Shown one piece after another: positions 1 through 64,000 of a DNA stretch of 64,000 nt. Origin of the DNA: Trypanosoma brucei (taxonomy: Eukaryota); NCBI GenBank assembly GCA_000002445.1, contig CP000068.1:768001-832000 (forward strand), in the 5' to 3' direction. The translations under genes were made by a program, and so were the position numbers. Positions within the stretch are counted from its first letter, which is position 1. The number at the start of each line of letters is the position of its first letter. Below the pieces are notes generated by a model. That model saw nothing but the letters and a program-made list of their open reading frames with translations. It searched no databases and had not been told where the DNA came from.

Positions 1-2
1 AA

Positions 3-3000
3 CGGGAAGGGAATGGCGAACTTATTTGTCACGGTGACCAGCGTATGCGTGACACACTTTTTGTTAGAAAAGACGAAAGTGGTGCTGAGTTGCAAACGCG
101 TTTCGATTGTGTGTTCGACCGCGACGCAACGCAGGCAAATATATTTGATACAATTGGGCCAGAAGTGCTCAACACACTCTTCAGTGGTTATAATGCCTCA
201 ATATTTGCATACGGCCAAACGGGAAGTGGGAAAACATATACCATGGAGGGGGATCACAGTAAACCGGAGCGCCTTGGAGTCACCCCACGGCTGGTACGCG
301 CTATATTTGAGCGGTTCAAGGGAAACCCAGATATTAGTCGGCCCGTATGTGAGGTGAGTTTGGTTCAAATATACCAGGAGAAAATACAGGATCTGCTAGC
401 AGGGCAGAAGCAGCTGGAAATACACATGGATCGTACAGGGCAGTATATAGCACGTGACGCTACGTGGACACGTGTCCGTAGTTTAGAAGAGAGCATGAAA
501 CTGTACAAAAAGGCTTCGGAGATGAGGACGACATCATCAACAGATATGAATCTTGTCTCATCCAGAAGTCACATGATCATGATGATGAAGCTCCAGTGGG
601 ATGAGCCGTCACTGCCGGGTTCCCACGCACAGCTGAACCTTGTTGATCTTGCGGGGTCAGAGCGTATAGCACTTTCCGGTGCCACTGGGGATCTCATGAA
701 GGAGGCTATACATATTAATAAATCTCTCAGTGCACTTGGGAATGTTGTGTCTAAACTGGTAGAGCAAGCCAAGCATAAGGGTCGTCGTGTCCATATTCCA
801 TATAAGGACAGTAAACTTACATACTTGTTGCAGTCCAGTATAGGTGGATCAAACCTCATTCATTTCATACTGGCGGTTTCATGCAGTGCGCTCTGGCGTT
901 CAGAAACCAACTCAACGATTGAATTTGGCAAGAGAGCGCTGCAACTAGTGTTGCGGCCGGTACGAAATGCTATTGATTACACGCGCTTGGCCGAGATGGA
1001 GGAAATGATTGAGCGTATGCGGTCTCACATTGCCAGTTTGGAGGAAGCCCTGCGTGACAAGAGTAGTGAGGCCGCGGAGTTCCTTAAATTAAAACAAATT
1101 CCTCAAGATGGCGATGAAGGGCCCGGGAAGTTCAGTGACAGTAGAGGTCGGAGACAACGAAAGAAGCTCAAGATGCAGACGGAACTGGCACGTATTATGG
1201 CGAATTTGCCCGAGACGTTTGATGACCTCACTTCTCACTGCGTTTTATTCCCTGAGTCGAAGGGAAGTTTTCGTGAGTTGGGGGGTTTGCAGCACCTCGT
1301 TCATTTCGTTGATCGCTCCGCCTCGACGTTTTACCGCTCCAACGCCGCGCAGACGATCGCAAGTGTCTTAGATGACAAGGGACGTGACATGTTTGTAGAA
1401 ATTGATGGTGTTGAGGCATTAACACGGCTCTTGCATATAAAGGAGGAGCGCTGTAAAGAGGCTGCTTGCGTAGCACTGGAGGCGGTATGCCGTGGTTCGT
1501 TGAAGAATAAACAAAGCCTCTCCCCAGCTGTTTACACAGAACTGGTCGACTTAATATACAGTTACCCGAATCAGCAGGTTCAAGAGGCAGCCTGTACCGC
1601 TGTCGCTACCATTGTCGACCTGTACCCGGAGGCACGCCGCACATTTGAGCGACTTGATATCGTTCCGAAACTACTTGAAACAATTCGGAACACGCCGGAG
1701 GAGGTGGTAAATCTTATAAAGTCTGCAACTAACTGTATTGGTCGCCTGTCCCATGGAGACCCCGAAATGCAGGATGTGATAGCGTCTTTCGGAGGTATTG
1801 ACCTACTTATTGATGTCTTATTCAGTAACGCAGGGACGCGCGATCATCAGGTACCCATACTCGCCTCTTACGCACTCGTGAATCTGTGCTGCAGCAATGA
1901 GCAAAATCTCGATATCGCACAGGACCATCCACGTTACGGTGAGGTTAAATTCCGTCTTCTGGAGGGTCTCGCAAGAGCATTTGGTGTTAACACGGCACGT
2001 GAAGGATTTGGTCGAGCGACAGCGCATGAAACGGGTTCACCGTTCCCGTACTATGGTGTGACAATTGTGGACAAATGGTCATTCACTTCATCTGGTGGCC
2101 GGCCGATCTTTTCTACCTTCATGGATAACCCACAGTTTTATCTCTATGTGAGCAGACCCACTGACGTCGCGTTTATGATTCAGGACGTTTTGTATGAAAC
2201 TCGTATGCTCAAAAAGAAGAAGAATAATACGGTTTATATGGGGCTTGCCCTCTTTGAAGGAGATCCCGAACTCGCCAAAGCGGGACTGAAGCAGGTAGAT
2301 TTCCACGGCCGCATGGTTGAAATTGGAAAATACACATCAAATTGTGAAAACGTCCTCCACTGCACCTTGCAGCCAAGTGAAGTACCGTACGTTGTCGTTC
2401 CCTTCACAAGCCAGCGAGGACGCCAAACAGAATTCGCACTATCCGCATTTGCAGATAGTTCCATTGAATTAACTGCAGTTCCTGAGCAGGTAGGCTGGGT
2501 CCGCACGGTGTTAGATGGTTGTTGGACAGAATTCACTGGCCGCGGTGGTGATGGATTCGATTGGCGATGCAACCCGCAAATTTCTATTCAACCGAAAGAA
2601 AACTGCCGCTGCGTGTTTGTGCTTTCGTACCTCTCACTTGATCAGCAGCGGGCCTATTCACGTGACGAGGAGGCGGAGGAGCAAAATACACGCCCCAGAT
2701 TGTACGGCCGGCTTTTCACTAACAGTAACGGTGAGAAACGGTACCTAAAGGCACTTGTTCCTCTCCCGCAGAAGTCCACATTTGTTGCTAGCAACAGTTT
2801 TGCAAGCAACAGCTATATCACAACTTCGGCTAACCTCACAGCCGGTGAATCATACACTTACATACCCTTCACAGAAACGCCTTACGAGGACACGTGGCGC
2901 CTCTCTGTTTATTGCGATACGGACGATGTCGCTATCGCCCCCATTAATGGAAGCAAGTCCGAATGGTATTGCACAACTTCTTCGGGCGAATGGGCGGGTA

Positions 3001-3953
3001 AACCCCTTTCTATTCAGTTAGACACAAAGGGAAGGATGGTTGCGGTTGCCAGCAGCCCAGGTTCGTTTCTCCGCGTGCGGCTTTTCAATGCCAAGGGAAA
3101 GAAGCTAGAGGGTATTGATGCGTACTGGAATGCGGAGGCGTCTGTGGAATACAAAAGTCAGGGAGCCGTTACCGTGCAAGTAGAGGGAATGGTACGTACG
3201 GAAAATGGCCAGGAACCGGCACGTGGCCTGAAAGTAGATGTGTTCATTTTTACGGAAAACAAGTGTACAGTCCAACATGTGGACTTTCCCGCTTCGCCAA
3301 GCAGTTTATTACATCCGACAAAAACAACACCTATAGAGCTTCTGCGCTACCCGGTTGAGGTGGTCGAAAACGACGCCCCCTTCGCCACTTTGGATCAGAC
3401 GGATGACGATGAGGAAGACGCAACCTGCGATGAAGATGATAGTTATGAAAGCAAGGAATTGGAGTTGAAAGAAACCCTTGAGAGGCGCAATACCGAGAAT
3501 GCCAAACTGTTGGACCGTATTGCCGAGCAACAGCGTGAACTGCAGGAACTGCGAATGCTTCAGAATATGCTACCCTCTAGTGCAACACATAATGAGAGTC
3601 CTGGTAGCGGTAGTCCTAACGACACGAGGATAAACAGTGGAATGAATCAAGTGAATTCAAAGAAGGATAACATATCGAGGAAAGGTGATAGGAATGGTGC
3701 CGCTGCCTCTTCAAATGGTTCTCCCGTGAGTTCGAAAGCCATATCCCCGTCTCATTTCCCACAAAGTGGTGGTGGAGGCGTTTCGCGGTCCATGAGGGAG
3801 GCAATTGAGCGATCACTAGTGACACTCAACCGCCTTGAGTGTCACACCGAACCTCCAAAAGCTGGGGAATGGGGTGCTATACGCAACGAGGTGAAGGAGC
3901 TCCGTAAGCTACTCGGCCTTGCCCTTAGCCAGGAAAGTCTTGTTAGAACTTAA
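3..3953 (+). CDS. Kinesin motor protein with central armadillo-like repeats, two calpain domain-III-like modules and a C-terminal coiled coil. The 5' end is cut off by the window edge.
   Basis: The reading frame is open from position 3 with no upstream stop, so the N-terminus lies outside the window. Kinesin motifs seen in the translation: FDxVF (RFDCVFDRD), P-loop GQTGSGKTYTMEG, switch I SSRSH, switch II DLAGSE. ARM/HEAT-like repeats follow (GGLQHLVHFVD..., GGIDLLIDVLFSN...). Two NPQ motifs (MDNPQFYLYVSRP and WRCNPQISIQP) resemble the start of calpain domain III. The C-terminus is a coiled coil (LELKETLERRNTENAKLLDRIAEQQRELQELRMLQ). This architecture matches what I recall for the T. brucei orphan kinesin KIN-E; that comparison is from memory, not a database hit. 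Confidence 0.85.
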   Translation, partial: REGNGELICHGDQRMRDTLFVRKDESGAELQTRFDCVFDRDATQANIFDTIGPEVLNTLFSGYNASIFAYGQTGSGKTYTMEGDHSKPERLGVTPRLVRAIFERFKGNPDISRPVCEVSLVQIYQEKIQDLLAGQKQLEIHMDRTGQYIARDATWTRVRSLEESMKLYKKASEMRTTSSTDMNLVSSRSHMIMMMKLQWDEPSLPGSHAQLNLVDLAGSERIALSGATGDLMKEAIHINKSLSALGNVVSKLVEQAKHKGRRVHIPYKDSKLTYLLQSSIGGSNLIHFILAVSCSALWRSETNSTIEFGKRALQLVLRPVRNAIDYTRLAEMEEMIERMRSHIASLEEALRDKSSEAAEFLKLKQIPQDGDEGPGKFSDSRGRRQRKKLKMQTELARIMANLPETFDDLTSHCVLFPESKGSFRELGGLQHLVHFVDRSASTFYRSNAAQTIASVLDDKGRDMFVEIDGVEALTRLLHIKEERCKEAACVALEAVCRGSLKNKQSLSPAVYTELVDLIYSYPNQQVQEAACTAVATIVDLYPEARRTFERLDIVPKLLETIRNTPEEVVNLIKSATNCIGRLSHGDPEMQDVIASFGGIDLLIDVLFSNAGTRDHQVPILASYALVNLCCSNEQNLDIAQDHPRYGEVKFRLLEGLARAFGVNTAREGFGRATAHETGSPFPYYGVTIVDKWSFTSSGGRPIFSTFMDNPQFYLYVSRPTDVAFMIQDVLYETRMLKKKKNNTVYMGLALFEGDPELAKAGLKQVDFHGRMVEIGKYTSNCENVLHCTLQPSEVPYVVVPFTSQRGRQTEFALSAFADSSIELTAVPEQVGWVRTVLDGCWTEFTGRGGDGFDWRCNPQISIQPKENCRCVFVLSYLSLDQQRAYSRDEEAEEQNTRPRLYGRLFTNSNGEKRYLKALVPLPQKSTFVASNSFASNSYITTSANLTAGESYTYIPFTETPYEDTWRLSVYCDTDDVAIAPINGSKSEWYCTTSSGEWAGKPLSIQLDTKGRMVAVASSPGSFLRVRLFNAKGKKLEGIDAYWNAEASVEYKSQGAVTVQVEGMVRTENGQEPARGLKVDVFIFTENKCTVQHVDFPASPSSLLHPTKTTPIELLRYPVEVVENDAPFATLDQTDDDEEDATCDEDDSYESKELELKETLERRNTENAKLLDRIAEQQRELQELRMLQNMLPSSATHNESPGSGSPNDTRINSGMNQVNSKKDNISRKGDRNGAAASSNGSPVSSKAISPSHFPQSGGGGVSRSMREAIERSLVTLNRLECHTEPPKAGEWGAIRNEVKELRKLLGLALSQESLVRT

Positions 3954-4356
3954 GGTTGGTAGAGGGATGAAGTAAACTGCGTCTCGTATATTTATTTTTT
4001 TCTGTTTTTGTTCGCGTATATAGACACAGTGGTTCACACACACACACTGACTCCGAATAAACATGCGCATCATATATATGTTTATATACGCTATGGGAAG
4101 ATGGGAAGGGTATCCGTTTGACTTAGGGTGTTTTATCTTTCGTTTTTTATATTATTTTTTTAAAAAATAGTATGTGCCAAGTGCAGGACGTTATTTCGGG
4201 GGTAATGAACGTTCTTGCGCGAAAAAAAAGTTGGGAAGGAGTAAACATTTTACATGTCACACCTCCGTCTCCGATTGTACGGCGGGGAGTGTTGTCGCCC
4301 GCATTCATTTTTCCACAGTTTTTTTTCTCTCCCGATAGAGCACAGATATACATATG

Positions 4357-4383
4357 TACATATATATATATATATATATATAT
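4357..4383. repeat. (TA)n microsatellite
   Basis: tacatatatatatatatatatatatat. Confidence 0.9.
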
Positions 4384-4916
4384 CAAAGACATATGTGTAC
4401 TGCAGCTCGCGTCGATTTGTGTACCCCACTGAAGGGAGTGTAGATAAGGTGAGTTCTTGCGTGTTTTCTTGCTGATTTATTTTAATTTGTGTGCGAGAGG
4501 ATTTACGGTAATTTTTTCGACCGCTGAAGTGGTCGTTATTCCCCTTTCTTCGTTCTTTAACCGTTCCCTCCTTTTTTTTTGCCTAACTTTCCCTTCTTCA
4601 CGAATTTCTTAAGGGGTTTCCTCATACATGCTCGCTTTTGCTGTTTTCGTATTTACATGTACGTGTATGCACATGACGCTTTCCCCTTTTTCCTCCTTTA
4701 AACCTGAAAGAGTCCGTAGGAAGAGATGAAAGAGAGTAAGGAATAATAATTGCAACAATACAGTGAAGGAAAAGGGTAGGACGGAAGGAAAAGAGAGGGG
4801 GGGGGGTGCCTAAAAAGCGAGCAAAGAGGTAGCAACTTCTTCAAGCACTTGACATGTTAACAATACTGAGGGGAGAGGAGTACATGAGGAAAGCGGAGGG
4901 GAAGAGTGTGAACGCG

Positions 4917-4939
4917 TATATATATATATATATATATAT
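4917..4939. repeat. (TA)n microsatellite
   Basis: tatatatatatatatatatatat. Confidence 0.9.
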
Positions 4940-5120
4940 TGCTAATAATGTGTTGTGGAATGTACTGGTGCATACAGTTCACTTACAACTCTCCCGTTTG
5001 CTTTTGACTTTCAACCGTTAGTTATTACCCTCGCCCAAGATGGGAAAAGTATACGTACTGGCGTGATTTTTTTGGGAGTTACAGAAAGAAACCGCGTGTA
5101 CAACCGCCGATATATTACGC

Positions 5121-5197
5121 TCTCTCTCTCTTTGTGTGTGTGTGTGTGTTTGTGATAAGCTTGTGCGTTCGTTTCTTTTCTTTTTGTTGTTGCAAAG
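5121..5197 (+). promoter_or_regulatory. Polypyrimidine tract plus AG: candidate spliced-leader trans-splice acceptor region for the NSUN gene
   Basis: tctctctctctttgtgtgtgtgtgtgtgtttgtgataagcttgtgcgttcgtttcttttctttttgttgttgcaaag. In trypanosomatids, polyY plus the first downstream AG defines the SL addition site. Confidence 0.45.
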
Positions 5198-5398
5198 GTC
5201 GTTAAGTTGCTGCGCTTTGTACTACCGCCACAGTGGCGTACGGGCTTGGGGGGAGCTACGCAACCAAAGACCCTCCGTTTTCACATTATTCACAACACTA
5301 TATTGCGGCGAAGAAATAGATAAGCGGCTGCGCACATATAGGAATATAGATATACTTAGATATATACGTTCCGTAGTCGTGTGAAATTCAAGGCGAGA

Positions 5399-8206
5399 AT
5401 GAGACACTGCCATATTATTCGGTATGATTCATTTCGGTCTGTCCGTAACGACATCGGCCATCTCTTTTCACCCTTCAAGGACGCTAAATCTCTTCAGGAA
5501 GCAATGCGTCGCCACATAATAAAGGTTCCATCGCGTTATGCAGATACACCGCGTCAGCGCATGAGTTGGTTCCGTGGTAGCATTAGTCTCATTCTCAGCG
5601 AGGCCGCCCGGCGGGGCAGTCATGCCGTGTCTCGAGCAACAATGGAATTGCTGGTGGAACAGTCAGAACAGCTACAACTGAGGGTTGTGGATCCGATGTG
5701 GGTGAAAAACGCATTCGCGACGTGCACGAATGCTGATGAAATGCGTGTGATCGAGCAAATAATTCAAAAATTCCATGATAAGCAGTGCACTGATGGTGAA
5801 ACAAAACGAGGTTTATCGCAACAACACCAGAAGGATGGTGCTCCACTACCACCAGCATTATCAAATAGTACCGGTGGCTTTGATAGTGCGGAAGGCAGTG
5901 TTTCTTTACTTGGCGACTATTCGGGGTTTGCCCTGGAGTCTCTTAGTAGGCAACGTGTGAGCAGTGTGACTGCGCCAAATACTTCGTTCTCTCGTTACTT
6001 CATTCGCCAAGGCCTCGTTGCGGATGAAGCGGAACTAATGGAACTATTTAGGGCTATGATTGGGCGTAGACCCGCAGCTTTTCGGGTACACACCTCCCAG
6101 ATGTACGGAGCCGCCACGGCGGAAATCATAAGTGGACGCCCTGGAATTGAACCACTACACTGGCTTCCAAAGGAGTGCGCTGCCTTTGTTATGCACGACT
6201 CCCCGAACGTACCGCATTCTGTGCTTCTTGCTAACCGTCAGTTGCTACATACCCTCGCCAGTGAACACCTCATTTCATTTCAGTCAACTTCAAGTATGTT
6301 GCCTGTGCTTCTTCTTGATCCCCGACCTGGAGACGCAGTTTTAGATCTCTGTGCGTCACCAGGGAACAAAACATCCCTGGTGCTTGACTACGTATCTTCA
6401 CTCAGATCCACTTCGTTACCTTCATCGAACCCACACTTTCATCACGGGTGCATTGTCGCGAACGACGTCTCACCCCCTCGGAGCCGTCAGCTGGCGCAGA
6501 GGTTACGTAATAGCAGCCCCACCGTTGCCGTCACTCAGTTTCATGGCCAGTCTTTGCCACTTGAAACTGGAGCTTCTGGAGGCAATAAATACAACAAGAT
6601 TCTCGTAGACGCACCGTGCAGTGGTGAGGGTCGCATGCAACGTGACGCCATGTCGTGGCGCATGTGGCATCCACTACGAGGATTGCAATTTATGCAAACG
6701 CAACTACGGTTGCTCCGTCGTGCGGTGAATTTGTGTTCGGTTGGGGGACACATTGTGTACTCAACGTGCACACTTAACCCTCTTGAGGATGAAGCAGTAA
6801 TCGCGGCAGTTTTACGTGATGGTGCAGTGGAGTTGGTGGAGCCTCCACGGGAATTACGGGAGAAGAGCGGTTGGCGGTTCAGCCGTGGGTTACGGCGCTG
6901 GGTTGTACCTTCTCGCGCCGGGGGGTTTCTGAATACGTTAGCTGAAGCGGAGGCAAAGGGGGAAGGCAACCCGACTACTTTGACAGATCTCTTCCCTTAC
7001 GAAGGGAACGAGAAAATTCAGTCGGCACTTGAGTCTTGCTGCTTGAGGGTGATGCCGCATTGTAATGGAGGGGCCGAAGGCTTTTTCGTTGCATTGCTGA
7101 GGAAATTACCTGTCAACCTGAATCAACTTTCGCCCACCAACCACGCCAGCAGATACGGGACCGTCAAAGTGGAAGGTACCGAGGATCCCGTGAGGGGAAA
7201 TTCATCCACAGGCGCACTTACATGTGGATCTGTATTACACACCTACGGTGTGGCCAAGCTGGCGGCGGGAAACATGTTGTTGCAAAGGCTCCTTGGCGGT
7301 TTTTTTAGCAACAATACTTGTCAGCTGGAGTTCTTTTTCTCCAAATGCAATCTTTGTGCTGCTTGGAAGGAGGGTCATGGACTCATCATCTTATCTAACG
7401 CTACGTGGTCCCATCTCGATGCAACTCCTTCTTCATTTTGCTCCAAGTCAGAGTTGTTGGAACTTGGAACAACCGTTATCGAGGCAGAAACCGGAAATTT
7501 AACTGCAGTGGGCGCATATCTTTTGCGTCCTTACGCAACATCACGTGTGCTGAAGCTCCCACTACTGCAGTTGCAATGGCTTTTGTCTAATCAGGTGTTG
7601 AAGATAAACGAGCATCAGATGGATCCAACTGTTTTGGCGCGGCGACTGGTTGCGGGTGTGGGCGGCACATCAAGTGACATTAACATGCAACAACATCAAT
7701 TAACGGTGCCTTGGGTAAGAGATATAATGAATGTTGTTGGGAAACAAGAGGGAAATTTCATCGTCTGCTACTCCCCGTCGTCGGGAGACGTTTGTGACAG
7801 CGGAAGTTTTCACAAGAGTAATGATGCCTGCGGGCTACTTTCTATCAGCATTCCCGTCATTGTGCGAAGGACACCTTCAGTAGAACTGCATTTGTCATTA
7901 TTTCATGATGCACGGCAACTCTGTAGGGCTGTGATTGGTCGTGTCCTTTCCCACAGGAAAAGAGCTGATTCACCGGATGGGGAGAAGAGCGCTCTACAAC
8001 TTGGTTCTCGTTTTAACGTGAGCGCAACTCTTGGTATTACGGACCTTGAGGGACGGCGGCTAACACCGCAAGGGCAGAAACGCAAGCTTTACAGCCCAAA
8101 CCTTTCAATATACCCCGTCACAGGGAGCGGCATGGTCGCCAGTACAGCTATCGAAGGAAATAGTGAGGGTGATCGCACAAAGGAAAAGGATTACTTCATC
8201 CTGTAG
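5399..8206 (+). CDS. NOL1/NOP2/Sun-family RNA (cytosine-5)-methyltransferase with a long C-terminal extension
   Basis: SAM-MTase motif I is VLDLCASPGNKT, motif IV is KILVDAPCSGEGR (catalytic Cys), and motif VI is GGHIVYSTCTLNPLEDEAVI (second Cys). The ORF track starts at a GTG at 5381; the first in-frame ATG is 5399 (MRHCH...). A polypyrimidine tract with AG lies upstream at about 5121-5197. Confidence 0.85.
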   Translation: MRHCHIIRYDSFRSVRNDIGHLFSPFKDAKSLQEAMRRHIIKVPSRYADTPRQRMSWFRGSISLILSEAARRGSHAVSRATMELLVEQSEQLQLRVVDPMWVKNAFATCTNADEMRVIEQIIQKFHDKQCTDGETKRGLSQQHQKDGAPLPPALSNSTGGFDSAEGSVSLLGDYSGFALESLSRQRVSSVTAPNTSFSRYFIRQGLVADEAELMELFRAMIGRRPAAFRVHTSQMYGAATAEIISGRPGIEPLHWLPKECAAFVMHDSPNVPHSVLLANRQLLHTLASEHLISFQSTSSMLPVLLLDPRPGDAVLDLCASPGNKTSLVLDYVSSLRSTSLPSSNPHFHHGCIVANDVSPPRSRQLAQRLRNSSPTVAVTQFHGQSLPLETGASGGNKYNKILVDAPCSGEGRMQRDAMSWRMWHPLRGLQFMQTQLRLLRRAVNLCSVGGHIVYSTCTLNPLEDEAVIAAVLRDGAVELVEPPRELREKSGWRFSRGLRRWVVPSRAGGFLNTLAEAEAKGEGNPTTLTDLFPYEGNEKIQSALESCCLRVMPHCNGGAEGFFVALLRKLPVNLNQLSPTNHASRYGTVKVEGTEDPVRGNSSTGALTCGSVLHTYGVAKLAAGNMLLQRLLGGFFSNNTCQLEFFFSKCNLCAAWKEGHGLIILSNATWSHLDATPSSFCSKSELLELGTTVIEAETGNLTAVGAYLLRPYATSRVLKLPLLQLQWLLSNQVLKINEHQMDPTVLARRLVAGVGGTSSDINMQQHQLTVPWVRDIMNVVGKQEGNFIVCYSPSSGDVCDSGSFHKSNDACGLLSISIPVIVRRTPSVELHLSLFHDARQLCRAVIGRVLSHRKRADSPDGEKSALQLGSRFNVSATLGITDLEGRRLTPQGQKRKLYSPNLSIYPVTGSGMVASTAIEGNSEGDRTKEKDYFIL

Positions 8207-8680
8207 AGTCACGTAAAGTGCCATTTTTCTCTACACGCTTGTGATTTTTCGAAAACCTAAATAAACAATAACTTATTGGTGGATTCCAAGACTTCTTCAA
8301 CTATTTGACTGACCCATCTGTTTCCCACTTTATTGATATATATATATATATATATTTATTTATATTTATTTATCTGCTTCTATGTCTCGCACTCCAAATA
8401 AAATTCTGTACAGTACACAAGGGAATCTTATGGAACTAGCAAACCCCGATCCATGTTTTATTCACATGCACTGTAGACACTAGTTTCACAAAGAGACGCA
8501 CAATACCTGCAACAATGTGTAGGGATCAAACGACAAAGCAGTCTGTCATTCCCACTCACAAAGGATAAGTGGAAAAGAGAGAATGAACAAAAAAAAAATA
8601 GTGTGCAGAGGTTAAACAGCAATTATTAAAAATACGAATCTCGTTAGGAATCACCCTTATTATATGAACGTAAATATATA

Positions 8681-8791
8681 AGTCATTCCTGTGGAAAGTA
8701 CTTCTTACTGAGAATCCGAAAAGGCCATTGAGGGGAAGTGCCCTGTGGAGACACTATTGCCATGTACCGAAATCGGTTACAGTGTCATGGT
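8681..8791 (+). repeat. 111-bp direct repeat, copy A, in the 5' flank of the MATE gene
   Basis: agtcattcctgtggaaagtacttcttactgagaatccgaaaaggccattgaggggaagtgccctgtggagacactattgccatgtaccgaaatcggttacagtgtcatggt. It is identical to copy B apart from 3 mismatches. Confidence 0.9.
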
Positions 8792-9027
8792 GTTGGGTGG
8801 TGCCAAGTCGTTAAAAGTTTCATGCACTTGTGCTTTTGCCCTTTACTTTTCCATGTATGCTGTAGTATCATAGGCTGAAGGCGCTAGTTAGTGCAAAGGT
8901 GAAGGGAGGCGGTTGGTGTTGTTGCGGCACCGACATATCTCATAAGGAGGTGTGTGTCGCCTCTTAGATTGGGGCGGTGAGGTAAGAAAACTGAGGGCCA
9001 CGGAAAGAGACAGGAATACAAGGACGA

Positions 9028-10599
9028 ATGCAGACACTTTCAGCCTCTTTTGCGGCTGCTGCTGGCGTGTCGCATGAAAGTCTTCCTAGGCACGTTCCCA
9101 CCCTCACGTTGCTGAAGCGCATACTTGTCTTGACTGTGAAGTTAAGCATTGCTCAGGTTGCTCAATTTTCGCTTGGAATAACTTTGCTTGCTGTTGTTGG
9201 GAAAATTGGTGTGAGGGAGTTGGGTGGCGCTTCGCTTGCGAACGGGCTAGTGAACGCCACAGTGTTTGCATTTGGTGCCGGTTTCTCTGGAGCCCTTGAA
9301 ACTAAGCTTTCCCATACATTTAGCCGTAATCCAAAGGATAAGATGTACGGTGTCTACACTCTGCGGATGCTCATAATGCTCCTCATCACATTCGTACTAC
9401 TTTCTCCGGCTATCCTTTTCTTGGACAGAGTGCTGGTGGCCATGGGACAAGATCCAGCTGTGATTGACTTCACGGGTGAGTTCTGTCGCTTGTCGATTTG
9501 GGGTAGTTTCTTCGCCATGTTGCTAGAGCTACTGCGTCGCTACTTCGCGTGCCAGCACCTTTCCACTTCCTTCTCTGTGAGTCTTGTTATTGGCGCCGTT
9601 GTGTACCCCTTTCTCCTTATTGGACTGGTTAAAGTGATGGGATTCTCTGGTGTTGCTGTTGGGTGGTCTCTTCTCATGATATGCACTACCACTGGGTTGG
9701 TGCTTTATGTTGTTGTGACTAAAAAGTATCTCGCTACCTGGGGCGGTATTGAGGATGCAATCTACCGTAATTGGGGACCCTTACTTAAGCTTGGTCTTTC
9801 ATCAATGGCTATGATGCTCAGTGAGTGGGTCGCACTGGAGATAAACAGCATCTGCGCTGGCTTTGGCACGAAAGAGGAATTAGCTGCTTTTGGCATTACT
9901 TATCAAATGTCTGGTATTTGTTGGGCCATCACCTCTGGAACATTTATTGCTGCTTCTGTGTTAGTTGGTGGAGCAATTGGTGAGGAGAGACCGATGTTTG
10001 CTCGCCGTCTCGCCATTTTGTGTTTGGGGACTTCCGTCGCTATTTCGTTATGCAATGTTGCCATTCTTCTGGCCACTCGGAACCTATACCCGCGTATTTT
10101 TACCGACGACGAGAAGGTGGTGGAGATTGTTGGTTCCTTAATGAACTATGTGTTTGTTTATCATATTTTCGATGCGTTTCAGAGCTGCATGATGGGCGTG
10201 CTGCGTGGGTGTGGAATGCAGAAGCAAGGCGCCATTGTTATCTGTCTTGTCTACTCCGTCGTTGGTGTGCCACTGGGTCTTCTACTTTTCTTTTTCACTG
10301 GTTTTGGTATACAGGCGTTGTGGCTCGGTCCCCTTGTTGGTGCCGCTGTAGTTGGCTTTCCAACGTATCTGTACATGATGATGCGTTACATTAAGTGGGA
10401 TACGCTGAAACCATCCGTGGAAGTATATGATGGTGAGTGGGAGGAGAGTGAGGAGAGCGGTGTTTTGGAGGATGTGGCAAAGGTGAATGAACCCATTGGC
10501 GCCGAAGGTGATGTAATAACTACTTTGTCCAGTAATGCCCCTACACGTGTTACGACCAACTCTACCGAGCAGGAAGATGTGAGTCGGCGACACCAGTAA
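9028..10599 (+). CDS. MATE (multidrug and toxic compound extrusion) family efflux transporter
   Basis: About 12 hydrophobic segments. The motif VLRGCGMQKQGAIVICLVYSVVGVPLGLLLFF closely matches the conserved eukaryotic MATE/SLC47 TM10-11 region (RG.G.QK.GAI.N...YY..GLP.G). It starts at ATG. Confidence 0.85.
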   Translation: MQTLSASFAAAAGVSHESLPRHVPTLTLLKRILVLTVKLSIAQVAQFSLGITLLAVVGKIGVRELGGASLANGLVNATVFAFGAGFSGALETKLSHTFSRNPKDKMYGVYTLRMLIMLLITFVLLSPAILFLDRVLVAMGQDPAVIDFTGEFCRLSIWGSFFAMLLELLRRYFACQHLSTSFSVSLVIGAVVYPFLLIGLVKVMGFSGVAVGWSLLMICTTTGLVLYVVVTKKYLATWGGIEDAIYRNWGPLLKLGLSSMAMMLSEWVALEINSICAGFGTKEELAAFGITYQMSGICWAITSGTFIAASVLVGGAIGEERPMFARRLAILCLGTSVAISLCNVAILLATRNLYPRIFTDDEKVVEIVGSLMNYVFVYHIFDAFQSCMMGVLRGCGMQKQGAIVICLVYSVVGVPLGLLLFFFTGFGIQALWLGPLVGAAVVGFPTYLYMMMRYIKWDTLKPSVEVYDGEWEESEESGVLEDVAKVNEPIGAEGDVITTLSSNAPTRVTTNSTEQEDVSRRHQ

Positions 10600-11737
10600 G
10601 GAGCGTATGTGCAGAACCTTCACATTATTTAGTCTAAAGCAGCCTCATGTCGGCGTACTGTTGCTACCGTTGGTGTTAACTGTACAGATCCGGACGACGA
10701 TGGAGTAGTGGTTTAGGAAGTTTTGGTCGTAATGTGAAAGGATTCGAGAAGGTAATCTGAGTAAATAGTGGATTGAGTCTGAAATGTGGCAGCTACTGGG
10801 GTTGTTAACGGAAGTACGTAATATTCTCCGACTCATGGAGCCATATTCAATGGTGAGTTATTATTAATTATTTTTTAGTAGTAGTTGTTATGTTGTGGGC
10901 AAGGAATTTATCGTTATCGCACATCATATATTTTTTACTATTTTTTAAAAATTTCTTTTCTTAGTATGTGGCAGGCAGCCCTTGTTAATTAAGGTGCCTG
11001 TTGCTGCATTGGTGTCTTCCTTTCTTACAGTCACTTACTCTTTGCAGTCTCCGTAGACGTTTTGTGAGATTTTTTGATTGCTGTGGTAATTGTAGCCGAC
11101 ACAATTCTTACGTTACCACATACATTTACACTACCAGGGTCATTACTTTATTTTCTCCCCCAATTTGCCACTGCTGTATTCATTTTTTTTTCTTCTAACT
11201 CTGATCTGATAGTGATAGACATAAGCCACCAGGAGTTGATATTTTCCTCTATGACCCCACCCATTTCGGCATACAAAGTGTATGTGGTTGAATGGGATGT
11301 GTGATGCGATGTGTCAGTCACGATTGTAGTGCTCGACGTTAAGAGCGCATCAGGTGAATCCGGAAGTGATGATGCTACCCCGTATATTCCAATAATATAA
11401 TTTGTTATTCTTTTTAGTTATGAGATAGTTTTTCTAACATTAGATGGTGCCTGCAGCGTGACGCGGCAACTGCTGTACTGTTTTTGTATGTTGGCAAGGT
11501 TGTTATAAAGGGTATGTCCCAGGGTGGGGGTATGCTTGTATTGGTGTAAATGACTCTCAATAACTGAGACGCAAAAGTGGAATGTAATTCACGACCCATC
11601 GCAGTTCCATATTGAATTTGTTGCTTTTACTACTGTCGTACCGACGCAGTGTTGTTGTCGTAGTGAGTCATTGTTGCATGTGGTTGAATACTTTCATATA
11701 ATAACCACTGTGATGATGTGGTGCCCCTAAGGTTAAG

Positions 11738-11848
11738 AGTCATTGCTGTGGAAAGTACTTCTTACTGAGAATCCGAAAAGGCCATTGAGGGGAATTGCCC
11801 TGTGGAGACACTATTGCCATGTACTGAAATCGGTTACAGTGTCATGGT
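11738..11848 (+). repeat. 111-bp direct repeat, copy B, in the 5' flank of the CEP164-like gene
   Basis: Same sequence as 8681-8791 with 3 substitutions (c>g, g>t, c>t). It lies 3057 bp downstream of copy A in the same orientation. Confidence 0.9.
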
Positions 11849-11900
11849 ACTGTATGAATCTCTTTACGTTGTTATTTCGAGTTTGTTGGAAACAATGAAG

Positions 11901-11935
11901 ACTTTTTTTTGTTGTGGTTGGTTTTTTAACGGAAG
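11901..11935 (+). promoter_or_regulatory. Polypyrimidine tract plus AG upstream of the CEP164-like gene
   Basis: actttttttttgttgtggttggttttttaacggaag, about 35 nt before the ATG at 11968. Confidence 0.45.
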
Positions 11936-11967
11936 GTGTCGAGCGTTTAGGTTGATAGAAGGGCCAC

Positions 11968-14900
11968 ATGGCTGTCATCCCTAAGGTGGGTGAGGTGTTC
12001 CGCGGTGAGGACGGAGTTATTTCTGTGGTACTTCCCGATACTTGTGATCCGGATCATGAACCCACAGAGGAGGAACTGCATGAATATGCGGAGTTTATTG
12101 GAATAGATGTTAAAGAAGAGAAACATCTTTTGTGGATTGCACGCGAGGGGCTGCAGACCCCGCTTCCTGAGGAGTGGAAGGCGTGTCGTACTGGTGACGA
12201 AGAACCGTATTATTTTAACTTTCGCACTGGTGAAAGTAGCTGGGACCATCCTCTCGACGATATGTTCAGGCAGAAGGTCGATTTAGAGAGGACGAAAGCC
12301 AATGCTTCTGCATTAATTAGTGGCAGTAAGCATGGTAGTACAAATATGAAGATACGCTCCGCGTCGTTATCGTATTCCTCAGCGTCGTCATCCGCTTCTT
12401 CCGACGATGCAGACTCTAGTGCAGAAACCGCTGCTAACCTTCGTCGACAAGGGCATGTGTCCCGACTCGAAAAGGGATCTGGTGGTAATGCCCATTCCAT
12501 TAATCATGTCAGTGCTATGACGGCAAGACCGGTCCCTCTAACCTCTACTGTTGACGCATCGAGTCACTCCTTTAGCACTCAGGGGTCAAGGGATGGCGCA
12601 CTGGTGGGTGAAGCTGCCGGAAAATTAGGTGCCTTGCGGACTCCTGCTCCTGTTCAGCGTGCAAAACTGGATATGTCTAGTTTGTTAGAACCTGGAAAGG
12701 GCGGTCTTCCGTCCACAGCCATTGGTGGTGGAAGTGGTAGAGGCAACAGCGGGAAAGGTAACTTTGCAATAGGATCAAAGGGAAAGTGTCCTGAAGGTGT
12801 TCGAGACATGGAAGCGTCAATCCGGCAACGTGTAGATGAAGAAAACGACGCACGGCGTCGTACAATGAGAATACAGCAGGAGCGGCAACTTGCCGAAGAA
12901 AGACTTAGGTTGGAAGCCGAAATTCGGATGGTTAGTGCCGAATGTGAGAAGGAATTAAACGCGGAACTACAGCAAGCCAACGAATCTGAGGAGCAATTGC
13001 AACTTGAGAAAAGTAAAATGGATGCAGTCTTGTCGGCAAAACAGCGCGAGTATGATGAGGCACGCAAGCAGGTAACGGCACTGGGTTTACTACTACAGCG
13101 GGAAGAGGCAAAGCTGGAGGGTGAAATGCAGAGACGCATAGCGGAGGCGAAGGAGAGAATAAGTGGCAGCGGTGACGATAAGTGTAAGAAAGCGAAGGAG
13201 GCCGCTGCTGCCAAACTTGAAAAAGAGAAAGAAGAACGGAGGAAAGCGCATACCAAACGGTTAGAGGAAGAGAGCAAACAGCTGGCAGCTAACACTCAGT
13301 CAACCGTGGGATCTCTGAAAAAGGCCCTTGAGGAGAAACGTTTGTCAGCTGAAAAACAACTTAAGGCTAAGCTCTCAGAGTTTTCTCCAGCACCCCCCGT
13401 TAGCACTGCAGGCGAAAGTCATCCTGATATTAAGGAGGCCCAGTCTTCGTTAGAACTTGCGGTGAAGCGAGCAACTGCTGAAGCTGCGGCAACTACGTCA
13501 GCTTTACGTCACCGATATGAAAACGAATTGGAGGAGCTTAAATCAGAAAAGAAACGAGCTCTAAGCACTGTGAAAGGTAAGGTGACATCCAAAAATGAAC
13601 CTGTCGAAGACACAATGCAGAACTCTACGCCTCACCCTTCCTTGGAAGAGGAGGAGAAAAGGTTGAAGGAGGCACTAGAAGAAAAGGCTGCACGTTATGT
13701 TGATGAAACACAGCGGCTTTTATCATTTATGCGGAGCGAGTTGAATGGGACGAATTCAACGTCGTTAAATACAACCGAGGGGGACAATATAACTCTTTCG
13801 TCAGGTGCTGAGCTCGCAGAAGAGCAACCAAACTACGATCGCACATGGAAGCAGCTAGACGAGCAGCATGCGAGAACGATGGATCGCATTCGTAGCGCTC
13901 ATGAGCAGACCTTGAGAGAAAAGCATCTATTCGATCCCAGAAAGTCATTGGATTTCGCTGAAAAATTGAAGGTACTGCAGAGGAAGTGGTTGGCAGCCCA
14001 CCCAAAACCAAAATTTTCCGTAGGGGACTCTTGGTCTGCGCGTGAAGGGACCGATACATATGAGTCAAATAGTCCTCAGGTGGATACAAAGTTACTGCAG
14101 GAAAGAGTTGATGCTGCTGTTAAAGCTGCGACGGAAGAGGCCCGGTGTAAACACGGAAATCAACTACAGGCAGTTCAAGAGCTACTGGAAAAAGAAAATC
14201 GCAAGGTTAGTGAAGCGCACCGCGCTGAGAAGATTAAAGAAATGAAGGCTCTGGTTAATCAATACCTCGAGGTATGTTTGGCCGAGCGTTCGAAAGAGAT
14301 AGATTTTTCGACAGCTTCGGTTGGTGACCCCTACAAGAGTAATACGACGAGGACGGGTAATGAATGTCACCTGCAAACGTCACCACAGTTACCTGAAGGC
14401 ATGGTGTCATTAGAGGAAGCCCAAAGACGTGAGGAAGAGGTGCATCGTCAGCTTCAAGACCGTGTAAAAGCGTTGCAAGATGCCACGAAGCTTTCTCAGA
14501 CGGAGCTTCGCCGGCAGCAGGGACTGTTGCACACGAAATCCCTGTACAGTTGCCAGCGTCCACCAATCGTACCGATGCCAGCATCTCCATCCGTCGCGAA
14601 CGACGCTTTTCACACACCCCGGTTTCCTCTTAATCAGAAGCAACCCCAGTCAGCCTTCACAACCCCGATGCTAAACAACACATTGTCCACCATACCTTCA
14701 ATGTATACGACAAACGGTAGCGAGAAGCCGAATGCAACACCGTACTCGTTCTTGCTTGATATTTGTGGTGGACGGCAGCAGAAACCAGTATTGAAGAGCC
14801 AGGGTGGCAATTTAGATGGCGAACATATTTTGCGTAATACTGTGGAGTTCGCTTGTTCATCTGAGCAGACAGGTCACGATTTGGAACAGCGCTTTCAGCA

Positions 14901-15501
14901 CGCCAGATTGCTGCTACTAAAGAAAAAGGATGAACTGTTGGCAAGGCGAGCTTGCATGGAACGTTCCCGTACGTTGTGGTTGCGTGACATGGAAAAATGC
15001 ACTACAACGGGGGAGAGGAGTCATGCGCGTTTGCTCCGTCAAATAAAGGTTTCACTGGAGGAGCAAGCTCGGAAATTAAACCAAGAAGTTTTGGAGGTCC
15101 GTCTGGCGTTCGCCTCGCTTCGCGATTCTGAGCGAAAGTTTCGCAGTGCTGCCGGTCGCGAGGAGGCAACAAATGGAAGGGAAACCGCTATTATGCCCAA
15201 TTCATTAGGTGGTAACAACATGTCTGTTAATTCTACCACAGCTCCACTGTCAAAGAGCTCACAGCATATGATTGAGTTATTAGACGGTATTTTAACTAAA
15301 GCGGCTAAGTTGGAAAGTCATGTGTCCCCATTGCCCGACAAGTACAAATTGATGGGTAGCAAAAGTGTTGAGGGGAAACAACATCACTCACATGCGAGAC
15401 GCTCCCACTCAACGACTCGTCACGTGAGCCGAGCGGCTTCTGCCGAGGGAAAATCTGGTGGTGTTGCACGGTGGCTTGATGAACAGCAACTTGCCTCATG
15501 A
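11968..15501 (+). CDS. CEP164-like protein: N-terminal WW domain followed by long coiled-coil and Ser-rich regions (basal body / transition-fibre type)
   Basis: The N-terminus reads EEELHEYAEFIGIDVKEEKHLLWIAREGLQTPLPEEWKACRTGDEEPYYFNFRTGESSWDHPLDD. This is a WW domain (W...YYFN..T.ES.WDHP) in the same sequence context as the CEP164 N-terminus as I recall it. It is followed by more than 700 aa of E/K/A/L-rich coiled coil. Confidence 0.75.
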   Translation: MAVIPKVGEVFRGEDGVISVVLPDTCDPDHEPTEEELHEYAEFIGIDVKEEKHLLWIAREGLQTPLPEEWKACRTGDEEPYYFNFRTGESSWDHPLDDMFRQKVDLERTKANASALISGSKHGSTNMKIRSASLSYSSASSSASSDDADSSAETAANLRRQGHVSRLEKGSGGNAHSINHVSAMTARPVPLTSTVDASSHSFSTQGSRDGALVGEAAGKLGALRTPAPVQRAKLDMSSLLEPGKGGLPSTAIGGGSGRGNSGKGNFAIGSKGKCPEGVRDMEASIRQRVDEENDARRRTMRIQQERQLAEERLRLEAEIRMVSAECEKELNAELQQANESEEQLQLEKSKMDAVLSAKQREYDEARKQVTALGLLLQREEAKLEGEMQRRIAEAKERISGSGDDKCKKAKEAAAAKLEKEKEERRKAHTKRLEEESKQLAANTQSTVGSLKKALEEKRLSAEKQLKAKLSEFSPAPPVSTAGESHPDIKEAQSSLELAVKRATAEAAATTSALRHRYENELEELKSEKKRALSTVKGKVTSKNEPVEDTMQNSTPHPSLEEEEKRLKEALEEKAARYVDETQRLLSFMRSELNGTNSTSLNTTEGDNITLSSGAELAEEQPNYDRTWKQLDEQHARTMDRIRSAHEQTLREKHLFDPRKSLDFAEKLKVLQRKWLAAHPKPKFSVGDSWSAREGTDTYESNSPQVDTKLLQERVDAAVKAATEEARCKHGNQLQAVQELLEKENRKVSEAHRAEKIKEMKALVNQYLEVCLAERSKEIDFSTASVGDPYKSNTTRTGNECHLQTSPQLPEGMVSLEEAQRREEEVHRQLQDRVKALQDATKLSQTELRRQQGLLHTKSLYSCQRPPIVPMPASPSVANDAFHTPRFPLNQKQPQSAFTTPMLNNTLSTIPSMYTTNGSEKPNATPYSFLLDICGGRQQKPVLKSQGGNLDGEHILRNTVEFACSSEQTGHDLEQRFQHARLLLLKKKDELLARRACMERSRTLWLRDMEKCTTTGERSHARLLRQIKVSLEEQARKLNQEVLEVRLAFASLRDSERKFRSAAGREEATNGRETAIMPNSLGGNNMSVNSTTAPLSKSSQHMIELLDGILTKAAKLESHVSPLPDKYKLMGSKSVEGKQHHSHARRSHSTTRHVSRAASAEGKSGGVARWLDEQQLAS

Positions 15502-16176
15502 TATTTTACAACGTGGGTAGAATTTCATTATAGGCGTTTGCAAGCATGCGGAAAACAATGAATAGATATGCGGTGAACTTATGTGCGTGAGTTTCGTAAC
15601 GTGTTTCCTTGCAATTGAGTGTTTTTTTTTGTTGCTTCCTTTGTTTACTGGCTTACAGGACTACTAATGTGCGGAAAATTGTCCATTCTGTGAAGAACTT
15701 CACCGCGTGCACGATAGTCACTCCATTTATATAACTTTAGTTCTTTGAGTTTTGCCGGCACCTCCATGTTTTCCCTGACCTGACCTGATCTGATCTGATT
15801 TGTTTGTTTGACCTTCTTATTGATTCTTTTCGTGTGATTTGCACTTCATCACAACTGAGGAGCAGGTGACATTGATAACTTTGTTGGAGTTATGACGATG
15901 TTCTAATAACCTCTACTTTGAAATATGTCCTTGTTCCTTCTTTCTCCAAACACTCACGCAAACACAAACGATTCGAGTTTACGTCGTTTGCTGTTTCTGT
16001 TTCTGCTTTTGTTTTGCTTTTTTTTTTTTCAAACATCGTAACGTCATGAATGCCGAGGAAACCTTGTGTGGGATGTGTGAGAAATATTTGTATGGAAAAC
16101 GCTTCCGCTCACTTGGGATGGAGCAGCGGGTCAAATGCGCAAAAGCTCCCGGGAGGAACTGGTGAGTGCTAAATTG

Positions 16177-16232
16177 TTTTCTTTCTCTCTTTCTCTCTCA
16201 CTCTATATATATATATATGTGTGTGTGTGTGT
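16177..16232. repeat. Compound microsatellite (CT)n(TA)n(GT)n
   Basis: ctctttctctctcactctatatatatatatatgtgtgtgtgtgtg. Confidence 0.85.
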
Positions 16233-17901
16233 TCGTTTATATTTATGCTTGTATGCTTAGTTATATTTGCGTGTACGCCTATTTGGGTGTGCTTTTGAGT
16301 CGTGGTTTCTCAAGTTAGAGAGAGGATGTTGCTGTTTCGTATTTGTTTGTTTGATGGCTTTGAGTTTTTTTTTAAAAAATAAAAAAAGAGGGGGAGGAAG
16401 CCATGGGAATTGCACCTTAAAAGTAGGTACAGCTTCACTTCGCTGTTAACATCTATTGATTCGGTTGTTTTATTTTTGTAGGAGCCTTGTTAGTCATTTC
16501 TCGCACTATTATTATTGTTATCACTCTTATTATTATTATTCACCTTTTCCCTTCCCTCACGGTTTAGTGACGACATGTTTCTAATTCCCTGTGGGTAGGA
16601 TGCTGTAGGAAATACACTTCACCCAAATCAAGACAGAAAGGGAAGTATAGACTGCTGTAAATTTGTGTTACTATATGGTTAAACATAAATAATTTCAAGA
16701 TAAAACACGAAATGTTGCCTTTTCATGGTTTTATTTTAAGAAAGAACTTGTTTTTTTTCCTTTCTTTCATTTCACTTTTCTGTCGGAAGAGGCAATTAGC
16801 TAGGTAGGTTCATATGTCACCTTTTCGTTTGTATTAACATCAAAAATGCAAGCACCCTTTCACATTGACGTTCACACTCCATCATCATTTAAAAGGGGAA
16901 AAAAAGAATTTAGAGGTAGCGGAGCGCTATGGGTCACTTTTCAGTGCTGGAATGGAGGTTTGTAGACGTGATCACACGAAGATCCCACAATTTGAAATAT
17001 TTGGTGCGGTAGATGGGAAGTAATAAAGGCTCTGATAAGTTATTGTTGAACCAAACGCTAACGGAACGTTTTAGAAGTTTATAATCACAATGATTGTGGC
17101 GGTAGGACGAAGGAAAAAAATTTAAAAAAATAAATAAAGAGTCTCAATGCCAGATGACTGTGACAAGCACATGAATTAGTTAAATATTGTAGTTTTCACA
17201 TTAAGGTTCTTTCAGTTGGTACTACGCACGCAAACTCTTGGCAGAGTTGGTAGAGACGTACTTGTTCTTTTCTTCTTTTCTGTATATTCGTTAATTACAC
17301 CTCTTTCTTGTGCCTCATTAGCTGTCACGTTCCCTTCATTTTTGTTTTTATGTGATTTCGGTTTATTAGGTGGAATCTTAACCTAGCTGTGGGGATGGGA
17401 ATAGTTCTTGAAGTCAATTATTATTTAAAGGCTTTCAAAGGGTTATAGAGGTGAGTTTTTTTTTTCCCCGGCTGTCTGCAATACCTTCGGTAAAGCACAA
17501 CCGTCTTCATGGTATTTTTATTGTGACTATCGGAGACACGCTGTATCTGATGTTTGTTTGTTACTGGTATCGCTCATATATCATTGAAATGATCCGAGCA
17601 CGACCGATGATTCTCGCATAATGGTTTAGCTATTATTCTTTGTTGAAGTTACCTGCATCTTTCGTCACTGTCAATTTTTTTCTTTGTTTTGTTTTGAAAA
17701 CAAACATTTAGAAGGGAAGTGATTTACTGCTGGAATCCCTTCGTGGTGTTGAAGAAACTAGTGGGGAAGTAAGTCTGTGCGGCGGCGTTAAGTGGTTTAC
17801 CAATTAAGAGAAAGGGAAAGGAAAGGGATAAGAGGGAAAGTGTGTGGTGAAGAGTAAGGAGGAACAGTTACCACCGCAAAGGCGACTTAACCCGATATTG
17901 A

Positions 17902-20900
17902 ATGGGCGTGCCAAAGTTCGCCTCTTGGTTGCGTAATAAATATCCTGCAATTGTAACTAAGAACTGCCCCTCGTCTGTCCACGGACTGTACATTGACCTT
18001 AACGGCATTATTCATCCATGCTGCCATAATGATTCGGACACCGCAATTGCACTCCTTCCGGAAGAGGAAAAACTGGAATGTATTTGCAGTGAGTTGGAGC
18101 TGCTTGTACAAACTGTGCAGCCGAAGGAGGTAATGTACATCGCCATCGATGGTGTTGCGCCACGGGCGAAGATGAACCAGCAACGTGCCCGCCGTTATAT
18201 GGGCCGCGCAGCACCCGCTCAAACTGGGGAAGTTGCCTCCACTCACATGCCAAATAAAAGTGGGATGGCCATTGTAGAGGAGGTGGTGCGTGAGTTTACG
18301 TCAACAGAGATGGCGCAAGCCAATGATGACCTCGATGAAGTACGGCAAACGCTATTAGAGGATCCACTCTATAGTGGTGCGTTGCATAATGAAGGGGAAG
18401 AAAGAGGCTGGGGATGCCTTGAACGACGGGGACGGGGTTAATTCTTTCTGTGTAAGGAGCACAGATGATGATTATGAGAGTACGCACGAAAATCGTTACG
18501 TGGAATCAAACCAGGTGGCTGACGATGTGTTCGGTCACCGTGGCGAAGTTATTGTCGATGACCCTACCGCTTTCGAATTTGATAGCAACTGCATCAGCCC
18601 AGGTACCGACTTCATGGCAAAAGTGTCTGACGCTGTGCTTAACATGCTGAATGAGAAAATGTCTGGGAATGACCCCACCTGGACACGGTTGTGCGTGATA
18701 TTTTCTGGGTCAAATACACCAGGGGAGGGGGAACATAAAATCATCGATTTTTTGCGCACGCAGTCTTCACTGGCACAGTTTGGCGGCAAGGCCAATCACG
18801 TAATTGTTGGATTAGATGCGGATTTGATTTTCTTGGCGCTATCTTTGCACATCACGCAGGTGTTTATTCTACGTGATACGACAAGAAATCCCTATAAGAG
18901 GCGAGCTGTTGCTCGACAGCAGCAGCGGGAGAGGCGGTCACGTAGGAAACGTAACTTTATCGACGACACATGCATCATTTCGTTGAATCCCAGTTATATT
19001 GATGAGGAGGAGAGCGACGGCGTAATTGGAGTACCCGTGTGTGAAAGCAGCGAAAACTCAAGTAGCGACACCGATAATGAATCCCCCATTGAGAGCAGAG
19101 AAGCCCACGTCGCAACAGTACCTAACACTGGATTCGAGTATTTTGATATCAGCGTGGTGGGTGGGTCCCTCATCTCAGAGGTGAGTGCTTTGTGTGATAT
19201 TAAGAAGTTTACTCCCGCGACGGAGTCGGCATTCGACAAGAAAACGCTCGTTTCCTCGGCAGGTTATTATTTCTTTGGTCAACCGAACCATATCGAGGGT
19301 GGCACCTTGCCGTCTTCTACAGAATGTGGATCACCGAAAGGACGACGTTCTAAAAGGGTTTCAAAGAAAACTGAGGCAGAAAGAAGTTGGAAGAATTTTA
19401 GGCCGTGCTCGTCGCCGGCGAACAGCAAAATTATTGACGATATCATTGTACTTTCGATATTGCTTGGTAACGACTTCCTTCCGCACGCGCCAAGCGCGTT
19501 TTCAGGAGAAAGTGCCCTCGACAACTTACTGGAGTTATACGTTTCTGAAGTGCTACCATACGGTTTCTTAACGAAAGGGCCTCATGAAATCAACCTACCA
19601 CAACTTCAACGTCTGTTTGAAGCATATGCAAAGATTGAGGCAGTTAAGTTCCGGCGGTTTCTCTTATTCAAAAGCACAAATGAAGAAAACAACAACAGCG
19701 GCGCCGAATTTAGAAAAGGAAGCAACAATGACAACGTAACCGTTGCTGATGTAGCAGTTGCTCTTCACTCAACCATAGATGATAGGTGGCGCGACACGTA
19801 CTTGAAGTCAACAGGCCTCTCTAACAGCGTGCAAGAGGCGTGCGAAAAGTATGTTGAAGGAGTTTGTTTTGTGTGGCGTTACTACACAACAACCACTACC
19901 GACTCCGATTGGTCGTGGTATTATCCTTTTTACCATGCTCCACCAGTAATAGACCTTGCAATGTACTTAAAGGAAGCCAACATCAAAAGGATGCCGCTTC
20001 CTGTGGTGAAGCCCACACCACCGGACACATTAGTGCAATTGCTTTCTATTTTACCGCCTACAAGTCATGCGCTTTTACCCATGGTGCTGGGGGAGGTGAT
20101 GGTTCGCTCACCGCAACAGGCGGAGCTCGAGAGTACATTTCCCTTGCAGTGGCATGTGGATTACCACGATAGCAACGTAGTACATCTTGCCACCGTAATG
20201 CTGCCGTTCGCTGATATGGATGTGCTTCAGCAAGTCGTTGACGCTGCTTGGCCACAACTCACGGAGGAGGAAAGATGGCGAACGCAAAAGTTGGACTTCC
20301 ACCTTGTAATTACCTCAAACAAGACATCTTTCGTGCCGAAGGGAGATTTGAGGAAGTTGTCCGACGCACTCGATACCATATTGAGACGAGTTCCTTCCCG
20401 CGAAGGGGTGGAGATACGACAGCTCTATGATGTTCCTTTGGAGCGATATCGGCCGCGAACGTATTCGTGTACGGTGGAAGTCCCAAGGCTTTCATATGGT
20501 GCGGATGGTCAAGTGATCAAGCGGCAACGTCGCCATCGCCACTCAGGCCAACTAAAAGGGAATGGAGAAGGTGTGATTGAAGGGAAGAAGTCAAATTCTC
20601 GCGTTACTGTTGTGAACAAAGGTCCATGTTTTGCCACGTTTTTGCTGTTCCTTGCATGTGCCTCTGTTTTCACTGCCGTTGTATTGTTGCCATGCTCTTT
20701 AGCGTCCTTTATGCAAGTATTGTCGATAAATATTTGTGCTATATTGATTAGCTTTGTGCTTGGCATCTCCGTCCATGACCCCTCCAGTGGCTGTGGCATG
20801 AGCCGCAATAACATTCGGCAAACATTCGTTGATTGGCTATGCACGGAGTGCCTGAGCCTTAACTTTTCATCGAGAACAAGGTGTTTCGTTTGTCGCGCGC

Positions 20901-21013
20901 CATTTGATAACCGACGCTGCCTCGCTGTATTTAGTTGTACGCAATCCGCCGATCAGTCATTGTACGATCCCGACCACTCGCCGCACATCGAGGCGGTGAA
21001 GTTACAAATTTGA
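17902..21013 (+). CDS. XRN-family 5'-3' exoribonuclease with a C-terminal RanBP2-type zinc finger. The reading frame is broken by an apparent +1 frameshift between 18359 and 18441.
   Basis: Frame 1 (17902-18441) carries MGVPKFASWLRNKYP, DLNGIIHPCCH and AIDGVAPRAKMNQQRARRY. Frame 2 (open from 18359, ORF to 21013) carries FEFDSNCISPGTDFM, FSGSNTPGEGEHKIIDF and GLDADLIFLALSLH. The conserved XRN N-terminal domain is therefore split over two frames, and the second ORF starts only at a GTG. Near the C-terminus, WLCTECLSLNFSSRTRCFVCRAPF fits W-x-C-x2-C-x3-N-x6-C-x2-C (RanBP2 ZnF). A hydrophobic segment FATFLLFLACASVFTAVVLLP lies just before it. Confidence 0.8.
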
Positions 21014-21049
21014 ACACGTTGGTAGTCTCGAAACGTGGTCACAGCCACT

Positions 21050-21069
21050 GTGTGTGTGTGTGTGTGTGT
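21050..21069. repeat. (TG)n microsatellite
   Basis: tgtgtgtgtgtgtgtgtgtg, immediately 3' of the XRN stop. Confidence 0.9.
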
Positions 21070-21689
21070 CGCAACTGTTACTCTTTTCCTTTTTGCGTGT
21101 ATTTGTGTCTGCGAAACGTGCGATTCCGTCCCTTTTTCTTTTTTTCTTTTTACTGGTTCCTCATTACGTTATTTTAATTGCGCCGTTTCAACCCCTTATC
21201 GTTTCTTTCTGTGATCGTATACAGCAACAATGTGTAAAACAGGATTTTACCCGTAATCTACTGGGGAGAGAAAACGAAATAAATAAATCAAGGAGTATGA
21301 AGGCGGACTTAGGGTTCTAGTCACAGTGCACGGTAGGTTCGCCTCATTTTTTTTAAAGGTTATTTTAATACTGACACTTTTTCTCTTTGTAAAGCACGAA
21401 TGTAAATCGAGTATATAATTATTGTTGTTATTCCGCTGCGCGTCGGTGTTTGTGGTATCTGAGCGGAATGCTGTATGAATACCTCTTACTTACTTGTTGT
21501 TATCTCTTTTTTCTTTCTCCCTACTGAAACTCGCAGTGGCCACGACCCTCCGTTGCACGTGCACTGTTGAGTTTTTAACCACTGACTTTCCTATGAAGCT
21601 TCATACCTACTTTCCCCGTCTGATCAATGCATTTTGTTTCTTTCCCTTCCTCTTAATTTTTTCGTCTCCACATGATTTAGCTGTCCGAT

Positions 21690-21725
21690 CTTTTTTTTTT
21701 TTCCACCGCTTGTCTTTTTTCCCAG
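21690..21725 (+). promoter_or_regulatory. Polypyrimidine tract plus AG, 8 nt upstream of the ATG of the 21733 gene
   Basis: ctttttttttttttccaccgcttgtcttttttcccag | cggttcgATG. Confidence 0.55.
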
Positions 21726-21732
21726 CGGTTCG

Positions 21733-23211
21733 ATGCCACTCCTTCTCCGTTTGTGTCTACGTATCGTAGATCCGGATGGTGCAGAAATGATGATGTGGTT
21801 GTCTTACTCCGTGATTAGCACTACAACTGCAAGTGATGTGATTCGTTTTGCTCAGCGAACTGTTTGTGAGCGGCTCGGTGCGAGTCTTGCTGCACCTGTA
21901 GGGGAATTAACGTTGTGTATACGTGATATCTTTATGAGGTTTGTGGCCGTCGGCACCTTAGCTTCCTCCAAGAATGAGGTTCCGATAACAACTATGCGTT
22001 TCTTCGAGGAGTTGCTTCGCGCAAACCGAGAGAACCGAAGTAGTTCTTCCATGTGTATGGGAGGTGATGGAGCATGGCAGAAATTTATAGTAATCCAAGG
22101 CGCCCTTGCACCTACAAAAGTGCTGCGACACCTCGATGTTCCTAAAAGTGCCGGAACGACGCATCCATCGTGCAGGTGCCAAATAGTTGAGGTTCCCTCG
22201 GAATTGGGTAGAGAACCGCTTTCAGTGGATGATCCCTTAGGTACGTCTCGAAACAGTTTGGTAAGTTACACAAATGAGACAGCGTTTGCCTCTCCCAAAC
22301 TAGAGGTTAATGATAACGATGATAGCGTGGTTATCAACAGTAGCGCGAGTGAAATGAGGGACTCGATGTCTGTTGACGTGCGCCATGTTAGTGTGGAAGG
22401 TGAGCAGCATACGATTACACTTCGTGCCGCTGACCTCCAATCGTTGGAAACCGCCTTGTTGAAATGCTGTGAGGATTTGGGTCCGAAAGCGGGGTATGAG
22501 TTAGAACCATCGAGGATGCGTTTGATGTACAGCACAGAGGAGAACACCCAAAGTTTCCCGGTTGAAACTGATATGGTGCTGAAACAAACACTAGAGAACC
22601 CAAATGTTACGTGTCTTTCCCTCGTGGAAAGGTCGCAAGTATCTAACTCAGCCTCTGACACCGCTACTTTAAGTGAGAGAACAGGTTTGGCACGTACAAG
22701 AAGGGAACCGATCGATGACAGCAGTCATGAACCATTTGCAGATGTGACACCAATGGAGTTAAGAAGAAATGCGTGCGTAATACCGGGTGCAACACCCAAG
22801 AAACCTCTAATTCTGAAGCATGTGGACACCGTTCCACCACTGCCGGCATTTTCGTCCCTCAATGACTTGTCTCCGGTTGAAAATTCATTCAGACCAATGA
22901 AAGCAAATGGGAAAAGACGAACGAGCGATTTGGTGAAAGGAGATATAACGGGTTCTAACTCGGAACTGGCATCTTTTCACCGAGACATGGATGAAGCGCT
23001 TGGATACTACTATAGGATTGTGGAAGAAAATAACAGGTCTATCGGCATGCTGCAGCATCAAGTATCTTCGCTCACAAACGAACTGAAGGGATACAACAAT
23101 GCAGAGCAGGACTGCAAGAGTCTCGAGAAAATTTTAGAGAGACTCAGAATGAATGTGGGCAGGGGAGAAAGTCGGCAAAAGGGCCTTTTACAGGAACTTG
23201 ACGAATTGTGA
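21733..23211 (+). CDS. Hypothetical protein (492 aa) with C-terminal coiled coil
   Basis: A long ATG-initiated ORF on the transcribed strand. A polypyrimidine tract (21690-21723) plus AG (21724-25) lies 8 nt upstream of the ATG. I recognise no domain. Confidence 0.65.
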   Translation: MPLLLRLCLRIVDPDGAEMMMWLSYSVISTTTASDVIRFAQRTVCERLGASLAAPVGELTLCIRDIFMRFVAVGTLASSKNEVPITTMRFFEELLRANRENRSSSSMCMGGDGAWQKFIVIQGALAPTKVLRHLDVPKSAGTTHPSCRCQIVEVPSELGREPLSVDDPLGTSRNSLVSYTNETAFASPKLEVNDNDDSVVINSSASEMRDSMSVDVRHVSVEGEQHTITLRAADLQSLETALLKCCEDLGPKAGYELEPSRMRLMYSTEENTQSFPVETDMVLKQTLENPNVTCLSLVERSQVSNSASDTATLSERTGLARTRREPIDDSSHEPFADVTPMELRRNACVIPGATPKKPLILKHVDTVPPLPAFSSLNDLSPVENSFRPMKANGKRRTSDLVKGDITGSNSELASFHRDMDEALGYYYRIVEENNRSIGMLQHQVSSLTNELKGYNNAEQDCKSLEKILERLRMNVGRGESRQKGLLQELDEL

Positions 23212-23630
23212 TCCCCCTGCTGAGTTTTTTTTCTTTCGGTGAGCACACCGCGGTTGCCTCCGGCGTTCTGACGATTTTTGAGCTAGATATTTATTCACAG
23301 GCGGGAATGGCATATGCTCCTGCGTTCCCTTCAATCTCTGTTTTGGTTCCGCACATGCATATAATAATTTTAAAAAGTTGTGAAGATGGAATATCGCACA
23401 AATGCAACGCCGTTCAATCATTTAGTATGCTACGTTCGTTGTTTATGTCTTTCCGCTGTGCCCCAAAGTTTTTACTGTAGTTGGCGAACCCTTACCCCAG
23501 CAAACGTTAAGTGTATCAACGTTGCCAAATTTCTTTTTCTGCTACGGAAACGTTGGTTTCTAAATTCATTCGGCTTTGCGCGAGTTTGCATTATTTTCAT
23601 TTCTTCACTGCAGCACCATATTGTGAGAGT

Positions 23631-23668
23631 ACTCTTTTTTTCCTATTCTCGTACAGCGGGTTCTTTAG
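23631..23668 (+). promoter_or_regulatory. Polypyrimidine tract plus AG upstream of the 23672 gene
   Basis: actctttttttcctattctcgtacagcgggttctttag | tcgATG. Confidence 0.5.
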
Positions 23669-23671
23669 TCG

Positions 23672-25072
23672 ATGGTAAACAATGAAGGGTATTCGCATCG
23701 GGATGTGATGACTGCTAGACTTCTTGTCGAGGCAGTTGATAGCAGCAATCATATGGAAGAATATAGCGTACAATTTATTTTCTTCAGAGACACAACTGTT
23801 GGGGACGTGCTGCAAGATGTAGAAGAGAAACTTAACGCAGTGGGGCTACGGCTTTCTGTGCCGCCATCTCAATGTGGTCTCACATTTAAATGCAATGATA
23901 TTGAGGTAGCGAAGGGCAGCGTCGGAGGGGCGGCTTACAACAGAGCATGTAAGGGTGATGAGAAGGGCGTTACGATGCTTCGTGGCACCGACCGCATATT
24001 CGGCTCACCAGCTGTGGAACATTTTTATTGCAACAGGAAACGCTTGGGTTGTGAACGAGTTGCACAATTTATGGTCGTTCAGAGAAGATGTGCAACCCTT
24101 CCAGCAGGAACGACCGCCTCGCATTCGCAGGAGCGGAAGGAATTCACTCAACAAACCCCTACATGTGATTTTGGAGGTTCTGGTGGGTTTTCGCGATACC
24201 TTCTTCCAAGGCAACCGCTAGTTGACCTTTCACGCGTAGGAACGGGCCGGTGTGTTGGTGCCACTGTAACTGATGACCATAACGCCAGCACCTCTACTGG
24301 TTATGGGAATTTAGATACGCTTTCCAAAGTACGACGCATGGTAGAAGAGGAACGACAACTTGTCTTTTGCTTCGGCCAAGATCAACGGAGCGTAAATTTG
24401 CAAATGAAACCGGTGAGACATTGGTCATCACTGTTGAAGGAGCCACCTTCCAGATGTGTGTTGACAAAGGCGGTGGAGGATGAAAAGGCGGCGTATGAAC
24501 GTCTTACTAAACTCATTAGGGGCTTAACTATCAGTGAGGCTGCCAAAAAAGCAGCAGAACGCGATATGCTGGAAAAAGAAAGTAAGCAACTGAGAGAAAA
24601 GATTTCCAGAGCAAAGGGATATATTGAGAGACGCAAAGTCATGCAAGAGGAGGTCGAGCGCCTCAGAAAGGTGCTTGAAACCCGTAAAGAAGAAGAAGAA
24701 AGACACCTTCAGAGTGAGGTAGAGAAAAATGAGAGGGAAATACAACCCCAACAGGGTATGAATACAAAACAATGTTCCCCACCAGTTGCATCTCCGGCAT
24801 CCACAAACGTGGTGATACCGCAGTCCGTCTCACTGACTGAAAAGCAAACATTGCTTCAAGTTGTAACACCAGCATCCGATTGTGTAATGAGAGGTTTAAA
24901 TGCTGATCCAACTGCCTTTTCGCTGTCGACTACTCCAACTTGCTTTTTTCTTTCGTGTCAGTCTGCACCCGATTGCATCAGTAACAGAGGAAGCAGAGGC
25001 CATGCCATATCGCCATCAATATCTGTTGGTGAATACAAAATTACCACACCTGCAGATATCACTCCCTCATAA
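23672..25072 (+). CDS. Hypothetical protein (466 aa)
   Basis: A long ATG ORF. A polyY tract with AG at 23631-23668 lies immediately upstream. There is a coiled-coil, K/E-rich segment in the middle. I recognise no domain. Confidence 0.6.
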   Translation: MVNNEGYSHRDVMTARLLVEAVDSSNHMEEYSVQFIFFRDTTVGDVLQDVEEKLNAVGLRLSVPPSQCGLTFKCNDIEVAKGSVGGAAYNRACKGDEKGVTMLRGTDRIFGSPAVEHFYCNRKRLGCERVAQFMVVQRRCATLPAGTTASHSQERKEFTQQTPTCDFGGSGGFSRYLLPRQPLVDLSRVGTGRCVGATVTDDHNASTSTGYGNLDTLSKVRRMVEEERQLVFCFGQDQRSVNLQMKPVRHWSSLLKEPPSRCVLTKAVEDEKAAYERLTKLIRGLTISEAAKKAAERDMLEKESKQLREKISRAKGYIERRKVMQEEVERLRKVLETRKEEEERHLQSEVEKNEREIQPQQGMNTKQCSPPVASPASTNVVIPQSVSLTEKQTLLQVVTPASDCVMRGLNADPTAFSLSTTPTCFFLSCQSAPDCISNRGSRGHAISPSISVGEYKITTPADITPS

Positions 25073-26507
25073 TATTAACGGTCTGTCGGGCCGAGGGAGT
25101 TCAATTAAAATCACGGGCGTTCCGGAACAAACCGATATGAAACAAAAGTGTGTGCTGAGTGCTTGTGAAGTGTCAGCTTCGTGGAGACTCAACACAACCC
25201 GGTTTTCCACACCACAAAAAAGAAAAAGAAAGACAAGAGGAAAAAAAAAACAGACAAAGAAAAAGATATACAAACGGAGAAAGAGAAAAAAAAAATAGAA
25301 ACGACAAAAGGGAGATTTGTGCTATGTGCTATGTGCTAATACAAAAAATAATAACAGCAGCAACAGCAGCACCAAAAAGAAGGAGTGGCGTTGTACCACT
25401 CAATCACTTTCAAGGGATCCCTTTACTGCCCAATTTATTTTATTATTTTTTCATTTTCATTCTTTTGCTTTGATGCTGCGACGGGGAGATTATCACAATG
25501 GCACAACCGATAATTAATGATAGCCGTTTGGTACCGTTTGCAACGGTTGTGTTTGAAAACATGTGGGGTTCATTCGGTAGAAACTTCCGCGGAAAATGTG
25601 GGAAGTGTGCGAGATTTGGTGGTTTTGGTTTCATCATACGCACCTTTGGCCACATATTTCCGAAAGCGATTTTTACCTCTCTCCCTCCCTCTCTCTCTTT
25701 TTTGTTTTATACTTTTGTATGTGTGTAACGTCCTCGCGGTGTTGGTTTTGTTACGACGTTTTCACTGCTGCAACTTTTATATATTTATATTTCTATTCTT
25801 CATGAGGTGATATTTCCATATATTTATAATGAAGGAAGCGGTCTTTTTGGGCTGGTGTTTTGTACTGTTATCGTCCAAGGAAACGTTATTGTGCTGAATT
25901 CTGATAAATTGTACGCGTACATATAAATATTTGTACATTTATGTTTGTGTTTTGCGTTTGGCTGATGTTTACAATGGTATAAGTGATGTCGTGCAAGTTG
26001 ATGGCAAAGCCATTACCGCTTCCATTTCTTTTGTTTGTTTGTTTGTTTCAATTTTATGTGCTGTGCGAACACCCAATACGGAATAGTAGACATTACTTTT
26101 TGTTTTTTGTTTTTGTTTTCTTTGTTACTTCTCACCTACACTCTTAAAGATGAATCGGCGGTTGAACTGCGATTGCTACAGTTTTGCGAAAAGTTGTTTA
26201 GCTGAAAAGGGATGTTACTTTAGAAGCGCATGTGAAATTAGTGGCGGTTTTTTTTTTTTAGAAGTTGTGTTAACCACCGTAAGAGGACGAGTAAGTCTTT
26301 CAAAAAATAAAAAAAAATAAAATGAGAAAAAAAAAAGCAGCTTATGAGTGGTGTATGCATCTTCCAGGCCTGAATCCTCTACTGTTGCTTTTCGCTTTCT
26401 TCCTGTAGTGTCCGGTTAGCTTTTTTTTCTTGCTTTTGTTTTTGGTTTACATAAATAATAGTCATATATGAATATATATAAATATATATATGTGTGTGTG
26501 TGTGTGC

Positions 26508-26558
26508 GGGGGGGAGGAGAGGCGGCCCGCAAATATTAACGTTACCCCCCCCCCCCCC
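26508..26558. repeat. G7 homopolymer ... C14 homopolymer pair (partial inverted repeat), preceded by (TG)n
   Basis: cgggggggaggagaggcggcccgcaaatattaacgttacccccccccccccc. Confidence 0.8.
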
Positions 26559-26644
26559 GCTGACCGGGTGCTTGAAAAAAAAAAAAGAAAAAAAAAGACA
26601 GGGCAGTGTGGGTGTGGAGTGGGATGAAATGGTTGCGTCTGTTG

Positions 26645-26645
<1 letters not shown>

Positions 26646-26677
<32 letters not shown>
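26646..26677. repeat. (TA)n microsatellite
   Basis: tatatatatatatatatatatatatatatata. Confidence 0.9.
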
Positions 26678-26830
26678 GCTTTTTCTTTGAGTGATAAATT
26701 GTGTAATTCATAATTGATTATTTGCTTTGTGTATCTTCTCTAATTTTTCTACTCAATCCTTTTTTTTTTTTTGTAGGCCTCCCCTTGTGCATTTAGTTTT
26801 ATTAAATTGTACAACCCGTTTTTGTGAGGG

Positions 26831-27865
26831 ATGGCACAAACCTCTTTCACACCCTTGTCCTTCTCGACTACGAGCAGCTGGGTAACATTAGATCCCAACG
26901 GGGTGTACATCAGTGGTGGAAGTTATAATAATTCATCGCCGGTACATACGGAGCGACGGCAGTTGTTACAACCTTTAAATGATGGTCCTTTTGCTTCATG
27001 GCATCAACATCCTCCATCATCTCCCGGATCAACTTATGCTTCTGATGATTGTTATAACTTAAATACCGTGTGTTCGGAGTGGTCTGTATTGTGTGTTGAG
27101 CATTCCCCCACGTTGTCACAAGGAGGTAGCCGTTATGAAACACCACGAGAAGGTACAAACCAAGTTCGCACATTTCCAACAAGTTTAAGTAGCGAAACTC
27201 AACAAGATATTCTTTTTACCTCTACAGCAGGTTTATGTGGCGACATCACCGGCACCTCACGTGTGCCTTTGCGTAGCGGCGTATTGCGAAGTACTGCACA
27301 TCCCTCATTGAGACCCCAACTTTTTCCTTTTAGTTCAACAAACAATTTTTCTCCGCTTTCTCAAATTGTTGTTACATCTGTTTTTGGTCGTTACTTATCT
27401 CAACAATTATCAACGCTGCATGTAAGGGAATGCATTGGTTCAGAAAGTGATGTGGACACATCCATTCCCTCACGAGGTTCTTCACCTTTTGTCGCATCAC
27501 GTGGAAGCTGGGATGAAGTGGATTATAATAGTTGCTGTGATGAATATTCTTATGAAAGAGTGAGTGAAGGCACATGTCAATGCAGCAGTTCTACCGCCAG
27601 TCAATCTTGCAGTGAAAAGGGGACTTTACCGGGTTCCGTTCTTACTGAATTGTTTCTTTCTTTTGTTTTAAAAAATGTTCTCTCAGGTACTAATGGCCGC
27701 GACACGTACCGCCATTCCTCGAAAAAAACAACTGGATCCTCCCGCAATGATGCCACGGAATCTAATGAACATCGGGGCTGGTCAATGGTTAGCCGCTGGT
27801 TTGTAACAAATGTGGAACCGCTGGTGGTTTGTACCGTTTACGGTATTATGGTATTTGTGCTTTGA
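26831..27865 (+). CDS. Hypothetical Ser/Thr-rich protein (344 aa) with a C-terminal hydrophobic tail
   Basis: An ATG ORF preceded by a polyY tract plus AG (26757-26778). It is not built from DNA homopolymers. The C-terminus WFVTNVEPLVVCTVYGIMVFVL is hydrophobic. I recognise no domain. Confidence 0.45.
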   Translation: MAQTSFTPLSFSTTSSWVTLDPNGVYISGGSYNNSSPVHTERRQLLQPLNDGPFASWHQHPPSSPGSTYASDDCYNLNTVCSEWSVLCVEHSPTLSQGGSRYETPREGTNQVRTFPTSLSSETQQDILFTSTAGLCGDITGTSRVPLRSGVLRSTAHPSLRPQLFPFSSTNNFSPLSQIVVTSVFGRYLSQQLSTLHVRECIGSESDVDTSIPSRGSSPFVASRGSWDEVDYNSCCDEYSYERVSEGTCQCSSSTASQSCSEKGTLPGSVLTELFLSFVLKNVLSGTNGRDTYRHSSKKTTGSSRNDATESNEHRGWSMVSRWFVTNVEPLVVCTVYGIMVFVL

Positions 27866-28009
27866 GGTGAAGAAACAAAAGGGGGGGGGAACAAAAAATA
27901 AGAAAAGAATAAAAGAAACTGTGGGGGGAGGGGATTACTGTGAAGTTTAATAGAGATGGATAGTGACGGTACAAGTGGCGTCAAAAGGAAAAGAAAAGGG
28001 GGAAAAAGG

Positions 28010-28040
<31 letters not shown>

Positions 28041-31000
28041 AAAGAACTACAAAAGAAAAGGGAGGGAAATGATTTTTTGAAGGAGCGACACATCACATAT
28101 TTGTACGCAAACTGTTATTTTCAAAGGAACAACAACAACAAAAAACATTCGTTGAGAGAATGGGAACAAGTGATTGAACTTTATTCTCCTCTTTGTTATT
28201 TCTAGTGCAGTGTTCTGTGCAAGTTCCGTGCAAGTTCCCATCATTAGTTACTTATTTATTAGAGAGAGAAGAGAGAGAAGAGAGAGAGAGAAAAAAAAAA
28301 AGAAAGAAAAAAATGGTGTGGGATTAAATGTTGAGATGTTTTTTAAAAAAAAAAACAAAAAAACAAAAACAAAAAAGGAAACAAAGAAAGAAGAGGAAGA
28401 CACTCAAAGCAACATCCTTTCGATGACTACTTGTCCAATTTCAACAACGTCACCACTTCCCTATTTTTTTTTTTTGGTTTTCTTTTCTTTTTTTTTTCTT
28501 TTTTTCTTTAAAAAAAAACTTTTCCTACTTTTTTATTTTTCCGTTCCACTACTTGTGCTGAATCGTGACAGTTTCCCACGAGTTCATGCCGTCTACTTCT
28601 TTCTCTTCTTTTTTTTTTTCCTTCTTTGCGGTTCCCCTTTTTTTCTTTTTTTTTTGCTCCTTTTTCGCGTTTTCTCTTCAAATGAATTACGCTCGAAAGG
28701 GAAAGTTACAATTATATAAATACTTGCAAAAATGACCTCAGGGAGGCGAGAGCAAAGTGAAGCAAAAAAAAAAAAGAAGAAAACCACAGCAACCAGTGGT
28801 TTGTTTTATTTTAAATAAATAAATAAATAAAAAATATATAAATATACGTGTTTGGTTGTTTTTGTTTTCTTTCTTTCTTTTTTTTTTCTGCTGCCCCCTC
28901 CACCTTCCATCTTCACCTTTTTTTTCCTTTCTTTCTTTCTCCCTCTCTTTCTATGTTTTTGTTTATATTTGCTTGGAAGTTCACTTCACACGTGGATGAG
29001 GGAGATGCACACAAATGCGGGGGTGGGGAAGAAAAAAAAAAGAAACGTGGAAACAAAAATAGAAATGTGATATCTGAAATTAATCAGAGTGATACAAATG
29101 AAAAGAGGAGAACCGAAGGAAAATAAAGAAGAAAAAAAGAAAAAAAAAAGAATCAGAGTGTTAGCAGTGACTGCCCTTTTCGTACCATCTCTATTTTGTT
29201 TTTTTTGTTTGTTTGTTTGTTTTTGAAAAATTACTTTTCAATTACTCACTCTCGTTTTTCTCCTTTTCTCCTTTTCTATATATATATATATAAATATTAT
29301 CTAGGATATTTAGTATATTTCTTTATATATTTATTTGTTTTATATTAACATTGATATACATGTTTGTATCTATAAAACGTGCATAAAGCCGTGTATATGT
29401 TTACAACAACTGACATGTTTTTGTCTCTTTTCTTGACAGCGGCATGGAGGGGGGGGGAGGGGAGGAGGAAGGGAAGAAAATTATAAAACAATTATGAATA
29501 ACAACAACACTCGTCAGAAAAAAAAAAAAGGAAACAAAAACAAAAAATGGAGGAAAAAAAAATGAAATAAAACTGTGGGTTTTGAAGTGTTCGCTTTGAT
29601 GATTGCCCCGTGAACCGAAGTAAACAACACGAGAAGGAAACTGGGAGGAGTACAAACATACGAAAACTTCCACGCGTACATTTCTTTTTTTTTTTATTTT
29701 ATCATGCAGAAAAAAAATCTATTGTTTTGATATTATTATTATTATTATTATTTTTGTTGTTGTTGCTGTTGTTGTTTTTAATTGTATTTCTTACCCTTTT
29801 TGTTTCGTTTTGACTGTTTTTCTTTTTTTTTTTTAATGATCCCTTTTTCTTTTTTTTTATTATTTCCTTCTCATTTTTTACTTTGGCCATCATTTCCACC
29901 TGGCAGTTGCCGTTGTTGTATAACATATTTTTGAGTCATGTACAGAAAGCAAAAAAAAAAAAGAAAACAAGAAATAAATAAATTTTTTTAAAAAAAAAGT
30001 TAAAAAAAAGAGATATGACAAAATATTGAGTGGAATTCGCAGTGCCTTAGTGTTTCCTTGTGTGTGTTTGTTTGTGTGTGTGTGTTTTTTTTTTTTCCAG
30101 ATGATGGTGATGATAATGTTGTTATTGTTGTTGTTATTTCTGTTCCTAAACAATATATTAAAAAATATATATATATATATATATCAATATGTGTTAGGTG
30201 ATGCATTTTGGATTATGTGGCAGCGGCATATTCATTTTGTTGTGATTCTTCGTTGTTTTTCTTTTCTTTTTCTTTTTAAATTATTTAAGTGGGGTTTCGT
30301 TCTCACGTCCCTTTTTCATATTATTAGAAGTAACGGCAGTATCACACGACAATACATGACAAATTAATTAATCAATTAATTAATTACTCATACATGCCCG
30401 TAGGCGTAATTTCCTAAAAGATTTTGGGTGGAGTGCAAATTTAGTGGTATGTTTAGTTTTATGAGTGATTCCGTTCTTTCGCAATTTCATATTTCCCTAA
30501 CCCATCTTTTTTTTTATTGACTTTTTTCTTTTTCCTTTTTTTAAAATTTAAAATTTCGTTTTTGCTCCTGTGTGTGTGTGTGTCTTTTTTTTTTTTATTT
30601 TGCTTTTTAGTGGAAACACTTTCTTCAATTAAAGAAAAAAAAATACGAGGAAAGGAAAACAAATAATGCCTGCAGGGAGAGATGGGCAGCAAAAGCGGAG
30701 GAGGGATGATTTTTTTTTTTAAAAATAAAAAAACAGAGGAGCAAAGGACAGTGAGTGAATGGATAAATGAATAAGGGTGATCCTTAAAAAAATTAAAAAA
30801 AAATATATATATATATGTATAAAGGACTAGTAGTAGAAAGAAGGAAATAGAAAGCGGTAGTATTATCAGCAGTTTATTATATATTTAAAAAAAATATTGA
30901 GTGAATAATAGTGCGATGTGTATGCAACTTCACTTATTGTATATATTTACATAAGAGGACACATTTATTTGTGGTATTATTATTATTGTTATTGCTACAC

Positions 31001-31252
31001 ATATGTGTATCACTATTCATTTATATATGCATATGTTTATTAGTAATAGTGTTAGTATTAGTTATGATATTAGTAGTATTGCTGGTAGTAAAAATTAGTA
31101 TGGAAGGAACAAATGTTTCTCCATTTTTTTATATTTTTTTAAAAAAAAACTCGTTTCAAATTGCCGTTTTTTAACTAATTTTTTCTTCTTTGTCAAAATA
31201 ATGTTTATGAATAGTTGTGTAGGATTGAAGGGGTGGGGAAATGGGGATGCTT

Positions 31253-31278
31253 TAATATATATATATATATATATATAT
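31253..31278. repeat. (TA)n microsatellite
   Basis: atatatatatatatatatatatatat. Confidence 0.9.
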
Positions 31279-32164
31279 TGTTATTGCTATACAATTATGT
31301 TATTATAAATGTTCCTTTTTACAATTTTGATGTATTTTCCTCTCTTCTTCTTTTACTCATGTAGCTTTTTTTTTTCATTCTCATTTTCCAACTTCTTCTT
31401 TCGTTTATTATTGTTGTTGTTTTTTTCTGTTTTTTTTTTGCATGAAACGTTTTCATGTAAATGTTTTACATTTGTCTTCGTCTCTCTTTTTTTTTTTTAT
31501 ATACTGACTCAATATGGTTCGTCGGACCTCTTTTTTATTTTAAAAAAAAAATAAGGAAAAGGTGGAGAAAAGAAATAGAAATTATTATCTCACCCGAAAC
31601 GCTGCAATAACCCCTGGGTTTGTGTAAGTCGTTTGCCAATACGTTATTGTTGTTGTTTTTGTTCTTTTTTTCCATTGCGGTAAATATTTGTCTCTTATTT
31701 CCTTTTCCTTTTCCTTCCGTGCTTTGATGAATTATCTGACTGATTTTTTATTCTAAAAAATTTTGTTCCTTCTTTATTTATTTATTTATTTTTCCCCCTT
31801 CCCATTTTCTTTGCATAATTAACTTTTGTGCATTTCATTATGTAAAGGCTCAAGTATAGTCTACACAAAAGGTAACGCCATAGTGCTGGGGGAAAAGGTT
31901 TATTTTTTTTAATTTTATTTTTCATCTTCTTGAAGAAACTTCAAAGAAAAGAAGTTTAAACCAAAGAAAAAAAATCAGTGAAGAAGGTTAAACAGAAAAG
32001 AAAGGGAAGAGGAGGAAGAGAAAGAAGAAAAGGTGTACCAATACACAATAAAAAAAAAAAGGACAGTGACGAACTTCCAGAAAGAGAAGTGTAAAAAAAC
32101 AACAAAAATAAAATATTAAACAGTTCAGGATTTGTGCTGTTACGGTGAGTCCCAATTACATTTC

Positions 32165-34062
32165 ATGAGCAGTGAGCCAACTGTTGATGAATCATCTAAG
32201 CAGCATTGTAACCAGTTAGCCGTCCCAGAGGCTGCGGTAGCGCCAACAGAACCCCAACACACCACCAATTCTCATTTAAATGACGGAAAGGAAGTAAGTG
32301 TGCAACTCGGGGAGCTTGACGAAACACCAGAACATTTACACCCTCTGGTTCATCAAATTAATACATTAAATGAGTGTGATCTCCTTCACATTGCTGAAAT
32401 AACGGAATATGTCGTCACTCGAGATGTCTATTCGAGTTTACCATGCCGAGGTGGCAGTTGGTTCCTGCCAGAGGTACGTAACGTGGAGGATAATGAACCG
32501 CAGAGGTGTCTTTCATGCATTGGTCGCGGTACAGTTTGCGTGACAATTTGTGGGCGGCGCATTATGTTTCCCATCCTGAGGATGTGTTTGTGTGCGATGA
32601 TAATTGCCCTTGTGTGGTTTACGCTCTGGAATGCGTTACCACATTCCTTGCTTGAGCCCGGTGGGTATATTTGGGATACGGCTACTATTGTAATTGTTTC
32701 TTCATTCCTCGGTGGCTTAGTATGCCGAGTATTACAGCTTCCAGCACTTGTAGGAGTTCTTTGGGTTGCCATTGCTTGGAATAATATTCCTTACGAGGGG
32801 TATCTAACATCAGGTATCGGGTTAGGTATAAAAGACATTTCTTCCAAATTTGGTCTTACTGTGATCATGGTGCGTGCCGGGTTCTCCGCCTACTTAAGTG
32901 GTATCGCTCTTCACTGGAAGCATACGCTAATGCTATCATTTATTCCTTTTGCCCTTGAAACAGTCGCGCATGCACTTATCGCCAGCGCTGTTTTCCCCTA
33001 CTACGATTTTAACTGGGCCGTTGTGCAAGGCTCAATTTGCTCTATTGTATCGCCTGCCGTAGTGGTACCCGGTGTGCTTTATTTACAAAATATGGGTTAT
33101 GGTCGTGGCTCTGGGCCCCTTTCTCTCATGGTGTCATCAGTGGGTATAGAGGTGGCAGTTGGGGTTTGGCTTGCAAGCACTTTTTTGGAGAGGATATTTT
33201 TTCAGCAAAGCCTCTTGACTTTCGGGCTTGTTGGTATTGCACAGCTTTTTGGTGGTGCGGGTCTCGGTATAATACTTGGGGTTGCCTTCTTCTACTTTGT
33301 GGAGTTATTTAAAGGCGATGTGCAACGACTTCCGAATGGTAAATTGCAGAAGAAATATCTCTTTCCCGTATTAGACCTGGTCACGTTTGTATTCCTTACA
33401 GTTGCCGCCCTTTTGGTTTTTTCGGGTATGCCGTTAGCCTTGCCGGTGGAGGTTGTATTGCATGCGTATTGTTTGCGAGCACAATGACTCATATGTGTCT
33501 GAGGAAAGGTAATCCAGAATTGGAGGCGCAAAGGAAATATATTGGTAAACGACTTGCACAAGTGTGGGACAACTTGATGATGCCCATCCTTTTCGCCATG
33601 ATGGGAGCAAAGTTAAGTACCGCATCTGTATTTAGCAGAGACTTCTTTCCAAAAGTCCTCGCATGTTTCTTTGGAAGTACGGCTGTTAGATTGGCCGCAA
33701 TATTTATTGTTCAAACTCGCTCTGGATTATCACTGCGGGAGAAACTGCTTGTTTGCGTGGGTTACTGTGGTAAAGCCTCAGCACAGGCATCACTTGGCCC
33801 CGTAGCGACCGCTTTGGTGGCTACTAAAATGGCATCACTTTCTGATGGAGAAGAACCGAGTGTTGAACTCTTGAAGATGAAAAAGTTCGCAGAAAATGTG
33901 CAGCAGGCATCCGCTACATATGTCATGTTTCTGGCAGTTGTGGCTTCTGTGGGACTCATGCGCGGTGGTTTGGCGCTGTTTCAAAAGCAAGAGAGAAGAC
34001 TTCGGGAGGGATCTGAACAGGATAGCGGAACCAGGGAGGAAGAAATGGAACAGAAGGTGTAG
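32165..34062 (+). CDS. Polytopic membrane protein, possibly a cation/proton-antiporter-like (Na+/H+ exchanger fold) transporter. The reading frame is broken by an apparent frameshift between 33343 and 33487.
   Basis: Two consecutive ORFs, 32132-33487 in frame 2 and 33469-34062 in frame 1, are both dominated by hydrophobic TM segments and look continuous in character. The second starts only at a TTG in the track. The first real ATG of the upstream part is 32165 (MSSEPT...). The family assignment is tentative; it rests on general resemblance (LPALVGVLWVAIAWN..., GLTVIMVRAGFS...), not a firm motif. Confidence 0.55.
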
Positions 34063-34721
34063 CACATTTAAAGGAGCCACAACAACTTTTAATTTTTTTT
34101 TTTGTAGGGAAGCGGAGACGGGAATTACCTTCTAGGGGAGCCGCTACGAGTGTTGCTTGTGGATGATAAAAAGTGAGTTTTGTGTTATAATTGAGGGACG
34201 TCGTTTTGTTTCAATTAAAAAAAATTCTTGAAGTTAGATGCCAAATTCAATTTGAGCATGGCAAGCGTATTTAGGATTGTTTTTTTTTTAAATTATTCTC
34301 CCTGTTTTTTTTAAAAACCAGGTATAGTGCGTATCTGTTTCTTTTCTTTTTTTAAAAAAATTTCCTCTCGAAATTATATTTAAATATTTTGTTCTCTCAA
34401 AAATACGTTGTGTATCTTCCCAACCTCTCCAGCCTTTACTGTTTTCTTTTTTTTTTTCTAAAAATTACTTCCTTTCTATGTGTATTTTGCGTCGTTTCTT
34501 TGTTTGTTTGTTTCTATTTTATTGTTTAGAGGCTACTGCGCTTACCATTGTCTTAACATCTGCGTGGTTCCCCAACGGAAAAGGGGTTTAAAGTATCTGC
34601 TAACACTATTATATGAGCGATTACTTACGACCTCTTTTTTACTTTTTTTTTTTTCCTCCCTCCCTCCCCATAATAAATATGTTGTATAATTTTTTATGAA
34701 TAAGTGGTGGTATACAAAAAA

Positions 34722-34960
34722 ACAGCAACAACAACAATAGTAACAATAACAATAACGAACAACAGCAATAAAATCATCATCATCATTATTTTTTTGTTCC
34801 CTCTCTCTCTATACGCACATCCAATCAACTGACATTTGGTGTGGAATACTTAAGTAAATACACTTTACAGTTGTGTACACCAATTAACTAAATAGCTCTC
34901 TGTTGTTATTGTTGTTGATTTATTAATAATAATAATAATTGTTGTTGTTGTTGTTGTTGT
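34722..34960. repeat. Imperfect inverted pair of trinucleotide microsatellites, (AAC/AAT)n ... (GTT/ATT)n, about 120 bp apart
   Basis: 34728-34790 is aacagcaacaacaacaatagtaacaataacaataacgaacaacagcaataa. 34905-34960 is ttgttgttattgttgttgatttattaataataataataattgttgttgttgttgttgttg. Confidence 0.7.
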
Positions 34961-35554
34961 GCGTGTCTGAATTTCTTCTTTCCTTATATTTCTCACTAGA
35001 AAGAAAAAGGAAAGGTGAGGCAACGTCATTACGAGCGAAAGAAACGTTGTTTAGATAGCATTAATAAATAAATAAATTTATTAACACGCCGCATTTACAT
35101 TGGATAGATAGCACAAGGAGAGGGGGAGGAAAAAAACAAACAAACAAACTTGTGAGGATCACGTGAGTGGTTGTGTGCCGCGTATTGTAAAGAAAAGAAG
35201 TTTTGTACACAAACGGAAATTATACACCGCGGTGCACAAGAGTGGTGATTTTACAAGAGCTGAGAGTTTAAAGAAAGAAAAAAAACGACAAAAGAAATTA
35301 GGAAGAGAAATAACAACAAAGAGGTGTACGGTAGCGGTAATACCGGCGCGCAACGATATTGGGAAGATTATATATACACACATATACACACACATATATA
35401 TATATATATAGTTTTTAGCATATAGATAAATTTATTTATATATTTCTTACACGTATACGAAGAAAAAAAAGAAGGAGATTCCTTTTTTTTTGTTCACTCA
35501 GCAAATTGCGAAAGTAGTGAGACTCATCAAGCAGAAAAGGAGGCATTGCATCCG

Positions 35555-37642
35555 ATGTCTCGACGTGTATTGTGGGAATCGGTTCGGCAGGAGGCACGTA
35601 GCAGGGTTGAAGGCGTCAATGCATCACCCATCAGCACGAATGGAATAATAGAGGCACGAGATAAAAGTGATGGTTTGATTACATACGAGGAAGGTGGAGG
35701 CGTCAGCGGCGTTGCAAACGATAATGAAGGGGGATCTCACGGTAAAATCGGGAATATGGCCACAGTGTCACAAGAGAATCGGGATACACAAAATCATGCA
35801 ACTGGTTCACACGATAGCATAATCGCCAGTTGTGATATTAGTTGCATTCCAAAAGATAAGCACGAGTTGCACGGGCCTCCTTCGCACCTTTCACGTTGTG
35901 GATCATCTCCTGAAGCTGAAGGAAATTGTTCCGCTACCGCAGACCCAACGCAGTCGCATTTAACGGATCTGGCTATTTCTGTGCTGCTGGAAACGGGAGG
36001 GGATACACATCAAGACAAGGGTTACAATACGGGGCTTGATGTAAACAACAGCCGCTTCAATAGTTCGGCTACAAACAACATACATCGAGAGCTGGCGCAG
36101 GAAAAACAAAAAAACATTGCTGCTGAGCAACGATTGCTGACGCTGGAGAAGAAAATCAGGGCCCTGCGCGAGGAGAATCAGCATTTACTACTTTCTTCCG
36201 CCACAAATGCAACTGACAGGAAGATGATGAAGGGCGCGACTTCGGCTTACGCTGAGGGTGAAGTTGTTGGCCATGGTGTGCAACGTGACTTTGCGGATGA
36301 AGTTACAGACACAGCTGGGGAAGAGCTACTAGCACTGAAGCGGCGTTGTGATGAGTTGGAGGTTCGGCTCGGTGAATTAACGGCACAGGTGCGACAGAAG
36401 GACCAAGAATTAGAGCAGAAGGAAAATCGAATAAGGCAATTAGAGCACATAATTGCCAACGATCTAATTCGCCGATCAGCGGATGTGAACAAAGAAGAGA
36501 ATACTCAAGGCAGAAGTGAGGGGGTCGGCCGCAGCTCCCCAAAAGTTGAATTTAGTGTGAAAAAAGACGTACCCGGGAAGAAGAACAGCTCAACCCAAGG
36601 AACAAACGGTGTAGTGAGTAGAGAATCACCAACGACAGCCGCTGCCCGCGAGACGGCTTCGTCCACAGCTGCAGCTCCACCCGGATTGAACTTAGGGGAC
36701 TTGCGTTCAGTCGAGGCTCTGCAACGACTGTTACTGTCCAGCATTGAGGCTACTAACTTATTGGTCGATAGTTCAAGAGTGTCTAAAGGAAAGGAAATGG
36801 ATACCTTATCGGTGCCCTCCTCCCTCACGCACGGGTCGTCGCATCTTGCCGAAGGGTACACGCGTGTGAGTACTTCAGATGTCAAGCAGCGTCCCCTCCG
36901 CGTAGTGAGACAAGGGGAAATAGTAAGCCATTCAGCGACCTCTAGAGCTTCATCAGCTGCAGGTGTGCGTGCGTCTCCCAGTCGCCATGGAGCGAGACAC
37001 CGCGCCTCCTCCGTCCCCGGAAGGTGCAGTGAGTCGCGTGCCTCTTCAGTGAGGGCAATTCGACAGAGAGGACCATCGAGTGATTCGCCCATGCGAGAAG
37101 CAGCGATGTTTGCGCGTATATCAAGCGCCCCCGGGTGTAGCAAAGCAACTTCGTCTCTCTCTTCACGTCGCCCTCCGACCCAAAAGCTTCTCAGTGGTCG
37201 CATTCCGTTACGCTCCACAGAACTCTTTAGCAATGTGACCCATATGAACCGCTTCTCACAGTACCAGAATGCTCGACGAACCTCGCGCCCGGACGCATGT
37301 GCATCCGCCGCCTCGCCAAAAAGTAGCTGCTCGACGAACAAATCAAACGGCCGAGCTCCGAACGTGAAAAAATATGTTACACCTAGGGCCCGTGCTCGAC
37401 CACGAATTGGCGTCGAGGCCACAGCCAGGAGTTTAAAATGCTCACCTCCACAGAAGCCTAGTACAACGGTCATCACCCGCGTTGAAAAGCAACGTGAAAG
37501 AACTCCACCAACACCTGTTCGCCGGGCAGAATATGTGAAAGAGGTGTTATCACAAGACCCATTTGTGTCTGAAATGTTTAAAACAACTTACCGACCCAAC
37601 CGACTGGTGCGGTGCAGCAAAGAGGAAGGGGAAAGTGTATGA
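35555..37642 (+). CDS. Hypothetical protein (~695 aa) with a central coiled coil and an S/R/P-rich basic C-terminal half
   Basis: A long ORF. The track starts at a TTG at 35546; the first in-frame ATG is 35555 (MSRRVLW...). The coiled coil includes LQELAQEKQKNIAAEQRLLTLEKKIRALREENQHL. The antisense ORF 36505-37476 is treated as a shadow. Confidence 0.6.
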   Translation: MSRRVLWESVRQEARSRVEGVNASPISTNGIIEARDKSDGLITYEEGGGVSGVANDNEGGSHGKIGNMATVSQENRDTQNHATGSHDSIIASCDISCIPKDKHELHGPPSHLSRCGSSPEAEGNCSATADPTQSHLTDLAISVLLETGGDTHQDKGYNTGLDVNNSRFNSSATNNIHRELAQEKQKNIAAEQRLLTLEKKIRALREENQHLLLSSATNATDRKMMKGATSAYAEGEVVGHGVQRDFADEVTDTAGEELLALKRRCDELEVRLGELTAQVRQKDQELEQKENRIRQLEHIIANDLIRRSADVNKEENTQGRSEGVGRSSPKVEFSVKKDVPGKKNSSTQGTNGVVSRESPTTAAARETASSTAAAPPGLNLGDLRSVEALQRLLLSSIEATNLLVDSSRVSKGKEMDTLSVPSSLTHGSSHLAEGYTRVSTSDVKQRPLRVVRQGEIVSHSATSRASSAAGVRASPSRHGARHRASSVPGRCSESRASSVRAIRQRGPSSDSPMREAAMFARISSAPGCSKATSSLSSRRPPTQKLLSGRIPLRSTELFSNVTHMNRFSQYQNARRTSRPDACASAASPKSSCSTNKSNGRAPNVKKYVTPRARARPRIGVEATARSLKCSPPQKPSTTVITRVEKQRERTPPTPVRRAEYVKEVLSQDPFVSEMFKTTYRPNRLVRCSKEEGESV

Positions 37643-37947
37643 ATATGATGGTGACAGCTTCAGCTTCTTATGGTTGTATTTTTTGCGTCTTCGTGATCAG
37701 TCGTAGGTGCATTGAGGAAGCACTTTGATGGCGGTAAAAAAAAGAAAAATAATAATGTGCTGGCTTTTAGAAGTCAGGAGCGGCTGTGGCGTATTCTTTA
37801 CCATAGAACTATACTTGTTACCATAGACAGTTGGCGGTCATAACAGGGACGCTATGAGGCAAATGGAAGGGAGCGAAATGAAAAGTTTGCGAGAAGGACG
37901 GTGCAGCGGGGTGGAAACATACATACATAATATACGTATATATGTTC

Positions 37948-37969
37948 ATATATATATATATATATATAT
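37948..37969. repeat. (AT)n microsatellite
   Basis: atatatatatatatatatatat. Confidence 0.9.
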
Positions 37970-38888
37970 GAATTGGTTCGTGTGGTGAGTTCTCTACTGG
38001 GGGGCGGGGGTACAATTAGGTTGTTCGAGTGAAACTTTTTAGTTTCCTCACCCGCGGGTGAGTGATAGCCGGTTTTCATGCACTTTCTTCTTCTTATGCT
38101 TTATTACTACCACAACAATGATAATAATACGTTTGACTCCCCTTGACTCTCTGTGTCTCGTACTCAAATGCTCTTTTGTGGCTCATCCGTCTTGTTCTTG
38201 TTGTTGTTCATCCGCAGCAGAAACGGTTGGCACATATATTTGTATCAATCGTACTTGCTTTCGTTTCTGTTGCGGGAAGTGACCTATGAAGATATTGAAG
38301 GTGCATTTTTTTCTTCTGAATTGTTACAGCCAGTGCTCAGTGTGGTGACTTTAAGGACAGTATTATTTTTATTGGCGCGTTTTGACGTCGTCGGTGCTTC
38401 TTCTGTCTTAGTTTTTTTTTTTCGTTATTCTCCTTCATTTTTTTTCCTCCCTTATGCCGCTTCGTATCATTATTCTCCTTTGCACCATGTATGTTTGTTA
38501 GTTTGTTATGTTCCGTTATTCCTTATTATTCGGCGGGTTATAATGAGAACACAGTGGAGGTTGTGGAGGAGGGGATGAACCTAAAAACGGATTTAAAAAA
38601 CAAAACAAAGGGCTCCCCACGTTTTTTTTTAAAAAAATTATCGTCACGAAAGAAAATTATAATAATGTAAGTATCTTTATTTATTTATTGCTCATGTGTG
38701 CGGAGTTACATCAAATGTTGTCCGCTCCAATTGTTTAATTTCTTTGCACTACTCTCTTTATATGAGTGGGAGCGAAGGGAGCCGTTAAAAGGCGACATGG
38801 TCGCGTCCGTATAGTTCCCTTCAAGAACTCAAACGAAAAAGTTAGAAGAAAAATCAGGAGAAAAAAAAAAGGATTTGTGTTCTGTGAT

Positions 38889-38920
38889 ATGTGTGTGTGT
38901 GTGTGCGTGTGCGTGTACGT
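38889..38920. repeat. (GT)n / (GC)GT compound microsatellite
   Basis: atgtgtgtgtgtgtgtgcgtgtgcgtgtacgt. Confidence 0.85.
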
Positions 38921-40306
38921 GGGAGATTGTTGTTGTAATTTATGTGTATTCCATTTAGTAATTTTCCAAATAACCTTCGTTTTTTAATTATTATTTAATT
39001 TAAAAAAAAAAAGGGAAACGAAGGAAAACAAGGGAGAATTGACTATAACAGCGACGTAATGTGTGTTTGTGTATGGATGGGGGGAAATTCAAGTGGAGTT
39101 TTCATATTGACTTTTGTGTGCTTCAGTCGATAGTGCGTCATAAACTTACTTACAATCAACATTTTGTGATTACGTGGTATCGTCAATGCTCTGCGATTAC
39201 ATTTTCATGCAAAAGCCAATGCTTTATCTTCCCTCTATGCTTCTCATTTTGCAACAGTTTCTGGTCGTAGTATACAAATGTGAATATGTGTTTCAACTGG
39301 TTTATTGTATGAAGTGAGGGAAAAATGCAGAGCGGGTGCTACACTGTTTCGCTTCTTTATGGAAATGTGTTAGTGGTTTAATTCGTGCCGAGTAGTGGAA
39401 ACCTCCGGTGGATATTGCGCTTGACGTTGGCTGTTACACCGCTCAACCATTTTAATGAATATGTGATGTTGCTTTGTATATGTCCATTAATTTGCAGAAA
39501 AGTGGGAAAGTTAGGTCGTTTACCTCACTATGTCTATTAAAATGGCAATAAGAAGAGAGTCACAAAAAAAAAAAAAGGAGGTGCAGCGGTAGTAATGCAC
39601 AGAACTGCCATTGCGATAATTCTGCAACATCATTCATGGGTATATATATTGCAACAAATGTGTTCAGATGATAATGAAGGGGGAAAAAAAGAAAAATCGA
39701 ATTTCATGTCATTACAGAGGAAGGAAGAGGATGGACGAGGTTAATTTATTAGGGCTCAAATTTAGGATAAGTGCAGTTATTAGTTTTTTTTGTTGCTATC
39801 ATTTTCATTTATTAGACGCTGTAGTGGAAAATCTATCATATTTTTGGGAAACTCCTTAGAGTTGCCCCTTTATTCACCTGTTTGATGAAGTTGTACATCA
39901 TCTATGCCTTTTTTCCCCTCTTTTTCCCCCTCGTTTTTTGTGTTATGTTTTTGAACAAACGCCGATTTGAATGCACACCAACAGTGGAAAAGAAAAGTAG
40001 GAGGAGAGACATTTGCTCAACAAGTAGGGAATATTAAAAGAAGGAAAGGGAATACGGAAATAGGCTTAAAACAAAAAGGAGCAGTGCGCTGACACGGCGA
40101 AGAAGAATTAACAATAAAACGTTGGGGCGGTGCCGCTGCGTTTGCTGTCCAGGTGTGCCCTGCGCAAGATATTCATGCGTGTGTGTATATAATCATAAAC
40201 TGGAGGGAAGGAAGGCCACGAACGGGGGTTTTCTTGTCCGTTTTGCTTTCCCGGTTGCGTGACAGTGTGAGTGTGTGCCATTACAGCTGGGCATTAATTG
40301 TAGGAA

Positions 40307-43300
40307 ATGAATCGCAAGGGGTATAAGGCTCTTCCAAGGGAATATGATGAGGGTTTTAGTGAGGAAAGAGTTAGGCATGCATTGAACAAAGATGCTCCCA
40401 GCAAAATATATGAGGAGTTCATTGTGCAGAGGTTGCAGGAAATTATGGAAACTGCTCAGTCTGATTCGAAGAAACCTGCCACATTCGGGCGTGCAGCCGC
40501 CGCAGACGTTTTTTTGCGTCAAGATGCACCCATTACTGTAACATTTGCTATGCTGGCGACTTCGTGCGCGATGCACCCCACTACCGACGTTGTTACGTTT
40601 TCAGTGTTGTTCGCCGCGCTGTACACGTCGTGCATGGCATTGCAGGTACTTCTTTTATGGTTACGCATAACCGAAAAGAGACAGTCAGCTATTTCTGTCA
40701 TGCAAAAAGTCCTCACACGGTGGAAAAAGCGTCTCGTAGAGGGACCACCGAGGGATAAATTGGATCGCCGCACTGTGTTTCGTTTGTTTTCTTCTTTCCT
40801 TCCAGCTAGCGCCTTTCGTATTGTGGCTGTTGTGGATACAACGACGGGGCGGCTAAAGCGTACTCTGAAATGTCTTGTGATGAAAGGGGCTCTTCGACTT
40901 CAAAGGACGACGTTGAAGGTGAGTCGTCACACGGAGCCAATTGAGTTATTTAAACTCGTCGACATCGTGCGAATGATACTGAAGGGTGAAGCCGTGATGT
41001 TGAGATCACTTCCAGATATGGCTCCTCCACCCCGGCACCCAAACGTAACCGTCGACGCCAACATCAATGGTACAGGGGTAGAAGGAAATGACGAGGACAT
41101 ATCAACAGATGAGAGTGATGACGAATACGACACGCGATGTGAGGCGAATAGTGTTCATGCGCTGTCGGTACCGCAACAGATGGCTTTTCTTGTGTATCGC
41201 TTCGTTCTTCTTGCTTGGTTGCTGGGCATCGTGGCGTGTACTTTTTCTGGTTACATATATCACGTACTCACCGATATCCCGCTGAGTGACGGCGTCTTTC
41301 TGAATCCTGCTGTAGCATTACTTGGGTTACTACCTGTAAACGCAAAGTTGCTGAATAGCATCCTCGTTATGTATGCGAATGTGAACCTTGAGTGTCTATT
41401 TCGTCATCTTGTCTCTAAAACCACACACGCTGTTGATGATCGGATTCCGAGACTTCCCTTCCGGGCAACTATGCAAGCTTTCCGCCGTGCCACATCAGCT
41501 ACCTGCAGTCGACCCCCATTATGTTTTTCTTCCTCATTGGTCGAAACACTTGGAACCACAACCGTCGTGGCTCTGCTCGACACAACAGGCGTAGTGACCG
41601 ATATGGTTCCTCTTCCCACACGGTTGCTTATGCTTAAGAGTTACACAGCACCGGAAACCCCCAGTAGCACAAGCAGCACTACAACCAGCGATAGCGATAA
41701 CGACGAATTTAATGGCGCTGCTGCCTTTACAGGTCTTGATCATAGCAATGACCCGGACCCGTTCCTGAGAGCAGCGAACTTTGACCCAGAGTATCGTTTG
41801 GCGTTGAAGCGTCAAGTCCGGCAAAAGAAAACACAGAAGAGGAGGTTCCTGGAGTTGCAACTTGCACCTGGTACCGATGATGATCTTGCTGTGCAGTTTG
41901 CCGACTGCAAGGAGCGGCAAAAGTGGGAAAAGAATGTGGACTCCCTTTCACTGTGTTTGTTGATTCATGCTATGGCACCTGAGCCGACCAAATTCGAAAC
42001 GTGGCAGGAGCCGCTTAGGTTTTGTGACCAAACACCCCGGTGGGGTCCCAGCATACACTGGGTGCCGCGTGCAAGCGAATTCGATGATTCATTAGCTAAG
42101 TCATTTCGAATTGTGGCACGTATATTTCATATCAATACGGTGTCTTGGCCGGGACGCTCCAGAGAGTGCCCGGAACAGACTTGCACGCTCCTGGTGGTCG
42201 CCAGTGATGGTCTATTACACGCATTTACTGTCGGTACCGTTTGTATGGTAACTCACAGTTGCCCATTTCACTTTAACGGCTATGAAATTGAAGGGTTCGA
42301 TGAAGAGTTACGAGAGGAAGTAGTTAATACTGGCACAGTGGTGTGGAAAGACGGAAGAGGATTGGAAACCGTGGCGGCCTCGCACGCTATGCTACCGGAC
42401 AAATTTCGTTCCTGTGCAGAGGCTTTGCCGCGGGAGGACGGCTCGTACGCTGAGTTTTTGTTTTATAATGGGGTGCAGATTACCGCTGAGAACTGTCTAG
42501 CCGAACTTAAGTTGTCTCCATCGGGGGAACCGTCGACAAATGGATGTGAGGGGACAAATGAAGGGGTACCACGCGAATGTTTCCTAGGAGTGCCGACGAA
42601 CACGAATGGTTCAACGCCTGCAACCTCTGAAGCAGACGTTATAGGTGCCATCAACAGCAACGAGAGAGATGCAATCAACGAAGGGAATAGCTTCTGTTGC
42701 AGCAAGGGATTTACAGACATTCATGGAAACTCCCGCCTTTCGTTTGTTCCCACTTCTGTTGAACTACTAGGCGACCTTCTTCATGTTCTTATTAACGGCT
42801 CGCACGCCTTCTTGGGGCTTGTTGGACTTCAGGATTCCATTCGCCCCAATGTACAGAATGCGATGTCAGTTCTTGATGAAGCAGGTATCCGTTGCATGTA
42901 CTTCTGCTCTGACGGTGAAAGGCGGACCAAAAGCCTCGGAAATCGCTTGGGCCTTGAAACGGATTGGAACTGCTGCATTTCTTTGGACGAAGGAGCCAAG
43001 GACCTTGACGCTCACAGCATTCGAGCACAGCTACCAGTGGGGATAAAGTCCATTAGGCGACATATCGTACACGTAGACTCCATTCCATTGCAGGTTAATA
43101 TGTTTTCCCACGCACACAGCGCATCGACGCGTGCGATGCTTTCCATCTTGCAAGACAACCACGAGGTTGTGTCCGCCATTGGGTCGACGTTCAACCATAG
43201 CAACGTTCGGAGCTACATTCAGGCGGACTTGTCTGTTGGAGTTCTTCCGCAGAGGCGCGGAGCTGTAGAAGACAAGGAGGGACTATGCTTAGAAAATCAA

Positions 43301-44506
43301 AAGCGTATTAGTGAATCATCTGATATTCGTAGTATGAAGTCTGAGACTGGTGATCAGTTACTCTATCGCGATGTAGTGGACCTGATTGGCTGTGCCTGCA
43401 CGCTCTCGGATACCTCGACCACCTCAATGTTACCGATAGTGACAACTTTGATTCGACAGGCAAGGTTTCGGCTAAGTGGAATAGGCAATTGCATTTCCTT
43501 TGTGATGCATGCAAACTTTTTTGTTACATTTTTGAATGTAATACCCTTGATAATTGGTGGGCCGCTCCTGATACAGCCAGCAGCTGCGGTGTTTGAGCTC
43601 AATGTTATCATACCCATCCTAGCTCTCTCGTGCACCTACACTGCGTATGCGGACAAGGACCCAATGAAGAGCATTCAATCGAGGCATAATCATTTCGTCC
43701 GACTTAAAATATTGCGTCACAGTGCTGTCGTGTGGTGCCTGCGGTACATTCCCTCACTTGCCGCGTTGTTGGCTCTGGGCATAACGTGTGGTTTACAAAA
43801 GTGTGATAAGGGAAGTTTGCATGAGCTCGCGCTCTCTTCATCCGATAAATGTATGGCTGCAACGCGTGGTTACATTGGACTCACGTTGAATTATTGGCTG
43901 ATGTTTCACAGCTGGACGCACATGAGTCGTTACGACAGACTTTCACCCGCATTTCTATTTAAACCTCGTTACGGTGGACAATACATGTACTTATTCACAT
44001 CTGCTCGGTGGGTCGCTGCCAATGCGCTAACCGTATTCTTCAGTGTTGCGTTTGTTGTCGCGGAAACCTTCTGGGACGGCATACTTGAAGACGCCTTCTT
44101 TCCATCACGCACTCACTTCTACATCTCCGCCTTCTTCCCCGTGCTGTTGGTGTTATTGGATATACCAATAAAGTCGTGGAGGTTGAAGCGCGCAACTTTA
44201 ATGCAAAAGTTCCGTCAGTTGTCTTTCGGTACGCGGCTGGGGATGCATTCACCGCGAGGAGACTATGAACCGGAAGTTGGTTCGGCCACCGGTTGTAGCG
44301 GAGGAGCCAATGAGTGCGGAGGCGGGGTACAGGGAAGCACATCAGACGCCAACGTACGTAATGAACTACCGCTGCGGCGTAGGTTGCAGGATGCCTTTTA
44401 TCGCTTCACAACCATGCGCAGGGGAAAACTGGAACTTAACTGCGTATGTTGTGATCATATCGGGGGTAACTACGCCACGTATCACATTAACGCAAACGAC
44501 ATGTAA
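40307..44506 (+). CDS. Large (1399 aa) polytopic P-type-ATPase-like membrane protein with degenerate catalytic motifs (pseudo-ATPase)
   Basis: VETLGTTTVVALLDTTGVVTD aligns to the P-type ATPase phosphorylation loop ETLG...ICSDKTGTLT. The Asp is kept at 41579-81, but K becomes T and T becomes V. LGLVGLQDSIRPNVQNAMSVLDEAGIRCMYFCSDGERRTKSLGNRLGL aligns to the P-domain helix ...GIRVIMITGD...A.AIA...GI, with TGD replaced by SDG. AIGSTFNHSNVRSYIQADLSVGV sits where GDGVNDAPAL..ADIGIAMG would be, so the Mg-binding aspartates are lost. TM clusters lie on both sides, consistent with the M1-M4 and M5-M10 topology. Confidence 0.8.
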   Translation: MNRKGYKALPREYDEGFSEERVRHALNKDAPSKIYEEFIVQRLQEIMETAQSDSKKPATFGRAAAADVFLRQDAPITVTFAMLATSCAMHPTTDVVTFSVLFAALYTSCMALQVLLLWLRITEKRQSAISVMQKVLTRWKKRLVEGPPRDKLDRRTVFRLFSSFLPASAFRIVAVVDTTTGRLKRTLKCLVMKGALRLQRTTLKVSRHTEPIELFKLVDIVRMILKGEAVMLRSLPDMAPPPRHPNVTVDANINGTGVEGNDEDISTDESDDEYDTRCEANSVHALSVPQQMAFLVYRFVLLAWLLGIVACTFSGYIYHVLTDIPLSDGVFLNPAVALLGLLPVNAKLLNSILVMYANVNLECLFRHLVSKTTHAVDDRIPRLPFRATMQAFRRATSATCSRPPLCFSSSLVETLGTTTVVALLDTTGVVTDMVPLPTRLLMLKSYTAPETPSSTSSTTTSDSDNDEFNGAAAFTGLDHSNDPDPFLRAANFDPEYRLALKRQVRQKKTQKRRFLELQLAPGTDDDLAVQFADCKERQKWEKNVDSLSLCLLIHAMAPEPTKFETWQEPLRFCDQTPRWGPSIHWVPRASEFDDSLAKSFRIVARIFHINTVSWPGRSRECPEQTCTLLVVASDGLLHAFTVGTVCMVTHSCPFHFNGYEIEGFDEELREEVVNTGTVVWKDGRGLETVAASHAMLPDKFRSCAEALPREDGSYAEFLFYNGVQITAENCLAELKLSPSGEPSTNGCEGTNEGVPRECFLGVPTNTNGSTPATSEADVIGAINSNERDAINEGNSFCCSKGFTDIHGNSRLSFVPTSVELLGDLLHVLINGSHAFLGLVGLQDSIRPNVQNAMSVLDEAGIRCMYFCSDGERRTKSLGNRLGLETDWNCCISLDEGAKDLDAHSIRAQLPVGIKSIRRHIVHVDSIPLQVNMFSHAHSASTRAMLSILQDNHEVVSAIGSTFNHSNVRSYIQADLSVGVLPQRRGAVEDKEGLCLENQKRISESSDIRSMKSETGDQLLYRDVVDLIGCACTLSDTSTTSMLPIVTTLIRQARFRLSGIGNCISFVMHANFFVTFLNVIPLIIGGPLLIQPAAAVFELNVIIPILALSCTYTAYADKDPMKSIQSRHNHFVRLKILRHSAVVWCLRYIPSLAALLALGITCGLQKCDKGSLHELALSSSDKCMAATRGYIGLTLNYWLMFHSWTHMSRYDRLSPAFLFKPRYGGQYMYLFTSARWVAANALTVFFSVAFVVAETFWDGILEDAFFPSRTHFYISAFFPVLLVLLDIPIKSWRLKRATLMQKFRQLSFGTRLGMHSPRGDYEPEVGSATGCSGGANECGGGVQGSTSDANVRNELPLRRRLQDAFYRFTTMRRGKLELNCVCCDHIGGNYATYHINANDM

Positions 44507-45342
44507 TTGATCGATTCGGGAATGTTGTTGTTGTTATTATTCTATTCCTCTTCAAAGTTGACGTGGTTACTTAGTGGTTGGGAGCTATCGGAGCGGTACC
44601 TCCACGCGTAACTTTTGGTGACCGACCTCGTCCAGGGTGATGGGTATGCAAAAGTGAATGTGTTGAGCAGCAAACGCGGGAACAGTTGAGTTGCTTAGCG
44701 ACCGTGTAGTTGGGTAGCAAGTATAGAAAAAGAGAAGGAAATATCAGATGGTAGAGCCTCTACCACGGCTTCGTAACCTTCGGTTAATCAACTATCGAAC
44801 CTAACCGTACTGCCCCTGTGCCTTCGAATCACTCTCACGATCTCCGTTTATTTTGTAATGTCTTTATGGAGGTAGTGAGTAGTGATGGAACAGGTGTGGG
44901 AATCATTTAAACTTCTGATACTGCCAGGGTGGCACCCAATACCAACTACTGAGTTAACATCAGAATGCATGAAAGGCAAAGGAGATGGGGTGTCGTTGTA
45001 AAAAAAAAAAATGCATCTCAGGCAGCTTCACTTACTTTTGTTTTCTGCGTCCTTCCTCTGGTTTTGCCTCCCGTTACACTGAAAGGCAACGTTTAATAGT
45101 TTTTTGATGCACATCTGCTCCTTTATAATTTCTTCTTTTCCATAACAAGCACACAAATAAGATTCCGTCACACCCTGAAGCGGATATTCGTAAGTGAAGT
45201 TGGGTGCGTGACGAGACTACTTTTTACATCCACCACAATTTAGCTTTTATTTTTCCGAAACGGTAATAAGAAGTGCACAATCAAGCGAAGGCCGCTGGAG
45301 GTGAAACAAACTAGTGAGAGCTAGCTGTAGAGCGATACAACA

Positions 45343-48087
45343 ATGGTGCCATCCATCCCTCAACTACTGCTTGAGCTTCCGGTGGTTTGTGTTAGTGAAA
45401 ATCATTTACTGAATGGTCGCCTTACTTTGTCCGTTAAAGATGCAACCGCTACCGCGCAGTCATATTACGGTGCTGTGGAGAAGTACTTGCAAGGTAGGGA
45501 ACCCCATCTGGACTTGGAAAAAGATGTTGTCCCAGCCATTGACTTTGCCCTGCGTCTTTTTAACGCGGAGAACTTTAGTGGGGAGTTAGTGCCAGCGGAG
45601 CGGGAGCAGCTGTCTACCGTGCTGGATCGCTACGCCACCGTTGACACGCTGCACGAGCGCTATGTACAGCGTTTGTTAATGAGCGATGGTGAAATGCCTC
45701 ATCCCTGTGTGCGACTTAGTAGGATGTTGCTGGCTGTTCTCGCTACTGCGTGCAGTTCGGTGAAGCATGCCGGACAGTCACAGCCGCAACCGCTGCTGCC
45801 TTACACCTCCGTTTGGCGTCTGCGTTGTCACATGCGTCACCAGCTAATCATGCAGCACCGTGCCCACTCAATATTTCTTCACCTCTCGTCTTGCGTGGAT
45901 GCTGCCCTCGCACTGCCAGACGAATCACTTACGGCTGAACATCTGCTGGAAGTCGGCCACGTGCAGAACTATTACCATCAACGTGAACTAGCAGCGGAAG
46001 TGTTTTGGCGTGCGGCGAGGAAAAGCGGTTTATCAGTCAGCGAAGACACCATGGTTGGCGTGCGAACCCGGTGGCAACAACAGCGGATGGTGCAGATGGT
46101 CGTGAACGCCAGCAGCCAGGTTCCCTTTGCTGCTCCAATATCCGAAAGTGACGCAACTGGAGGTGATGTGCCCCTAGCTGTGATGAGCGAAAAAGATGGA
46201 CATGATTTACTGGATCGACCCCGCGAAGCGGCTGAGGCTCCGGTGGCCGAATTGCAAGCGCTGCAACCACTGGATAAGGCTATCATGCTCGCTTTGTGTA
46301 TAGATATACGGAACACTAATCCATATCATGGGCTGACGCAGCACCGCATGCAGACGTACGTAGAGCGGCTTCTGTCTGATCCAGTTCCCGCACCTTTCAT
46401 CATACAGTGCCAAACACTGTTGCTGCGAGCTCGCCTAGAGCGAGGTCGGAACCGAGTTCAGGAGCGTGCCTTCATGCAGATGACTGAGCTAGTGGACCAA
46501 CATTCGGCCGGTCGTGATCCCAACCGCGCGACGTTTCACAGAACAGATAGCGACTACTTTTACAGTGTTGCCTATCCGTCAATTTGGCAATTGCGAAGTG
46601 AGTATGCTGACTTCTGCTTCGATGAGAGCCTTGTGAAAACGGCACTCGACGCTTATGAGCAGGTGCAAGACTGGGAGAACATCATAAAATGTTGTAAAGT
46701 TCTTGACAAGAGGAGGAGGGCAGAATCCCTAGCGCGAGACCTGTTGGAGTCTGACCCCTGCAACCCACTTTTGTGGGTGGCATTGGGGGAAGCCACGAGG
46801 GAAGCCGAGCACCTTACGAAGGCATGGGAATTGTCTGACCATCGATCTGCGGCACCCATGCGAGCTCTGGCGCGGTTGGCACTCGAGCGTGAAGAATATG
46901 AGCGGGTTGTGGAATGTTTCGATGAGGCAGTGCGTCTCAATCCAGTGTTTGGTGGAGACTGGTTTGCCTTAGGCTATGCTGCAATGCAATTAAAGCGATG
47001 GGAACGCAGTGGTGAAGCCTTCACTCGCGTCTGTCAGATTCAACCCAACGATGCGTACGCGTGGAATAACCTAGCATCAGTACTGCTTCGCACAGGGAAG
47101 CTTCGTCCCGCATTTAATGCGATGAACCAGGCACTGCGCAACAACCGGAGAGACTGGCGGATGTGGCAAAACTACTTCGCGATTGGGTGTGAATTGAAGG
47201 AGGTAACTGAGACAACAAATGCTCTCAACGTGTTGCTGGACATTGCCCAACGTAACGTTCATCTAGAGCGCGGTTCGCTGAACCGCTTTGTGGAGAATGC
47301 CATTGCGTATATGGAAGGACGGATACCCGCAAGTTGCAAAGATCAACAGATGACAGAAGAAGATCAAGAACAGGCGGTGGAGCAGGAAGCAGAAAATAGA
47401 GACGAAGGTGGGAGGATGCACCGAGCGGCTGTCACTAACACCTCGGCTACCCGCATGGGTGTGGAAGATGACAGCATCGCCACCAATGGAAATCATGTTA
47501 ATCCTTCTGATGAAGATGCGATGTGTGATATTGTGCCATTGTGTGCGGATATTGATTTACCAGACATGTGTTCTCCATCTACTAATGCGGCAGCTGCGGA
47601 GGAAGCTGAGCGCGTGCGTGAAGGTGTAATTAGCCGATATAAGTTCCGTTTGCGTGAGACATTTAAACGGATCATCGACCTATTTGTGACGGATCCGGAC
47701 ATATACGCCTGTGCGGCGAAGCTTCTACGATACATGGATGGACCGCTAACTGCTTACGAAATGCGGCAGAAGGAACTTCGGTGTTGTCAGCAAAAGGACC
47801 AATGGGAGCGCGACACTGCACGATTTGCACGGACATGTGAATGTCTTAATGATATGTCTAGGGATTTGTTGGATGCGGTTGATTATTGTGGGGATAGTGT
47901 GGATAATTTGAAGAAGAACAATATTGTAACGGTTTTAAGTGACACGGTGAATAACGTTATAGCCGCCCTTGAAGCGTCAGAGGAGTACATGGAAGAAACG
48001 GCAGAATACAAGCAACTGCGCGGCGAGCTTCTCCCACGTATGCGAAAAGCTCTTAAGGAGACCAAAACTCGCATTATGGCCGACTGA
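45343..48087 (+). CDS. TPR-repeat protein, TTC27-like
   Basis: C-terminal TPR units: NPVFGGDWFALGYAAMQLKRWERSGEAFTRVCQIQPNDAYAWNNLASVLLRTGKLRPAFNAMNQALRNNRRDWRMWQNYFAIG. The W..W.NY ending resembles the TTC27 C-terminus as I recall it. An acidic stretch lies in the C-terminal third. The orthology is inference. Confidence 0.6.
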   Translation: MVPSIPQLLLELPVVCVSENHLLNGRLTLSVKDATATAQSYYGAVEKYLQGREPHLDLEKDVVPAIDFALRLFNAENFSGELVPAEREQLSTVLDRYATVDTLHERYVQRLLMSDGEMPHPCVRLSRMLLAVLATACSSVKHAGQSQPQPLLPYTSVWRLRCHMRHQLIMQHRAHSIFLHLSSCVDAALALPDESLTAEHLLEVGHVQNYYHQRELAAEVFWRAARKSGLSVSEDTMVGVRTRWQQQRMVQMVVNASSQVPFAAPISESDATGGDVPLAVMSEKDGHDLLDRPREAAEAPVAELQALQPLDKAIMLALCIDIRNTNPYHGLTQHRMQTYVERLLSDPVPAPFIIQCQTLLLRARLERGRNRVQERAFMQMTELVDQHSAGRDPNRATFHRTDSDYFYSVAYPSIWQLRSEYADFCFDESLVKTALDAYEQVQDWENIIKCCKVLDKRRRAESLARDLLESDPCNPLLWVALGEATREAEHLTKAWELSDHRSAAPMRALARLALEREEYERVVECFDEAVRLNPVFGGDWFALGYAAMQLKRWERSGEAFTRVCQIQPNDAYAWNNLASVLLRTGKLRPAFNAMNQALRNNRRDWRMWQNYFAIGCELKEVTETTNALNVLLDIAQRNVHLERGSLNRFVENAIAYMEGRIPASCKDQQMTEEDQEQAVEQEAENRDEGGRMHRAAVTNTSATRMGVEDDSIATNGNHVNPSDEDAMCDIVPLCADIDLPDMCSPSTNAAAAEEAERVREGVISRYKFRLRETFKRIIDLFVTDPDIYACAAKLLRYMDGPLTAYEMRQKELRCCQQKDQWERDTARFARTCECLNDMSRDLLDAVDYCGDSVDNLKKNNIVTVLSDTVNNVIAALEASEEYMEETAEYKQLRGELLPRMRKALKETKTRIMAD

Positions 48088-49140
48088 CACTGTTATGCCT
48101 ATATATTTCCGTTTTTGGGACTTGGTTCGCGGGAATTATAGTATCTGGACTGTGTTGCGAAATAAATGCACGATCTTTGTCTGGATGTGGGAGCAGTCAA
48201 CAGTCACAATAAGATAATTAAACTCAGTGACTAACGCGTTTAAAGTGTTATAACTGTCTGTAACTGTATTCAGCCACGCCGTCCACCACAGGAGAACGGA
48301 TGTATACTTGAAGTGACAGCCTGAAGTTGTAATTTCAATTTATTTTCTTCTTTTCCCTTTTCCCTTTTCTTTTTTTGAAAATTTAGGAGCTGCTCTCAAA
48401 CACCTTCTATCGCAGACATACATCACGTTGGTTGAAACGAATGTTTCCACATAGATAGGCATGCGAACATCAGGGAGTTAGCGATAATAATGGACATTTT
48501 TCGTAACTTCAGCTACTAAGGAATTTTGAGCCCTGAAAGTAACTGAACCCTGCTGTTGGTTGTGATGTTTGGAAGGCACTTACCCAAATAAGTGAACAGT
48601 GGCGGTTGTGTGCCCTGTGATGTTAAACTCACTGTTACCTATAAGAAGCTTACATCAGGGCTAAAGTTTTCAGCATGTATGTATCCAATATGGCGTCTAT
48701 TAGTTGCTACCTGTTATACTCAGTTTATGTGGTGCGTCACGGTTTACCCTGGGGCTTCATTCTTTCCTATAGCCACTGTGACGGAATGTTTGACAGGTTT
48801 CTTTTTTTTTTTCTAAAAAAAAAATAACAGTGCCCCTTAATAGCTTTTTCGTTATATATTGTCTATTATTCTAAGCTTTGACGGAGCTGTGCATTAGTTA
48901 TGGAGAGTACAACTTCGTTACAATCGTGGAAACGTGTTTACTCACATACGGCCGTGGTCACACCCCTCACTCATTTCACTGAAAATACAAAATTTCATTT
49001 AAATTGGAAGGGGGAAAGACATGCAAAAAATTTTCTTTTTGGTGAAGAACCATGATATCATCCATTCGCTTATCTTTTAATTGGTAAAGAAACTAAATGT
49101 ACCAAAACTGATGTTACCGGCGTTCCAACCTCGTTTCGGC

Positions 49141-49186
49141 CCTTCCCTTTCCTTTCTTTCCTATTTTTTTTTTTCACTCTTATCAG
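49141..49186 (+). promoter_or_regulatory. Polypyrimidine tract plus AG upstream of NAT10
   Basis: ccttccctttcctttctttcctatttttttttttcactcttatcag. Confidence 0.4.
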
Positions 49187-49465
49187 CACCCCGTTGAAAC
49201 TGCACAACCGTAGAAGTGAGCGAAAAGCGGCGGCTTCGGTTAAGCAGCGAGAGGAGGGAAGGGAAGTTAAAGCAGTGCGTCAGCTAGAATATAGGTGAAA
49301 AAATTTAGGAACGTTTACATCAGGGAAAATTGTACGCAAACGAAAAAAAAAAGTAGCAACAGCAGCAACTGTTATTTTTACGCCAAGCAAAGTTAAAAAG
49401 TTAATATCTATCTGCCACGGAATTATTGATCTGGAAAAAAAAAAACCCTTTAACAACCAGAATTT

Positions 49466-52400
49466 ATGCCACCGCCCACATCTGTTGCCTCAACGGCACG
49501 CTCCAGCAGTGGTGCAACTATCAAACGAAAGGTGGATGACCGCATCCGCAAGGTTATTGAGAATGCCGTACACAAGCGGCATCGCGCACTTCTACTGCTT
49601 GTGGGTGACCGCGGAAAAGATCAAATTGTTAATCTTCACCAGATGGTTTCACACGCCAACCACAACGCAAAGGTGAATGTGTTATGGTGCATGAAGAAAG
49701 AACCGGACTTCGGATCAACAAGCCTTAAACAACAAGAGAAGAAGGCGCGACTTGAGGTGAAGGGTGGAATGTCTACCGATGCAACGAAAGAAGCCTTTCA
49801 GACATTTCTTTCGCAAACCATTATAAGGTTTTGTCAATACAAGGAAACACATAAAATACTTGGGCAAACGTTTGGTATGGCGGTGCTACAAGACTTCGAG
49901 GCTATGACACCCAACACATTGGCGCGAACTATTGAGACCGTGAAGGGAGGTGGCATTATTGTAATAATGTTTCGCGCAATGAAGTCACTGAAGCAGTTAT
50001 ACACCATTGCTATGGATGTCCACTCTCGGTATCGCACAGAGGCTCTTCAAGATGTGGTCCCGCGCTTCAACGAGCGATTCCTTCTTTCTCTAGTTGATTG
50101 CGACACATCACTTTGTGTGGATGATGATCTTAACGTGCTTCCAATCACCGCCAAAATGTGTGCCGTAGAGAGTGCACGAACAACGTCGTATGATGAAACA
50201 TTAGTTCTACAAGGGCGACAAAAGCACGAAGCGGACTTGGCTGCACTAAAGGAACGCCTACGGGCCAGTAATGAAGTGGGGCCACTCATTAGCCTATGCC
50301 AAACACTCGACCAAGGCAAGACCATTCTTTCACTTATGCAGACGGTTGTGGAGAAGTCGCTAAATACAACATGTGTTGTTACTGCTGGTAGGGGTCGTGG
50401 TAAATCTGCAGCACTTGGACTTGCGACTGCTGGCGCTGTGGCACAGGGGTACAGTAATATCTTCTGCACAGCACCATCGCCAGAAAATTTACAAACATTT
50501 TTCGAGTTCGTTGTGCGTGGGTTGCAGGAGCTTGGGTATAAGGAACGCACAGACTTTGAAGCCATGCAAAGCACGAACGTCGAGTTCAGCAAATGCATTA
50601 TACGTATTAACGTTTTCCGCGAGCACAGACAAACTGTTCAATACATTTCTCCGAACGACGCATCAAAGTTTGCACAGGCGGAGTTGGCGATTATTGACGA
50701 AGCTGCAGCCTTGCCGTTGCCGATTGTTAAACAAATGCTCGGCCCGTACTTAGTGTTTCTTTCTTCGACCATCTCCGGTTACGAGGGCACAGGCCGGAGC
50801 CTCTCCATGAAACTTGTTGCAGACATGCGAAAGCACAGTGGAAGCACTAATGCCTCAGTGGCAGGTGACGACCGCCGGCTTCTTCGCGAGTTATCCATGT
50901 CAGATCCTATTCGTTATGGTCCCAATGACCCTGTGGAGTTCTGGTTGAACAAACTGCTGTGCCTTGACGCCACCGTCCGACCGATCGCCGTGAAATCCTC
51001 TCCACACCCAAATTCTTGTGAGTTGTACTACGTGAACCGTGACGCACTCTTTTCTTATCACCCTTTGGCCGAACAGCTGCTGCAGGCAATTGTGGCCATG
51101 TTAGTTGCCGCCCACTACAAAAATCAACCCAATGACCTGCAGCTCATGTCCGATGCACCCGGTCATCACCTCTTCATACTATGTCCCTCTACTGTGGATG
51201 CAAAGAGCGGCATTCCAGACGTATTTTGTGTAATTCATGCATGCGAGGAGGGACACGTTTCGTCCGAAGCAATCAAAAGTAACCTCAGCCGGGGGTTGCG
51301 CCCTTCTGGGGACCTAATTCCCTACACCCTATCGCAGTATTATCTCGAAGAGGGATTTGCAAAACTTGCAGGTCTACGAATTGTTCGTATTGCCACAAAC
51401 CCGGAGTTGCAACGCGCCGGATACGGCTCGCGCGCTCTCGAGCTACTGCAGCAGTACTACACGGGCTCTGTGTCGTTACGTCCTGCCGCGTCTGCTGCTG
51501 CTACAGAAAACAATACGGAATTAAAAGCAGTGGACGATGCCGATGAAGTGAGTAGCACCATCTCACATACCATCAAACCGCGCAAACGCATACCCAGCCT
51601 TTTAGTGCCTCTCATTGAGAGACCTTATGAAGAGATTGACTACCTTGGCGTGAGTTTTGGTGTGACAACGCCTCTGTTTAACTTCTGGAAGCGGGGAGGG
51701 TTCGAGCCACTGTACCTACGTCACGCGGCGAATGAGTTAACTGGAGAGCATAGTTGCGTTATGGTTCGCTCGTTTGGATTTGACCTCGGGCTACTCCGTG
51801 CTGAGTTCCGTCGTCGATTTATTCCCCTTTTAGCGATGCCATTTCGCCAACTTCCAACAGAATTGGCACTGAGTATATTAAAGGATGTTGATGTTAATGA
51901 CCCACAAAAATTAGCAGCTGCCACTGACCTCTCTCATGTGGCGGAGCATAATGTCCGCGTGGCAGGCCAGCCTCAGTGTACATGGAAGGAACTGCAGGAA
52001 ATATTCAGCATCAGCGATTTGAAGAGGTTAAAGCTAAATGCCACTACATTTGTCGAGGGTGGCCACGTTTTGGACCTCGTTCCTGCTTTAGCGAAATTGT
52101 ATTTTGAGTCGCGTTTATTTCACCTTCCCGATGGGGCAGAGGGTGTCGTACTCTCCCACGCGCAGGCTGCAGTACTTTTAGGCGTTGGGCTTCAGTGCCA
52201 AACTATTGAGGAAGTTGGTCAGCAGGCGGTATTTTCTGGCGTACCAACACAGCAGCTGCGTGCCTTTCTACAGAAGGCAATTTCTCGTATAGTAGACCAT
52301 TTCACGCGCCTGCAGAAGCTGAAATTGACTGGATCAAAAGAAGAAGAGACTGTGAAAAGGAATGGGGGGAATGACGATGCGGATGAAAACACCCATGAGA

Positions 52401-52585
52401 TTTACGATAAGGAGGGACGTGTAGTTGGGTTATCCGTGGAAAAGAGAGTCCGGAGTGTAATTAATGTAGATTCGACTTTGCTGCGCGACGCGAAGTCGGC
52501 AACAGTCGGAGCAAGAAATGATGCAGGAGGAACAACAGGATTGCAGCGGGCGTTCAAGCGGTCAAAGAAAACTCGTCGCGGCTGA
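49466..52585 (+). CDS. NAT10: RNA cytidine acetyltransferase NAT10/Kre33 (helicase-like ATPase domain plus GNAT acetyltransferase domain)
   Basis: The N-terminus RIRKVIENAVHKRHRALLLLVGDRGKDQIVNLHQMVS is the conserved NAT10 start. The Walker A is TAGRGRGKSAALGLA. The GNAT acetyl-CoA motif is RIATNPELQRAGYGSRALELL. The length of 1039 aa is typical. Confidence 0.9.
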   Translation: MPPPTSVASTARSSSGATIKRKVDDRIRKVIENAVHKRHRALLLLVGDRGKDQIVNLHQMVSHANHNAKVNVLWCMKKEPDFGSTSLKQQEKKARLEVKGGMSTDATKEAFQTFLSQTIIRFCQYKETHKILGQTFGMAVLQDFEAMTPNTLARTIETVKGGGIIVIMFRAMKSLKQLYTIAMDVHSRYRTEALQDVVPRFNERFLLSLVDCDTSLCVDDDLNVLPITAKMCAVESARTTSYDETLVLQGRQKHEADLAALKERLRASNEVGPLISLCQTLDQGKTILSLMQTVVEKSLNTTCVVTAGRGRGKSAALGLATAGAVAQGYSNIFCTAPSPENLQTFFEFVVRGLQELGYKERTDFEAMQSTNVEFSKCIIRINVFREHRQTVQYISPNDASKFAQAELAIIDEAAALPLPIVKQMLGPYLVFLSSTISGYEGTGRSLSMKLVADMRKHSGSTNASVAGDDRRLLRELSMSDPIRYGPNDPVEFWLNKLLCLDATVRPIAVKSSPHPNSCELYYVNRDALFSYHPLAEQLLQAIVAMLVAAHYKNQPNDLQLMSDAPGHHLFILCPSTVDAKSGIPDVFCVIHACEEGHVSSEAIKSNLSRGLRPSGDLIPYTLSQYYLEEGFAKLAGLRIVRIATNPELQRAGYGSRALELLQQYYTGSVSLRPAASAAATENNTELKAVDDADEVSSTISHTIKPRKRIPSLLVPLIERPYEEIDYLGVSFGVTTPLFNFWKRGGFEPLYLRHAANELTGEHSCVMVRSFGFDLGLLRAEFRRRFIPLLAMPFRQLPTELALSILKDVDVNDPQKLAAATDLSHVAEHNVRVAGQPQCTWKELQEIFSISDLKRLKLNATTFVEGGHVLDLVPALAKLYFESRLFHLPDGAEGVVLSHAQAAVLLGVGLQCQTIEEVGQQAVFSGVPTQQLRAFLQKAISRIVDHFTRLQKLKLTGSKEEETVKRNGGNDDADENTHEIYDKEGRVVGLSVEKRVRSVINVDSTLLRDAKSATVGARNDAGGTTGLQRAFKRSKKTRRG

Positions 52586-53213
52586 AATCGAAGGGCTAAC
52601 AGTTATTCACGTGTTTGTAAGGAGGGTGAGCCTTGTGTACTAATGAGAAGAAAGCAGTGAAAATAAACGGGAAGAAATGAGAGTTAAGCCAAAAGTAACG
52701 CAACGCAATTTTTAGCGTCTATGCCATCCGAAATGAGCACCGATGCTCAAAGAAAAAAATAACGAAAAGGGGTATTCATTCACCTTTGGTACGTTTTGTA
52801 TGTGCATATCCGTGGCTGATTAAAAGATAATCGGGTAAACTAACTGTTAAACTGGGTTCTCTCTGTGGTGAACTCCACATGACCTCTCGATATGATAAGA
52901 TTTTTTTTAAAAAAAAGGGGACGCATCGTGTTGCTTTCCCCTTCTCTCCTGTTCCTAGTAAGATGTCATTACCGTCACTTATTTCCTCCGTCTTACTCCT
53001 GTCTCCATTTTTTTTTAAAGGAAAGTTGGTGACAACCAAGCACTCGTTGTGGCAAAAAAAAAAAAAGAACAGACCCCCAATACTGTTTTTTTTTCTTTTT
53101 CACCTTATATTTACTTTCATAAATACTAGCGTGCATACACATCATAGAGATATTCATTGGTGTTTGTACCTCTTTGCAGACACTTTGACGTCCTGTTACG
53201 TTTGTTGGTTATT

Positions 53214-54446
53214 ATGTCTGATTCTTCTCTGGTGTTCCTCATATTAAACTATGGGGCAGAAATGATATTTATTCTCGAAGCTCGCCTCAGCGCTCAGAAC
53301 GTTTCCGAAAAGACGGCTCGCATGGTCCTTCATGATGTCATAAAGCACATGTATAGTTCAGAGTTTATGGATGAGCTATTCCGACCTCAGATGCTCTACT
53401 CCTTCGCAGCAACAAGGGAGGTTTTCAAATCGTTGAGTCAAACCTCTGTTATGCAGTTGTCGCCGGCTTCAATGGCTAAACTCTTTGAGTTGATGACAAC
53501 GGGGTTAAAGTACAAAATATTTTCACTACGGCATCCACTCGAGCTGTTAGAGCTCACGTGGGCACATTTGGAAGAAGTAAAACGGATTGCTTCTCATGAA
53601 ACCCAATGTTTTGTTGATCCCATATTTTCTCGTGTAAACGACTTATTTCAGCAGCTCAACGTGGGGATGTTGGCGGAGGTTCGGAAAGATTTACTGAACT
53701 TTCTCGTAGGGCGTTGCACACCCGTGTCACTACTTTTAGAAAGTGGCGTGCAGGCTCAAAGCGGTTACTTTTACCTAAAGGAGGATAAAACCCTTCCTCC
53801 GCTTGTTGAATGTGAACCACCAGGTACCATTCGCTACTATGGTAATGGGAACCTTTTGGCTACCTGCACCTTCAAACACCGGGATGCCCACCTCCGGCAC
53901 CCGCTGGCGTTTCCGGTTGGACGGTGGGACCCTCGTAGTTCAACTGCGCCTCGTTTTACGAAGAGGAATGTCAACATGTACACTTCCAAGGACTTGGAAA
54001 CTAAAACTCAGAAACTAGCGCAGCCATCACAGAAGAGCGACGTTATTGCAGCGCATCCCGTAGGAACCAAACCCGAGGCCGTAAAGGCAGTTCAGCAAGA
54101 GATGAGCCAGTTGTTGCGTCTCGTTAGAGGTGAGTCGGAAAAACCACAGCATCTATTTAAACTAGCTTTGTGTTATGAATTTGAAGCAGAACATGGCACG
54201 CGAACTCCTACGACTGCTGAGGACGCCACTCTAAGTTGCAGTGGAACGGGCCCCCCGTCACCAAGAGCAAGTGACACCGCACCATCACTCCCTGTGAATC
54301 AAATGAGCAAAGCTGATGTGAGGAAAGAGAATGAGAAACTTTTTTCCCTAATGGGAGAACTAAACCTGGAGGAGGTTTCACGAAAAGGGGGACATAACTC
54401 CGTAGTGACTGGAGCTAACCTGCTGGACATTATGGATGAGGAGTGA
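53214..54446 (+). CDS. Hypothetical protein (~410 aa)
   Basis: A long ORF. The track starts at a TTG at 53157; the first in-frame ATG is 53214 (MSDSSLVFL...). I recognise no domain. Confidence 0.55.
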   Translation: MSDSSLVFLILNYGAEMIFILEARLSAQNVSEKTARMVLHDVIKHMYSSEFMDELFRPQMLYSFAATREVFKSLSQTSVMQLSPASMAKLFELMTTGLKYKIFSLRHPLELLELTWAHLEEVKRIASHETQCFVDPIFSRVNDLFQQLNVGMLAEVRKDLLNFLVGRCTPVSLLLESGVQAQSGYFYLKEDKTLPPLVECEPPGTIRYYGNGNLLATCTFKHRDAHLRHPLAFPVGRWDPRSSTAPRFTKRNVNMYTSKDLETKTQKLAQPSQKSDVIAAHPVGTKPEAVKAVQQEMSQLLRLVRGESEKPQHLFKLALCYEFEAEHGTRTPTTAEDATLSCSGTGPPSPRASDTAPSLPVNQMSKADVRKENEKLFSLMGELNLEEVSRKGGHNSVVTGANLLDIMDEE

Positions 54447-55008
54447 AACACAACAGGGTGTGCGTGGTTTTCGTTTTGCCCTCCTTCCCCCCTCCTTAAA
54501 ACATCTGCTTACAAATATGTGTTTGTCATTCTTGTTTTAGTGACAAATACGCGGATTGGAAAAAAAAAACGATTGTGTGCGATTGCAGACAGCAAACGAT
54601 AAAGGACAAAAGAAACACAAAAGGAAGAAGAGAGACGGGACTACTTTACCTGTCCGAATAGAACACACGAGTTGGTAGTACGATGCCGATAGAGAAATCT
54701 CACCCTTTTCCCCCTCCCTATTGTGCATTTAAATGCAAACCACTTGGGCATCGTTGCTCTGTATGTGAATAATCAGGTTCTGAGGAAGGAGCCTTTTTTA
54801 CCCTAACTTTTACCGTTTCTATATCACAGTCGTGCGTGATTTCATCCATTTGATCTTACATTTATTCAATACTTGTGACATGTGAGGCCTTTGTTGCATG
54901 TGGATTATATTGCAAATCTCGTAAACCCTTTTATAAATATTTGAACAACCGGTCGTAGATTCACTAAGAGACACAGATAGGGTAGGAAGGAGTAATAAGG
55001 AAACCGAG

Positions 55009-55977
55009 ATGCTTCGCCGGTTAGCATGCGGTGCTACTCCTATAGGAAGTAACACAGCTGCTGCCTCTGCTGCTGTGTCGGGGGTAATTTTGGCGTCCTG
55101 TACTATGAGGTTGTATCGCATCATTCCACATGTGTACAATGAAATAGAAGAACTGGCAGAGACACAGGAAGCAGGCCGCTGGCAAATTTCGCATCGGAAC
55201 TGCTTACAACAACCTTTGAAGAAGGCGGAGATTATGTGCGACAAGTTAAATCTTCGTGAAAGGCGACGCACGGGCAAACTACCGGAAAAGTCTGTGACAC
55301 GTCGCTTGAGTCAAACATACGCTGTGGATGGGAAAGAATACGAAAGCAAGTACAAGACAAAGATTATTAACATCACCGTCGTTGGTTTTGATGGACATCC
55401 ATACCACTTTCGCACATACCCGATGCCGGATGTCACACTCAACACATTAATTGACGGATCCGGTATGTGCCACGGATACGCGCATTACTGGGGAAAATGT
55501 AACAATCCCGACTGCGCAGACTGGAATCATGGCGATGGGTGTCTTGTAAATGTGGATATTGAAACTCTCGACCGCCTCCTTCCACCCAACCGGTGGGAGT
55601 ACACTTCGTTAACTAACTGGCGTTCGATGGATCGCGCTGACATTACATACAACACCCGCTTCAGCTGTCAGATCCCCGTCACTGAGGAACTGGATGGTGG
55701 TCTTTTCGCTTTAAAACAGTACTGGTCTCGGGCATTACGGGAGTCCGTCTCGGACTGGGGGCTCGTAGACGACATGGCGACGATTCATAGCGCCCGTAGT
55801 AGGAAAATTGAACCGTGGGCCCCACCCATCGAGGAGCCAACGAAAATAGACTTCCCCATCACTTTGGATATGTTGTGGGCGCAGAGTTACCAGGACATTC
55901 TCAAGGCCAAGTACCCTGATAGGAGGCGAAAGGATGGTTACCACACCAAACCTGAGATGTGGGCGGCGTATGTGTAA
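55009..55977 (+). CDS. Hypothetical protein (322 aa) with a Cys/His-rich segment
   Basis: An ATG ORF. It contains CHGYAHYWGKCNNPDCADWNHGDGC, a possible metal-binding cluster. I recognise no family. Confidence 0.55.
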   Translation: MLRRLACGATPIGSNTAAASAAVSGVILASCTMRLYRIIPHVYNEIEELAETQEAGRWQISHRNCLQQPLKKAEIMCDKLNLRERRRTGKLPEKSVTRRLSQTYAVDGKEYESKYKTKIINITVVGFDGHPYHFRTYPMPDVTLNTLIDGSGMCHGYAHYWGKCNNPDCADWNHGDGCLVNVDIETLDRLLPPNRWEYTSLTNWRSMDRADITYNTRFSCQIPVTEELDGGLFALKQYWSRALRESVSDWGLVDDMATIHSARSRKIEPWAPPIEEPTKIDFPITLDMLWAQSYQDILKAKYPDRRRKDGYHTKPEMWAAYV

Positions 55978-56466
55978 ACGCAACAGGAGAAAATGCGCAT
56001 GCTAAAGGGGCTCAGAGGTGAAAGGAATAAAGAAAGCAAGTACTTGTTGCATTTACTGTGGCATAGTGAAAGTGAACGTGCATTAGGTAGTGTGCGGAGA
56101 AGGAAGTGTAGGGAGATGGTGCGGAAGTAGGTGGTTGAGAAATCAGTAGCGTCAAACTTAGTAAAATATAGCGGCAGCACATGCGGAAGGATAGTTTGGG
56201 GGGTCTGTAGTGTTTTAGGCGATTCCTTCTTAAGTGTTTGAGTACAATTGCTTTCCCAATTTTGTTTTTGTGTGCCCGCGTCGTTTGAAAGACTCGGTGT
56301 TCACTAAATCAAAGGCATCGTCACAATCTTTGGTAGTTTTGTTCGTTCCCCCGGTTTTTCTCGGGGTGCCACGACTCACTCTCCATTCTTTTTTTTGTTT
56401 CTGCGCTTCGCTTGTTCATTCTCTTGTTATTGCGTCTTCTGATCGCTTCCGCACTCAGACACACCC

Positions 56467-56533
56467 CTGTTTTTTTTTTGCTTGTTTAAGACAATACGAA
56501 AGCTGAGGTAAAACAACAAGTCCCAATACCATA
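56467..56533 (+). promoter_or_regulatory. Polypyrimidine tract plus AG immediately upstream of the candidate 73-aa small ORF
   Basis: cccctgttttttttttgcttgtttaagacaatacgaaagctgaggtaaaacaacaagtcccaataccataATG. Confidence 0.4.
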
Positions 56534-56755
56534 ATGTCGAATCCTAACTTCTGGACAACTGTACTGAACTGGACCTTCGCGCGCGGTTACATCCGCATTC
56601 CAATCGTTTTTACGATTCCTATCGTCTTCAACAAGTACGCTTTGCATCAATTTGAGCCCCTCTTCCAGCAGTGGAACGCTGGGCACAACCAACGTGATAT
56701 ATGGGATCGTTTGGAGGGGAAGGTTGCACTGATGCTGGAAGAGGAAGCGGTATAA
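56534..56755 (+). CDS. Candidate small membrane protein (73 aa, one predicted TM)
   Basis: The ATG sits directly after a strong polyY tract plus AG (56467-56533: ccctgtttttttttttgcttgtttaag...ag). The hydrophobic stretch is FWTTVLNWTFARGYIRIPIVFTIPIVF. It lies in an otherwise empty 1.6 kb gap. This is speculative. Confidence 0.35.
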   Translation: MSNPNFWTTVLNWTFARGYIRIPIVFTIPIVFNKYALHQFEPLFQQWNAGHNQRDIWDRLEGKVALMLEEEAV

Positions 56756-57552
56756 TGTGACCACTAAGTTGCAATGTATGATGCAACTTATCTTGTCACA
56801 GCGTGAAGCGGCATAACGCGTGGAATGTATACATGTACATGCATGTTGCCTTGTTTACTAATATGACTGTTGAACCACCTTTAAAAATGTGTCAAGGTGG
56901 AGGGGGTGGGCTGGGTATTATAGTTGTCTCTGTGAGCTGTTTAATAGTAGGTTAGAAAAGAGCCGGAAGTCGGTCTAATGGCCCGAGCATCTGTATGCGC
57001 ATCGCGCAACTGACGCTTCATTACCATTATTATTATTATTGTTATTTTTTTCTTAGGAAGTACCGTCAGGTGGATATATATATACATGCGTATCCCTGTG
57101 TGTCGGTAACGGAAGGAAGAAGGGAAATCAAGTCAGATTCCTGTTGGCTTAACCCAACTTATTTTCGAACAAGGTGGTCCTTTTCGCTTGTATGTGTTTT
57201 TGTTGTCTCTTTTCCTGTAGTCTTCATGTGTTTTTTTTTAATCCAGAAGCTTCTTTTGGAAGCACTACAGGACGGTGTCACGTCCTTGCCCTAATTGCAT
57301 TATGCTTGCCTTTTTAATTTGCTTCTTTATACTTCAATTCTAGAGAAGATAAAACGAAACGCACTGTGCATACGTATATTACAAAATTTTGTAAAGAAGG
57401 TGGGAAGGAGGGTACAGCGAAGGATAAAAAAAATAAAGAAGGGGAAATCACAGCTTTAAAAGAGGAACATATAATATTAGTAATATTAATAATCATAAGT
57501 CAGGGAGCAACCTTGTACACAATCAGCGCAGGAAGTCCTTCAATACATAGCC

Positions 57553-59643
57553 ATGGAGGACGATGGCTTGATGTCGAACATCATCATTGTAAATGGCCTC
57601 CCGGCGAGAGTTACACCGGAGAAGCGTGCCATGTTCTTGCGTCACATGACGAAGAAAGTTTCCGACGTCCTTGGTCACGATAAATTCACAATCCATCCCG
57701 TCCTTGATGAGGAAACGGAGCACGTTGCTGGAGCCTTTCTCACTTTCGCTACGGTGAATAGCGCGGAGGATGCTCTCGCCCGCCTAAATCGCTTTCCCTT
57801 TACAAAGACCGATATTCTCTCGACATATAGGTGGTGCGCGCTTAAGGCAGCGAGTGAACCGCCGGAGGAGTACAAACCGCCAGAGATGGAGCAGGACACC
57901 GATGCGGATTTTGCTCACACAATGGCGGAAGACTCCATGGCGCGCCCGCAGTTCTTCATTAAGCAGGGCGAGTCCTTCGATGTAGAGTGGTATTGGTTTA
58001 ACTACACTACACTAAAGGCTGAATTATACCGCAAGCCCCGCCCCCTCAAGACAGATTCTGTTGGACAGTGGACGGAGATGGACCGTCGACAGAAGAGACT
58101 TGACCCCGGTCTTGTGTACGGCGCCTTGACGTCTGTTCGGCCGATGCCTGCATGGTCGACATTCGGTCGGATTATGGTTTCGCAGCATATGGGTGGCCTG
58201 AAACTGTGGGGTGGGCGCAAGATGCATATGTTATTCGAGGTTACTGAGCTTGATATCAAGGCCTTTTACATTTCTCCACAGGAAAAATACCTTGTAGTAA
58301 AGTCACCAAAGGAGGTGAGCGTATGGAATATCCGTTTATCAAAAAAGATTCGCGTACTGGGCGGTCTCGATCTTGCCGACTCAGATAAGTGGCCCATTGC
58401 CCGCTACAATGCGGAGGATGAGCTTGTCGCTATCTCGCATGCCTGTTTGGAGCCAATGGGACAAGGTAAATTATTTTTGTATCGAGCTGAGACAATGCGA
58501 GCTCTCCAGGTGGAGTCCAACAGTGAAACACCGGTGCATTCTTTGGTCATTCCCGGACTGAAGGTGGCCGAATGGAATCCGGCAGTCGGCAATCAGATGG
58601 CCATTCTAGTCCAAGGAGGCTCCAGTGAGGGATGGAAGATCATCATTCAAAACCTCGTTGTGAAGGATGACGTTGTGCGTGCGGAGGTAATTGAGCAGCG
58701 AAACTTCTTGCAAGCACAGCGACTTGACCTCCTATGGCACCCGCAAGGCACCCATTTGGTTGTCAAAGTAACGAAAACGAATTCAACAGAGTATTCGATT
58801 TTTTCTGTTGGTGTGAAAAGTGCTGCTGCTTACCAACTGAAGGTGGAGAACGGCTTAACTCCTGGACGTTTTGCTTGGAAACCAAGCGGCCCTCACTTCG
58901 CTGTTATATGCGAGGACCGTGCAAGGACGGGAAAGTTGGGTGACACCTCGGAAATTCGAATTTACTGCATAAAGAAACAGCTGAAACTTATTGGTCATTA
59001 TCCAACATCCGCAACCCACCTCTTCTGGGCACCGCGTGGTTCTCGTTTGGTTGCAACGAACTACGACAAATCAACGTTGCACTTCTACGGTATTAATGAT
59101 AGTGGCGCTTGCGTCCAACTCGAGCGAGTGACTTCACCCGTCACAGATACCGCGTGGGACCCAACTGGGCGATTCTACGCGGCGTGGGTGTCTGCGTTGC
59201 GGAACTCTGGCGATAACCAGTTCCGTATTTTTGATCTCAATGGTAGGGAACTCATGCAGAAGTCAGTGCGCCAACTTTCGCATTTTGCATGGCGGCCGCT
59301 CGCCCCCCCGGTGTTAACGGCAGCAGAGATCAAACACATACAAGATAATCTTCGAGAATACAGTCAACGATATCAAAACGAGGTTAAGGAACAAAAGGAA
59401 CGTGAAGAGGCGGAACTTCAGAGTAAAGAGCGCGAAAAGGAGGAACAATACAAGAAGCGCATGAAGGGGATTGCACGGCATCATGCCGATAAGGGACTAG
59501 CCCGTACACGTGAAGAGTTGATTGCCTCTTCGCGGTGGAGCCGTTTATGGGCGCGCCGCATGAAGAGCCTTCCACCAGAGGAGATGATTCTTCATGAGGT
59601 TGTCACGGAGGAGCGCATCGAGCGCCGGCGCCCGCTAAATTAG
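57553..59643 (+). CDS. Translation initiation factor eIF3 subunit b-like: N-terminal RRM, eIF2A-type beta-propeller, C-terminal charged coiled coil
   Basis: The RRM reads IIIVNGLPARVTPEKRAMFLRHMTKKVSDVLG...GAFLTFATVNSAEDALARLNRFPF. WD/eIF2A-domain hallmarks follow (GRFAWKPSGPHFAVI, LFWAPRGSRLVATN, WDPTGRFYAAWVS). The tail is KE-rich. The size of 696 aa is typical of eIF3b. Confidence 0.65.
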   Translation: MEDDGLMSNIIIVNGLPARVTPEKRAMFLRHMTKKVSDVLGHDKFTIHPVLDEETEHVAGAFLTFATVNSAEDALARLNRFPFTKTDILSTYRWCALKAASEPPEEYKPPEMEQDTDADFAHTMAEDSMARPQFFIKQGESFDVEWYWFNYTTLKAELYRKPRPLKTDSVGQWTEMDRRQKRLDPGLVYGALTSVRPMPAWSTFGRIMVSQHMGGLKLWGGRKMHMLFEVTELDIKAFYISPQEKYLVVKSPKEVSVWNIRLSKKIRVLGGLDLADSDKWPIARYNAEDELVAISHACLEPMGQGKLFLYRAETMRALQVESNSETPVHSLVIPGLKVAEWNPAVGNQMAILVQGGSSEGWKIIIQNLVVKDDVVRAEVIEQRNFLQAQRLDLLWHPQGTHLVVKVTKTNSTEYSIFSVGVKSAAAYQLKVENGLTPGRFAWKPSGPHFAVICEDRARTGKLGDTSEIRIYCIKKQLKLIGHYPTSATHLFWAPRGSRLVATNYDKSTLHFYGINDSGACVQLERVTSPVTDTAWDPTGRFYAAWVSALRNSGDNQFRIFDLNGRELMQKSVRQLSHFAWRPLAPPVLTAAEIKHIQDNLREYSQRYQNEVKEQKEREEAELQSKEREKEEQYKKRMKGIARHHADKGLARTREELIASSRWSRLWARRMKSLPPEEMILHEVVTEERIERRRPLN

Positions 59644-60334
59644 GTTGTGAAAGAAGGTGATGATATCGATGCGTTGGTGATGAGTCGTACCGGTGTCAGT
59701 GGATATATTTTTTAAAAAAAACCAACAACAGAGAATAAAGAAAAAAAGAATGCAAATAACTGAAGATTTTTTTAAAAGGAAGAGAAGGTGTAGGAGGTGA
59801 CGAGTAAACCCTATATAAAAAAATATGAGACTGAAGGTAGGATGAGGTATAGGCTTGTGCAAGAGCATCCCGGTACGCTCATCTGACAGCAAACAACCGA
59901 GGCAACGCTACTTCGTCGTGTGAATGCAGGCATAAATTTCACTACACCATGGAGCTATTCACTTTTTTATCCCTTTTGTTCTCTAACTGTGTCGCAGAGT
60001 TGTTATTGTTGTTCGGCAGATGGGGTGAAGGAGGCGTGTAAAAAGTGTAAGAGGCAAGAGAAATGAAGCGGTACGTACATTCGGTGATTGTGAAGGATGA
60101 TACGTATGCTTGTATGCCTTTCAATTTTTTTATCAAATAGGGGCGGAGACATGGTTTCACTCAACAATCTTTGTGGGAGTAAAATCCTTTTAAAATGGCG
60201 GATGGCTGTCGGAGTGTTTGCATTTTCGTCTCATCGCCCTCCCTTTGCGATGCAATCTCACCACAACACTTGATAACCGTTTTGGAGGGGAGGAAAAGAG
60301 AATATCCTGGCGCTTGCGTACGGTTACGGAGGTT

Positions 60335-61498
60335 ATGATAGCAGCTGAGGTAGCGCTTTCTTCCATACCTTCTCTCAAATTGTGCCCTGTTACTGTGTTA
60401 CTTGTGTTTGTGACATCTATGCCCACGTACGCCCTTTATATTAATGTGAGAAGCTTATGGATTTTTTTTTGTTTTATTCAACAGCAACAACAAAACCCTA
60501 GTATAAGCGTTTGGTTTTCCAGTTTCTTTGAGACCTTTATTTTGATTGAACGCGCACATAATTTTTTAGAGTACATCTACATATCTATCTACGCACGACT
60601 TCATGAGCGCATGGCAGTAATGAGGTGTATCTTGCGAATTCATGTTACCGATGGAATTAGCACGCGCTGCTTAGCGTATCGGGCTTCATTTCTCTGCGTA
60701 AAGAGGGCTCATTCCAACTTCAGAACTGGACAAGAAGATCAGTACACAACGAAACGGTCGGAAGACGAAAGCTTCGGTGAAGGGGATTCTCATTACCCTT
60801 CAAAAGATCGTACAACTACTTCTCCCACTTCATCTCAGGGCTCTTCAGATACTCATGAACACACCGCTGCCTCATCTGCTGAGGAGAAACTTTCATCTGC
60901 CAGTCGTGGTGCGAGGGATGACATCAGTCACCAGGAGCTGGAACCCATGCGTTGGCCACAAGAGGCCCCCGGCTCCCCAGCGCTTACGGAACCCATCATT
61001 GACGAGAAGGGACAGTTTATTGTTTCACGCATACAGTGGCCTACAGGTGAGTTGGCGTATGCAACACCGCCTCCACCTGACACGCGGGTTGCCCCTCGTT
61101 TTGGGTATAATGTCGTACAGGTAAAGAAGCATGTGTCGTGGTGGAAGCACTACCAGCAGCACCCCCGCATATCTGTTGCGTACATTAATATTCAACTTCT
61201 CTTCCTCCTTGGAGCCGCATGGTTAATGGCATTTCTCGTGGAGGAGTACCGACGTGTCACCGATGAATTGCGGACGCCGGGAGCAATGGTCGGGGAGCAC
61301 AGGGGCAGGGGCCCGGTTGAAAAGGGAAAGCAGAAAATATCCTTCACAAATGACGAAATGACATCACTAATTGGCCGTGCGCAGGACAACTGGATGGACG
61401 CTCGGGCGGAGGCAAACTACATTGGATCAAAAGATTACACAATGAAGAAGATACCGCGACCGAAAGAGTTTTCAGTTGATGACTTCCGTAAGCGCTAA
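60335..61498 (+). CDS. Hypothetical protein with one TM segment. The start is uncertain: alternative ATGs lie at 60611 and 60620.
   Basis: The track ORF begins at a TTG at 60218. In-frame ATGs lie at 60335, 60611 and 60620. A polyY tract plus AG at about 60462-60484 suggests the mature mRNA may begin after 60484, which favours 60611. The TM is ISVAYINIQLLFLLGAAWLMAFLV. Confidence 0.4.
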   Translation: MIAAEVALSSIPSLKLCPVTVLLVFVTSMPTYALYINVRSLWIFFCFIQQQQQNPSISVWFSSFFETFILIERAHNFLEYIYISIYARLHERMAVMRCILRIHVTDGISTRCLAYRASFLCVKRAHSNFRTGQEDQYTTKRSEDESFGEGDSHYPSKDRTTTSPTSSQGSSDTHEHTAASSAEEKLSSASRGARDDISHQELEPMRWPQEAPGSPALTEPIIDEKGQFIVSRIQWPTGELAYATPPPPDTRVAPRFGYNVVQVKKHVSWWKHYQQHPRISVAYINIQLLFLLGAAWLMAFLVEEYRRVTDELRTPGAMVGEHRGRGPVEKGKQKISFTNDEMTSLIGRAQDNWMDARAEANYIGSKDYTMKKIPRPKEFSVDDFRKR

Positions 61499-62795
61499 AT
61501 CAAAGGAATAATGGGAAGGAGGAAGTTGAAAACGTGTTCGTGACAGTTATGTAAAATTTATAGGGAATTAGAACTCATGATGCCGCGGGCGGTGGTTGCG
61601 CGATAAGGGAAGAACTGACTATACGTGGTTACCAGCTAACGAAATGGTGAAAAGTGACTATTTGAGGAGTTAACAAAAGCGAGCGTACGCAAATTTCAGT
61701 GACGTCGGAGAAGCAGTGGTCACATCGGGAAAGACATGTAATATTACCGTGTGTGTGAGCGGAGGTGGTGGTGGGGCTACAGAACGACACACGAATATCC
61801 ACAGTAGTTGTTCCTGGGAGGCTAAACGTATTTCCTTTTCTCCTTGGGACTATAACGAAAGTCCGTATCGAATGTATTATTGTTACTACTATGATCATTA
61901 ATTCATTATGAAGTTGACGGACATCTTGAACACATACCGGCGCTGCAATGACAAAAATTTTGTAATTATGGGGGATAGGGTTACTTTCAGCTGTGGTTGT
62001 GCCGTACTGCTACATGTCTTTATCGTTTTTCACAGGGTATGTTGCAGAATAGTTTGAACGGTTAATTCAAATGTGGAAGATTTGTTTATCTACTACTACT
62101 GTTTTTTATTATATTTATTATTTATTTCGATATTTTAACATTTCTTTCTTCTATTTTTTTTTTCGTTAGCTCGTTATGCCTTCACGGGTGATGACTTAAG
62201 CTTGGTGTTAAGAGGAAGTGACGTTAAACACATAATAACTGCGCGAAAGACATTGAGACATGTTGAAGAAAGGTTAGCCGAGCCGCTTGCCCTCTCCCGC
62301 CCCCCCCCCGGACAATCATATCGCGCGCAGTTATTAAAAGAAAAAGAATTTAAAATATTAACAAATATTGAGCGCACGTTTTAGATCCGTTGAACATACT
62401 TGCTTTGGCTTATGGTACCAGCGAAAAACGCAGAGAAAGCAGAGGTGTTTGTCAACTTCGTCGGTAACAAAACCATTTTTTGGAGGTCAATGCGAAAATA
62501 ACTTTATTTTCATGTGAAAAAGTTTCTGATAATAGCCAAAGTACTTTCCTCACCAACGCGTCGCACTTTTATGTGCCTTCCACGAGGAAAAAAAAAAGAA
62601 CAATAATAAATGAGAACTTGTTTCGACTCGTATTTCTCTGTGATTCACTTCCCACTTGTTATTCCTTTCTTCCCTACAACTCTTTCTGAAACTCTCATTA
62701 ATTACGCCAAATTTGTTTCATAAAGGGGACTAAGGGTGATTAAAAGAACTTAGCGAGGAGCGAGTTGTTGAAATAATAAAATCACCACTTTTGAC

Positions 62796-63593
62796 ATGAA
62801 ACGAGAGCGAGGTGGAAGAGCGGACCCTTTTGAGTTTGTAACATACTCCGGAGAGGAGATTAAAGAGTCGAGTAGCGAAGAAAGGGTTAAGGAGGGGGCG
62901 AATAAAAGTTCACCTACACGAACTCGAATTCTTTCCGTTGCATTGTCACCAGCGGAAAGGGCCATCTTCGACGTGCCAATTGAAAACTGGCTTTCCATCG
63001 ATCGTAGTAGTCTTAGCGGTTGGAAATGCGCTGTGCCGCGACCTGTCACTATCGAGCAACTTCGTCCAGTGGATCCGTCTGATGCTATTCTACGTCACAT
63101 TGCACTTTATCGCGGACCAGTCACAGATTTACAGCTTGATGCTATAGTTAATGCCGCAAACACACGATGCCTTGGCGGCGGTGGCGTTGATGGTGCTATT
63201 CATAGGGTTGCAGGACCGTTGCTGCTCCGTGAGTGTGCAACTTTCAATGGTTGCCAAACAGGGGAATGCAGGTTAACAAAGGGGTATCAACTACCAGCGC
63301 GCTACGTTTTGCATACCGTTGGACCGGTGGGTGAGAAACCAGATATGCTCCGTAAATGTTATCGTTCGATTCTTTCATTAGCGTTGAAAAATGGGTTACG
63401 CAGCATCGGTTTCTGCTGCGTCAGTACTGGCGTATACGGATATCCACTTCTACCTGCAACCCGGATAGCGCTAGGGGAGACGAGGAAGTTTTTGGAAGAG
63501 CACGGAGGTGCACTAGATATGTGTTGCTTCGCGTGTTTTCAGGAAGACGAATACAAAACCTATGAAAAATGCGTTGGGAGGAGCAGTCTCTAA
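62796..63593 (+). CDS. Macro-domain protein (MacroD-like ADP-ribose binding/hydrolase)
   Basis: LYRGPVTDLQLDAIVNAANTRCLGGGGVDGAIHRVAGPLLLRECATFNGCQTGECRLTKGYQLPARYVLHTVGPV matches the macro-domain core (NAAN...GGGGVDGAIHRAAG...G.A..T.GY.LPAKYVIHTVGP). Confidence 0.85.
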   Translation: MKRERGGRADPFEFVTYSGEEIKESSSEERVKEGANKSSPTRTRILSVALSPAERAIFDVPIENWLSIDRSSLSGWKCAVPRPVTIEQLRPVDPSDAILRHIALYRGPVTDLQLDAIVNAANTRCLGGGGVDGAIHRVAGPLLLRECATFNGCQTGECRLTKGYQLPARYVLHTVGPVGEKPDMLRKCYRSILSLALKNGLRSIGFCCVSTGVYGYPLLPATRIALGETRKFLEEHGGALDMCCFACFQEDEYKTYEKCVGRSSL

Positions 63594-64000
63594 TGCTTGC
63601 TTCCAACATGCAGGGAAGCAACTTACGGGCGTTCTTCTTGCTTATTCGCATGCATTTTGTAGGTGATCCCTTCAAAGAGGTTTTAACAAGGAAAACGATG
63701 TAGGATTGTCCCCTTTGTTTCCTCTTCTTTTTTGAAATTATGCATAGCATGTGTGAAACAAACAATTGATGCCGGAATAACAGTATTTGTATCACGAACT
63801 ACTTCAGACGTCACAGCGTGCGCACATTAGTATACGCATGCATTTGTTCATAATATCTCTGCCTGATTTTTCCCCCACTGTTCTGTAGATGGAAAGGGCC
63901 GTAGAGGGTAGGACTGGGAATGTGCCACCGTCTCGTCCTTCCACTTCCTCCTTCGTTCCTTTGCGTCCCGTCCGTTGTTGAAGGCTACGGGGTTTTTGAT

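What the first reader, a model, noticed from the sequence alone, without database searches (positions are those of the whole stretch)
8681..11848. 111-bp near-identical direct repeats in the 5' flanks of two unrelated neighbouring genes
Copy A (8681-8791) lies 237 nt before the MATE ATG. Copy B (11738-11848) lies 120 nt before the CEP164-like ATG. They share the same orientation and differ at 3 of 111 positions. The flanking sequence is unrelated on both sides, so this is not a tandem gene duplication. A discrete element placed in the likely 5' UTR or trans-splice region of two different genes could be one of several things:
- a small dispersed repeat (SINE-like);
- a shared cis-regulatory or UTR element;
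- an embedded small RNA.
Its ~97% identity implies either recent copying or constraint. The sequence contains short ORF-like potential, but nothing I can name.
Basis: seen in the sequence. Interest (0 to 1): 0.5.

Follow-up and report, generated by a model that had tools for sequence, protein, structure and literature searches.

The report
Boundary repeat of MATE tandem duplication
The two 111-bp repeats are real, but they are simply the matching ends of a 3-kb segment carrying a transporter gene that is single-copy in this Trypanosoma brucei strain and tandemly duplicated in a sister subspecies, a copy-number difference already published, so the finding is ordinary.

Summary
Copy A (8681-8791) and copy B (11738-11848) are direct repeats that differ at 3 of 111 positions. 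Their borders are sharp, and they are the only copies in the window.

The window is T. b. brucei TREU927 chromosome 5, bases 768001-832000. The repeats bracket the MATE gene Tb927.5.2430.

At the same locus:
- T. b. gambiense has two tandem MATE genes and three copies of the element.
- T. equiperdum has one gene and two copies.
- T. vivax has one gene and no copies.
- Two short-read contigs carry the tandem junction (unit tail, element, unit head).

So the number of elements is always the number of genes plus one. The element is the partial terminal repeat of a 3.06-kb tandem unit, and the only homology available for unequal crossing-over.

The one-versus-two copy difference is already published (Jackson 2010, Table 1b). 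Published splice-site maps (Kolev 2010) place both copies 75 and 88 nt upstream of the splice acceptors, so they are not in 5'UTRs. Instead, two putative non-coding RNAs, Tb5.NT.60 and Tb5.NT.61, end inside the element, both within its CCGAAAAGG stretch.

There is no Rfam hit and no significant fold. The SINE features that could be tested were absent.

The finding is real and explained, and of low interest.

The parts
8681..8791 (+). Element copy A (E_A): first 111 nt of the MATE repeat unit
   Evidence: Orthologous copies are L002 9654-9764 and L003 9655-9764.
11738..11848 (+). Element copy B (E_B): partial terminal repeat just after the end of the unit
   Evidence: Orthologous copies are L002 15801-15909 and L003 12747-12856.
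8681..11737 (+). The 3057-bp repeat unit (element, MATE 5' flank, CDS and 3' region). It is present once here and twice in tandem in T. b. gambiense (3094 and 3053 bp).
   Evidence: Jackson 2010, Table 1b: Tb927.5.2430, unit of 3029 bp, 2 copies in T. b. gambiense.
9028..10599 (+). MATE transporter gene Tb927.5.2430
   Evidence: Pfam MatE, E = 7.7e-31. 100% identical to XP_844917 of TREU927.
8414..8718 (+). Published putative non-coding transcript Tb5.NT.60, trans-spliced and polyadenylated. Its 3' end lies at position 38 of E_A.
   Evidence: Kolev 2010, Tables S7, S11 and S12. The coordinate offset of 768000 was checked.
11213..11778 (+). Published putative non-coding transcript Tb5.NT.61. 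Its 3' end lies at position 41 of E_B.
   Evidence: Kolev 2010, Tables S7, S11 and S12.
8864..8865 (+). AG of the major MATE splice acceptor (first exon base 8866; 5'UTR 162 nt), preceded by a polypyrimidine tract at about 8832-8855
   Evidence: Kolev 2010, Table S12; sequence check.
11934..11935 (+). AG of the Tb927.5.2440 splice acceptor (first exon base 11936; 5'UTR 32 nt)
   Evidence: Kolev 2010, Table S12; sequence check.
8819..8855 (+). Stretch shortly downstream of E_A. In T. b. gambiense its perfect inverted copy (40 nt there) sits directly after the last element copy.
   Evidence: 40/40 identical within gambiense and 37/37 against the window, on the minus strand. Alignment.
11849..11853 (+). 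ACTGT: what remains in this strain at the position of that inverted segment. T. equiperdum keeps 15 nt of it and one T. b. gambiense haplotype keeps all 40.
11968..15501 (+). Downstream gene Tb927.5.2440 (WW domain, CEP164-like), outside the repeat unit
   Evidence: Pfam WW. The gene identifier appears in basal-body and transition-fibre papers.

Best explanation
The 111-bp element is the overlap, or partial terminal repeat, of a 3.06-kb tandem-duplication unit that carries the MATE transporter gene Tb927.5.2430.

The locus has the form E-(MATE-E)n. In this strain (TREU927) and in T. equiperdum n = 1. In T. b. gambiense n = 2. The two element copies are the only homology between the upstream and downstream flanks of the gene. 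Unequal (non-allelic) homologous recombination between them, or between whole units, therefore adds or removes one unit.

Shown here:
- the rule that elements number one more than genes;
- a junction with chimeric flanks;
- the copy-number difference between subspecies;
- variants of the element shared within a genome.

Inferred:
- that recombination at the element is the mechanism;
- which state is ancestral.

The element has no demonstrated function of its own. Because each copy lies about 150 nt upstream of the next gene's splice acceptor, the coupled polyadenylation of the upstream transcript falls inside it. Two published non-coding RNAs or long 3'UTR isoforms therefore end within the same CCGAAAAGG stretch of the element, 3 nt apart.
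For: **Synteny and copy counts**
- T. b. gambiense L002 has two MATE genes and element copies at 9654, 12748 and 15801, spaced 3094 and 3053 nt.
- T. equiperdum L003 has one gene and two copies, 3092 nt apart.
- T. vivax L004 has the same gene order and one MATE gene. It has no flanking repeat of 25 nt or more and no recognisable element.

**The tandem junction**
- The middle gambiense copy has the unit tail upstream and the unit head downstream.
- The same junction occurs in independent short-read contigs L005 and L006.

**Unit types**
- The units fall into two types. gambiense unit 1 matches the equiperdum unit (99.4%). gambiense unit 2 matches the window unit (98.0%). 54 sites support this split.

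**Homogenisation within genomes**
- Both equiperdum copies share a 1-nt deletion.
- gambiense copies 1 and 2 share two substitutions.

**Literature**
- Jackson 2010, Table 1b: Tb927.5.2430 is single in T. b. brucei and a tandem pair in T. b. gambiense.
- Ubeda 2014: direct repeats in trypanosomatids mediate tandem duplication, circle formation and deletion, with rearrangement products detected by PCR in T. brucei.

**Transcript ends**
- The gaps from poly(A) site to splice acceptor are 148 and 158 nt. The published median is 142 nt, with an interquartile range of 123-178 nt.
Against: - A single simple tandem duplication gives equal numbers of elements and genes. The extra terminal copy therefore needs a further event that I cannot reconstruct with certainty. 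The inverted 40-nt segment after the last copy in gambiense points to a complex rearrangement.
- The order of events is unresolved: an ancestral pair that collapsed twice, or a single copy that was duplicated in gambiense.
- The genome-wide copy number of the element could not be measured with these tools.
- At 111 nt the element is shorter than the 200-nt cutoff used in the published survey of recombinogenic repeats.
- No recombination event was observed directly.
Confidence: 0.85

Rival explanations
1. The element is a small dispersed repeat (SINE-like or a retroposon fragment) with further copies elsewhere in the T. brucei genome. Two copies happened to land on either side of MATE and later served as recombination substrates.
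For: The borders are sharp and the flanks unrelated. The genome-wide copy number could not be tested here.
Against: - There are only two copies in 64 kb, and no diverged copies.
- Every copy in the related loci sits at a unit border.
- There is no A-rich tail and no target-site duplication at the borders.
- There is no tRNA-like part.
- The element is absent from the syntenic T. vivax locus.
Confidence: 0.06
2. The element is kept by selection as a cis-acting RNA-processing or 3'-end module. On this view it is a shared poly(A) site and 3'-terminal sequence that co-regulates Tb5.NT.60, Tb5.NT.61 and the long 3'UTR isoforms of Tb927.5.2420 and Tb927.5.2430.
For: - Both non-coding transcripts end within the same CCGAAAAGG stretch of the element, at positions 38 and 41.
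- Both upstream genes are listed as having an alternative 3'UTR.
- Both copies lie at similar distances from the next splice acceptor (75 and 88 nt).
Against: - Poly(A) site choice in trypanosomes is set by distance from the downstream polypyrimidine tract and splice site. The observed 148 and 158 nt fall within the usual 123-178 nt, so no element-specific signal is needed.
- The element's divergence of 2-4% is about that of the neutral flanking DNA between strains.
- The element is absent in T. vivax.
- There is no significant RNA fold.
Confidence: 0.08
3. The element encodes a small structured RNA, such as a snoRNA or another Pol III or processed RNA.
For: A GTGATGA (C-box-like) motif lies about 20 nt upstream of copy B, and a CTGA lies inside the element.
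Against: - There is no Rfam match at the gathering threshold in the window, and none in or near the element at E up to 10.
- Fold z-scores are -0.87, -0.22, +0.30 and +0.64 for the two copies on both strands.
- The C-box-like motif lies outside the repeat and is missing at copy A.
- The published transcripts covering the element are ordinary trans-spliced, polyadenylated RNAs.
Confidence: 0.02
4. The repeat is an assembly artefact: a mis-join, or a collapsed tandem array in the reference.
For: Jackson 2010 warns that copy numbers in assembled tandem arrays can be arbitrary. A true two-copy array in TREU927 collapsed to one copy would look the same as what is seen here.
Against: - The same E-MATE-E structure appears in an independent T. 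equiperdum assembly.
- The borders are base-for-base the same in three assemblies.
- Even a collapsed array would leave the main interpretation unchanged, with the element as the unit border.
Confidence: 0.02

Closest known systems
Subspecies-specific segmental (tandem) duplications in T. brucei: the Tb927.5.2430 entry in Table 1b of Jackson et al. 2010 (PMC2854126)
   Same: This is the same locus and the same event. The membrane transporter gene is single in T. b. brucei 927 and a tandem pair in T. b. gambiense. The published unit length is 3029 bp; I measure 3053-3094 bp.
   Different: The parts of the paper I read (its section 17 with Table 1, and search excerpts) do not describe the following:
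- the 111-bp terminal partial repeat;
- the rule that elements number one more than genes;
- the inverted 40-nt junction segment;
- the single-copy state in T. equiperdum.
Low-copy intergenic direct repeats that serve as platforms for amplification, tandem duplication and deletion in trypanosomatids (Ubeda et al. 2014, PMC4028189; FRDg/FRDm2 and AQP2/3 in T. brucei, Wargnies et al. 2021, PMC8065229)
   Same: - Direct repeats flank a gene.
- Copy-number variants have junctions at the repeat.
- The published model of unequal sister-chromatid exchange fits.
- A transporter gene lies between the repeats.
   Different: - The element is 111 nt, below the 200-nt cutoff of that survey, so it would not be among the 773 T. 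brucei repeats listed there.
- No recombination product was observed experimentally here.
- The repeat may itself be a leftover of the array rather than an independent pre-existing sequence.
UTR-internal and novel non-coding transcripts of T. brucei (Kolev et al. 2010, PMC2936537: Tb5.NT.60 and Tb5.NT.61)
   Same: The first 38-41 nt of each element copy are the 3' ends of these two published trans-spliced, polyadenylated transcripts.
   Different: The transcripts are otherwise unrelated in sequence. The element is not a transcript in its own right, and two thirds of it lie downstream of the poly(A) sites.
Trypanosomatid short retroposons (RIME, ingi, SIDER)
   Same: They are short repeated sequences found in intergenic or UTR regions.
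   Different: - The element has no A-tail and no target-site duplication.
- It shows no dispersed copies in the sequence available.
- Its copies are confined to the borders of one tandem unit.
- I did not compare it directly with RIME, ingi or SIDER consensus sequences.

Membership tests
Boundary or terminal partial repeat of a tandem duplication unit (substrate for unequal homologous recombination) | Copies lie in direct orientation on both sides of the duplicated segment | tested here: met
   Both copies are on the + strand, 3057 nt apart, bracketing MATE.
Boundary or terminal partial repeat of a tandem duplication unit (substrate for unequal homologous recombination) | In genomes with n copies of the segment there are n+1 copies of the repeat, spaced one unit apart | tested here: met
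   gambiense has 2 genes and 3 copies. equiperdum and the window each have 1 gene and 2 copies.
Boundary or terminal partial repeat of a tandem duplication unit (substrate for unequal homologous recombination) | The internal junction copy has the unit tail upstream and the unit head downstream | tested here: met
   Seen in the middle gambiense copy (gamb_2) in alignment A2. Logan contigs L005 and L006 show window 11212-11848 joined to 8681-11163.
Boundary or terminal partial repeat of a tandem duplication unit (substrate for unequal homologous recombination) | Recombination products (circle, duplication or deletion junctions) are detectable in cell populations | not testable with these tools
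   This needs junction PCR or deep long-read sequencing, as in Ubeda 2014, Figure S8.
Repeated sequences as defined by Ubeda 2014 (85% identity or more, 200-2500 nt, intergenic) | Length of 200 to 2500 nt | tested here: not met
   The element is 111 nt with sharp borders. The cutoff is quoted.
SINE or retroposon-type dispersed repeat | Many dispersed copies at unrelated loci | tested here: inconclusive
   No further copy was found in the 64-kb window or in the related loci outside the unit borders. The whole T. brucei genome cannot be searched with these tools. Scans of metagenome and prokaryote collections gave 0 hits, which says nothing about T. brucei.
SINE or retroposon-type dispersed repeat | 3' A-rich tail, flanking target-site duplication, or a tRNA-derived promoter part | tested here: not met
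   The borders read ...CATGGT followed by G or A, with no A-run and no matching short flanking duplications. ARAGORN finds nothing.
Small structured RNA gene (snoRNA and similar) | A match to a curated covariance model, or a fold more stable than shuffled sequence | tested here: not met
   There are 0 Rfam matches at gathering score, and none on the element at E up to 10. Fold z-scores run from -0.87 to +0.64.
Shared 5'UTR element | The element lies downstream of the trans-splice acceptor site, inside the mature 5'UTR | tested here: not met
   The published major splice sites are at window 8866 and 11936. The copies end at 8791 and 11848.
Part of trans-spliced, polyadenylated non-coding transcripts (Kolev 2010 NT set) | Overlap with the mapped ends of a listed novel transcript | tested here: met
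   Tb5.NT.60 is window 8414-8718 and Tb5.NT.61 is 11213-11778. [quoted passage not shown] Each covers the first 38-41 nt of one copy.

The most novel reading that the evidence does not exclude
The element pair could be a maintained 'dosage switch'. On this reading, a short recombination cassette lets T. brucei populations reversibly gain or lose MATE efflux-transporter copies under toxin or drug pressure. It would do so by tandem duplication, collapse or excision as a circle.

Two observations are compatible with ongoing exchange:
- the mosaic unit types;
- the two junction haplotypes in T. b. gambiense.

In addition, the shared 3' terminus might tie the two non-coding RNAs Tb5.NT.60 and Tb5.NT.61 to a common regulator.
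Probability: 0.08. Interest if true: 0.45.

Novelty: new member of a known kind. Interest (0 to 1): 0.14.

Why it matters
The practical value is small.

- **Known variation, new detail.** The analysis explains a repeat that looked puzzling as the footprint of a copy-number polymorphism that is already catalogued. It also pins the breakpoints of that polymorphism to a 111-bp stretch.
- **Use in genotyping.** The breakpoints give primer sites for typing MATE copy number in field isolates.
- **A short recombination substrate.** It is one example in which homology of about 110 bp, below the cutoff of the published repeat survey, marks a recombination-prone segment in T. brucei.
- **A caution for readers of trypanosome sequence.** An element just upstream of a gene is more likely to be in the 3' end of the upstream transcript than in the 5'UTR.

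Nothing here opens a new biological question.

Tried and rejected
- **Rfam.** I scanned the whole window at the gathering threshold and 8300-12100 at E up to 10. Nothing fell on the element. The three weak hits elsewhere are noise.
- **tRNA scan.** ARAGORN found nothing.
- **Folding.** I folded both copies on both strands. None was more stable than shuffled sequence.
- **Hidden larger duplication.** I tested for longer, decayed homology beyond the 111 nt. Local alignment scores of the flanks equal those of shuffles, so this idea was rejected.
- **C/D snoRNA.** A C-box-like motif sits upstream of copy B. It is outside the repeat and absent at copy A, so this was rejected.
- **L001.** This is the end of the T. 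b. gambiense chromosome 5 record. It first looked like a dispersed segmental copy of MATE plus the element. It turned out to be a string of unplaced contigs separated by 100-N gaps, with a low-quality read end. I used it only as a probable second haplotype.
- **T. congolense.** I could not fetch the syntenic locus, because no contig is on record for that protein.
- **Exact look-ups.** Look-ups of the window's own MATE protein and of the TREU927 protein found no contig.
- **Collection scans.** Scans of metagenome and prokaryote collections with a 26-mer from the element gave 0 hits. These collections would not be expected to hold T. brucei DNA, so the result says nothing about copy number in that genome.
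- **Supplements.** The Siegel 2010 supplements are not held, and the Nilsson 2010 supplements do not mention these genes.
Full report

Yes. Window 8681-8791 and 11738-11848 are direct repeats of 111 nt on the + strand. They differ at three positions: element position 7 (C/G), 58 (G/T) and 88 (C/T).

- A search allowing three mismatches finds exactly these two sites, with none expected in shuffled sequence.
- The repeat finder lists them as the only long high-identity family in the 64-kb window. Everything else it reports is low-complexity sequence.
- A low-stringency BLASTN finds no diverged extra copy.
- The borders are sharp. Local alignment of 60-300 nt of flank on either side scores no better than dinucleotide shuffles.

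**2. Where are we?**

The ORF at 9028-10599 is a MatE-family transporter. It is 100% identical to XP_844917 of Trypanosoma brucei brucei TREU927.

Published coordinates for that gene (Tb927.5.2430, CDS 777028-778599 on Tb927_05_v4) give an offset of 768000. I checked this offset directly. Four published trans-splice sites each land on the base right after an AG that is preceded by a pyrimidine tract.

The neighbouring genes are:
- a kinesin (45-3953);
- Tb927.5.2420, an RsmB/F-type methyltransferase-like gene (5399-8206);
- the MATE gene Tb927.5.2430;
- Tb927.5.2440, a WW-domain, CEP164-like basal-body protein (11968-15501);
- an XRN-family gene.

**3. What the element is**

I fetched the syntenic locus from other trypanosomes.

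| Genome | MATE genes at the locus | Element copies | Positions and spacing |
|---|---|---|---|
| This window (TREU927) | 1 | 2 | 8681, 11738; 3057 nt apart |
| T. b. gambiense DAL972 (L002) | 2, in tandem | 3 | 9654, 12748, 15801; 3094 and 3053 nt apart |
| T. equiperdum (L003) | 1 | 2 | 9655, 12747; 3092 nt apart |
| T. vivax (L004) | 1 | 0 | no flanking repeat of 25 nt or more, nothing resembling the element |

T. vivax has the same gene order: kinesin, methyltransferase, MATE, WW protein.

The number of elements is therefore always the number of MATE genes plus one. The spacing equals the repeat-unit length.

The middle gambiense copy has the unit tail upstream and the unit head downstream. 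The same tail-element-head junction appears in two independent short-read contigs, L005 and L006 from ERR7929161 and ERR7929162. These are near-circular permutations of the 3.06-kb unit. The tandem state is therefore not an artefact of one assembly.

The locus has the form E-(MATE-E)n. The window shows the n = 1 state. The 111-bp repeat is the partial terminal repeat of the unit.

The copy-number difference is already in the literature. Jackson et al. 2010, Table 1b, lists Tb927.5.2430 (membrane transporter protein, chromosome 5) as single in T. b. brucei and as two tandem copies with a 3029-bp unit in T. b. gambiense.

**4. History and mechanism**

The units fall into two sequence types. gambiense unit 1 matches the equiperdum unit (99.4%). 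gambiense unit 2 matches the window's unit (98.0%). The two types differ by about 3%, and 54 diagnostic sites support the split.

Two histories fit this pattern:
- An ancestral pair collapsed independently, to type II in TREU927 and to type I in T. equiperdum.
- Two allelic single-copy haplotypes were joined in gambiense by unequal exchange between homologous chromosomes.

In both histories, the element is the only homology between the misaligned flanks of a single-copy locus, so it is the natural crossover site. That recombination happens there is an inference. The model itself is the published one for trypanosomatid direct repeats: tandem duplication by unequal sister-chromatid exchange, circle formation and deletion. 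Rearrangement products have been detected by PCR in T. brucei (Ubeda 2014; see also Wargnies 2021).

There are signs of continuing exchange:
- Both equiperdum copies share a 1-nt deletion.
- gambiense copies 1 and 2 share two substitutions that copy 3 lacks.
- An unplaced gambiense contig within L001 carries a mosaic type-I unit followed by the TREU927-like downstream junction. It is probably the second haplotype.

From my own knowledge, about 100 bp of homology is enough for homologous recombination in T. brucei. PCR-based tagging uses flanks of about 80 nt.

A single simple duplication cannot produce the extra terminal copy, so a further event is needed. A clue is that in gambiense the last element is followed directly by a perfect 40-nt inverted copy of the sequence that lies 26-66 nt downstream of the element in full units. 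The join is at a CATGG microhomology. T. equiperdum retains 15 nt of this inverted piece, and the window retains only ACTGT (11849-11853). This looks like the scar of a complex rearrangement that truncated a former terminal unit, by template switching or by inversion plus deletion. That reading is inference only.

**5. Position relative to RNA processing**

| Feature | Window position | Relation to the element |
|---|---|---|
| Major MATE splice acceptor (5'UTR 162 nt) | 8866 | 75 nt after copy A ends |
| Tb927.5.2440 splice acceptor (5'UTR 32 nt) | 11936 | 88 nt after copy B ends |
| Tb5.NT.60 | 8414-8718 | ends at position 38 of copy A |
| Tb5.NT.61 | 11213-11778 | ends at position 41 of copy B |

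Neither copy is in a 5'UTR.

Tb5.NT.60 and Tb5.NT.61 are listed among 103 putative non-coding, trans-spliced and polyadenylated transcripts. Both end within the same CCGAAAAGG stretch of the element.

Both upstream genes are flagged as having an alternative 3'UTR. The element's first 40 nt or so would therefore also be the end of their long isoforms. The major MATE poly(A) site is much further upstream, at window 11102.

The gaps from poly(A) site to splice acceptor are 148 and 158 nt. These fall inside the published interquartile range of 123-178 nt, with a median of 142 nt. The poly(A) sites are therefore explained by position, through the known coupling of polyadenylation to downstream trans-splicing. 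No signal within the element is needed.

**6. Rivals**

- **Dispersed SINE-like element.** I see no A-tail, no target-site duplication, no tRNA-like part and no copy away from the unit borders. The whole T. brucei genome could not be searched, so this stays formally open at low probability.
- **Small structured RNA.** There are no Rfam matches, and folding energies are no better than shuffles. A C-box-like motif near copy B lies outside the repeat and is absent at copy A.
- **Selected cis-element.** This is not needed. The divergence between copies (2-4%) is similar to that of the surrounding non-coding DNA between strains. The element is also absent in T. vivax.
- **Assembly artefact.** This is excluded for the structure itself by three assemblies and the Logan contigs. 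Whether TREU927 truly has one unit or a collapsed pair needs read depth.

**7. Verdict**

Most of the offered interpretations are not. The element is the border repeat of a known copy-number-variable tandem unit.

Three details are not mentioned in the parts of the two papers I read:
- the n+1 border repeat;
- the inverted junction scar;
- the shared poly(A) site of two catalogued non-coding RNAs.

These are modest additions within a well-known kind of structure. Interest is low.

Noticed in passing
window 17902-21013 (extra A at 18398): The XRN-family exonuclease gene is split into two overlapping ORFs (17902-18441 and 18374-21013), with the XRN_N domain divided between them. Compared with the intact T. 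equiperdum gene, the window has one extra A at 18398. This is a frameshift that may be a reference error or a real pseudogene.
   Followed up: partly
window about 10862-10975 (MATE 3'UTR): This low-complexity patch of about 110 nt does not align between strains or between the two unit types. It accounts for many of the differences between the two types.
   Followed up: partly
L002 15906-15945; window 8819-8855: In T. b. gambiense a perfect 40-nt inverted copy of the MATE polypyrimidine-tract region follows the last element copy. It is progressively deleted in T. equiperdum (15 nt left) and in this window (ACTGT).
   Followed up: yes
L005 1-3005 and L006 1-2925 (Logan, ERR7929161 and ERR7929162): These short-read contigs are near-circular permutations of the 3.06-kb MATE unit. 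That implies tandem copies, or possibly circular ones, in those samples. They carry the gambiense-type element variant GTGCCAAGG. I could not look up what the samples are.
   Followed up: partly
L001 (T. b. gambiense FN554968.1, 1366029-1385737): The end of the gambiense chromosome 5 record is a chain of unplaced contigs separated by 100-N gaps. One of them holds a mosaic type-I MATE unit followed by the TREU927-like downstream junction, and is probably the second haplotype of this locus.
   Followed up: partly
window about 25200-32000: This is a long, very AT-rich stretch crowded with poly(A), poly(T), (TA)n and (TTG)n tracts and no large ORF. I did not examine it.
   Followed up: no

What the first reader, a model, noticed from the sequence alone, without database searches (positions are those of the whole stretch)
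18359..18441. XRN exoribonuclease gene interrupted by a frameshift confined to an ~80-nt interval
Conserved XRN N-terminal motifs are split across two frames:
- Frame 1 (17902-18441) carries MGVPKF..., DLNGIIH and DGVAPRAKMNQQRARRY.
- Frame 2 carries FDSNCISPGTDFM, PGEGEHKI and GLDADLIFLAL. It is open only from 18359, with a TAG at 18356-58, and has no ATG; the track start is a GTG.
A single-base indel in 18359-18438 restores one ORF of about 1040 aa. That interval is rich in G4 runs (gaaggggaag, ctggggat, cggggacgggg). Either this is a sequencing or assembly indel, or this XRN paralogue is a recent pseudogene in this isolate. Trypanosomes carry several XRN paralogues, so the loss of one could be tolerated. 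This gene also has unusual C-terminal features; see the separate finding.
Basis: seen in the sequence. Interest (0 to 1): 0.55.

Follow-up and report, generated by a model that had tools for sequence, protein, structure and literature searches.

The report
One-base frameshift in TREU927 XRNB gene
The known trypanosome exoribonuclease gene XRNB (Tb927.5.2450) is broken in this reference sequence by one extra A, absent from every other T. brucei-group assembly examined, so it is either a very recent strain-specific null allele or a reference error, and ordinary either way.

Summary
The split is real in the sequence. ORF 17902-18441 carries the first half of the XRN_N domain. The +1 frame, open from 18359 to 21013, carries the second half, the XRN_M domain and a C-terminal zinc ribbon.

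The window is Trypanosoma brucei brucei TREU927 chromosome 5, and the gene is XRNB (Tb927.5.2450). Five other T. brucei-group sequences hold one intact 1036-aa ORF. Against them the window differs only at 18399-18403: GG has become AGA, meaning a synonymous GAG>GAA change plus one extra A (AA>AAA). Deleting one A of 18401-18403 gives a protein 100% identical to the T. equiperdum OVI orthologue. Frame 2 does have an ATG, at 18389.

The gene shows no other damage (dN/dS about 0.25 against other alleles) and is conserved as far as Bodo. The flanking TREU927 genes have consecutive protein accessions, so no XRNB protein was deposited, as expected if the locus is annotated as a pseudogene.

Without TREU927 reads I cannot separate a real, possibly heterozygous, allele (about 0.5) from a reference error (about 0.42). 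A programmed frameshift and two separate genes are rejected. Low interest.

The parts
17902..18441 (+). Upstream ORF of the broken XRNB gene. Codons 1-166 are authentic, followed by 13 out-of-frame codons (ERGWGCLERRGRG) and TAA.
   Evidence: The first 166 residues are identical to P0001.
17902..18312 (+). First half of the XRN_N domain (profile positions 1-147). It holds active-site acids D32 and D83.
   Evidence: 122.2 bits.
18399..18403 (+). The lesion. The window reads A-G-A-A-A where all five comparators read G-G-A-A. This is a synonymous GAG>GAA change at 18399 plus one extra A in the run 18401-18403 (codon 167).
   Evidence: Common prefix and suffix analysis gives GG>AGA at 18399-18401. 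Deleting one A of 18401-18403 gives 0 mismatches to P0001.
18359..18441 (+). Overlap interval in which both frames are open.
18389..18391 (+). Fourteen other ATGs lie between the gene start and this one.
18402..21013 (+). Authentic downstream coding part of XRNB in the +1 frame, codons 168-1036 plus the stop. It is 100% identical to the T. equiperdum OVI protein.
18530..18877 (+). Second half of the XRN_N domain (profile positions 136-240). It holds E275, E277, D305 and D307.
   Evidence: 121.3 bits.
19829..20329 (+). XRN_M (Xrn1 helical) domain, best-scoring matched stretch.
20621..20782 (+). Hydrophobic stretch of 54 residues (907-960), conserved in kinetoplastid XRNB orthologues.
   Evidence: Kyte-Doolittle 19-residue mean up to 2.5; alignment.
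20834..20893 (+). RanBP2-type zinc ribbon, WLCTECLSLNFSSRTRCFVC (residues 978-997).
   Evidence: 24.5 bits against a cut-off of 27. W978, C980, C983, C994 and C997 are invariant in alignment A1.

Best explanation
The locus is XRNB (Tb927.5.2450), one of six XRN-family 5'-3' exoribonuclease paralogues of Trypanosoma brucei, in the TREU927 reference chromosome 5. One extra A in codon 167 (AA>AAA at 18401-18403), next to a synonymous G>A at 18399, shifts the frame by +1. Translation from the normal ATG stops after 179 residues.

The truncated product keeps two of the seven conserved active-site acids (D32, D83). The other five (E275, E277, D305, D307, D524), the helical domain and the C-terminal zinc ribbon lie in the other frame, so this allele cannot make an active enzyme.

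My preferred reading is that this is a genuine, extremely recent, strain-specific null allele in the sequenced TREU927 DNA. It may sit on only one of the two haplotypes, and it is tolerated because XRNB is dispensable.

Shown: the lesion, its uniqueness to this sequence, the integrity and constraint of the rest of the gene, and the absence of a deposited protein. Inferred: that the extra base exists in the parasite rather than only in the assembly, and that no compensating mechanism exists.
For: Identity of the window and the gene:
- 8 of 8 neighbouring ORF products are exact matches to TREU927 proteins on a 1,608,198-bp contig.
- Published XRNB RNAi primers match at 20278-20297 and 20827-20846.
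- Tb927.5.2430, a membrane transporter, lies two genes upstream.

The lesion:
- It is the only difference in 3.1 kb from the T. equiperdum OVI gene. It is absent from all five comparators.

The gene is otherwise intact and constrained:
- dN/dS is about 0.25 against the gambiense and IVM-t1 alleles, with 0 non-synonymous differences from OVI.
- Single-ORF orthologues exist from T. vivax to Bodo saltans.
- The repaired protein matches XRN_N positions 1-240 of 241 in one stretch (239.6 bits).

Support for a real allele:
- The flanking genes have consecutive accessions (AAZ11359/AAZ11360 and XP_844918/XP_844919). No protein was deposited, which fits annotators having treated the frameshift as a pseudogene rather than repairing it.
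- A substitution 2 nt from the insertion fits a single complex mutational event (GG>AGA).
- XRNB is reported as non-essential (PMC3854532) and as playing a negligible role in RNA decay (PMC10351884).
Against: - No independent sequence of TREU927 was available. The 179-, 874- and 879-aa frameshift products are on record nowhere. None of the eight neighbouring proteins I looked up is recorded from a read assembly either, so this absence says nothing either way.
- Sanger-era trypanosomatid references are known to carry false frameshifts. In L. infantum, 98 gene models with internal frameshifts became intact after Illumina correction (PMC3245030).
- A single lesion in a gene with no other decay, and zero amino-acid differences from a near-identical sister strain, is also exactly what an error looks like.
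- Two discrepancies within 3 nt could equally be a local miscall or a consensus problem at a heterozygous SNP.
Confidence: 0.5

Rival explanations
1. Reference artefact. The extra A, and perhaps the neighbouring G>A, is a base-calling, consensus or cloning error in the 2005 Sanger-era TREU927 chromosome 5 sequence. The parasite then has an intact 1036-aa XRNB identical to that of T. equiperdum OVI.
For: - The lesion is unique to this one assembly. All five other sequences are intact.
- Removing one A gives 100% identity to P0001.
- There is no second disabling change and no relaxation of constraint.
- False frameshifts were common in trypanosomatid references of that era (PMC3245030).
- Assembly-specific ORF breaks are visible at this very locus in another assembly. 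The upstream WW-domain gene is called as 135-, 181- and 329-aa pieces in IVM-t1, against 1177 aa elsewhere.
Against: - An A2>A3 run is too short to be a typical homopolymer error.
- Two discrepancies within 3 nt in a finished consensus need two errors, or an error next to a real SNP.
- The depositors left the gene without a protein rather than fixing it (inferred).
- There are no read data for or against.
Confidence: 0.42
2. Programmed +1 ribosomal frameshift or another recoding event. Full-length XRNB would be made from the interrupted gene by ribosomes shifting frame within 18359-18441.
For: Both frames are open over 83 nt, so a +1 shift anywhere in that overlap would yield a full-length protein.
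Against: - The frameshift is not conserved. The closest relatives, 99.9% identical, and all other kinetoplastids encode the protein in a single frame.
- There is no significant RNA structure downstream (MFE z = -1.28, with 18 of 200 shuffles folding as well).
- From general knowledge, no nuclear programmed frameshift is known in trypanosomes.
Confidence: 0.02
3. Two genuinely separate genes, or a split enzyme. The 179-aa and roughly 874-aa products would be made independently, the second from ATG 18389, and would assemble.
For: An in-frame ATG exists at 18389. Each half carries part of XRN_N.
Against: - Every orthologue is a single ORF.
- The split cuts through one Pfam domain and divides the active-site acids 2 to 5.
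- Fourteen ATGs precede 18389 within the first ORF's span (17902-18388), so scanning ribosomes would rarely reach it.
- The split is unique to one strain's reference.
Confidence: 0.01

Closest known systems
T. brucei XRNB (Tb927.5.2450) and its intact orthologues: SCU70328.1 (T. equiperdum OVI), RHW72543.1 (T. b. equiperdum IVM-t1), CBH11210.1 (T. b. gambiense DAL972)
   Same: - Same locus and synteny, with the WW-domain gene upstream and the 492-aa gene downstream.
- The gene DNA is identical to OVI apart from the lesion.
- Same domain order: XRN_N, XRN_M, hydrophobic stretch, RanBP2-type Zn ribbon.
- The published RNAi primers match exactly.
   Different: The window has one extra A and a synonymous G>A at 18399-18403. 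These split the 1036-codon ORF into a 179-codon ORF and a +1-frame remainder.
XRN1 and XRN2/Rat1 5'-3' exoribonucleases (PDB 9e70, 5fir, 2y35, 3fqd, 3pie)
   Same: Both conserved N-terminal regions are present, with all seven active-site acidic residues and the helical domain (E about 1e-64 to 1e-56).
   Different: - The kinetoplastid XRNB has an insert of about 118 residues between the two conserved regions, where human XRN1 has about 17. The frameshift falls in this insert.
- XRNB has a different C terminus, with a hydrophobic stretch and a Zn ribbon.
False frameshifts in Sanger-era trypanosomatid reference genomes, later removed by iCORN (PMC3245030)
   Same: A single-base indel breaks an otherwise conserved ORF in one reference only.
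   Different: It is not shown here to be an error. It comes with an adjacent substitution, and it is not in a long homopolymer.

Membership tests
XRN 5'-3' exoribonuclease family | Full-length XRN_N domain (Pfam PF03159) | tested here: met
   The repaired protein, which equals P0001, matches positions 1-240 of 241 in one stretch at 239.6 bits. In the window as it stands, the domain is split into positions 1-147 (122 bits) and 136-240 (121 bits) in two frames.
XRN 5'-3' exoribonuclease family | XRN_M / Xrn1 helical domain (PF17846) | tested here: met
   115 bits against a cut-off of 23.8.
XRN 5'-3' exoribonuclease family | Seven conserved acidic active-site residues | tested here: met
   D32, D83, E275, E277, D305, D307 and D524 are present and invariant in alignment A1. 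They align with the conserved motifs of human XRN1. Their equivalence to the Xrn1 catalytic residues rests on established knowledge of the family.
XRN 5'-3' exoribonuclease family | Single uninterrupted ORF able to encode the whole catalytic domain | tested here: not met
   A +1 frameshift at codon 167 puts 2 acids in ORF1 and 5 in the other frame.
XRN 5'-3' exoribonuclease family | 5'-3' exoribonuclease activity | not testable with these tools
   This needs a biochemical assay.
Kinetoplastid XRNB orthologue group (Tb927.5.2450) | Best hits are XRNB orthologues and the gene order is shared | tested here: met
   Hits are named XRNB or exoribonuclease B in T. grayi, T. rangeli, T. cruzi and Leishmania. 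The same flanking genes occur in L001, L004 and L005. The RNAi primers from PMC10351884 match exactly.
Kinetoplastid XRNB orthologue group (Tb927.5.2450) | C-terminal hydrophobic stretch plus RanBP2-type Zn ribbon | tested here: met
   The features are conserved from T. brucei to Bodo saltans in A1, with the hydrophobic stretch at residues 907-960. The Pfam Zn_ribbon_RanBP score is 24.5 bits, just below the 27-bit cut-off.
Programmed ribosomal frameshift site | The frameshift is conserved in orthologues | tested here: not met
   All orthologues are in a single frame.
Programmed ribosomal frameshift site | Stimulatory RNA structure near the shift site | tested here: not met
   The MFE z-score is -1.28.
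Decaying (old) pseudogene | Several disabling lesions or relaxed constraint | tested here: not met
   There is one lesion only, 0 non-synonymous differences from OVI, and dN/dS of about 0.25 against other alleles.
Authentic strain-specific null allele | The lesion is seen in independent reads or amplicons of the same strain | not testable with these tools
   No TREU927 read assemblies are in the collections.

The most novel reading that the evidence does not exclude
TREU927, the fully fly-transmissible genome strain, is a homozygous natural null for XRNB. That would show that this kinetoplastid-wide conserved exoribonuclease, with its odd hydrophobic and zinc-ribbon tail, is dispensable throughout the whole life cycle. 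It would also provide a ready-made knockout background.
Probability: 0.2. Interest if true: 0.3.

Novelty: already known. Interest (0 to 1): 0.1.

Why it matters
It matters little beyond housekeeping.
- If the extra A is an error, the TREU927 reference under-reports one conserved gene. Anyone using the deposited proteome for proteomics, orthology or tagging misses XRNB.
- If it is real, TREU927-derived lines (including those used for genome-wide tagging) differ from Lister 427 in one RNA-decay paralogue. That is a useful caveat and a natural null.
- Neither outcome changes what is understood about XRN enzymes.

Tried and rejected
- Exact-product look-ups of the 179-, 874- and 879-aa frameshift ORFs found nothing. 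This is uninformative, because none of the eight neighbouring proteins I looked up is recorded from a read assembly either.
- A homology search with the 179-aa ORF found no T. brucei fragment carrying the out-of-frame tail.
- Li et al. 2006, the original XRNA-D paper (PMC1664730), and Alsford 2011 (PMC3106324) are not held.
- The TrypTag supplements held as text contain no gene IDs from this region.
- The T. b. gambiense genome paper, a 2026 pangenome preprint and the ILRA paper say nothing about this locus.
- G-run length change as the cause is rejected, because the G runs are identical in all six sequences.
- A programmed frameshift is rejected: it is not conserved and there is no RNA structure.
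- I did not scan the bacterial/archaeal genome, viral or JGI metagenome collections, because they cannot be expected to hold T. brucei DNA.

Full report
**1. The observation**

Reading the sequence and listing ORFs confirms the split.
- An ATG-initiated ORF runs 17902-18441 (179 aa). It begins MGVPKF and contains DLNGIIH and DGVAPRAKMNQQRARRY.
- The next frame has a TAG at 18356-18358 and is then open to the stop ending at 21013. It contains FDSNCISPGTDFM, PGEGEHKI and GLDADLIFLAL.
- Pfam puts XRN_N profile positions 1-147 in the first ORF (122 bits). It puts positions 136-240 (121 bits), XRN_M (115 bits) and a RanBP-type Zn ribbon in the second.
- Deleting almost any single base in 18359-18441 gives a 1036-codon ORF.

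One stated detail is wrong. Frame 2 has an ATG at 18389-18391.

**2. What the window and the gene are**

- Eight of eight neighbouring ORF products are exact matches to deposited proteins of Trypanosoma brucei brucei TREU927 on a 1,608,198-bp contig, chromosome 5.
- The best homologues are named XRNB or 5'-3' exoribonuclease B in T. grayi, T. rangeli, T. cruzi and Leishmania.
- PMC10351884 gives XRNB as Tb927.5.2450. Its XRNB RNAi primers match the window exactly at 20278-20297 and 20827-20846.
- Tb927.5.2430, a membrane transporter (PMC2854126), corresponds to the 523-aa ORF two genes upstream, so the numbering fits.
- The flanking genes carry consecutive accessions, AAZ11359/AAZ11360 and XP_844918/XP_844919. 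I infer from this that the public TREU927 record has no protein for XRNB, which is how pseudogenes are handled.

**3. Where the lesion is**

A 1036-aa protein 100% identical to the downstream ORF exists in T. equiperdum OVI (P0001). Near-identical ones exist in T. b. equiperdum IVM-t1 and T. b. gambiense DAL972. I fetched their loci and two Logan read assemblies and aligned the genes.
- The window gene is identical to the OVI gene over 3.1 kb except at one spot. The window reads GGGGAAGAAAGAGG where all five comparators read GGGGAGGAAGAGG.
- Common prefix and suffix analysis reduces this to GG>AGA at 18399-18401.
- In codon terms it is GAG>GAA (synonymous, 18399) plus one extra A in the run 18401-18403, at codon 167.
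- Removing one of those A's gives a protein with 0 mismatches to P0001. Removing any other base leaves at least 1 mismatch.

**4. State of the rest of the gene**

- Over 9.1 kb the window differs from OVI by only six other substitutions, all upstream of the gene. There are none from the lesion to 24013.
- The repaired gene has 0 non-synonymous differences from OVI. Against the IVM-t1, gambiense and Logan alleles dN/dS is about 0.23-0.27.
- Orthologues from T. vivax to Bodo saltans are single ORFs. The XRN motifs, a C-terminal hydrophobic stretch and a Zn ribbon are invariant across them.
- The repaired protein matches XRN_N positions 1-240 of 241 in one stretch at 239.6 bits. It matches solved XRN1 and XRN2 structures at E about 1e-64.

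So the gene is functional and constrained in the species, and the lesion has essentially zero evolutionary age.

**5. Consequence of the lesion**

- The shift lies in a variable, acidic insert specific to kinetoplastid XRNB (residues about 102-219). Human XRN1 has about 17 residues there.
- Of the seven conserved active-site acids, D32 and D83 are upstream. E275, E277, D305, D307 and D524 are downstream.
- Read literally, the allele gives a 179-aa fragment with no complete active site.
- Reinitiation at ATG 18389 is unlikely, because 14 ATGs precede it.

**6. Explanations**

A programmed +1 frameshift is rejected. The shift is absent from relatives that are 99.9% identical and from all other kinetoplastids, and the region has no unusual RNA structure (z = -1.28). 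Two separate genes are rejected for the same comparative reason.

That leaves two readings.
- (a) An authentic, very recent TREU927-specific null allele, possibly heterozygous.
- (b) An error in the Sanger-era reference.

For (a):
- The depositors left the locus without a protein.
- The adjacent substitution fits one complex mutational event.
- An AA>AAA run is not a typical homopolymer miscall.
- XRNB is reported as non-essential, with negligible roles in RNA decay (PMC3854532, PMC10351884).

For (b):
- The lesion is unique to one assembly.
- The gene is otherwise perfect.
- References of that era carried many false frameshifts. In L. infantum, 98 gene models were restored by Illumina correction (PMC3245030).
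- ORF breaks specific to one assembly occur even at this locus. The upstream WW-domain gene is split into 135-, 181- and 329-aa calls in IVM-t1, against 1177 aa elsewhere.

No TREU927 read assemblies are in the accessible collections, so I cannot decide between the two. I put (a) at about 0.5 and (b) at about 0.42.

**7. Comparison with the known, and novelty**

This is the already described XRNB gene. The disruption is evidently reflected in the public annotation. Nothing about the mechanism is new. Interest is low. The most novel reading still allowed is that TREU927 is a homozygous natural XRNB null (probability about 0.2), which would be of modest use to trypanosome RNA biologists.

Noticed in passing
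window 20621-20893: XRNB ends in a 54-residue hydrophobic stretch (907-960, long enough for two membrane spans) followed by a RanBP2-type Zn ribbon. Both are conserved from T. brucei to Bodo saltans. This is unusual for an XRN enzyme that the literature reports as cytosolic.
   Followed up: partly
window 18205-18560 (residues about 102-219 of XRNB): A variable acidic insert specific to kinetoplastids lies between the two conserved XRN_N regions. It is about 118 aa here, against about 17 aa in human XRN1. It is longest in the T. brucei group and poorly alignable between species.
   Followed up: partly
L001 39-584 and the upstream WW-domain gene (window 11968-15501): In the T. b. equiperdum IVM-t1 assembly, the orthologue of the 1177-aa WW-domain gene is deposited as 135-, 181- and 329-aa fragments. 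It is intact in TREU927, OVI and DAL972. This is probably a set of assembly indels in that genome.
   Followed up: no
window 16219-16374: Four of the six substitutions between the window and T. equiperdum OVI sit at (AT)n/(GT)n and T-run/A-run boundaries in the intergenic region upstream of XRNB. This is microsatellite boundary drift.
   Followed up: no
window 45-3953: A 1302-aa ORF combines a kinesin motor, armadillo repeats and a calpain domain III, which is an unusual domain combination.
   Followed up: no
window 9028-10599: The membrane transporter gene (Tb927.5.2430) is single-copy here. PMC2854126 reports it as a 3029-bp unit duplicated in T. b. gambiense, and several gambiense paralogues (486 and 524 aa) appear in the cluster listing.
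   Followed up: no
window 27865-32132: There is a stretch of about 4.3 kb with no ORF of 250 aa or more on either strand, inside an otherwise densely coding + strand unit.
   Followed up: no

What the first reader, a model, noticed from the sequence alone, without database searches (positions are those of the whole stretch)
40307..44506. Degenerate P-type ATPase (pseudo-ATPase): the fold is kept but the DKTGT, TGD and GDGxND catalytic residues are replaced
The 1399-aa membrane protein aligns motif by motif to P-type cation pumps, yet three hallmark catalytic motifs are altered:
- ETLG-TTTVVALL-D-TTGVVTD (41573-41602) replaces ETLG..ICSDKTGTLT. The phosphorylated Asp is kept, but K becomes T and T becomes V.
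- IRCMYFCSDGE (around 42905-42919) replaces the TGD motif.
- AIGSTFNHS (43181-43198) replaces GDGVND, so both Mg-coordinating aspartates are lost.
The surrounding helix of the P domain (GLVGLQDSIRPNVQNAMSVLDEAGIR...SLGNRLGL) is well conserved. This argues that structure is under selection while chemistry is not. Such proteins are usually non-pumping scaffolds or regulators; the human TMEM94-type large ATPase-like protein has, as I recall, a debated function. In a kinetoplastid this would be a poorly characterised family member worth experimental attention.
Basis: partly seen in the sequence, partly recalled or inferred. Interest (0 to 1): 0.7.

Follow-up and report, generated by a model that had tools for sequence, protein, structure and literature searches.

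The report
Trypanosome TMEM94-type degenerate P-type ATPase
This gene encodes the Trypanosoma brucei copy of TMEM94/ERMA, an ancient eukaryotic membrane protein that keeps the shape of an ion pump but has lost most of the pump's catalytic residues, so it is a new, more eroded member of a known and disputed family, not a new kind of protein.

Summary
ORF 40307-44506 (+) encodes a 1399-aa protein identical to T. brucei TREU927 XP_844923.1/Q582B6. The three altered motifs sit at the stated coordinates.

The protein is the kinetoplastid orthologue of human TMEM94/ERMA. Best PDB hit is 9jjk (E 6e-20 alone; E=0 with a family profile). The AlphaFold model (pTM 0.81) matches 9jjk best (Foldseek E 3e-33, TM 0.61-0.69), then SERCA.

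The family is pan-eukaryotic: 839 representatives at 50% identity. It derives from P2-type pumps (profile vs SERCA1, E 2e-34, five collinear stretches).

The "degenerate" motifs are family hallmarks:
- The Asp is kept in 88/92 representatives.
- GS-x-x-N-x-x-N replaces GDGVND (Ser in 125/148).
- There is no TGES.

Specific to kinetoplastids or trypanosomatids:
- Loss of the Lys of DKxG (0/9 against K/R in 74/83).
- A buried Glu1097 in TM6.
- A conserved CVCC tail.

Several residues reported essential in human ERMA (K1091, K1256, D692, GMN) are not conserved here.

Whether the family pumps Mg2+ is disputed for the human protein and cannot be settled from sequence. I favour no canonical phosphoenzyme cycle. 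Verdict: new member of a known kind, moderate interest.

The parts
40307..44506 (+). Complete ORF, 1399 aa; T. brucei TREU927 XP_844923.1 / UniProt Q582B6; TMEM94/ERMA-family orthologue
40526..40741 (+). TM1 and long TM2 helix (aa 74-145)
   Evidence: hydropathy; helices 74-89 and 93-145 in the N-terminal model
40757..40993 (+). Reduced A-domain-like region (aa 151-229): four short strands and two helices. No TGES; PGD/PAD motifs lost.
   Evidence: family consensus 'RDG..P..LLV.GD...L..G...P' seen in other members
40994..41161 (+). Acidic, predicted-disordered loop before TM3 (aa 230-285)
   Evidence: pLDDT below 50 in both models
41168..41416 (+). TM3 and TM4 (aa 288-370). TM4 is broken at L338-P343 ('LLGLLP'). 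P343 equals human P327 of PILP; the first Pro is Gly in kinetoplastids.
   Evidence: helix break in the models; mapping; literature on the unwound TM4
41561..41605 (+). Phosphorylation-motif equivalent TVVALLD425TTGVVTDM. Asp and Gly are kept; Lys and Thr of DKTGT are replaced.
41624..42796 (+). N-domain-like insert (aa 440-830) with two low-complexity, disordered stretches. The KGAPE equivalent is FTVG643TVC (nt 42224-42262), with the Lys replaced by Val.
42833..42847 (+). DPPR equivalent D843-S-I-R846-P. Asp and Arg are kept in all kinetoplastids.
42890..42919 (+). TGD equivalent RCMYFCSDGE (family consensus GIRFVYFS). D869 is not conserved among trypanosomatids.
42938..43105 (+). Family-specific, most conserved P-domain block: GLETDWNCCISL ... 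RAQLPvGI..IR.H...VD924.iPLqV.mF
   Evidence: family-wide invariant columns
43169..43213 (+). GDGVND equivalent VSAIG959S960TFN963HSN966VRS. Both Mg-coordinating Asp are replaced (Ser, His).
43427..43627 (+). TM5 and TM6 (aa 1041-1107). They carry H1068, N1070 (= human Q1100 = SERCA N768), the trypanosomatid-specific E1097, N1099 and the invariant P1103.
43691..44230 (+). TM7-TM10 (aa 1129-1308)
   Evidence: helices in the model; collinear with SERCA TM5-10
44222..44275 (+). Family C-terminal motif SFGTRLGMHSP followed by the kinetoplastid RGDYEPE. Corresponds to the human 'GMN' motif.
44396..44482 (+). Kinetoplastid-specific conserved tail FYRFTTMRRGKLELNCVCCDHIGGNYATY

Best explanation
The gene encodes the T. 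brucei orthologue of TMEM94/ERMA. This is an ancient, pan-eukaryotic branch of the P2-type P-type-ATPase fold, with 10 TM helices and A-, P- and N-like cytosolic domains.

**Shown here**
- In the whole family the phosphoryl-transfer machinery is replaced: DK/RxG for DKTGT, FS for TGD, GS-x-x-N-x-x-N for GDGVND, and no TGES.
- The kinetoplastid lineage has gone one step further and lost the Lys next to the Asp.

**Inferred**
- The protein most likely does not run the canonical aspartyl-phosphate (Post-Albers) cycle.
- The strongly conserved former active-site face (D425, R862, N888, D924, G959-S960, N966) would then act as a ligand-binding or regulatory pocket. It would be coupled through the kinked TM4 (P343) to the canonical intramembrane site. 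That site would be formed by N345, N1070 and, in trypanosomatids, H1068, E1097 and N1099.
- Through this coupling the protein would serve ion (possibly Mg2+) or lipid homeostasis of an internal membrane. That membrane is probably the ER, as in mammals.
For: **Orthology**
- Best PDB hits are human TMEM94 (E 5.9e-20). The family profile gives E=0 and 1108 bits over the full length.

**Descent from P2 pumps**
- Profile vs SERCA1 gives E 1.8e-34 with 5 collinear stretches.
- Bacterial Ca-ATPases score E 1e-27 to 1e-15 in 5.8 billion proteins.
- 18 of 36 family members hit Pfam Cation_ATPase_C.

**Family size and spread**
- 839 representatives.
- Found in Discoba, Amoebozoa, CRuMs, early fungi, choanoflagellates, Metazoa and a dinoflagellate.

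**Degenerate motifs under purifying selection**.

**Loss of canonical catalytic residues**
- K352 equivalent: 0/9 K/R in kinetoplastids, against 74/83 elsewhere.
- K515 equivalent is Val. D703 is Ser and D707 is His. No TGES.

**Human protein**: six cryo-EM conditions gave one conformation, no nucleotide at the Asp, no Mg2+ and no ATPase activity (PMC12134183).
Against: - Purified human ERMA in proteoliposomes was reported to give ATP-dependent, vanadate- and ATP-gamma-S-sensitive Mg2+ uptake. The D427N mutant lost activity (PMC13322241).
- The Asp is almost invariant across the family (88/92). That is what one would expect if it were still phosphorylated.
- D843 and R846 of the DPPR motif are retained in kinetoplastids.
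- No experiment exists for any kinetoplastid orthologue. I found no paper holding both 'TMEM94' and 'Trypanosoma'.
- Localisation in T. brucei was not testable here.
Confidence: 0.6

Rival explanations
1. It is an active ER Mg2+ pump (an ERMA orthologue). It would use ATP through a non-canonical mechanism, with D425 transiently phosphorylated or otherwise essential. Mg2+ would bind at the unwound TM4 and the TM5 amide residue (N1070).
For: - Orthology to human ERMA.
- Published ATP-dependent, vanadate-sensitive Mg2+ uptake in proteoliposomes, and loss of function in D427N, P334V and Q1110A/L.
- D425, G428, P343 and an amide at the Q1100 position (N1070) are conserved here.
- Trypanosomatids add polar or acidic residues near the canonical site (E1097, N1099, H1068).
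Against: - The two lysines of the proposed non-canonical ATP site are not conserved: K1091 is N1061 and K1256 is D1210, and both positions vary family-wide.
- D692 is A632, and the first Pro of PILP is Gly.
- The 'GMN' motif is GMH here and in most lineages (H 53/86, N 15/86).
- Every canonical Mg-ATP ligand is missing.
- An independent laboratory found no ATPase activity and no Mg2+ binding for the human protein.
Confidence: 0.27
2. It is a lipid-handling or anion-handling membrane protein. It could be a phosphatidic-acid-type lipid binder or transporter, or a lipid-regulated scaffold. It would use the P-type fold without ATP turnover.
For: - Both human cryo-EM studies see a lipid buried between TM3, 4, 5 and 7, next to the canonical site.
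- One of them also describes a strongly positive cytosolic vestibule.
- The catalytic residues are lost.
Against: - No functional evidence exists in any organism. The authors themselves call it a hypothesis.
- The trypanosomatid-specific buried Glu1097 fits a cation better than an anionic lipid head group.
Confidence: 0.1
3. It is a decaying pseudogene, an assembly or frameshift artefact, or a canonical pump whose motifs were misread.
For: None beyond the unusual motifs. Pfam finds nothing in the protein.
Against: - The reading frame is intact over 1399 codons.
- The sequence is identical in the TREU927 reference, with only 3-18 substitutions in other T. brucei-group isolates, none in the motifs.
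- Full-length orthologues exist across Trypanosomatida and in Bodo, with the same altered motifs.
- The structure model is confident.
Confidence: 0.01

Closest known systems
Human/mouse TMEM94 (KIAA0195), renamed ERMA; PDB 9JJK-9JK5, 9YYD, 9YWQ
   Same: - Full-length collinear homology.
- 10 TM helices plus A/P/N-like domains.
- Conserved Asp in a D-x-x-G motif.
- FS for TGD, GS-x-x-N-x-x-N for GDGVND, and no TGES.
- Kinked TM4 with a Pro, and an amide residue on TM5.
- C-terminal T(K/R)LGMxSP.
   Different: - Only about 18% identity.
- DTTGV instead of DKQGI; the Lys is lost in all kinetoplastids.
- GLLP instead of PILP, and GMH instead of GMN.
- K1091, K1256, D692 and E430 equivalents are not conserved.
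- Smaller A-like domain.
- Extra buried E1097, plus N1099 and H1068.
- A 76-residue C-terminal extension ending in a conserved CVCC motif.
P2A-type Ca2+-ATPases (SERCA) and other P2 pumps
   Same: - Overall fold and domain order.
- Collinear profile match: E 1.8e-34 to SERCA1, with TM5-10 the strongest stretch.
- The Asp follows the first P-domain strand.
- The D..R of DPPR is kept, N1070 lies on SERCA N768, and TM6 has a Pro.
   Different: - Lacks K and T of DKTGT, K of KGAPE, TGD, both Asp of GDGVND, TGES, PGD/PAD and the Glu of PEGL.
- No Pfam P-type domain reaches even E = 10.
- It is not listed in the motif-based inventory of 14 T. brucei P-type ATPases, where the only chromosome-5 entry is the 1011-aa SERCA.
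Bacterial MgtA/MgtB (P3B Mg2+-ATPases)
   Different: MgtA has all canonical catalytic motifs. It is not the closest sequence relative; P2 Ca2+ pumps are.

Membership tests
TMEM94/ERMA family | Full-length, collinear sequence similarity to human TMEM94, better than to any other solved protein | tested here: met
   phmmer gives E 5.9e-20 to 9jjk against 0.016 or worse for canonical pumps. A family profile containing the T. brucei protein scores E=0, 1108 bits, over residues 13-1371 of 9jjk.
TMEM94/ERMA family | D(K/R)xG motif with a conserved Asp in place of DKTGT | tested here: inconclusive
   D425 and G428 are present and invariant. The Lys/Arg, present in 74/83 other representatives, is Thr here and absent in 9/9 kinetoplastid-like sequences.
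TMEM94/ERMA family | GS(S/A)xNxxN in place of GDGVND, and (F/Y)FS in place of TGD | tested here: met
   G959-S960-T-F-N963-H-S-N966 aligns with human G1001SSANLRN. GIRCMYFC aligns with CIRFVYFS.
TMEM94/ERMA family | Family-specific P-domain block GLETxWNCxISL ... RAxLPxGI..IR.H...VD..PL.V..F | tested here: met
   Present at aa 878-933. G882, N888, L893, P910, G912, H919, D924, P927, V930 and F933 are invariant in 36 diverse members.
TMEM94/ERMA family | C-terminal T(K/R)LGM(H/N/Y)SP motif | tested here: met
   TRLGMHSP at aa 1309-1316. It is not terminal here, because a kinetoplastid extension follows.
TMEM94/ERMA family | Architecture of 10 TM helices with a broken TM4 and three cytosolic domains, resembling 9JJK | tested here: met
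   - 8 TM helices in the aa 126-1324 model, plus TM1-2 in the N-terminal model.
- TM4 break at aa 338-343.
- Foldseek TM 0.61/0.69 to 9jjk.
TMEM94/ERMA family | ER localisation and a role in ER Mg2+ uptake | not testable with these tools
   Needs tagging, knockout and an ER Mg2+ sensor in T. brucei. No literature was found.
Canonical P-type ATPase (TC 3.A.3) | DKTGT(LT) phosphorylation motif | tested here: not met
   The sequence is DTTGVVT. Only D, G and the last T are kept.
Canonical P-type ATPase (TC 3.A.3) | TGES dephosphorylation loop and PGD/PAD motifs in the A domain | tested here: not met
   No TGE(S) string occurs. The aligned region reads LVMKGALRLQ. The A-like domain is reduced to 4 short strands.
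Canonical P-type ATPase (TC 3.A.3) | KGAPE nucleotide-binding Lys | tested here: not met
   SERCA K515 aligns with V642, which is hydrophobic in all kinetoplastids.
Canonical P-type ATPase (TC 3.A.3) | DPPR motif | tested here: inconclusive
   The sequence is D843-S-I-R846. D and R are invariant in kinetoplastids; the prolines are lost.
Canonical P-type ATPase (TC 3.A.3) | TGD and GDGVND (Mg2+-coordinating Asp703/Asp707 of SERCA) | tested here: not met
   CSD, with D869 not conserved, and GSTFNH.
Canonical P-type ATPase (TC 3.A.3) | Overall fold and common ancestry with P-type pumps | tested here: met
   - Profile vs SERCA1: E 1.8e-34.
- Foldseek to SERCA: E about 1e-19.
Canonical P-type ATPase (TC 3.A.3) | Formation of an aspartyl-phosphate intermediate | not testable with these tools
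   Requires [gamma-32P]ATP labelling of the purified protein.

The most novel reading that the evidence does not exclude
Trypanosomatids may have re-tooled this already non-catalytic TMEM94 scaffold.
- After losing the Lys of DKxG, they acquired a buried Glu in TM6 (E1097). It accompanies N1099, H1068 and N1070, and probably N345, at the canonical ion site.
- They also carry a conserved Cys-rich (CVCC) C-terminal module that arose earlier, across kinetoplastids.
- The protein could therefore work as an ATP-independent cation or proton carrier, channel or sensor, different in mechanism from both classical pumps and mammalian TMEM94.

A corollary concerns the non-canonical ATP-site lysines and the GMN motif proposed for human ERMA. 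Because they are not conserved, they cannot be the family's core mechanism.
Probability: 0.12. Interest if true: 0.65.

Novelty: new member of a known kind. Interest (0 to 1): 0.4.

Why it matters
- TMEM94/ERMA is a human disease gene. Its mechanism is openly disputed: an ER Mg2+ pump, or not a P-type ATPase at all.
- This analysis shows that the family is ancient and widespread in eukaryotes. It separates family-wide constraints (the Asp, GS..N..N, D924, the TM4 and TM6 prolines, LGMxSP) from metazoan-only features (GMN, K1091, K1256, Q1100).
- The kinetoplastid protein is a natural 'mutant' lacking the Lys of DKxG. It sits in a genetically tractable organism, so it offers a direct test of which residues matter.
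- For trypanosome biology, it adds a fifteenth P-type-fold protein that the motif-based inventory missed.

Tried and rejected
- **Pfam on the T. brucei protein alone.** No P-type domain even at E = 10; the only hit was a spurious RST match.
- **Word-indexed search with the kinetoplastid alignment.** It returned only the same 8 proteins.
- **Word-indexed search with the 36-member family alignment.** It was swamped by bacterial Ca-ATPases. That helps as homology evidence but gave no names for eukaryotic members.
- **An alignment of 74 sequences** failed internally, so I used 36-38 sequences.
- **A mafft --keeplength mapping** gave wrong human numbering. I discarded it and redid the mapping.
- **The N-terminal 470-aa model** (pLDDT 73.9) gave no significant Foldseek match (best E 1.8). 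The A-like domain fold is therefore not independently confirmed.
- **Papers not held.** Vishnu 2024 (Mol Cell) and Palmgren 2024 (Cell Calcium) are not in the library. They are cited only through the papers that quote them.
- **One-to-one mapping of E1097/N1099 to SERCA T799/D800.** Rejected: the profile alignment puts F1096 on W794, so the register is uncertain by about 2 residues.
- **Pseudogene or sequencing error.** Rejected.
- **Canonical pump.** Rejected (membership table).
- **Gene neighbourhood.** The gene lies in a polycistronic unit with unrelated genes, so its neighbours say nothing about function.

Full report
**Observation**

The window has a single long ORF at 40307-44506 on the + strand, 1399 codons.
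- LLDTTGVVTD: aa 423-432, nt 41573-41602.
- CSDGE: aa 867-871, nt 42905-42919.
- IGSTFNHS: aa 958-965, nt 43178-43201.

No TGES, TGE, DKTG or GDG string occurs in the protein. The protein is identical to T. brucei brucei TREU927 XP_844923.1 / UniProt Q582B6. It differs at 3-18 positions from other T. brucei-group isolates, and none of those positions lies in the motifs. All large ORFs of the window lie on the + strand, as expected for a trypanosome polycistronic unit. The neighbours are a TPR protein, a NAT10-type acetyltransferase, OSCP1 and an eIF2A-like protein. They are functionally unrelated.

**What it is**

Pfam does not recognise the protein. Against PDB sequences, the best hits are the three deposited human and mouse TMEM94/ERMA chains (E 5.9e-20 to 2.4e-18). 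Canonical pumps (CopB, ZntA, SPCA1) reach only E 0.016-0.17 over aa 818-899.

Full-length orthologues exist in T. congolense, T. vivax, T. grayi, T. cruzi, T. conorhini, Leishmania and Phytomonas at 43-64% identity. They share the same altered motifs.

An exhaustive profile search of 1.84 billion cluster representatives found 839 relatives at E <= 1e-3 and 549 at E <= 1e-10. Named members are:
- Discoba: Bodo saltans, the diplonemid Lacrimia, Euglena, and the heteroloboseans Acrasis and Willaertia.
- Amoebozoa: Heterostelium and Pelomyxa.
- CRuMs: Rigifila.
- Early-diverging fungi: Coemansia, Polychytrium, Lobosporangium and Sorochytrium.
- A choanoflagellate and a dinoflagellate.
- Animals: Saccoglossus 'KIAA0195-like', Strigamia and lamprey.

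A 36-member family profile containing the T. brucei sequence gave these matches:
- Human TMEM94: E=0, 1108 bits, over residues 13-1371.
- SERCA1: E 1.8e-34, in five collinear stretches. These cover the TM1-3/A region, the DKTG loop, KGAPE, DPPR to TGD, and TM5-10.
- Then H/K-, Na/K-, PMCA- and SPCA-type pumps.

The same profile hits bacterial Ca2+-ATPases at E 1e-27 to 1e-15 in a 5.8-billion-protein database. Eighteen of the 36 members, though not the T. brucei protein, reach Pfam Cation_ATPase_C.

**Structure**

An AlphaFold2 model of aa 126-1324 was built from 38 sequences (mean pLDDT 77.5, pTM 0.81). It has:
- Eight TM helices.
- A TM4 broken at L338-P343.
- A Rossmann-like P domain.
- A beta-rich N-like domain.

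The three altered motifs each lie at or just after the C-terminal end of a beta strand, as HAD motifs I, II and IV do. The strands are aa 420-423 before D425, aa 862-866 before CSD, and aa 955-960 ending in GS.

A separate model of aa 1-470 shows TM1-TM2 and a small A-like region of four short strands. It found no significant Foldseek match.

**Residue-level comparison**

I rebuilt human TMEM94 residues 13-1356 from the printed alignments. Every mutated residue named in the 2026 paper then has the right identity at its position minus 10.

| Position (human to T. brucei) | Conservation |
|---|---|
| D417 to D425 | Asp in 88/92 representatives |
| K418 to T426 | K/R in 74/83 non-kinetoplastids; 0/9 in kinetoplastid-like sequences. 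Diplonemids and Euglena keep DK(T/A/D/E)G. |
| G420 to G428 | Kept |
| G1001SSANLRN to G959STFNHSN966 | G 143/148, S 125/148 (a single Asp), N966 135/147 |
| TGD position | (F/Y)FS family-wide, CSD here; D869 not conserved |
| SERCA K515 to V642 | Hydrophobic in all kinetoplastids |
| DPPR to D843-S-I-R846 | D and R kept in kinetoplastids |
| P324ILP327 to G340LLP343 | Second Pro kept, first Pro is Gly |
| Q1100 to N1070 | Equals SERCA N768 in the profile alignment |
| K1091 to N1061 | Not conserved; position varies family-wide |
| K1256 to D1210 | Not conserved; position varies family-wide |
| D692 to A632 | Not conserved here |
| GMN to GMH | H 53/86, N 15/86 |

The most conserved part of the family is a P-domain block that canonical pumps lack (aa 878-933). 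D924 is invariant in 148/148 representatives.

Trypanosomatids alone carry Glu at TM6 position 1097. It is hydrophobic in 105 other representatives. It sits with N1099, H1068 and N1070.

In most eukaryotes the protein ends one residue after LGMxSP. Euglenozoa add a tail, and in kinetoplastids the tail ends in a conserved G-x-LE-x-x-CVCC-D-H-x-GG motif.

**Literature**

TMEM94 was renamed ERMA and proposed as an ER Mg2+ P-type ATPase.
- A 2025 cryo-EM study tested six conditions. It found one conformation, no nucleotide at the Asp, no Mg2+, no ATPase activity, no TGES, a buried PA-like lipid and a positively charged vestibule. The authors argued against the classification (PMC12134183).
- A 2026 study confirmed DKQGI, GSSANL and the missing TGES. 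It nevertheless reported ATP-dependent, vanadate- and ATP-gamma-S-sensitive Mg2+ uptake in proteoliposomes. It also reported an ion-like density at the unwound TM4 and Q1110, a putative non-canonical ATP site (K1101, K1266), and loss of function in several mutants (PMC13322241).
- No paper in the library holds both 'TMEM94' and 'Trypanosoma'.
- The motif-based 'complete inventory' of trypanosomatid P-type ATPases lists 14 T. brucei genes. Its only chromosome-5 entry is the 1011-aa SERCA, so this protein was missed.
- UniProt's automatic name for Q582B6 already reads 'Cation-transporting P-type ATPase C-terminal domain-containing protein'.

**Interpretation**

Shown:
- The gene is the T. brucei orthologue of TMEM94/ERMA.
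- The family descends from P2-type pumps.
- The altered motifs are family-wide and under purifying selection.
- The kinetoplastid lineage lost one further catalytic residue, the Lys.

Inferred:
- The protein lacks the canonical Lys and Thr of motif I, the KGAPE Lys, both Mg2+-binding Asp and the TGES loop. It probably cannot run the classical Post-Albers cycle.
- The conserved former active-site face and the kinked TM4, TM5 and TM6 site probably bind a ligand and couple it to the membrane domain.

The rival view, a real Mg2+ pump with unusual ATP use, rests on direct assays of the human protein and cannot be dismissed. However, several residues those assays single out are not conserved here.

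1. The degeneracy is a family trait, not a local oddity.
2. The site is not free of selection.

**Verdict**

This is a real feature, correctly spotted, and a new and more eroded member of a known, disputed family. Interest is moderate. It lies in the comparative leverage on the ERMA controversy and in the tractability of T. brucei.

Noticed in passing
window 44276-44503 (aa 1324-1399), conserved core 44396-44482: A C-terminal extension is present only in Euglenozoa. In most eukaryotes the protein ends one residue after LGMxSP. In kinetoplastids the tail ends in a conserved F(Y/F)R..(5)..G.LE..CVCCDH.GG motif, a possible palmitoylation or metal-binding site.
   Followed up: partly
window 43595-43603 (aa 1097-1099, TM6) and 43508-43516 (aa 1068-1070, TM5): A buried Glu1097 occurs only in trypanosomatids (8/8 plus one metagenomic relative). 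The position is hydrophobic in 105 other family representatives. N1099, H1068 and N1070 accompany it near the canonical ion-binding region.
   Followed up: partly
window 43076-43078 (aa 924) within 42938-43105: Asp924 in the family-specific block HVD.iPL is invariant in 148/148 representatives. It is more conserved than the 'phosphorylation' Asp itself. Its role is unknown, and no mutagenesis of the human equivalent (D966) was seen in the papers read.
   Followed up: no
window 49466-52585 (+): A 1039-aa protein with the full NAT10/TmcA RNA cytidine acetyltransferase architecture: TmcA_N, helicase, GNAT_acetyltr_2 and tRNA_bind_2.
   Followed up: no
window 45343-48087, 53157-54446 and 57553-59643 (+): The downstream genes are a 914-aa TPR-repeat protein, an OSCP1-family protein and an eIF2A-like beta-propeller protein. 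Several other ORFs (26831-27865, 32132-33487, 35546-37642, 55009-55977) have no Pfam match.
   Followed up: no
window 40994-41161 and about 41660-41775; about 42515-42750: Acidic or Ser/Thr-rich low-complexity loops are predicted disordered (pLDDT below 50). They are length-variable among trypanosomatids, and Leishmania carries a much longer insert in the N-like domain.
   Followed up: no
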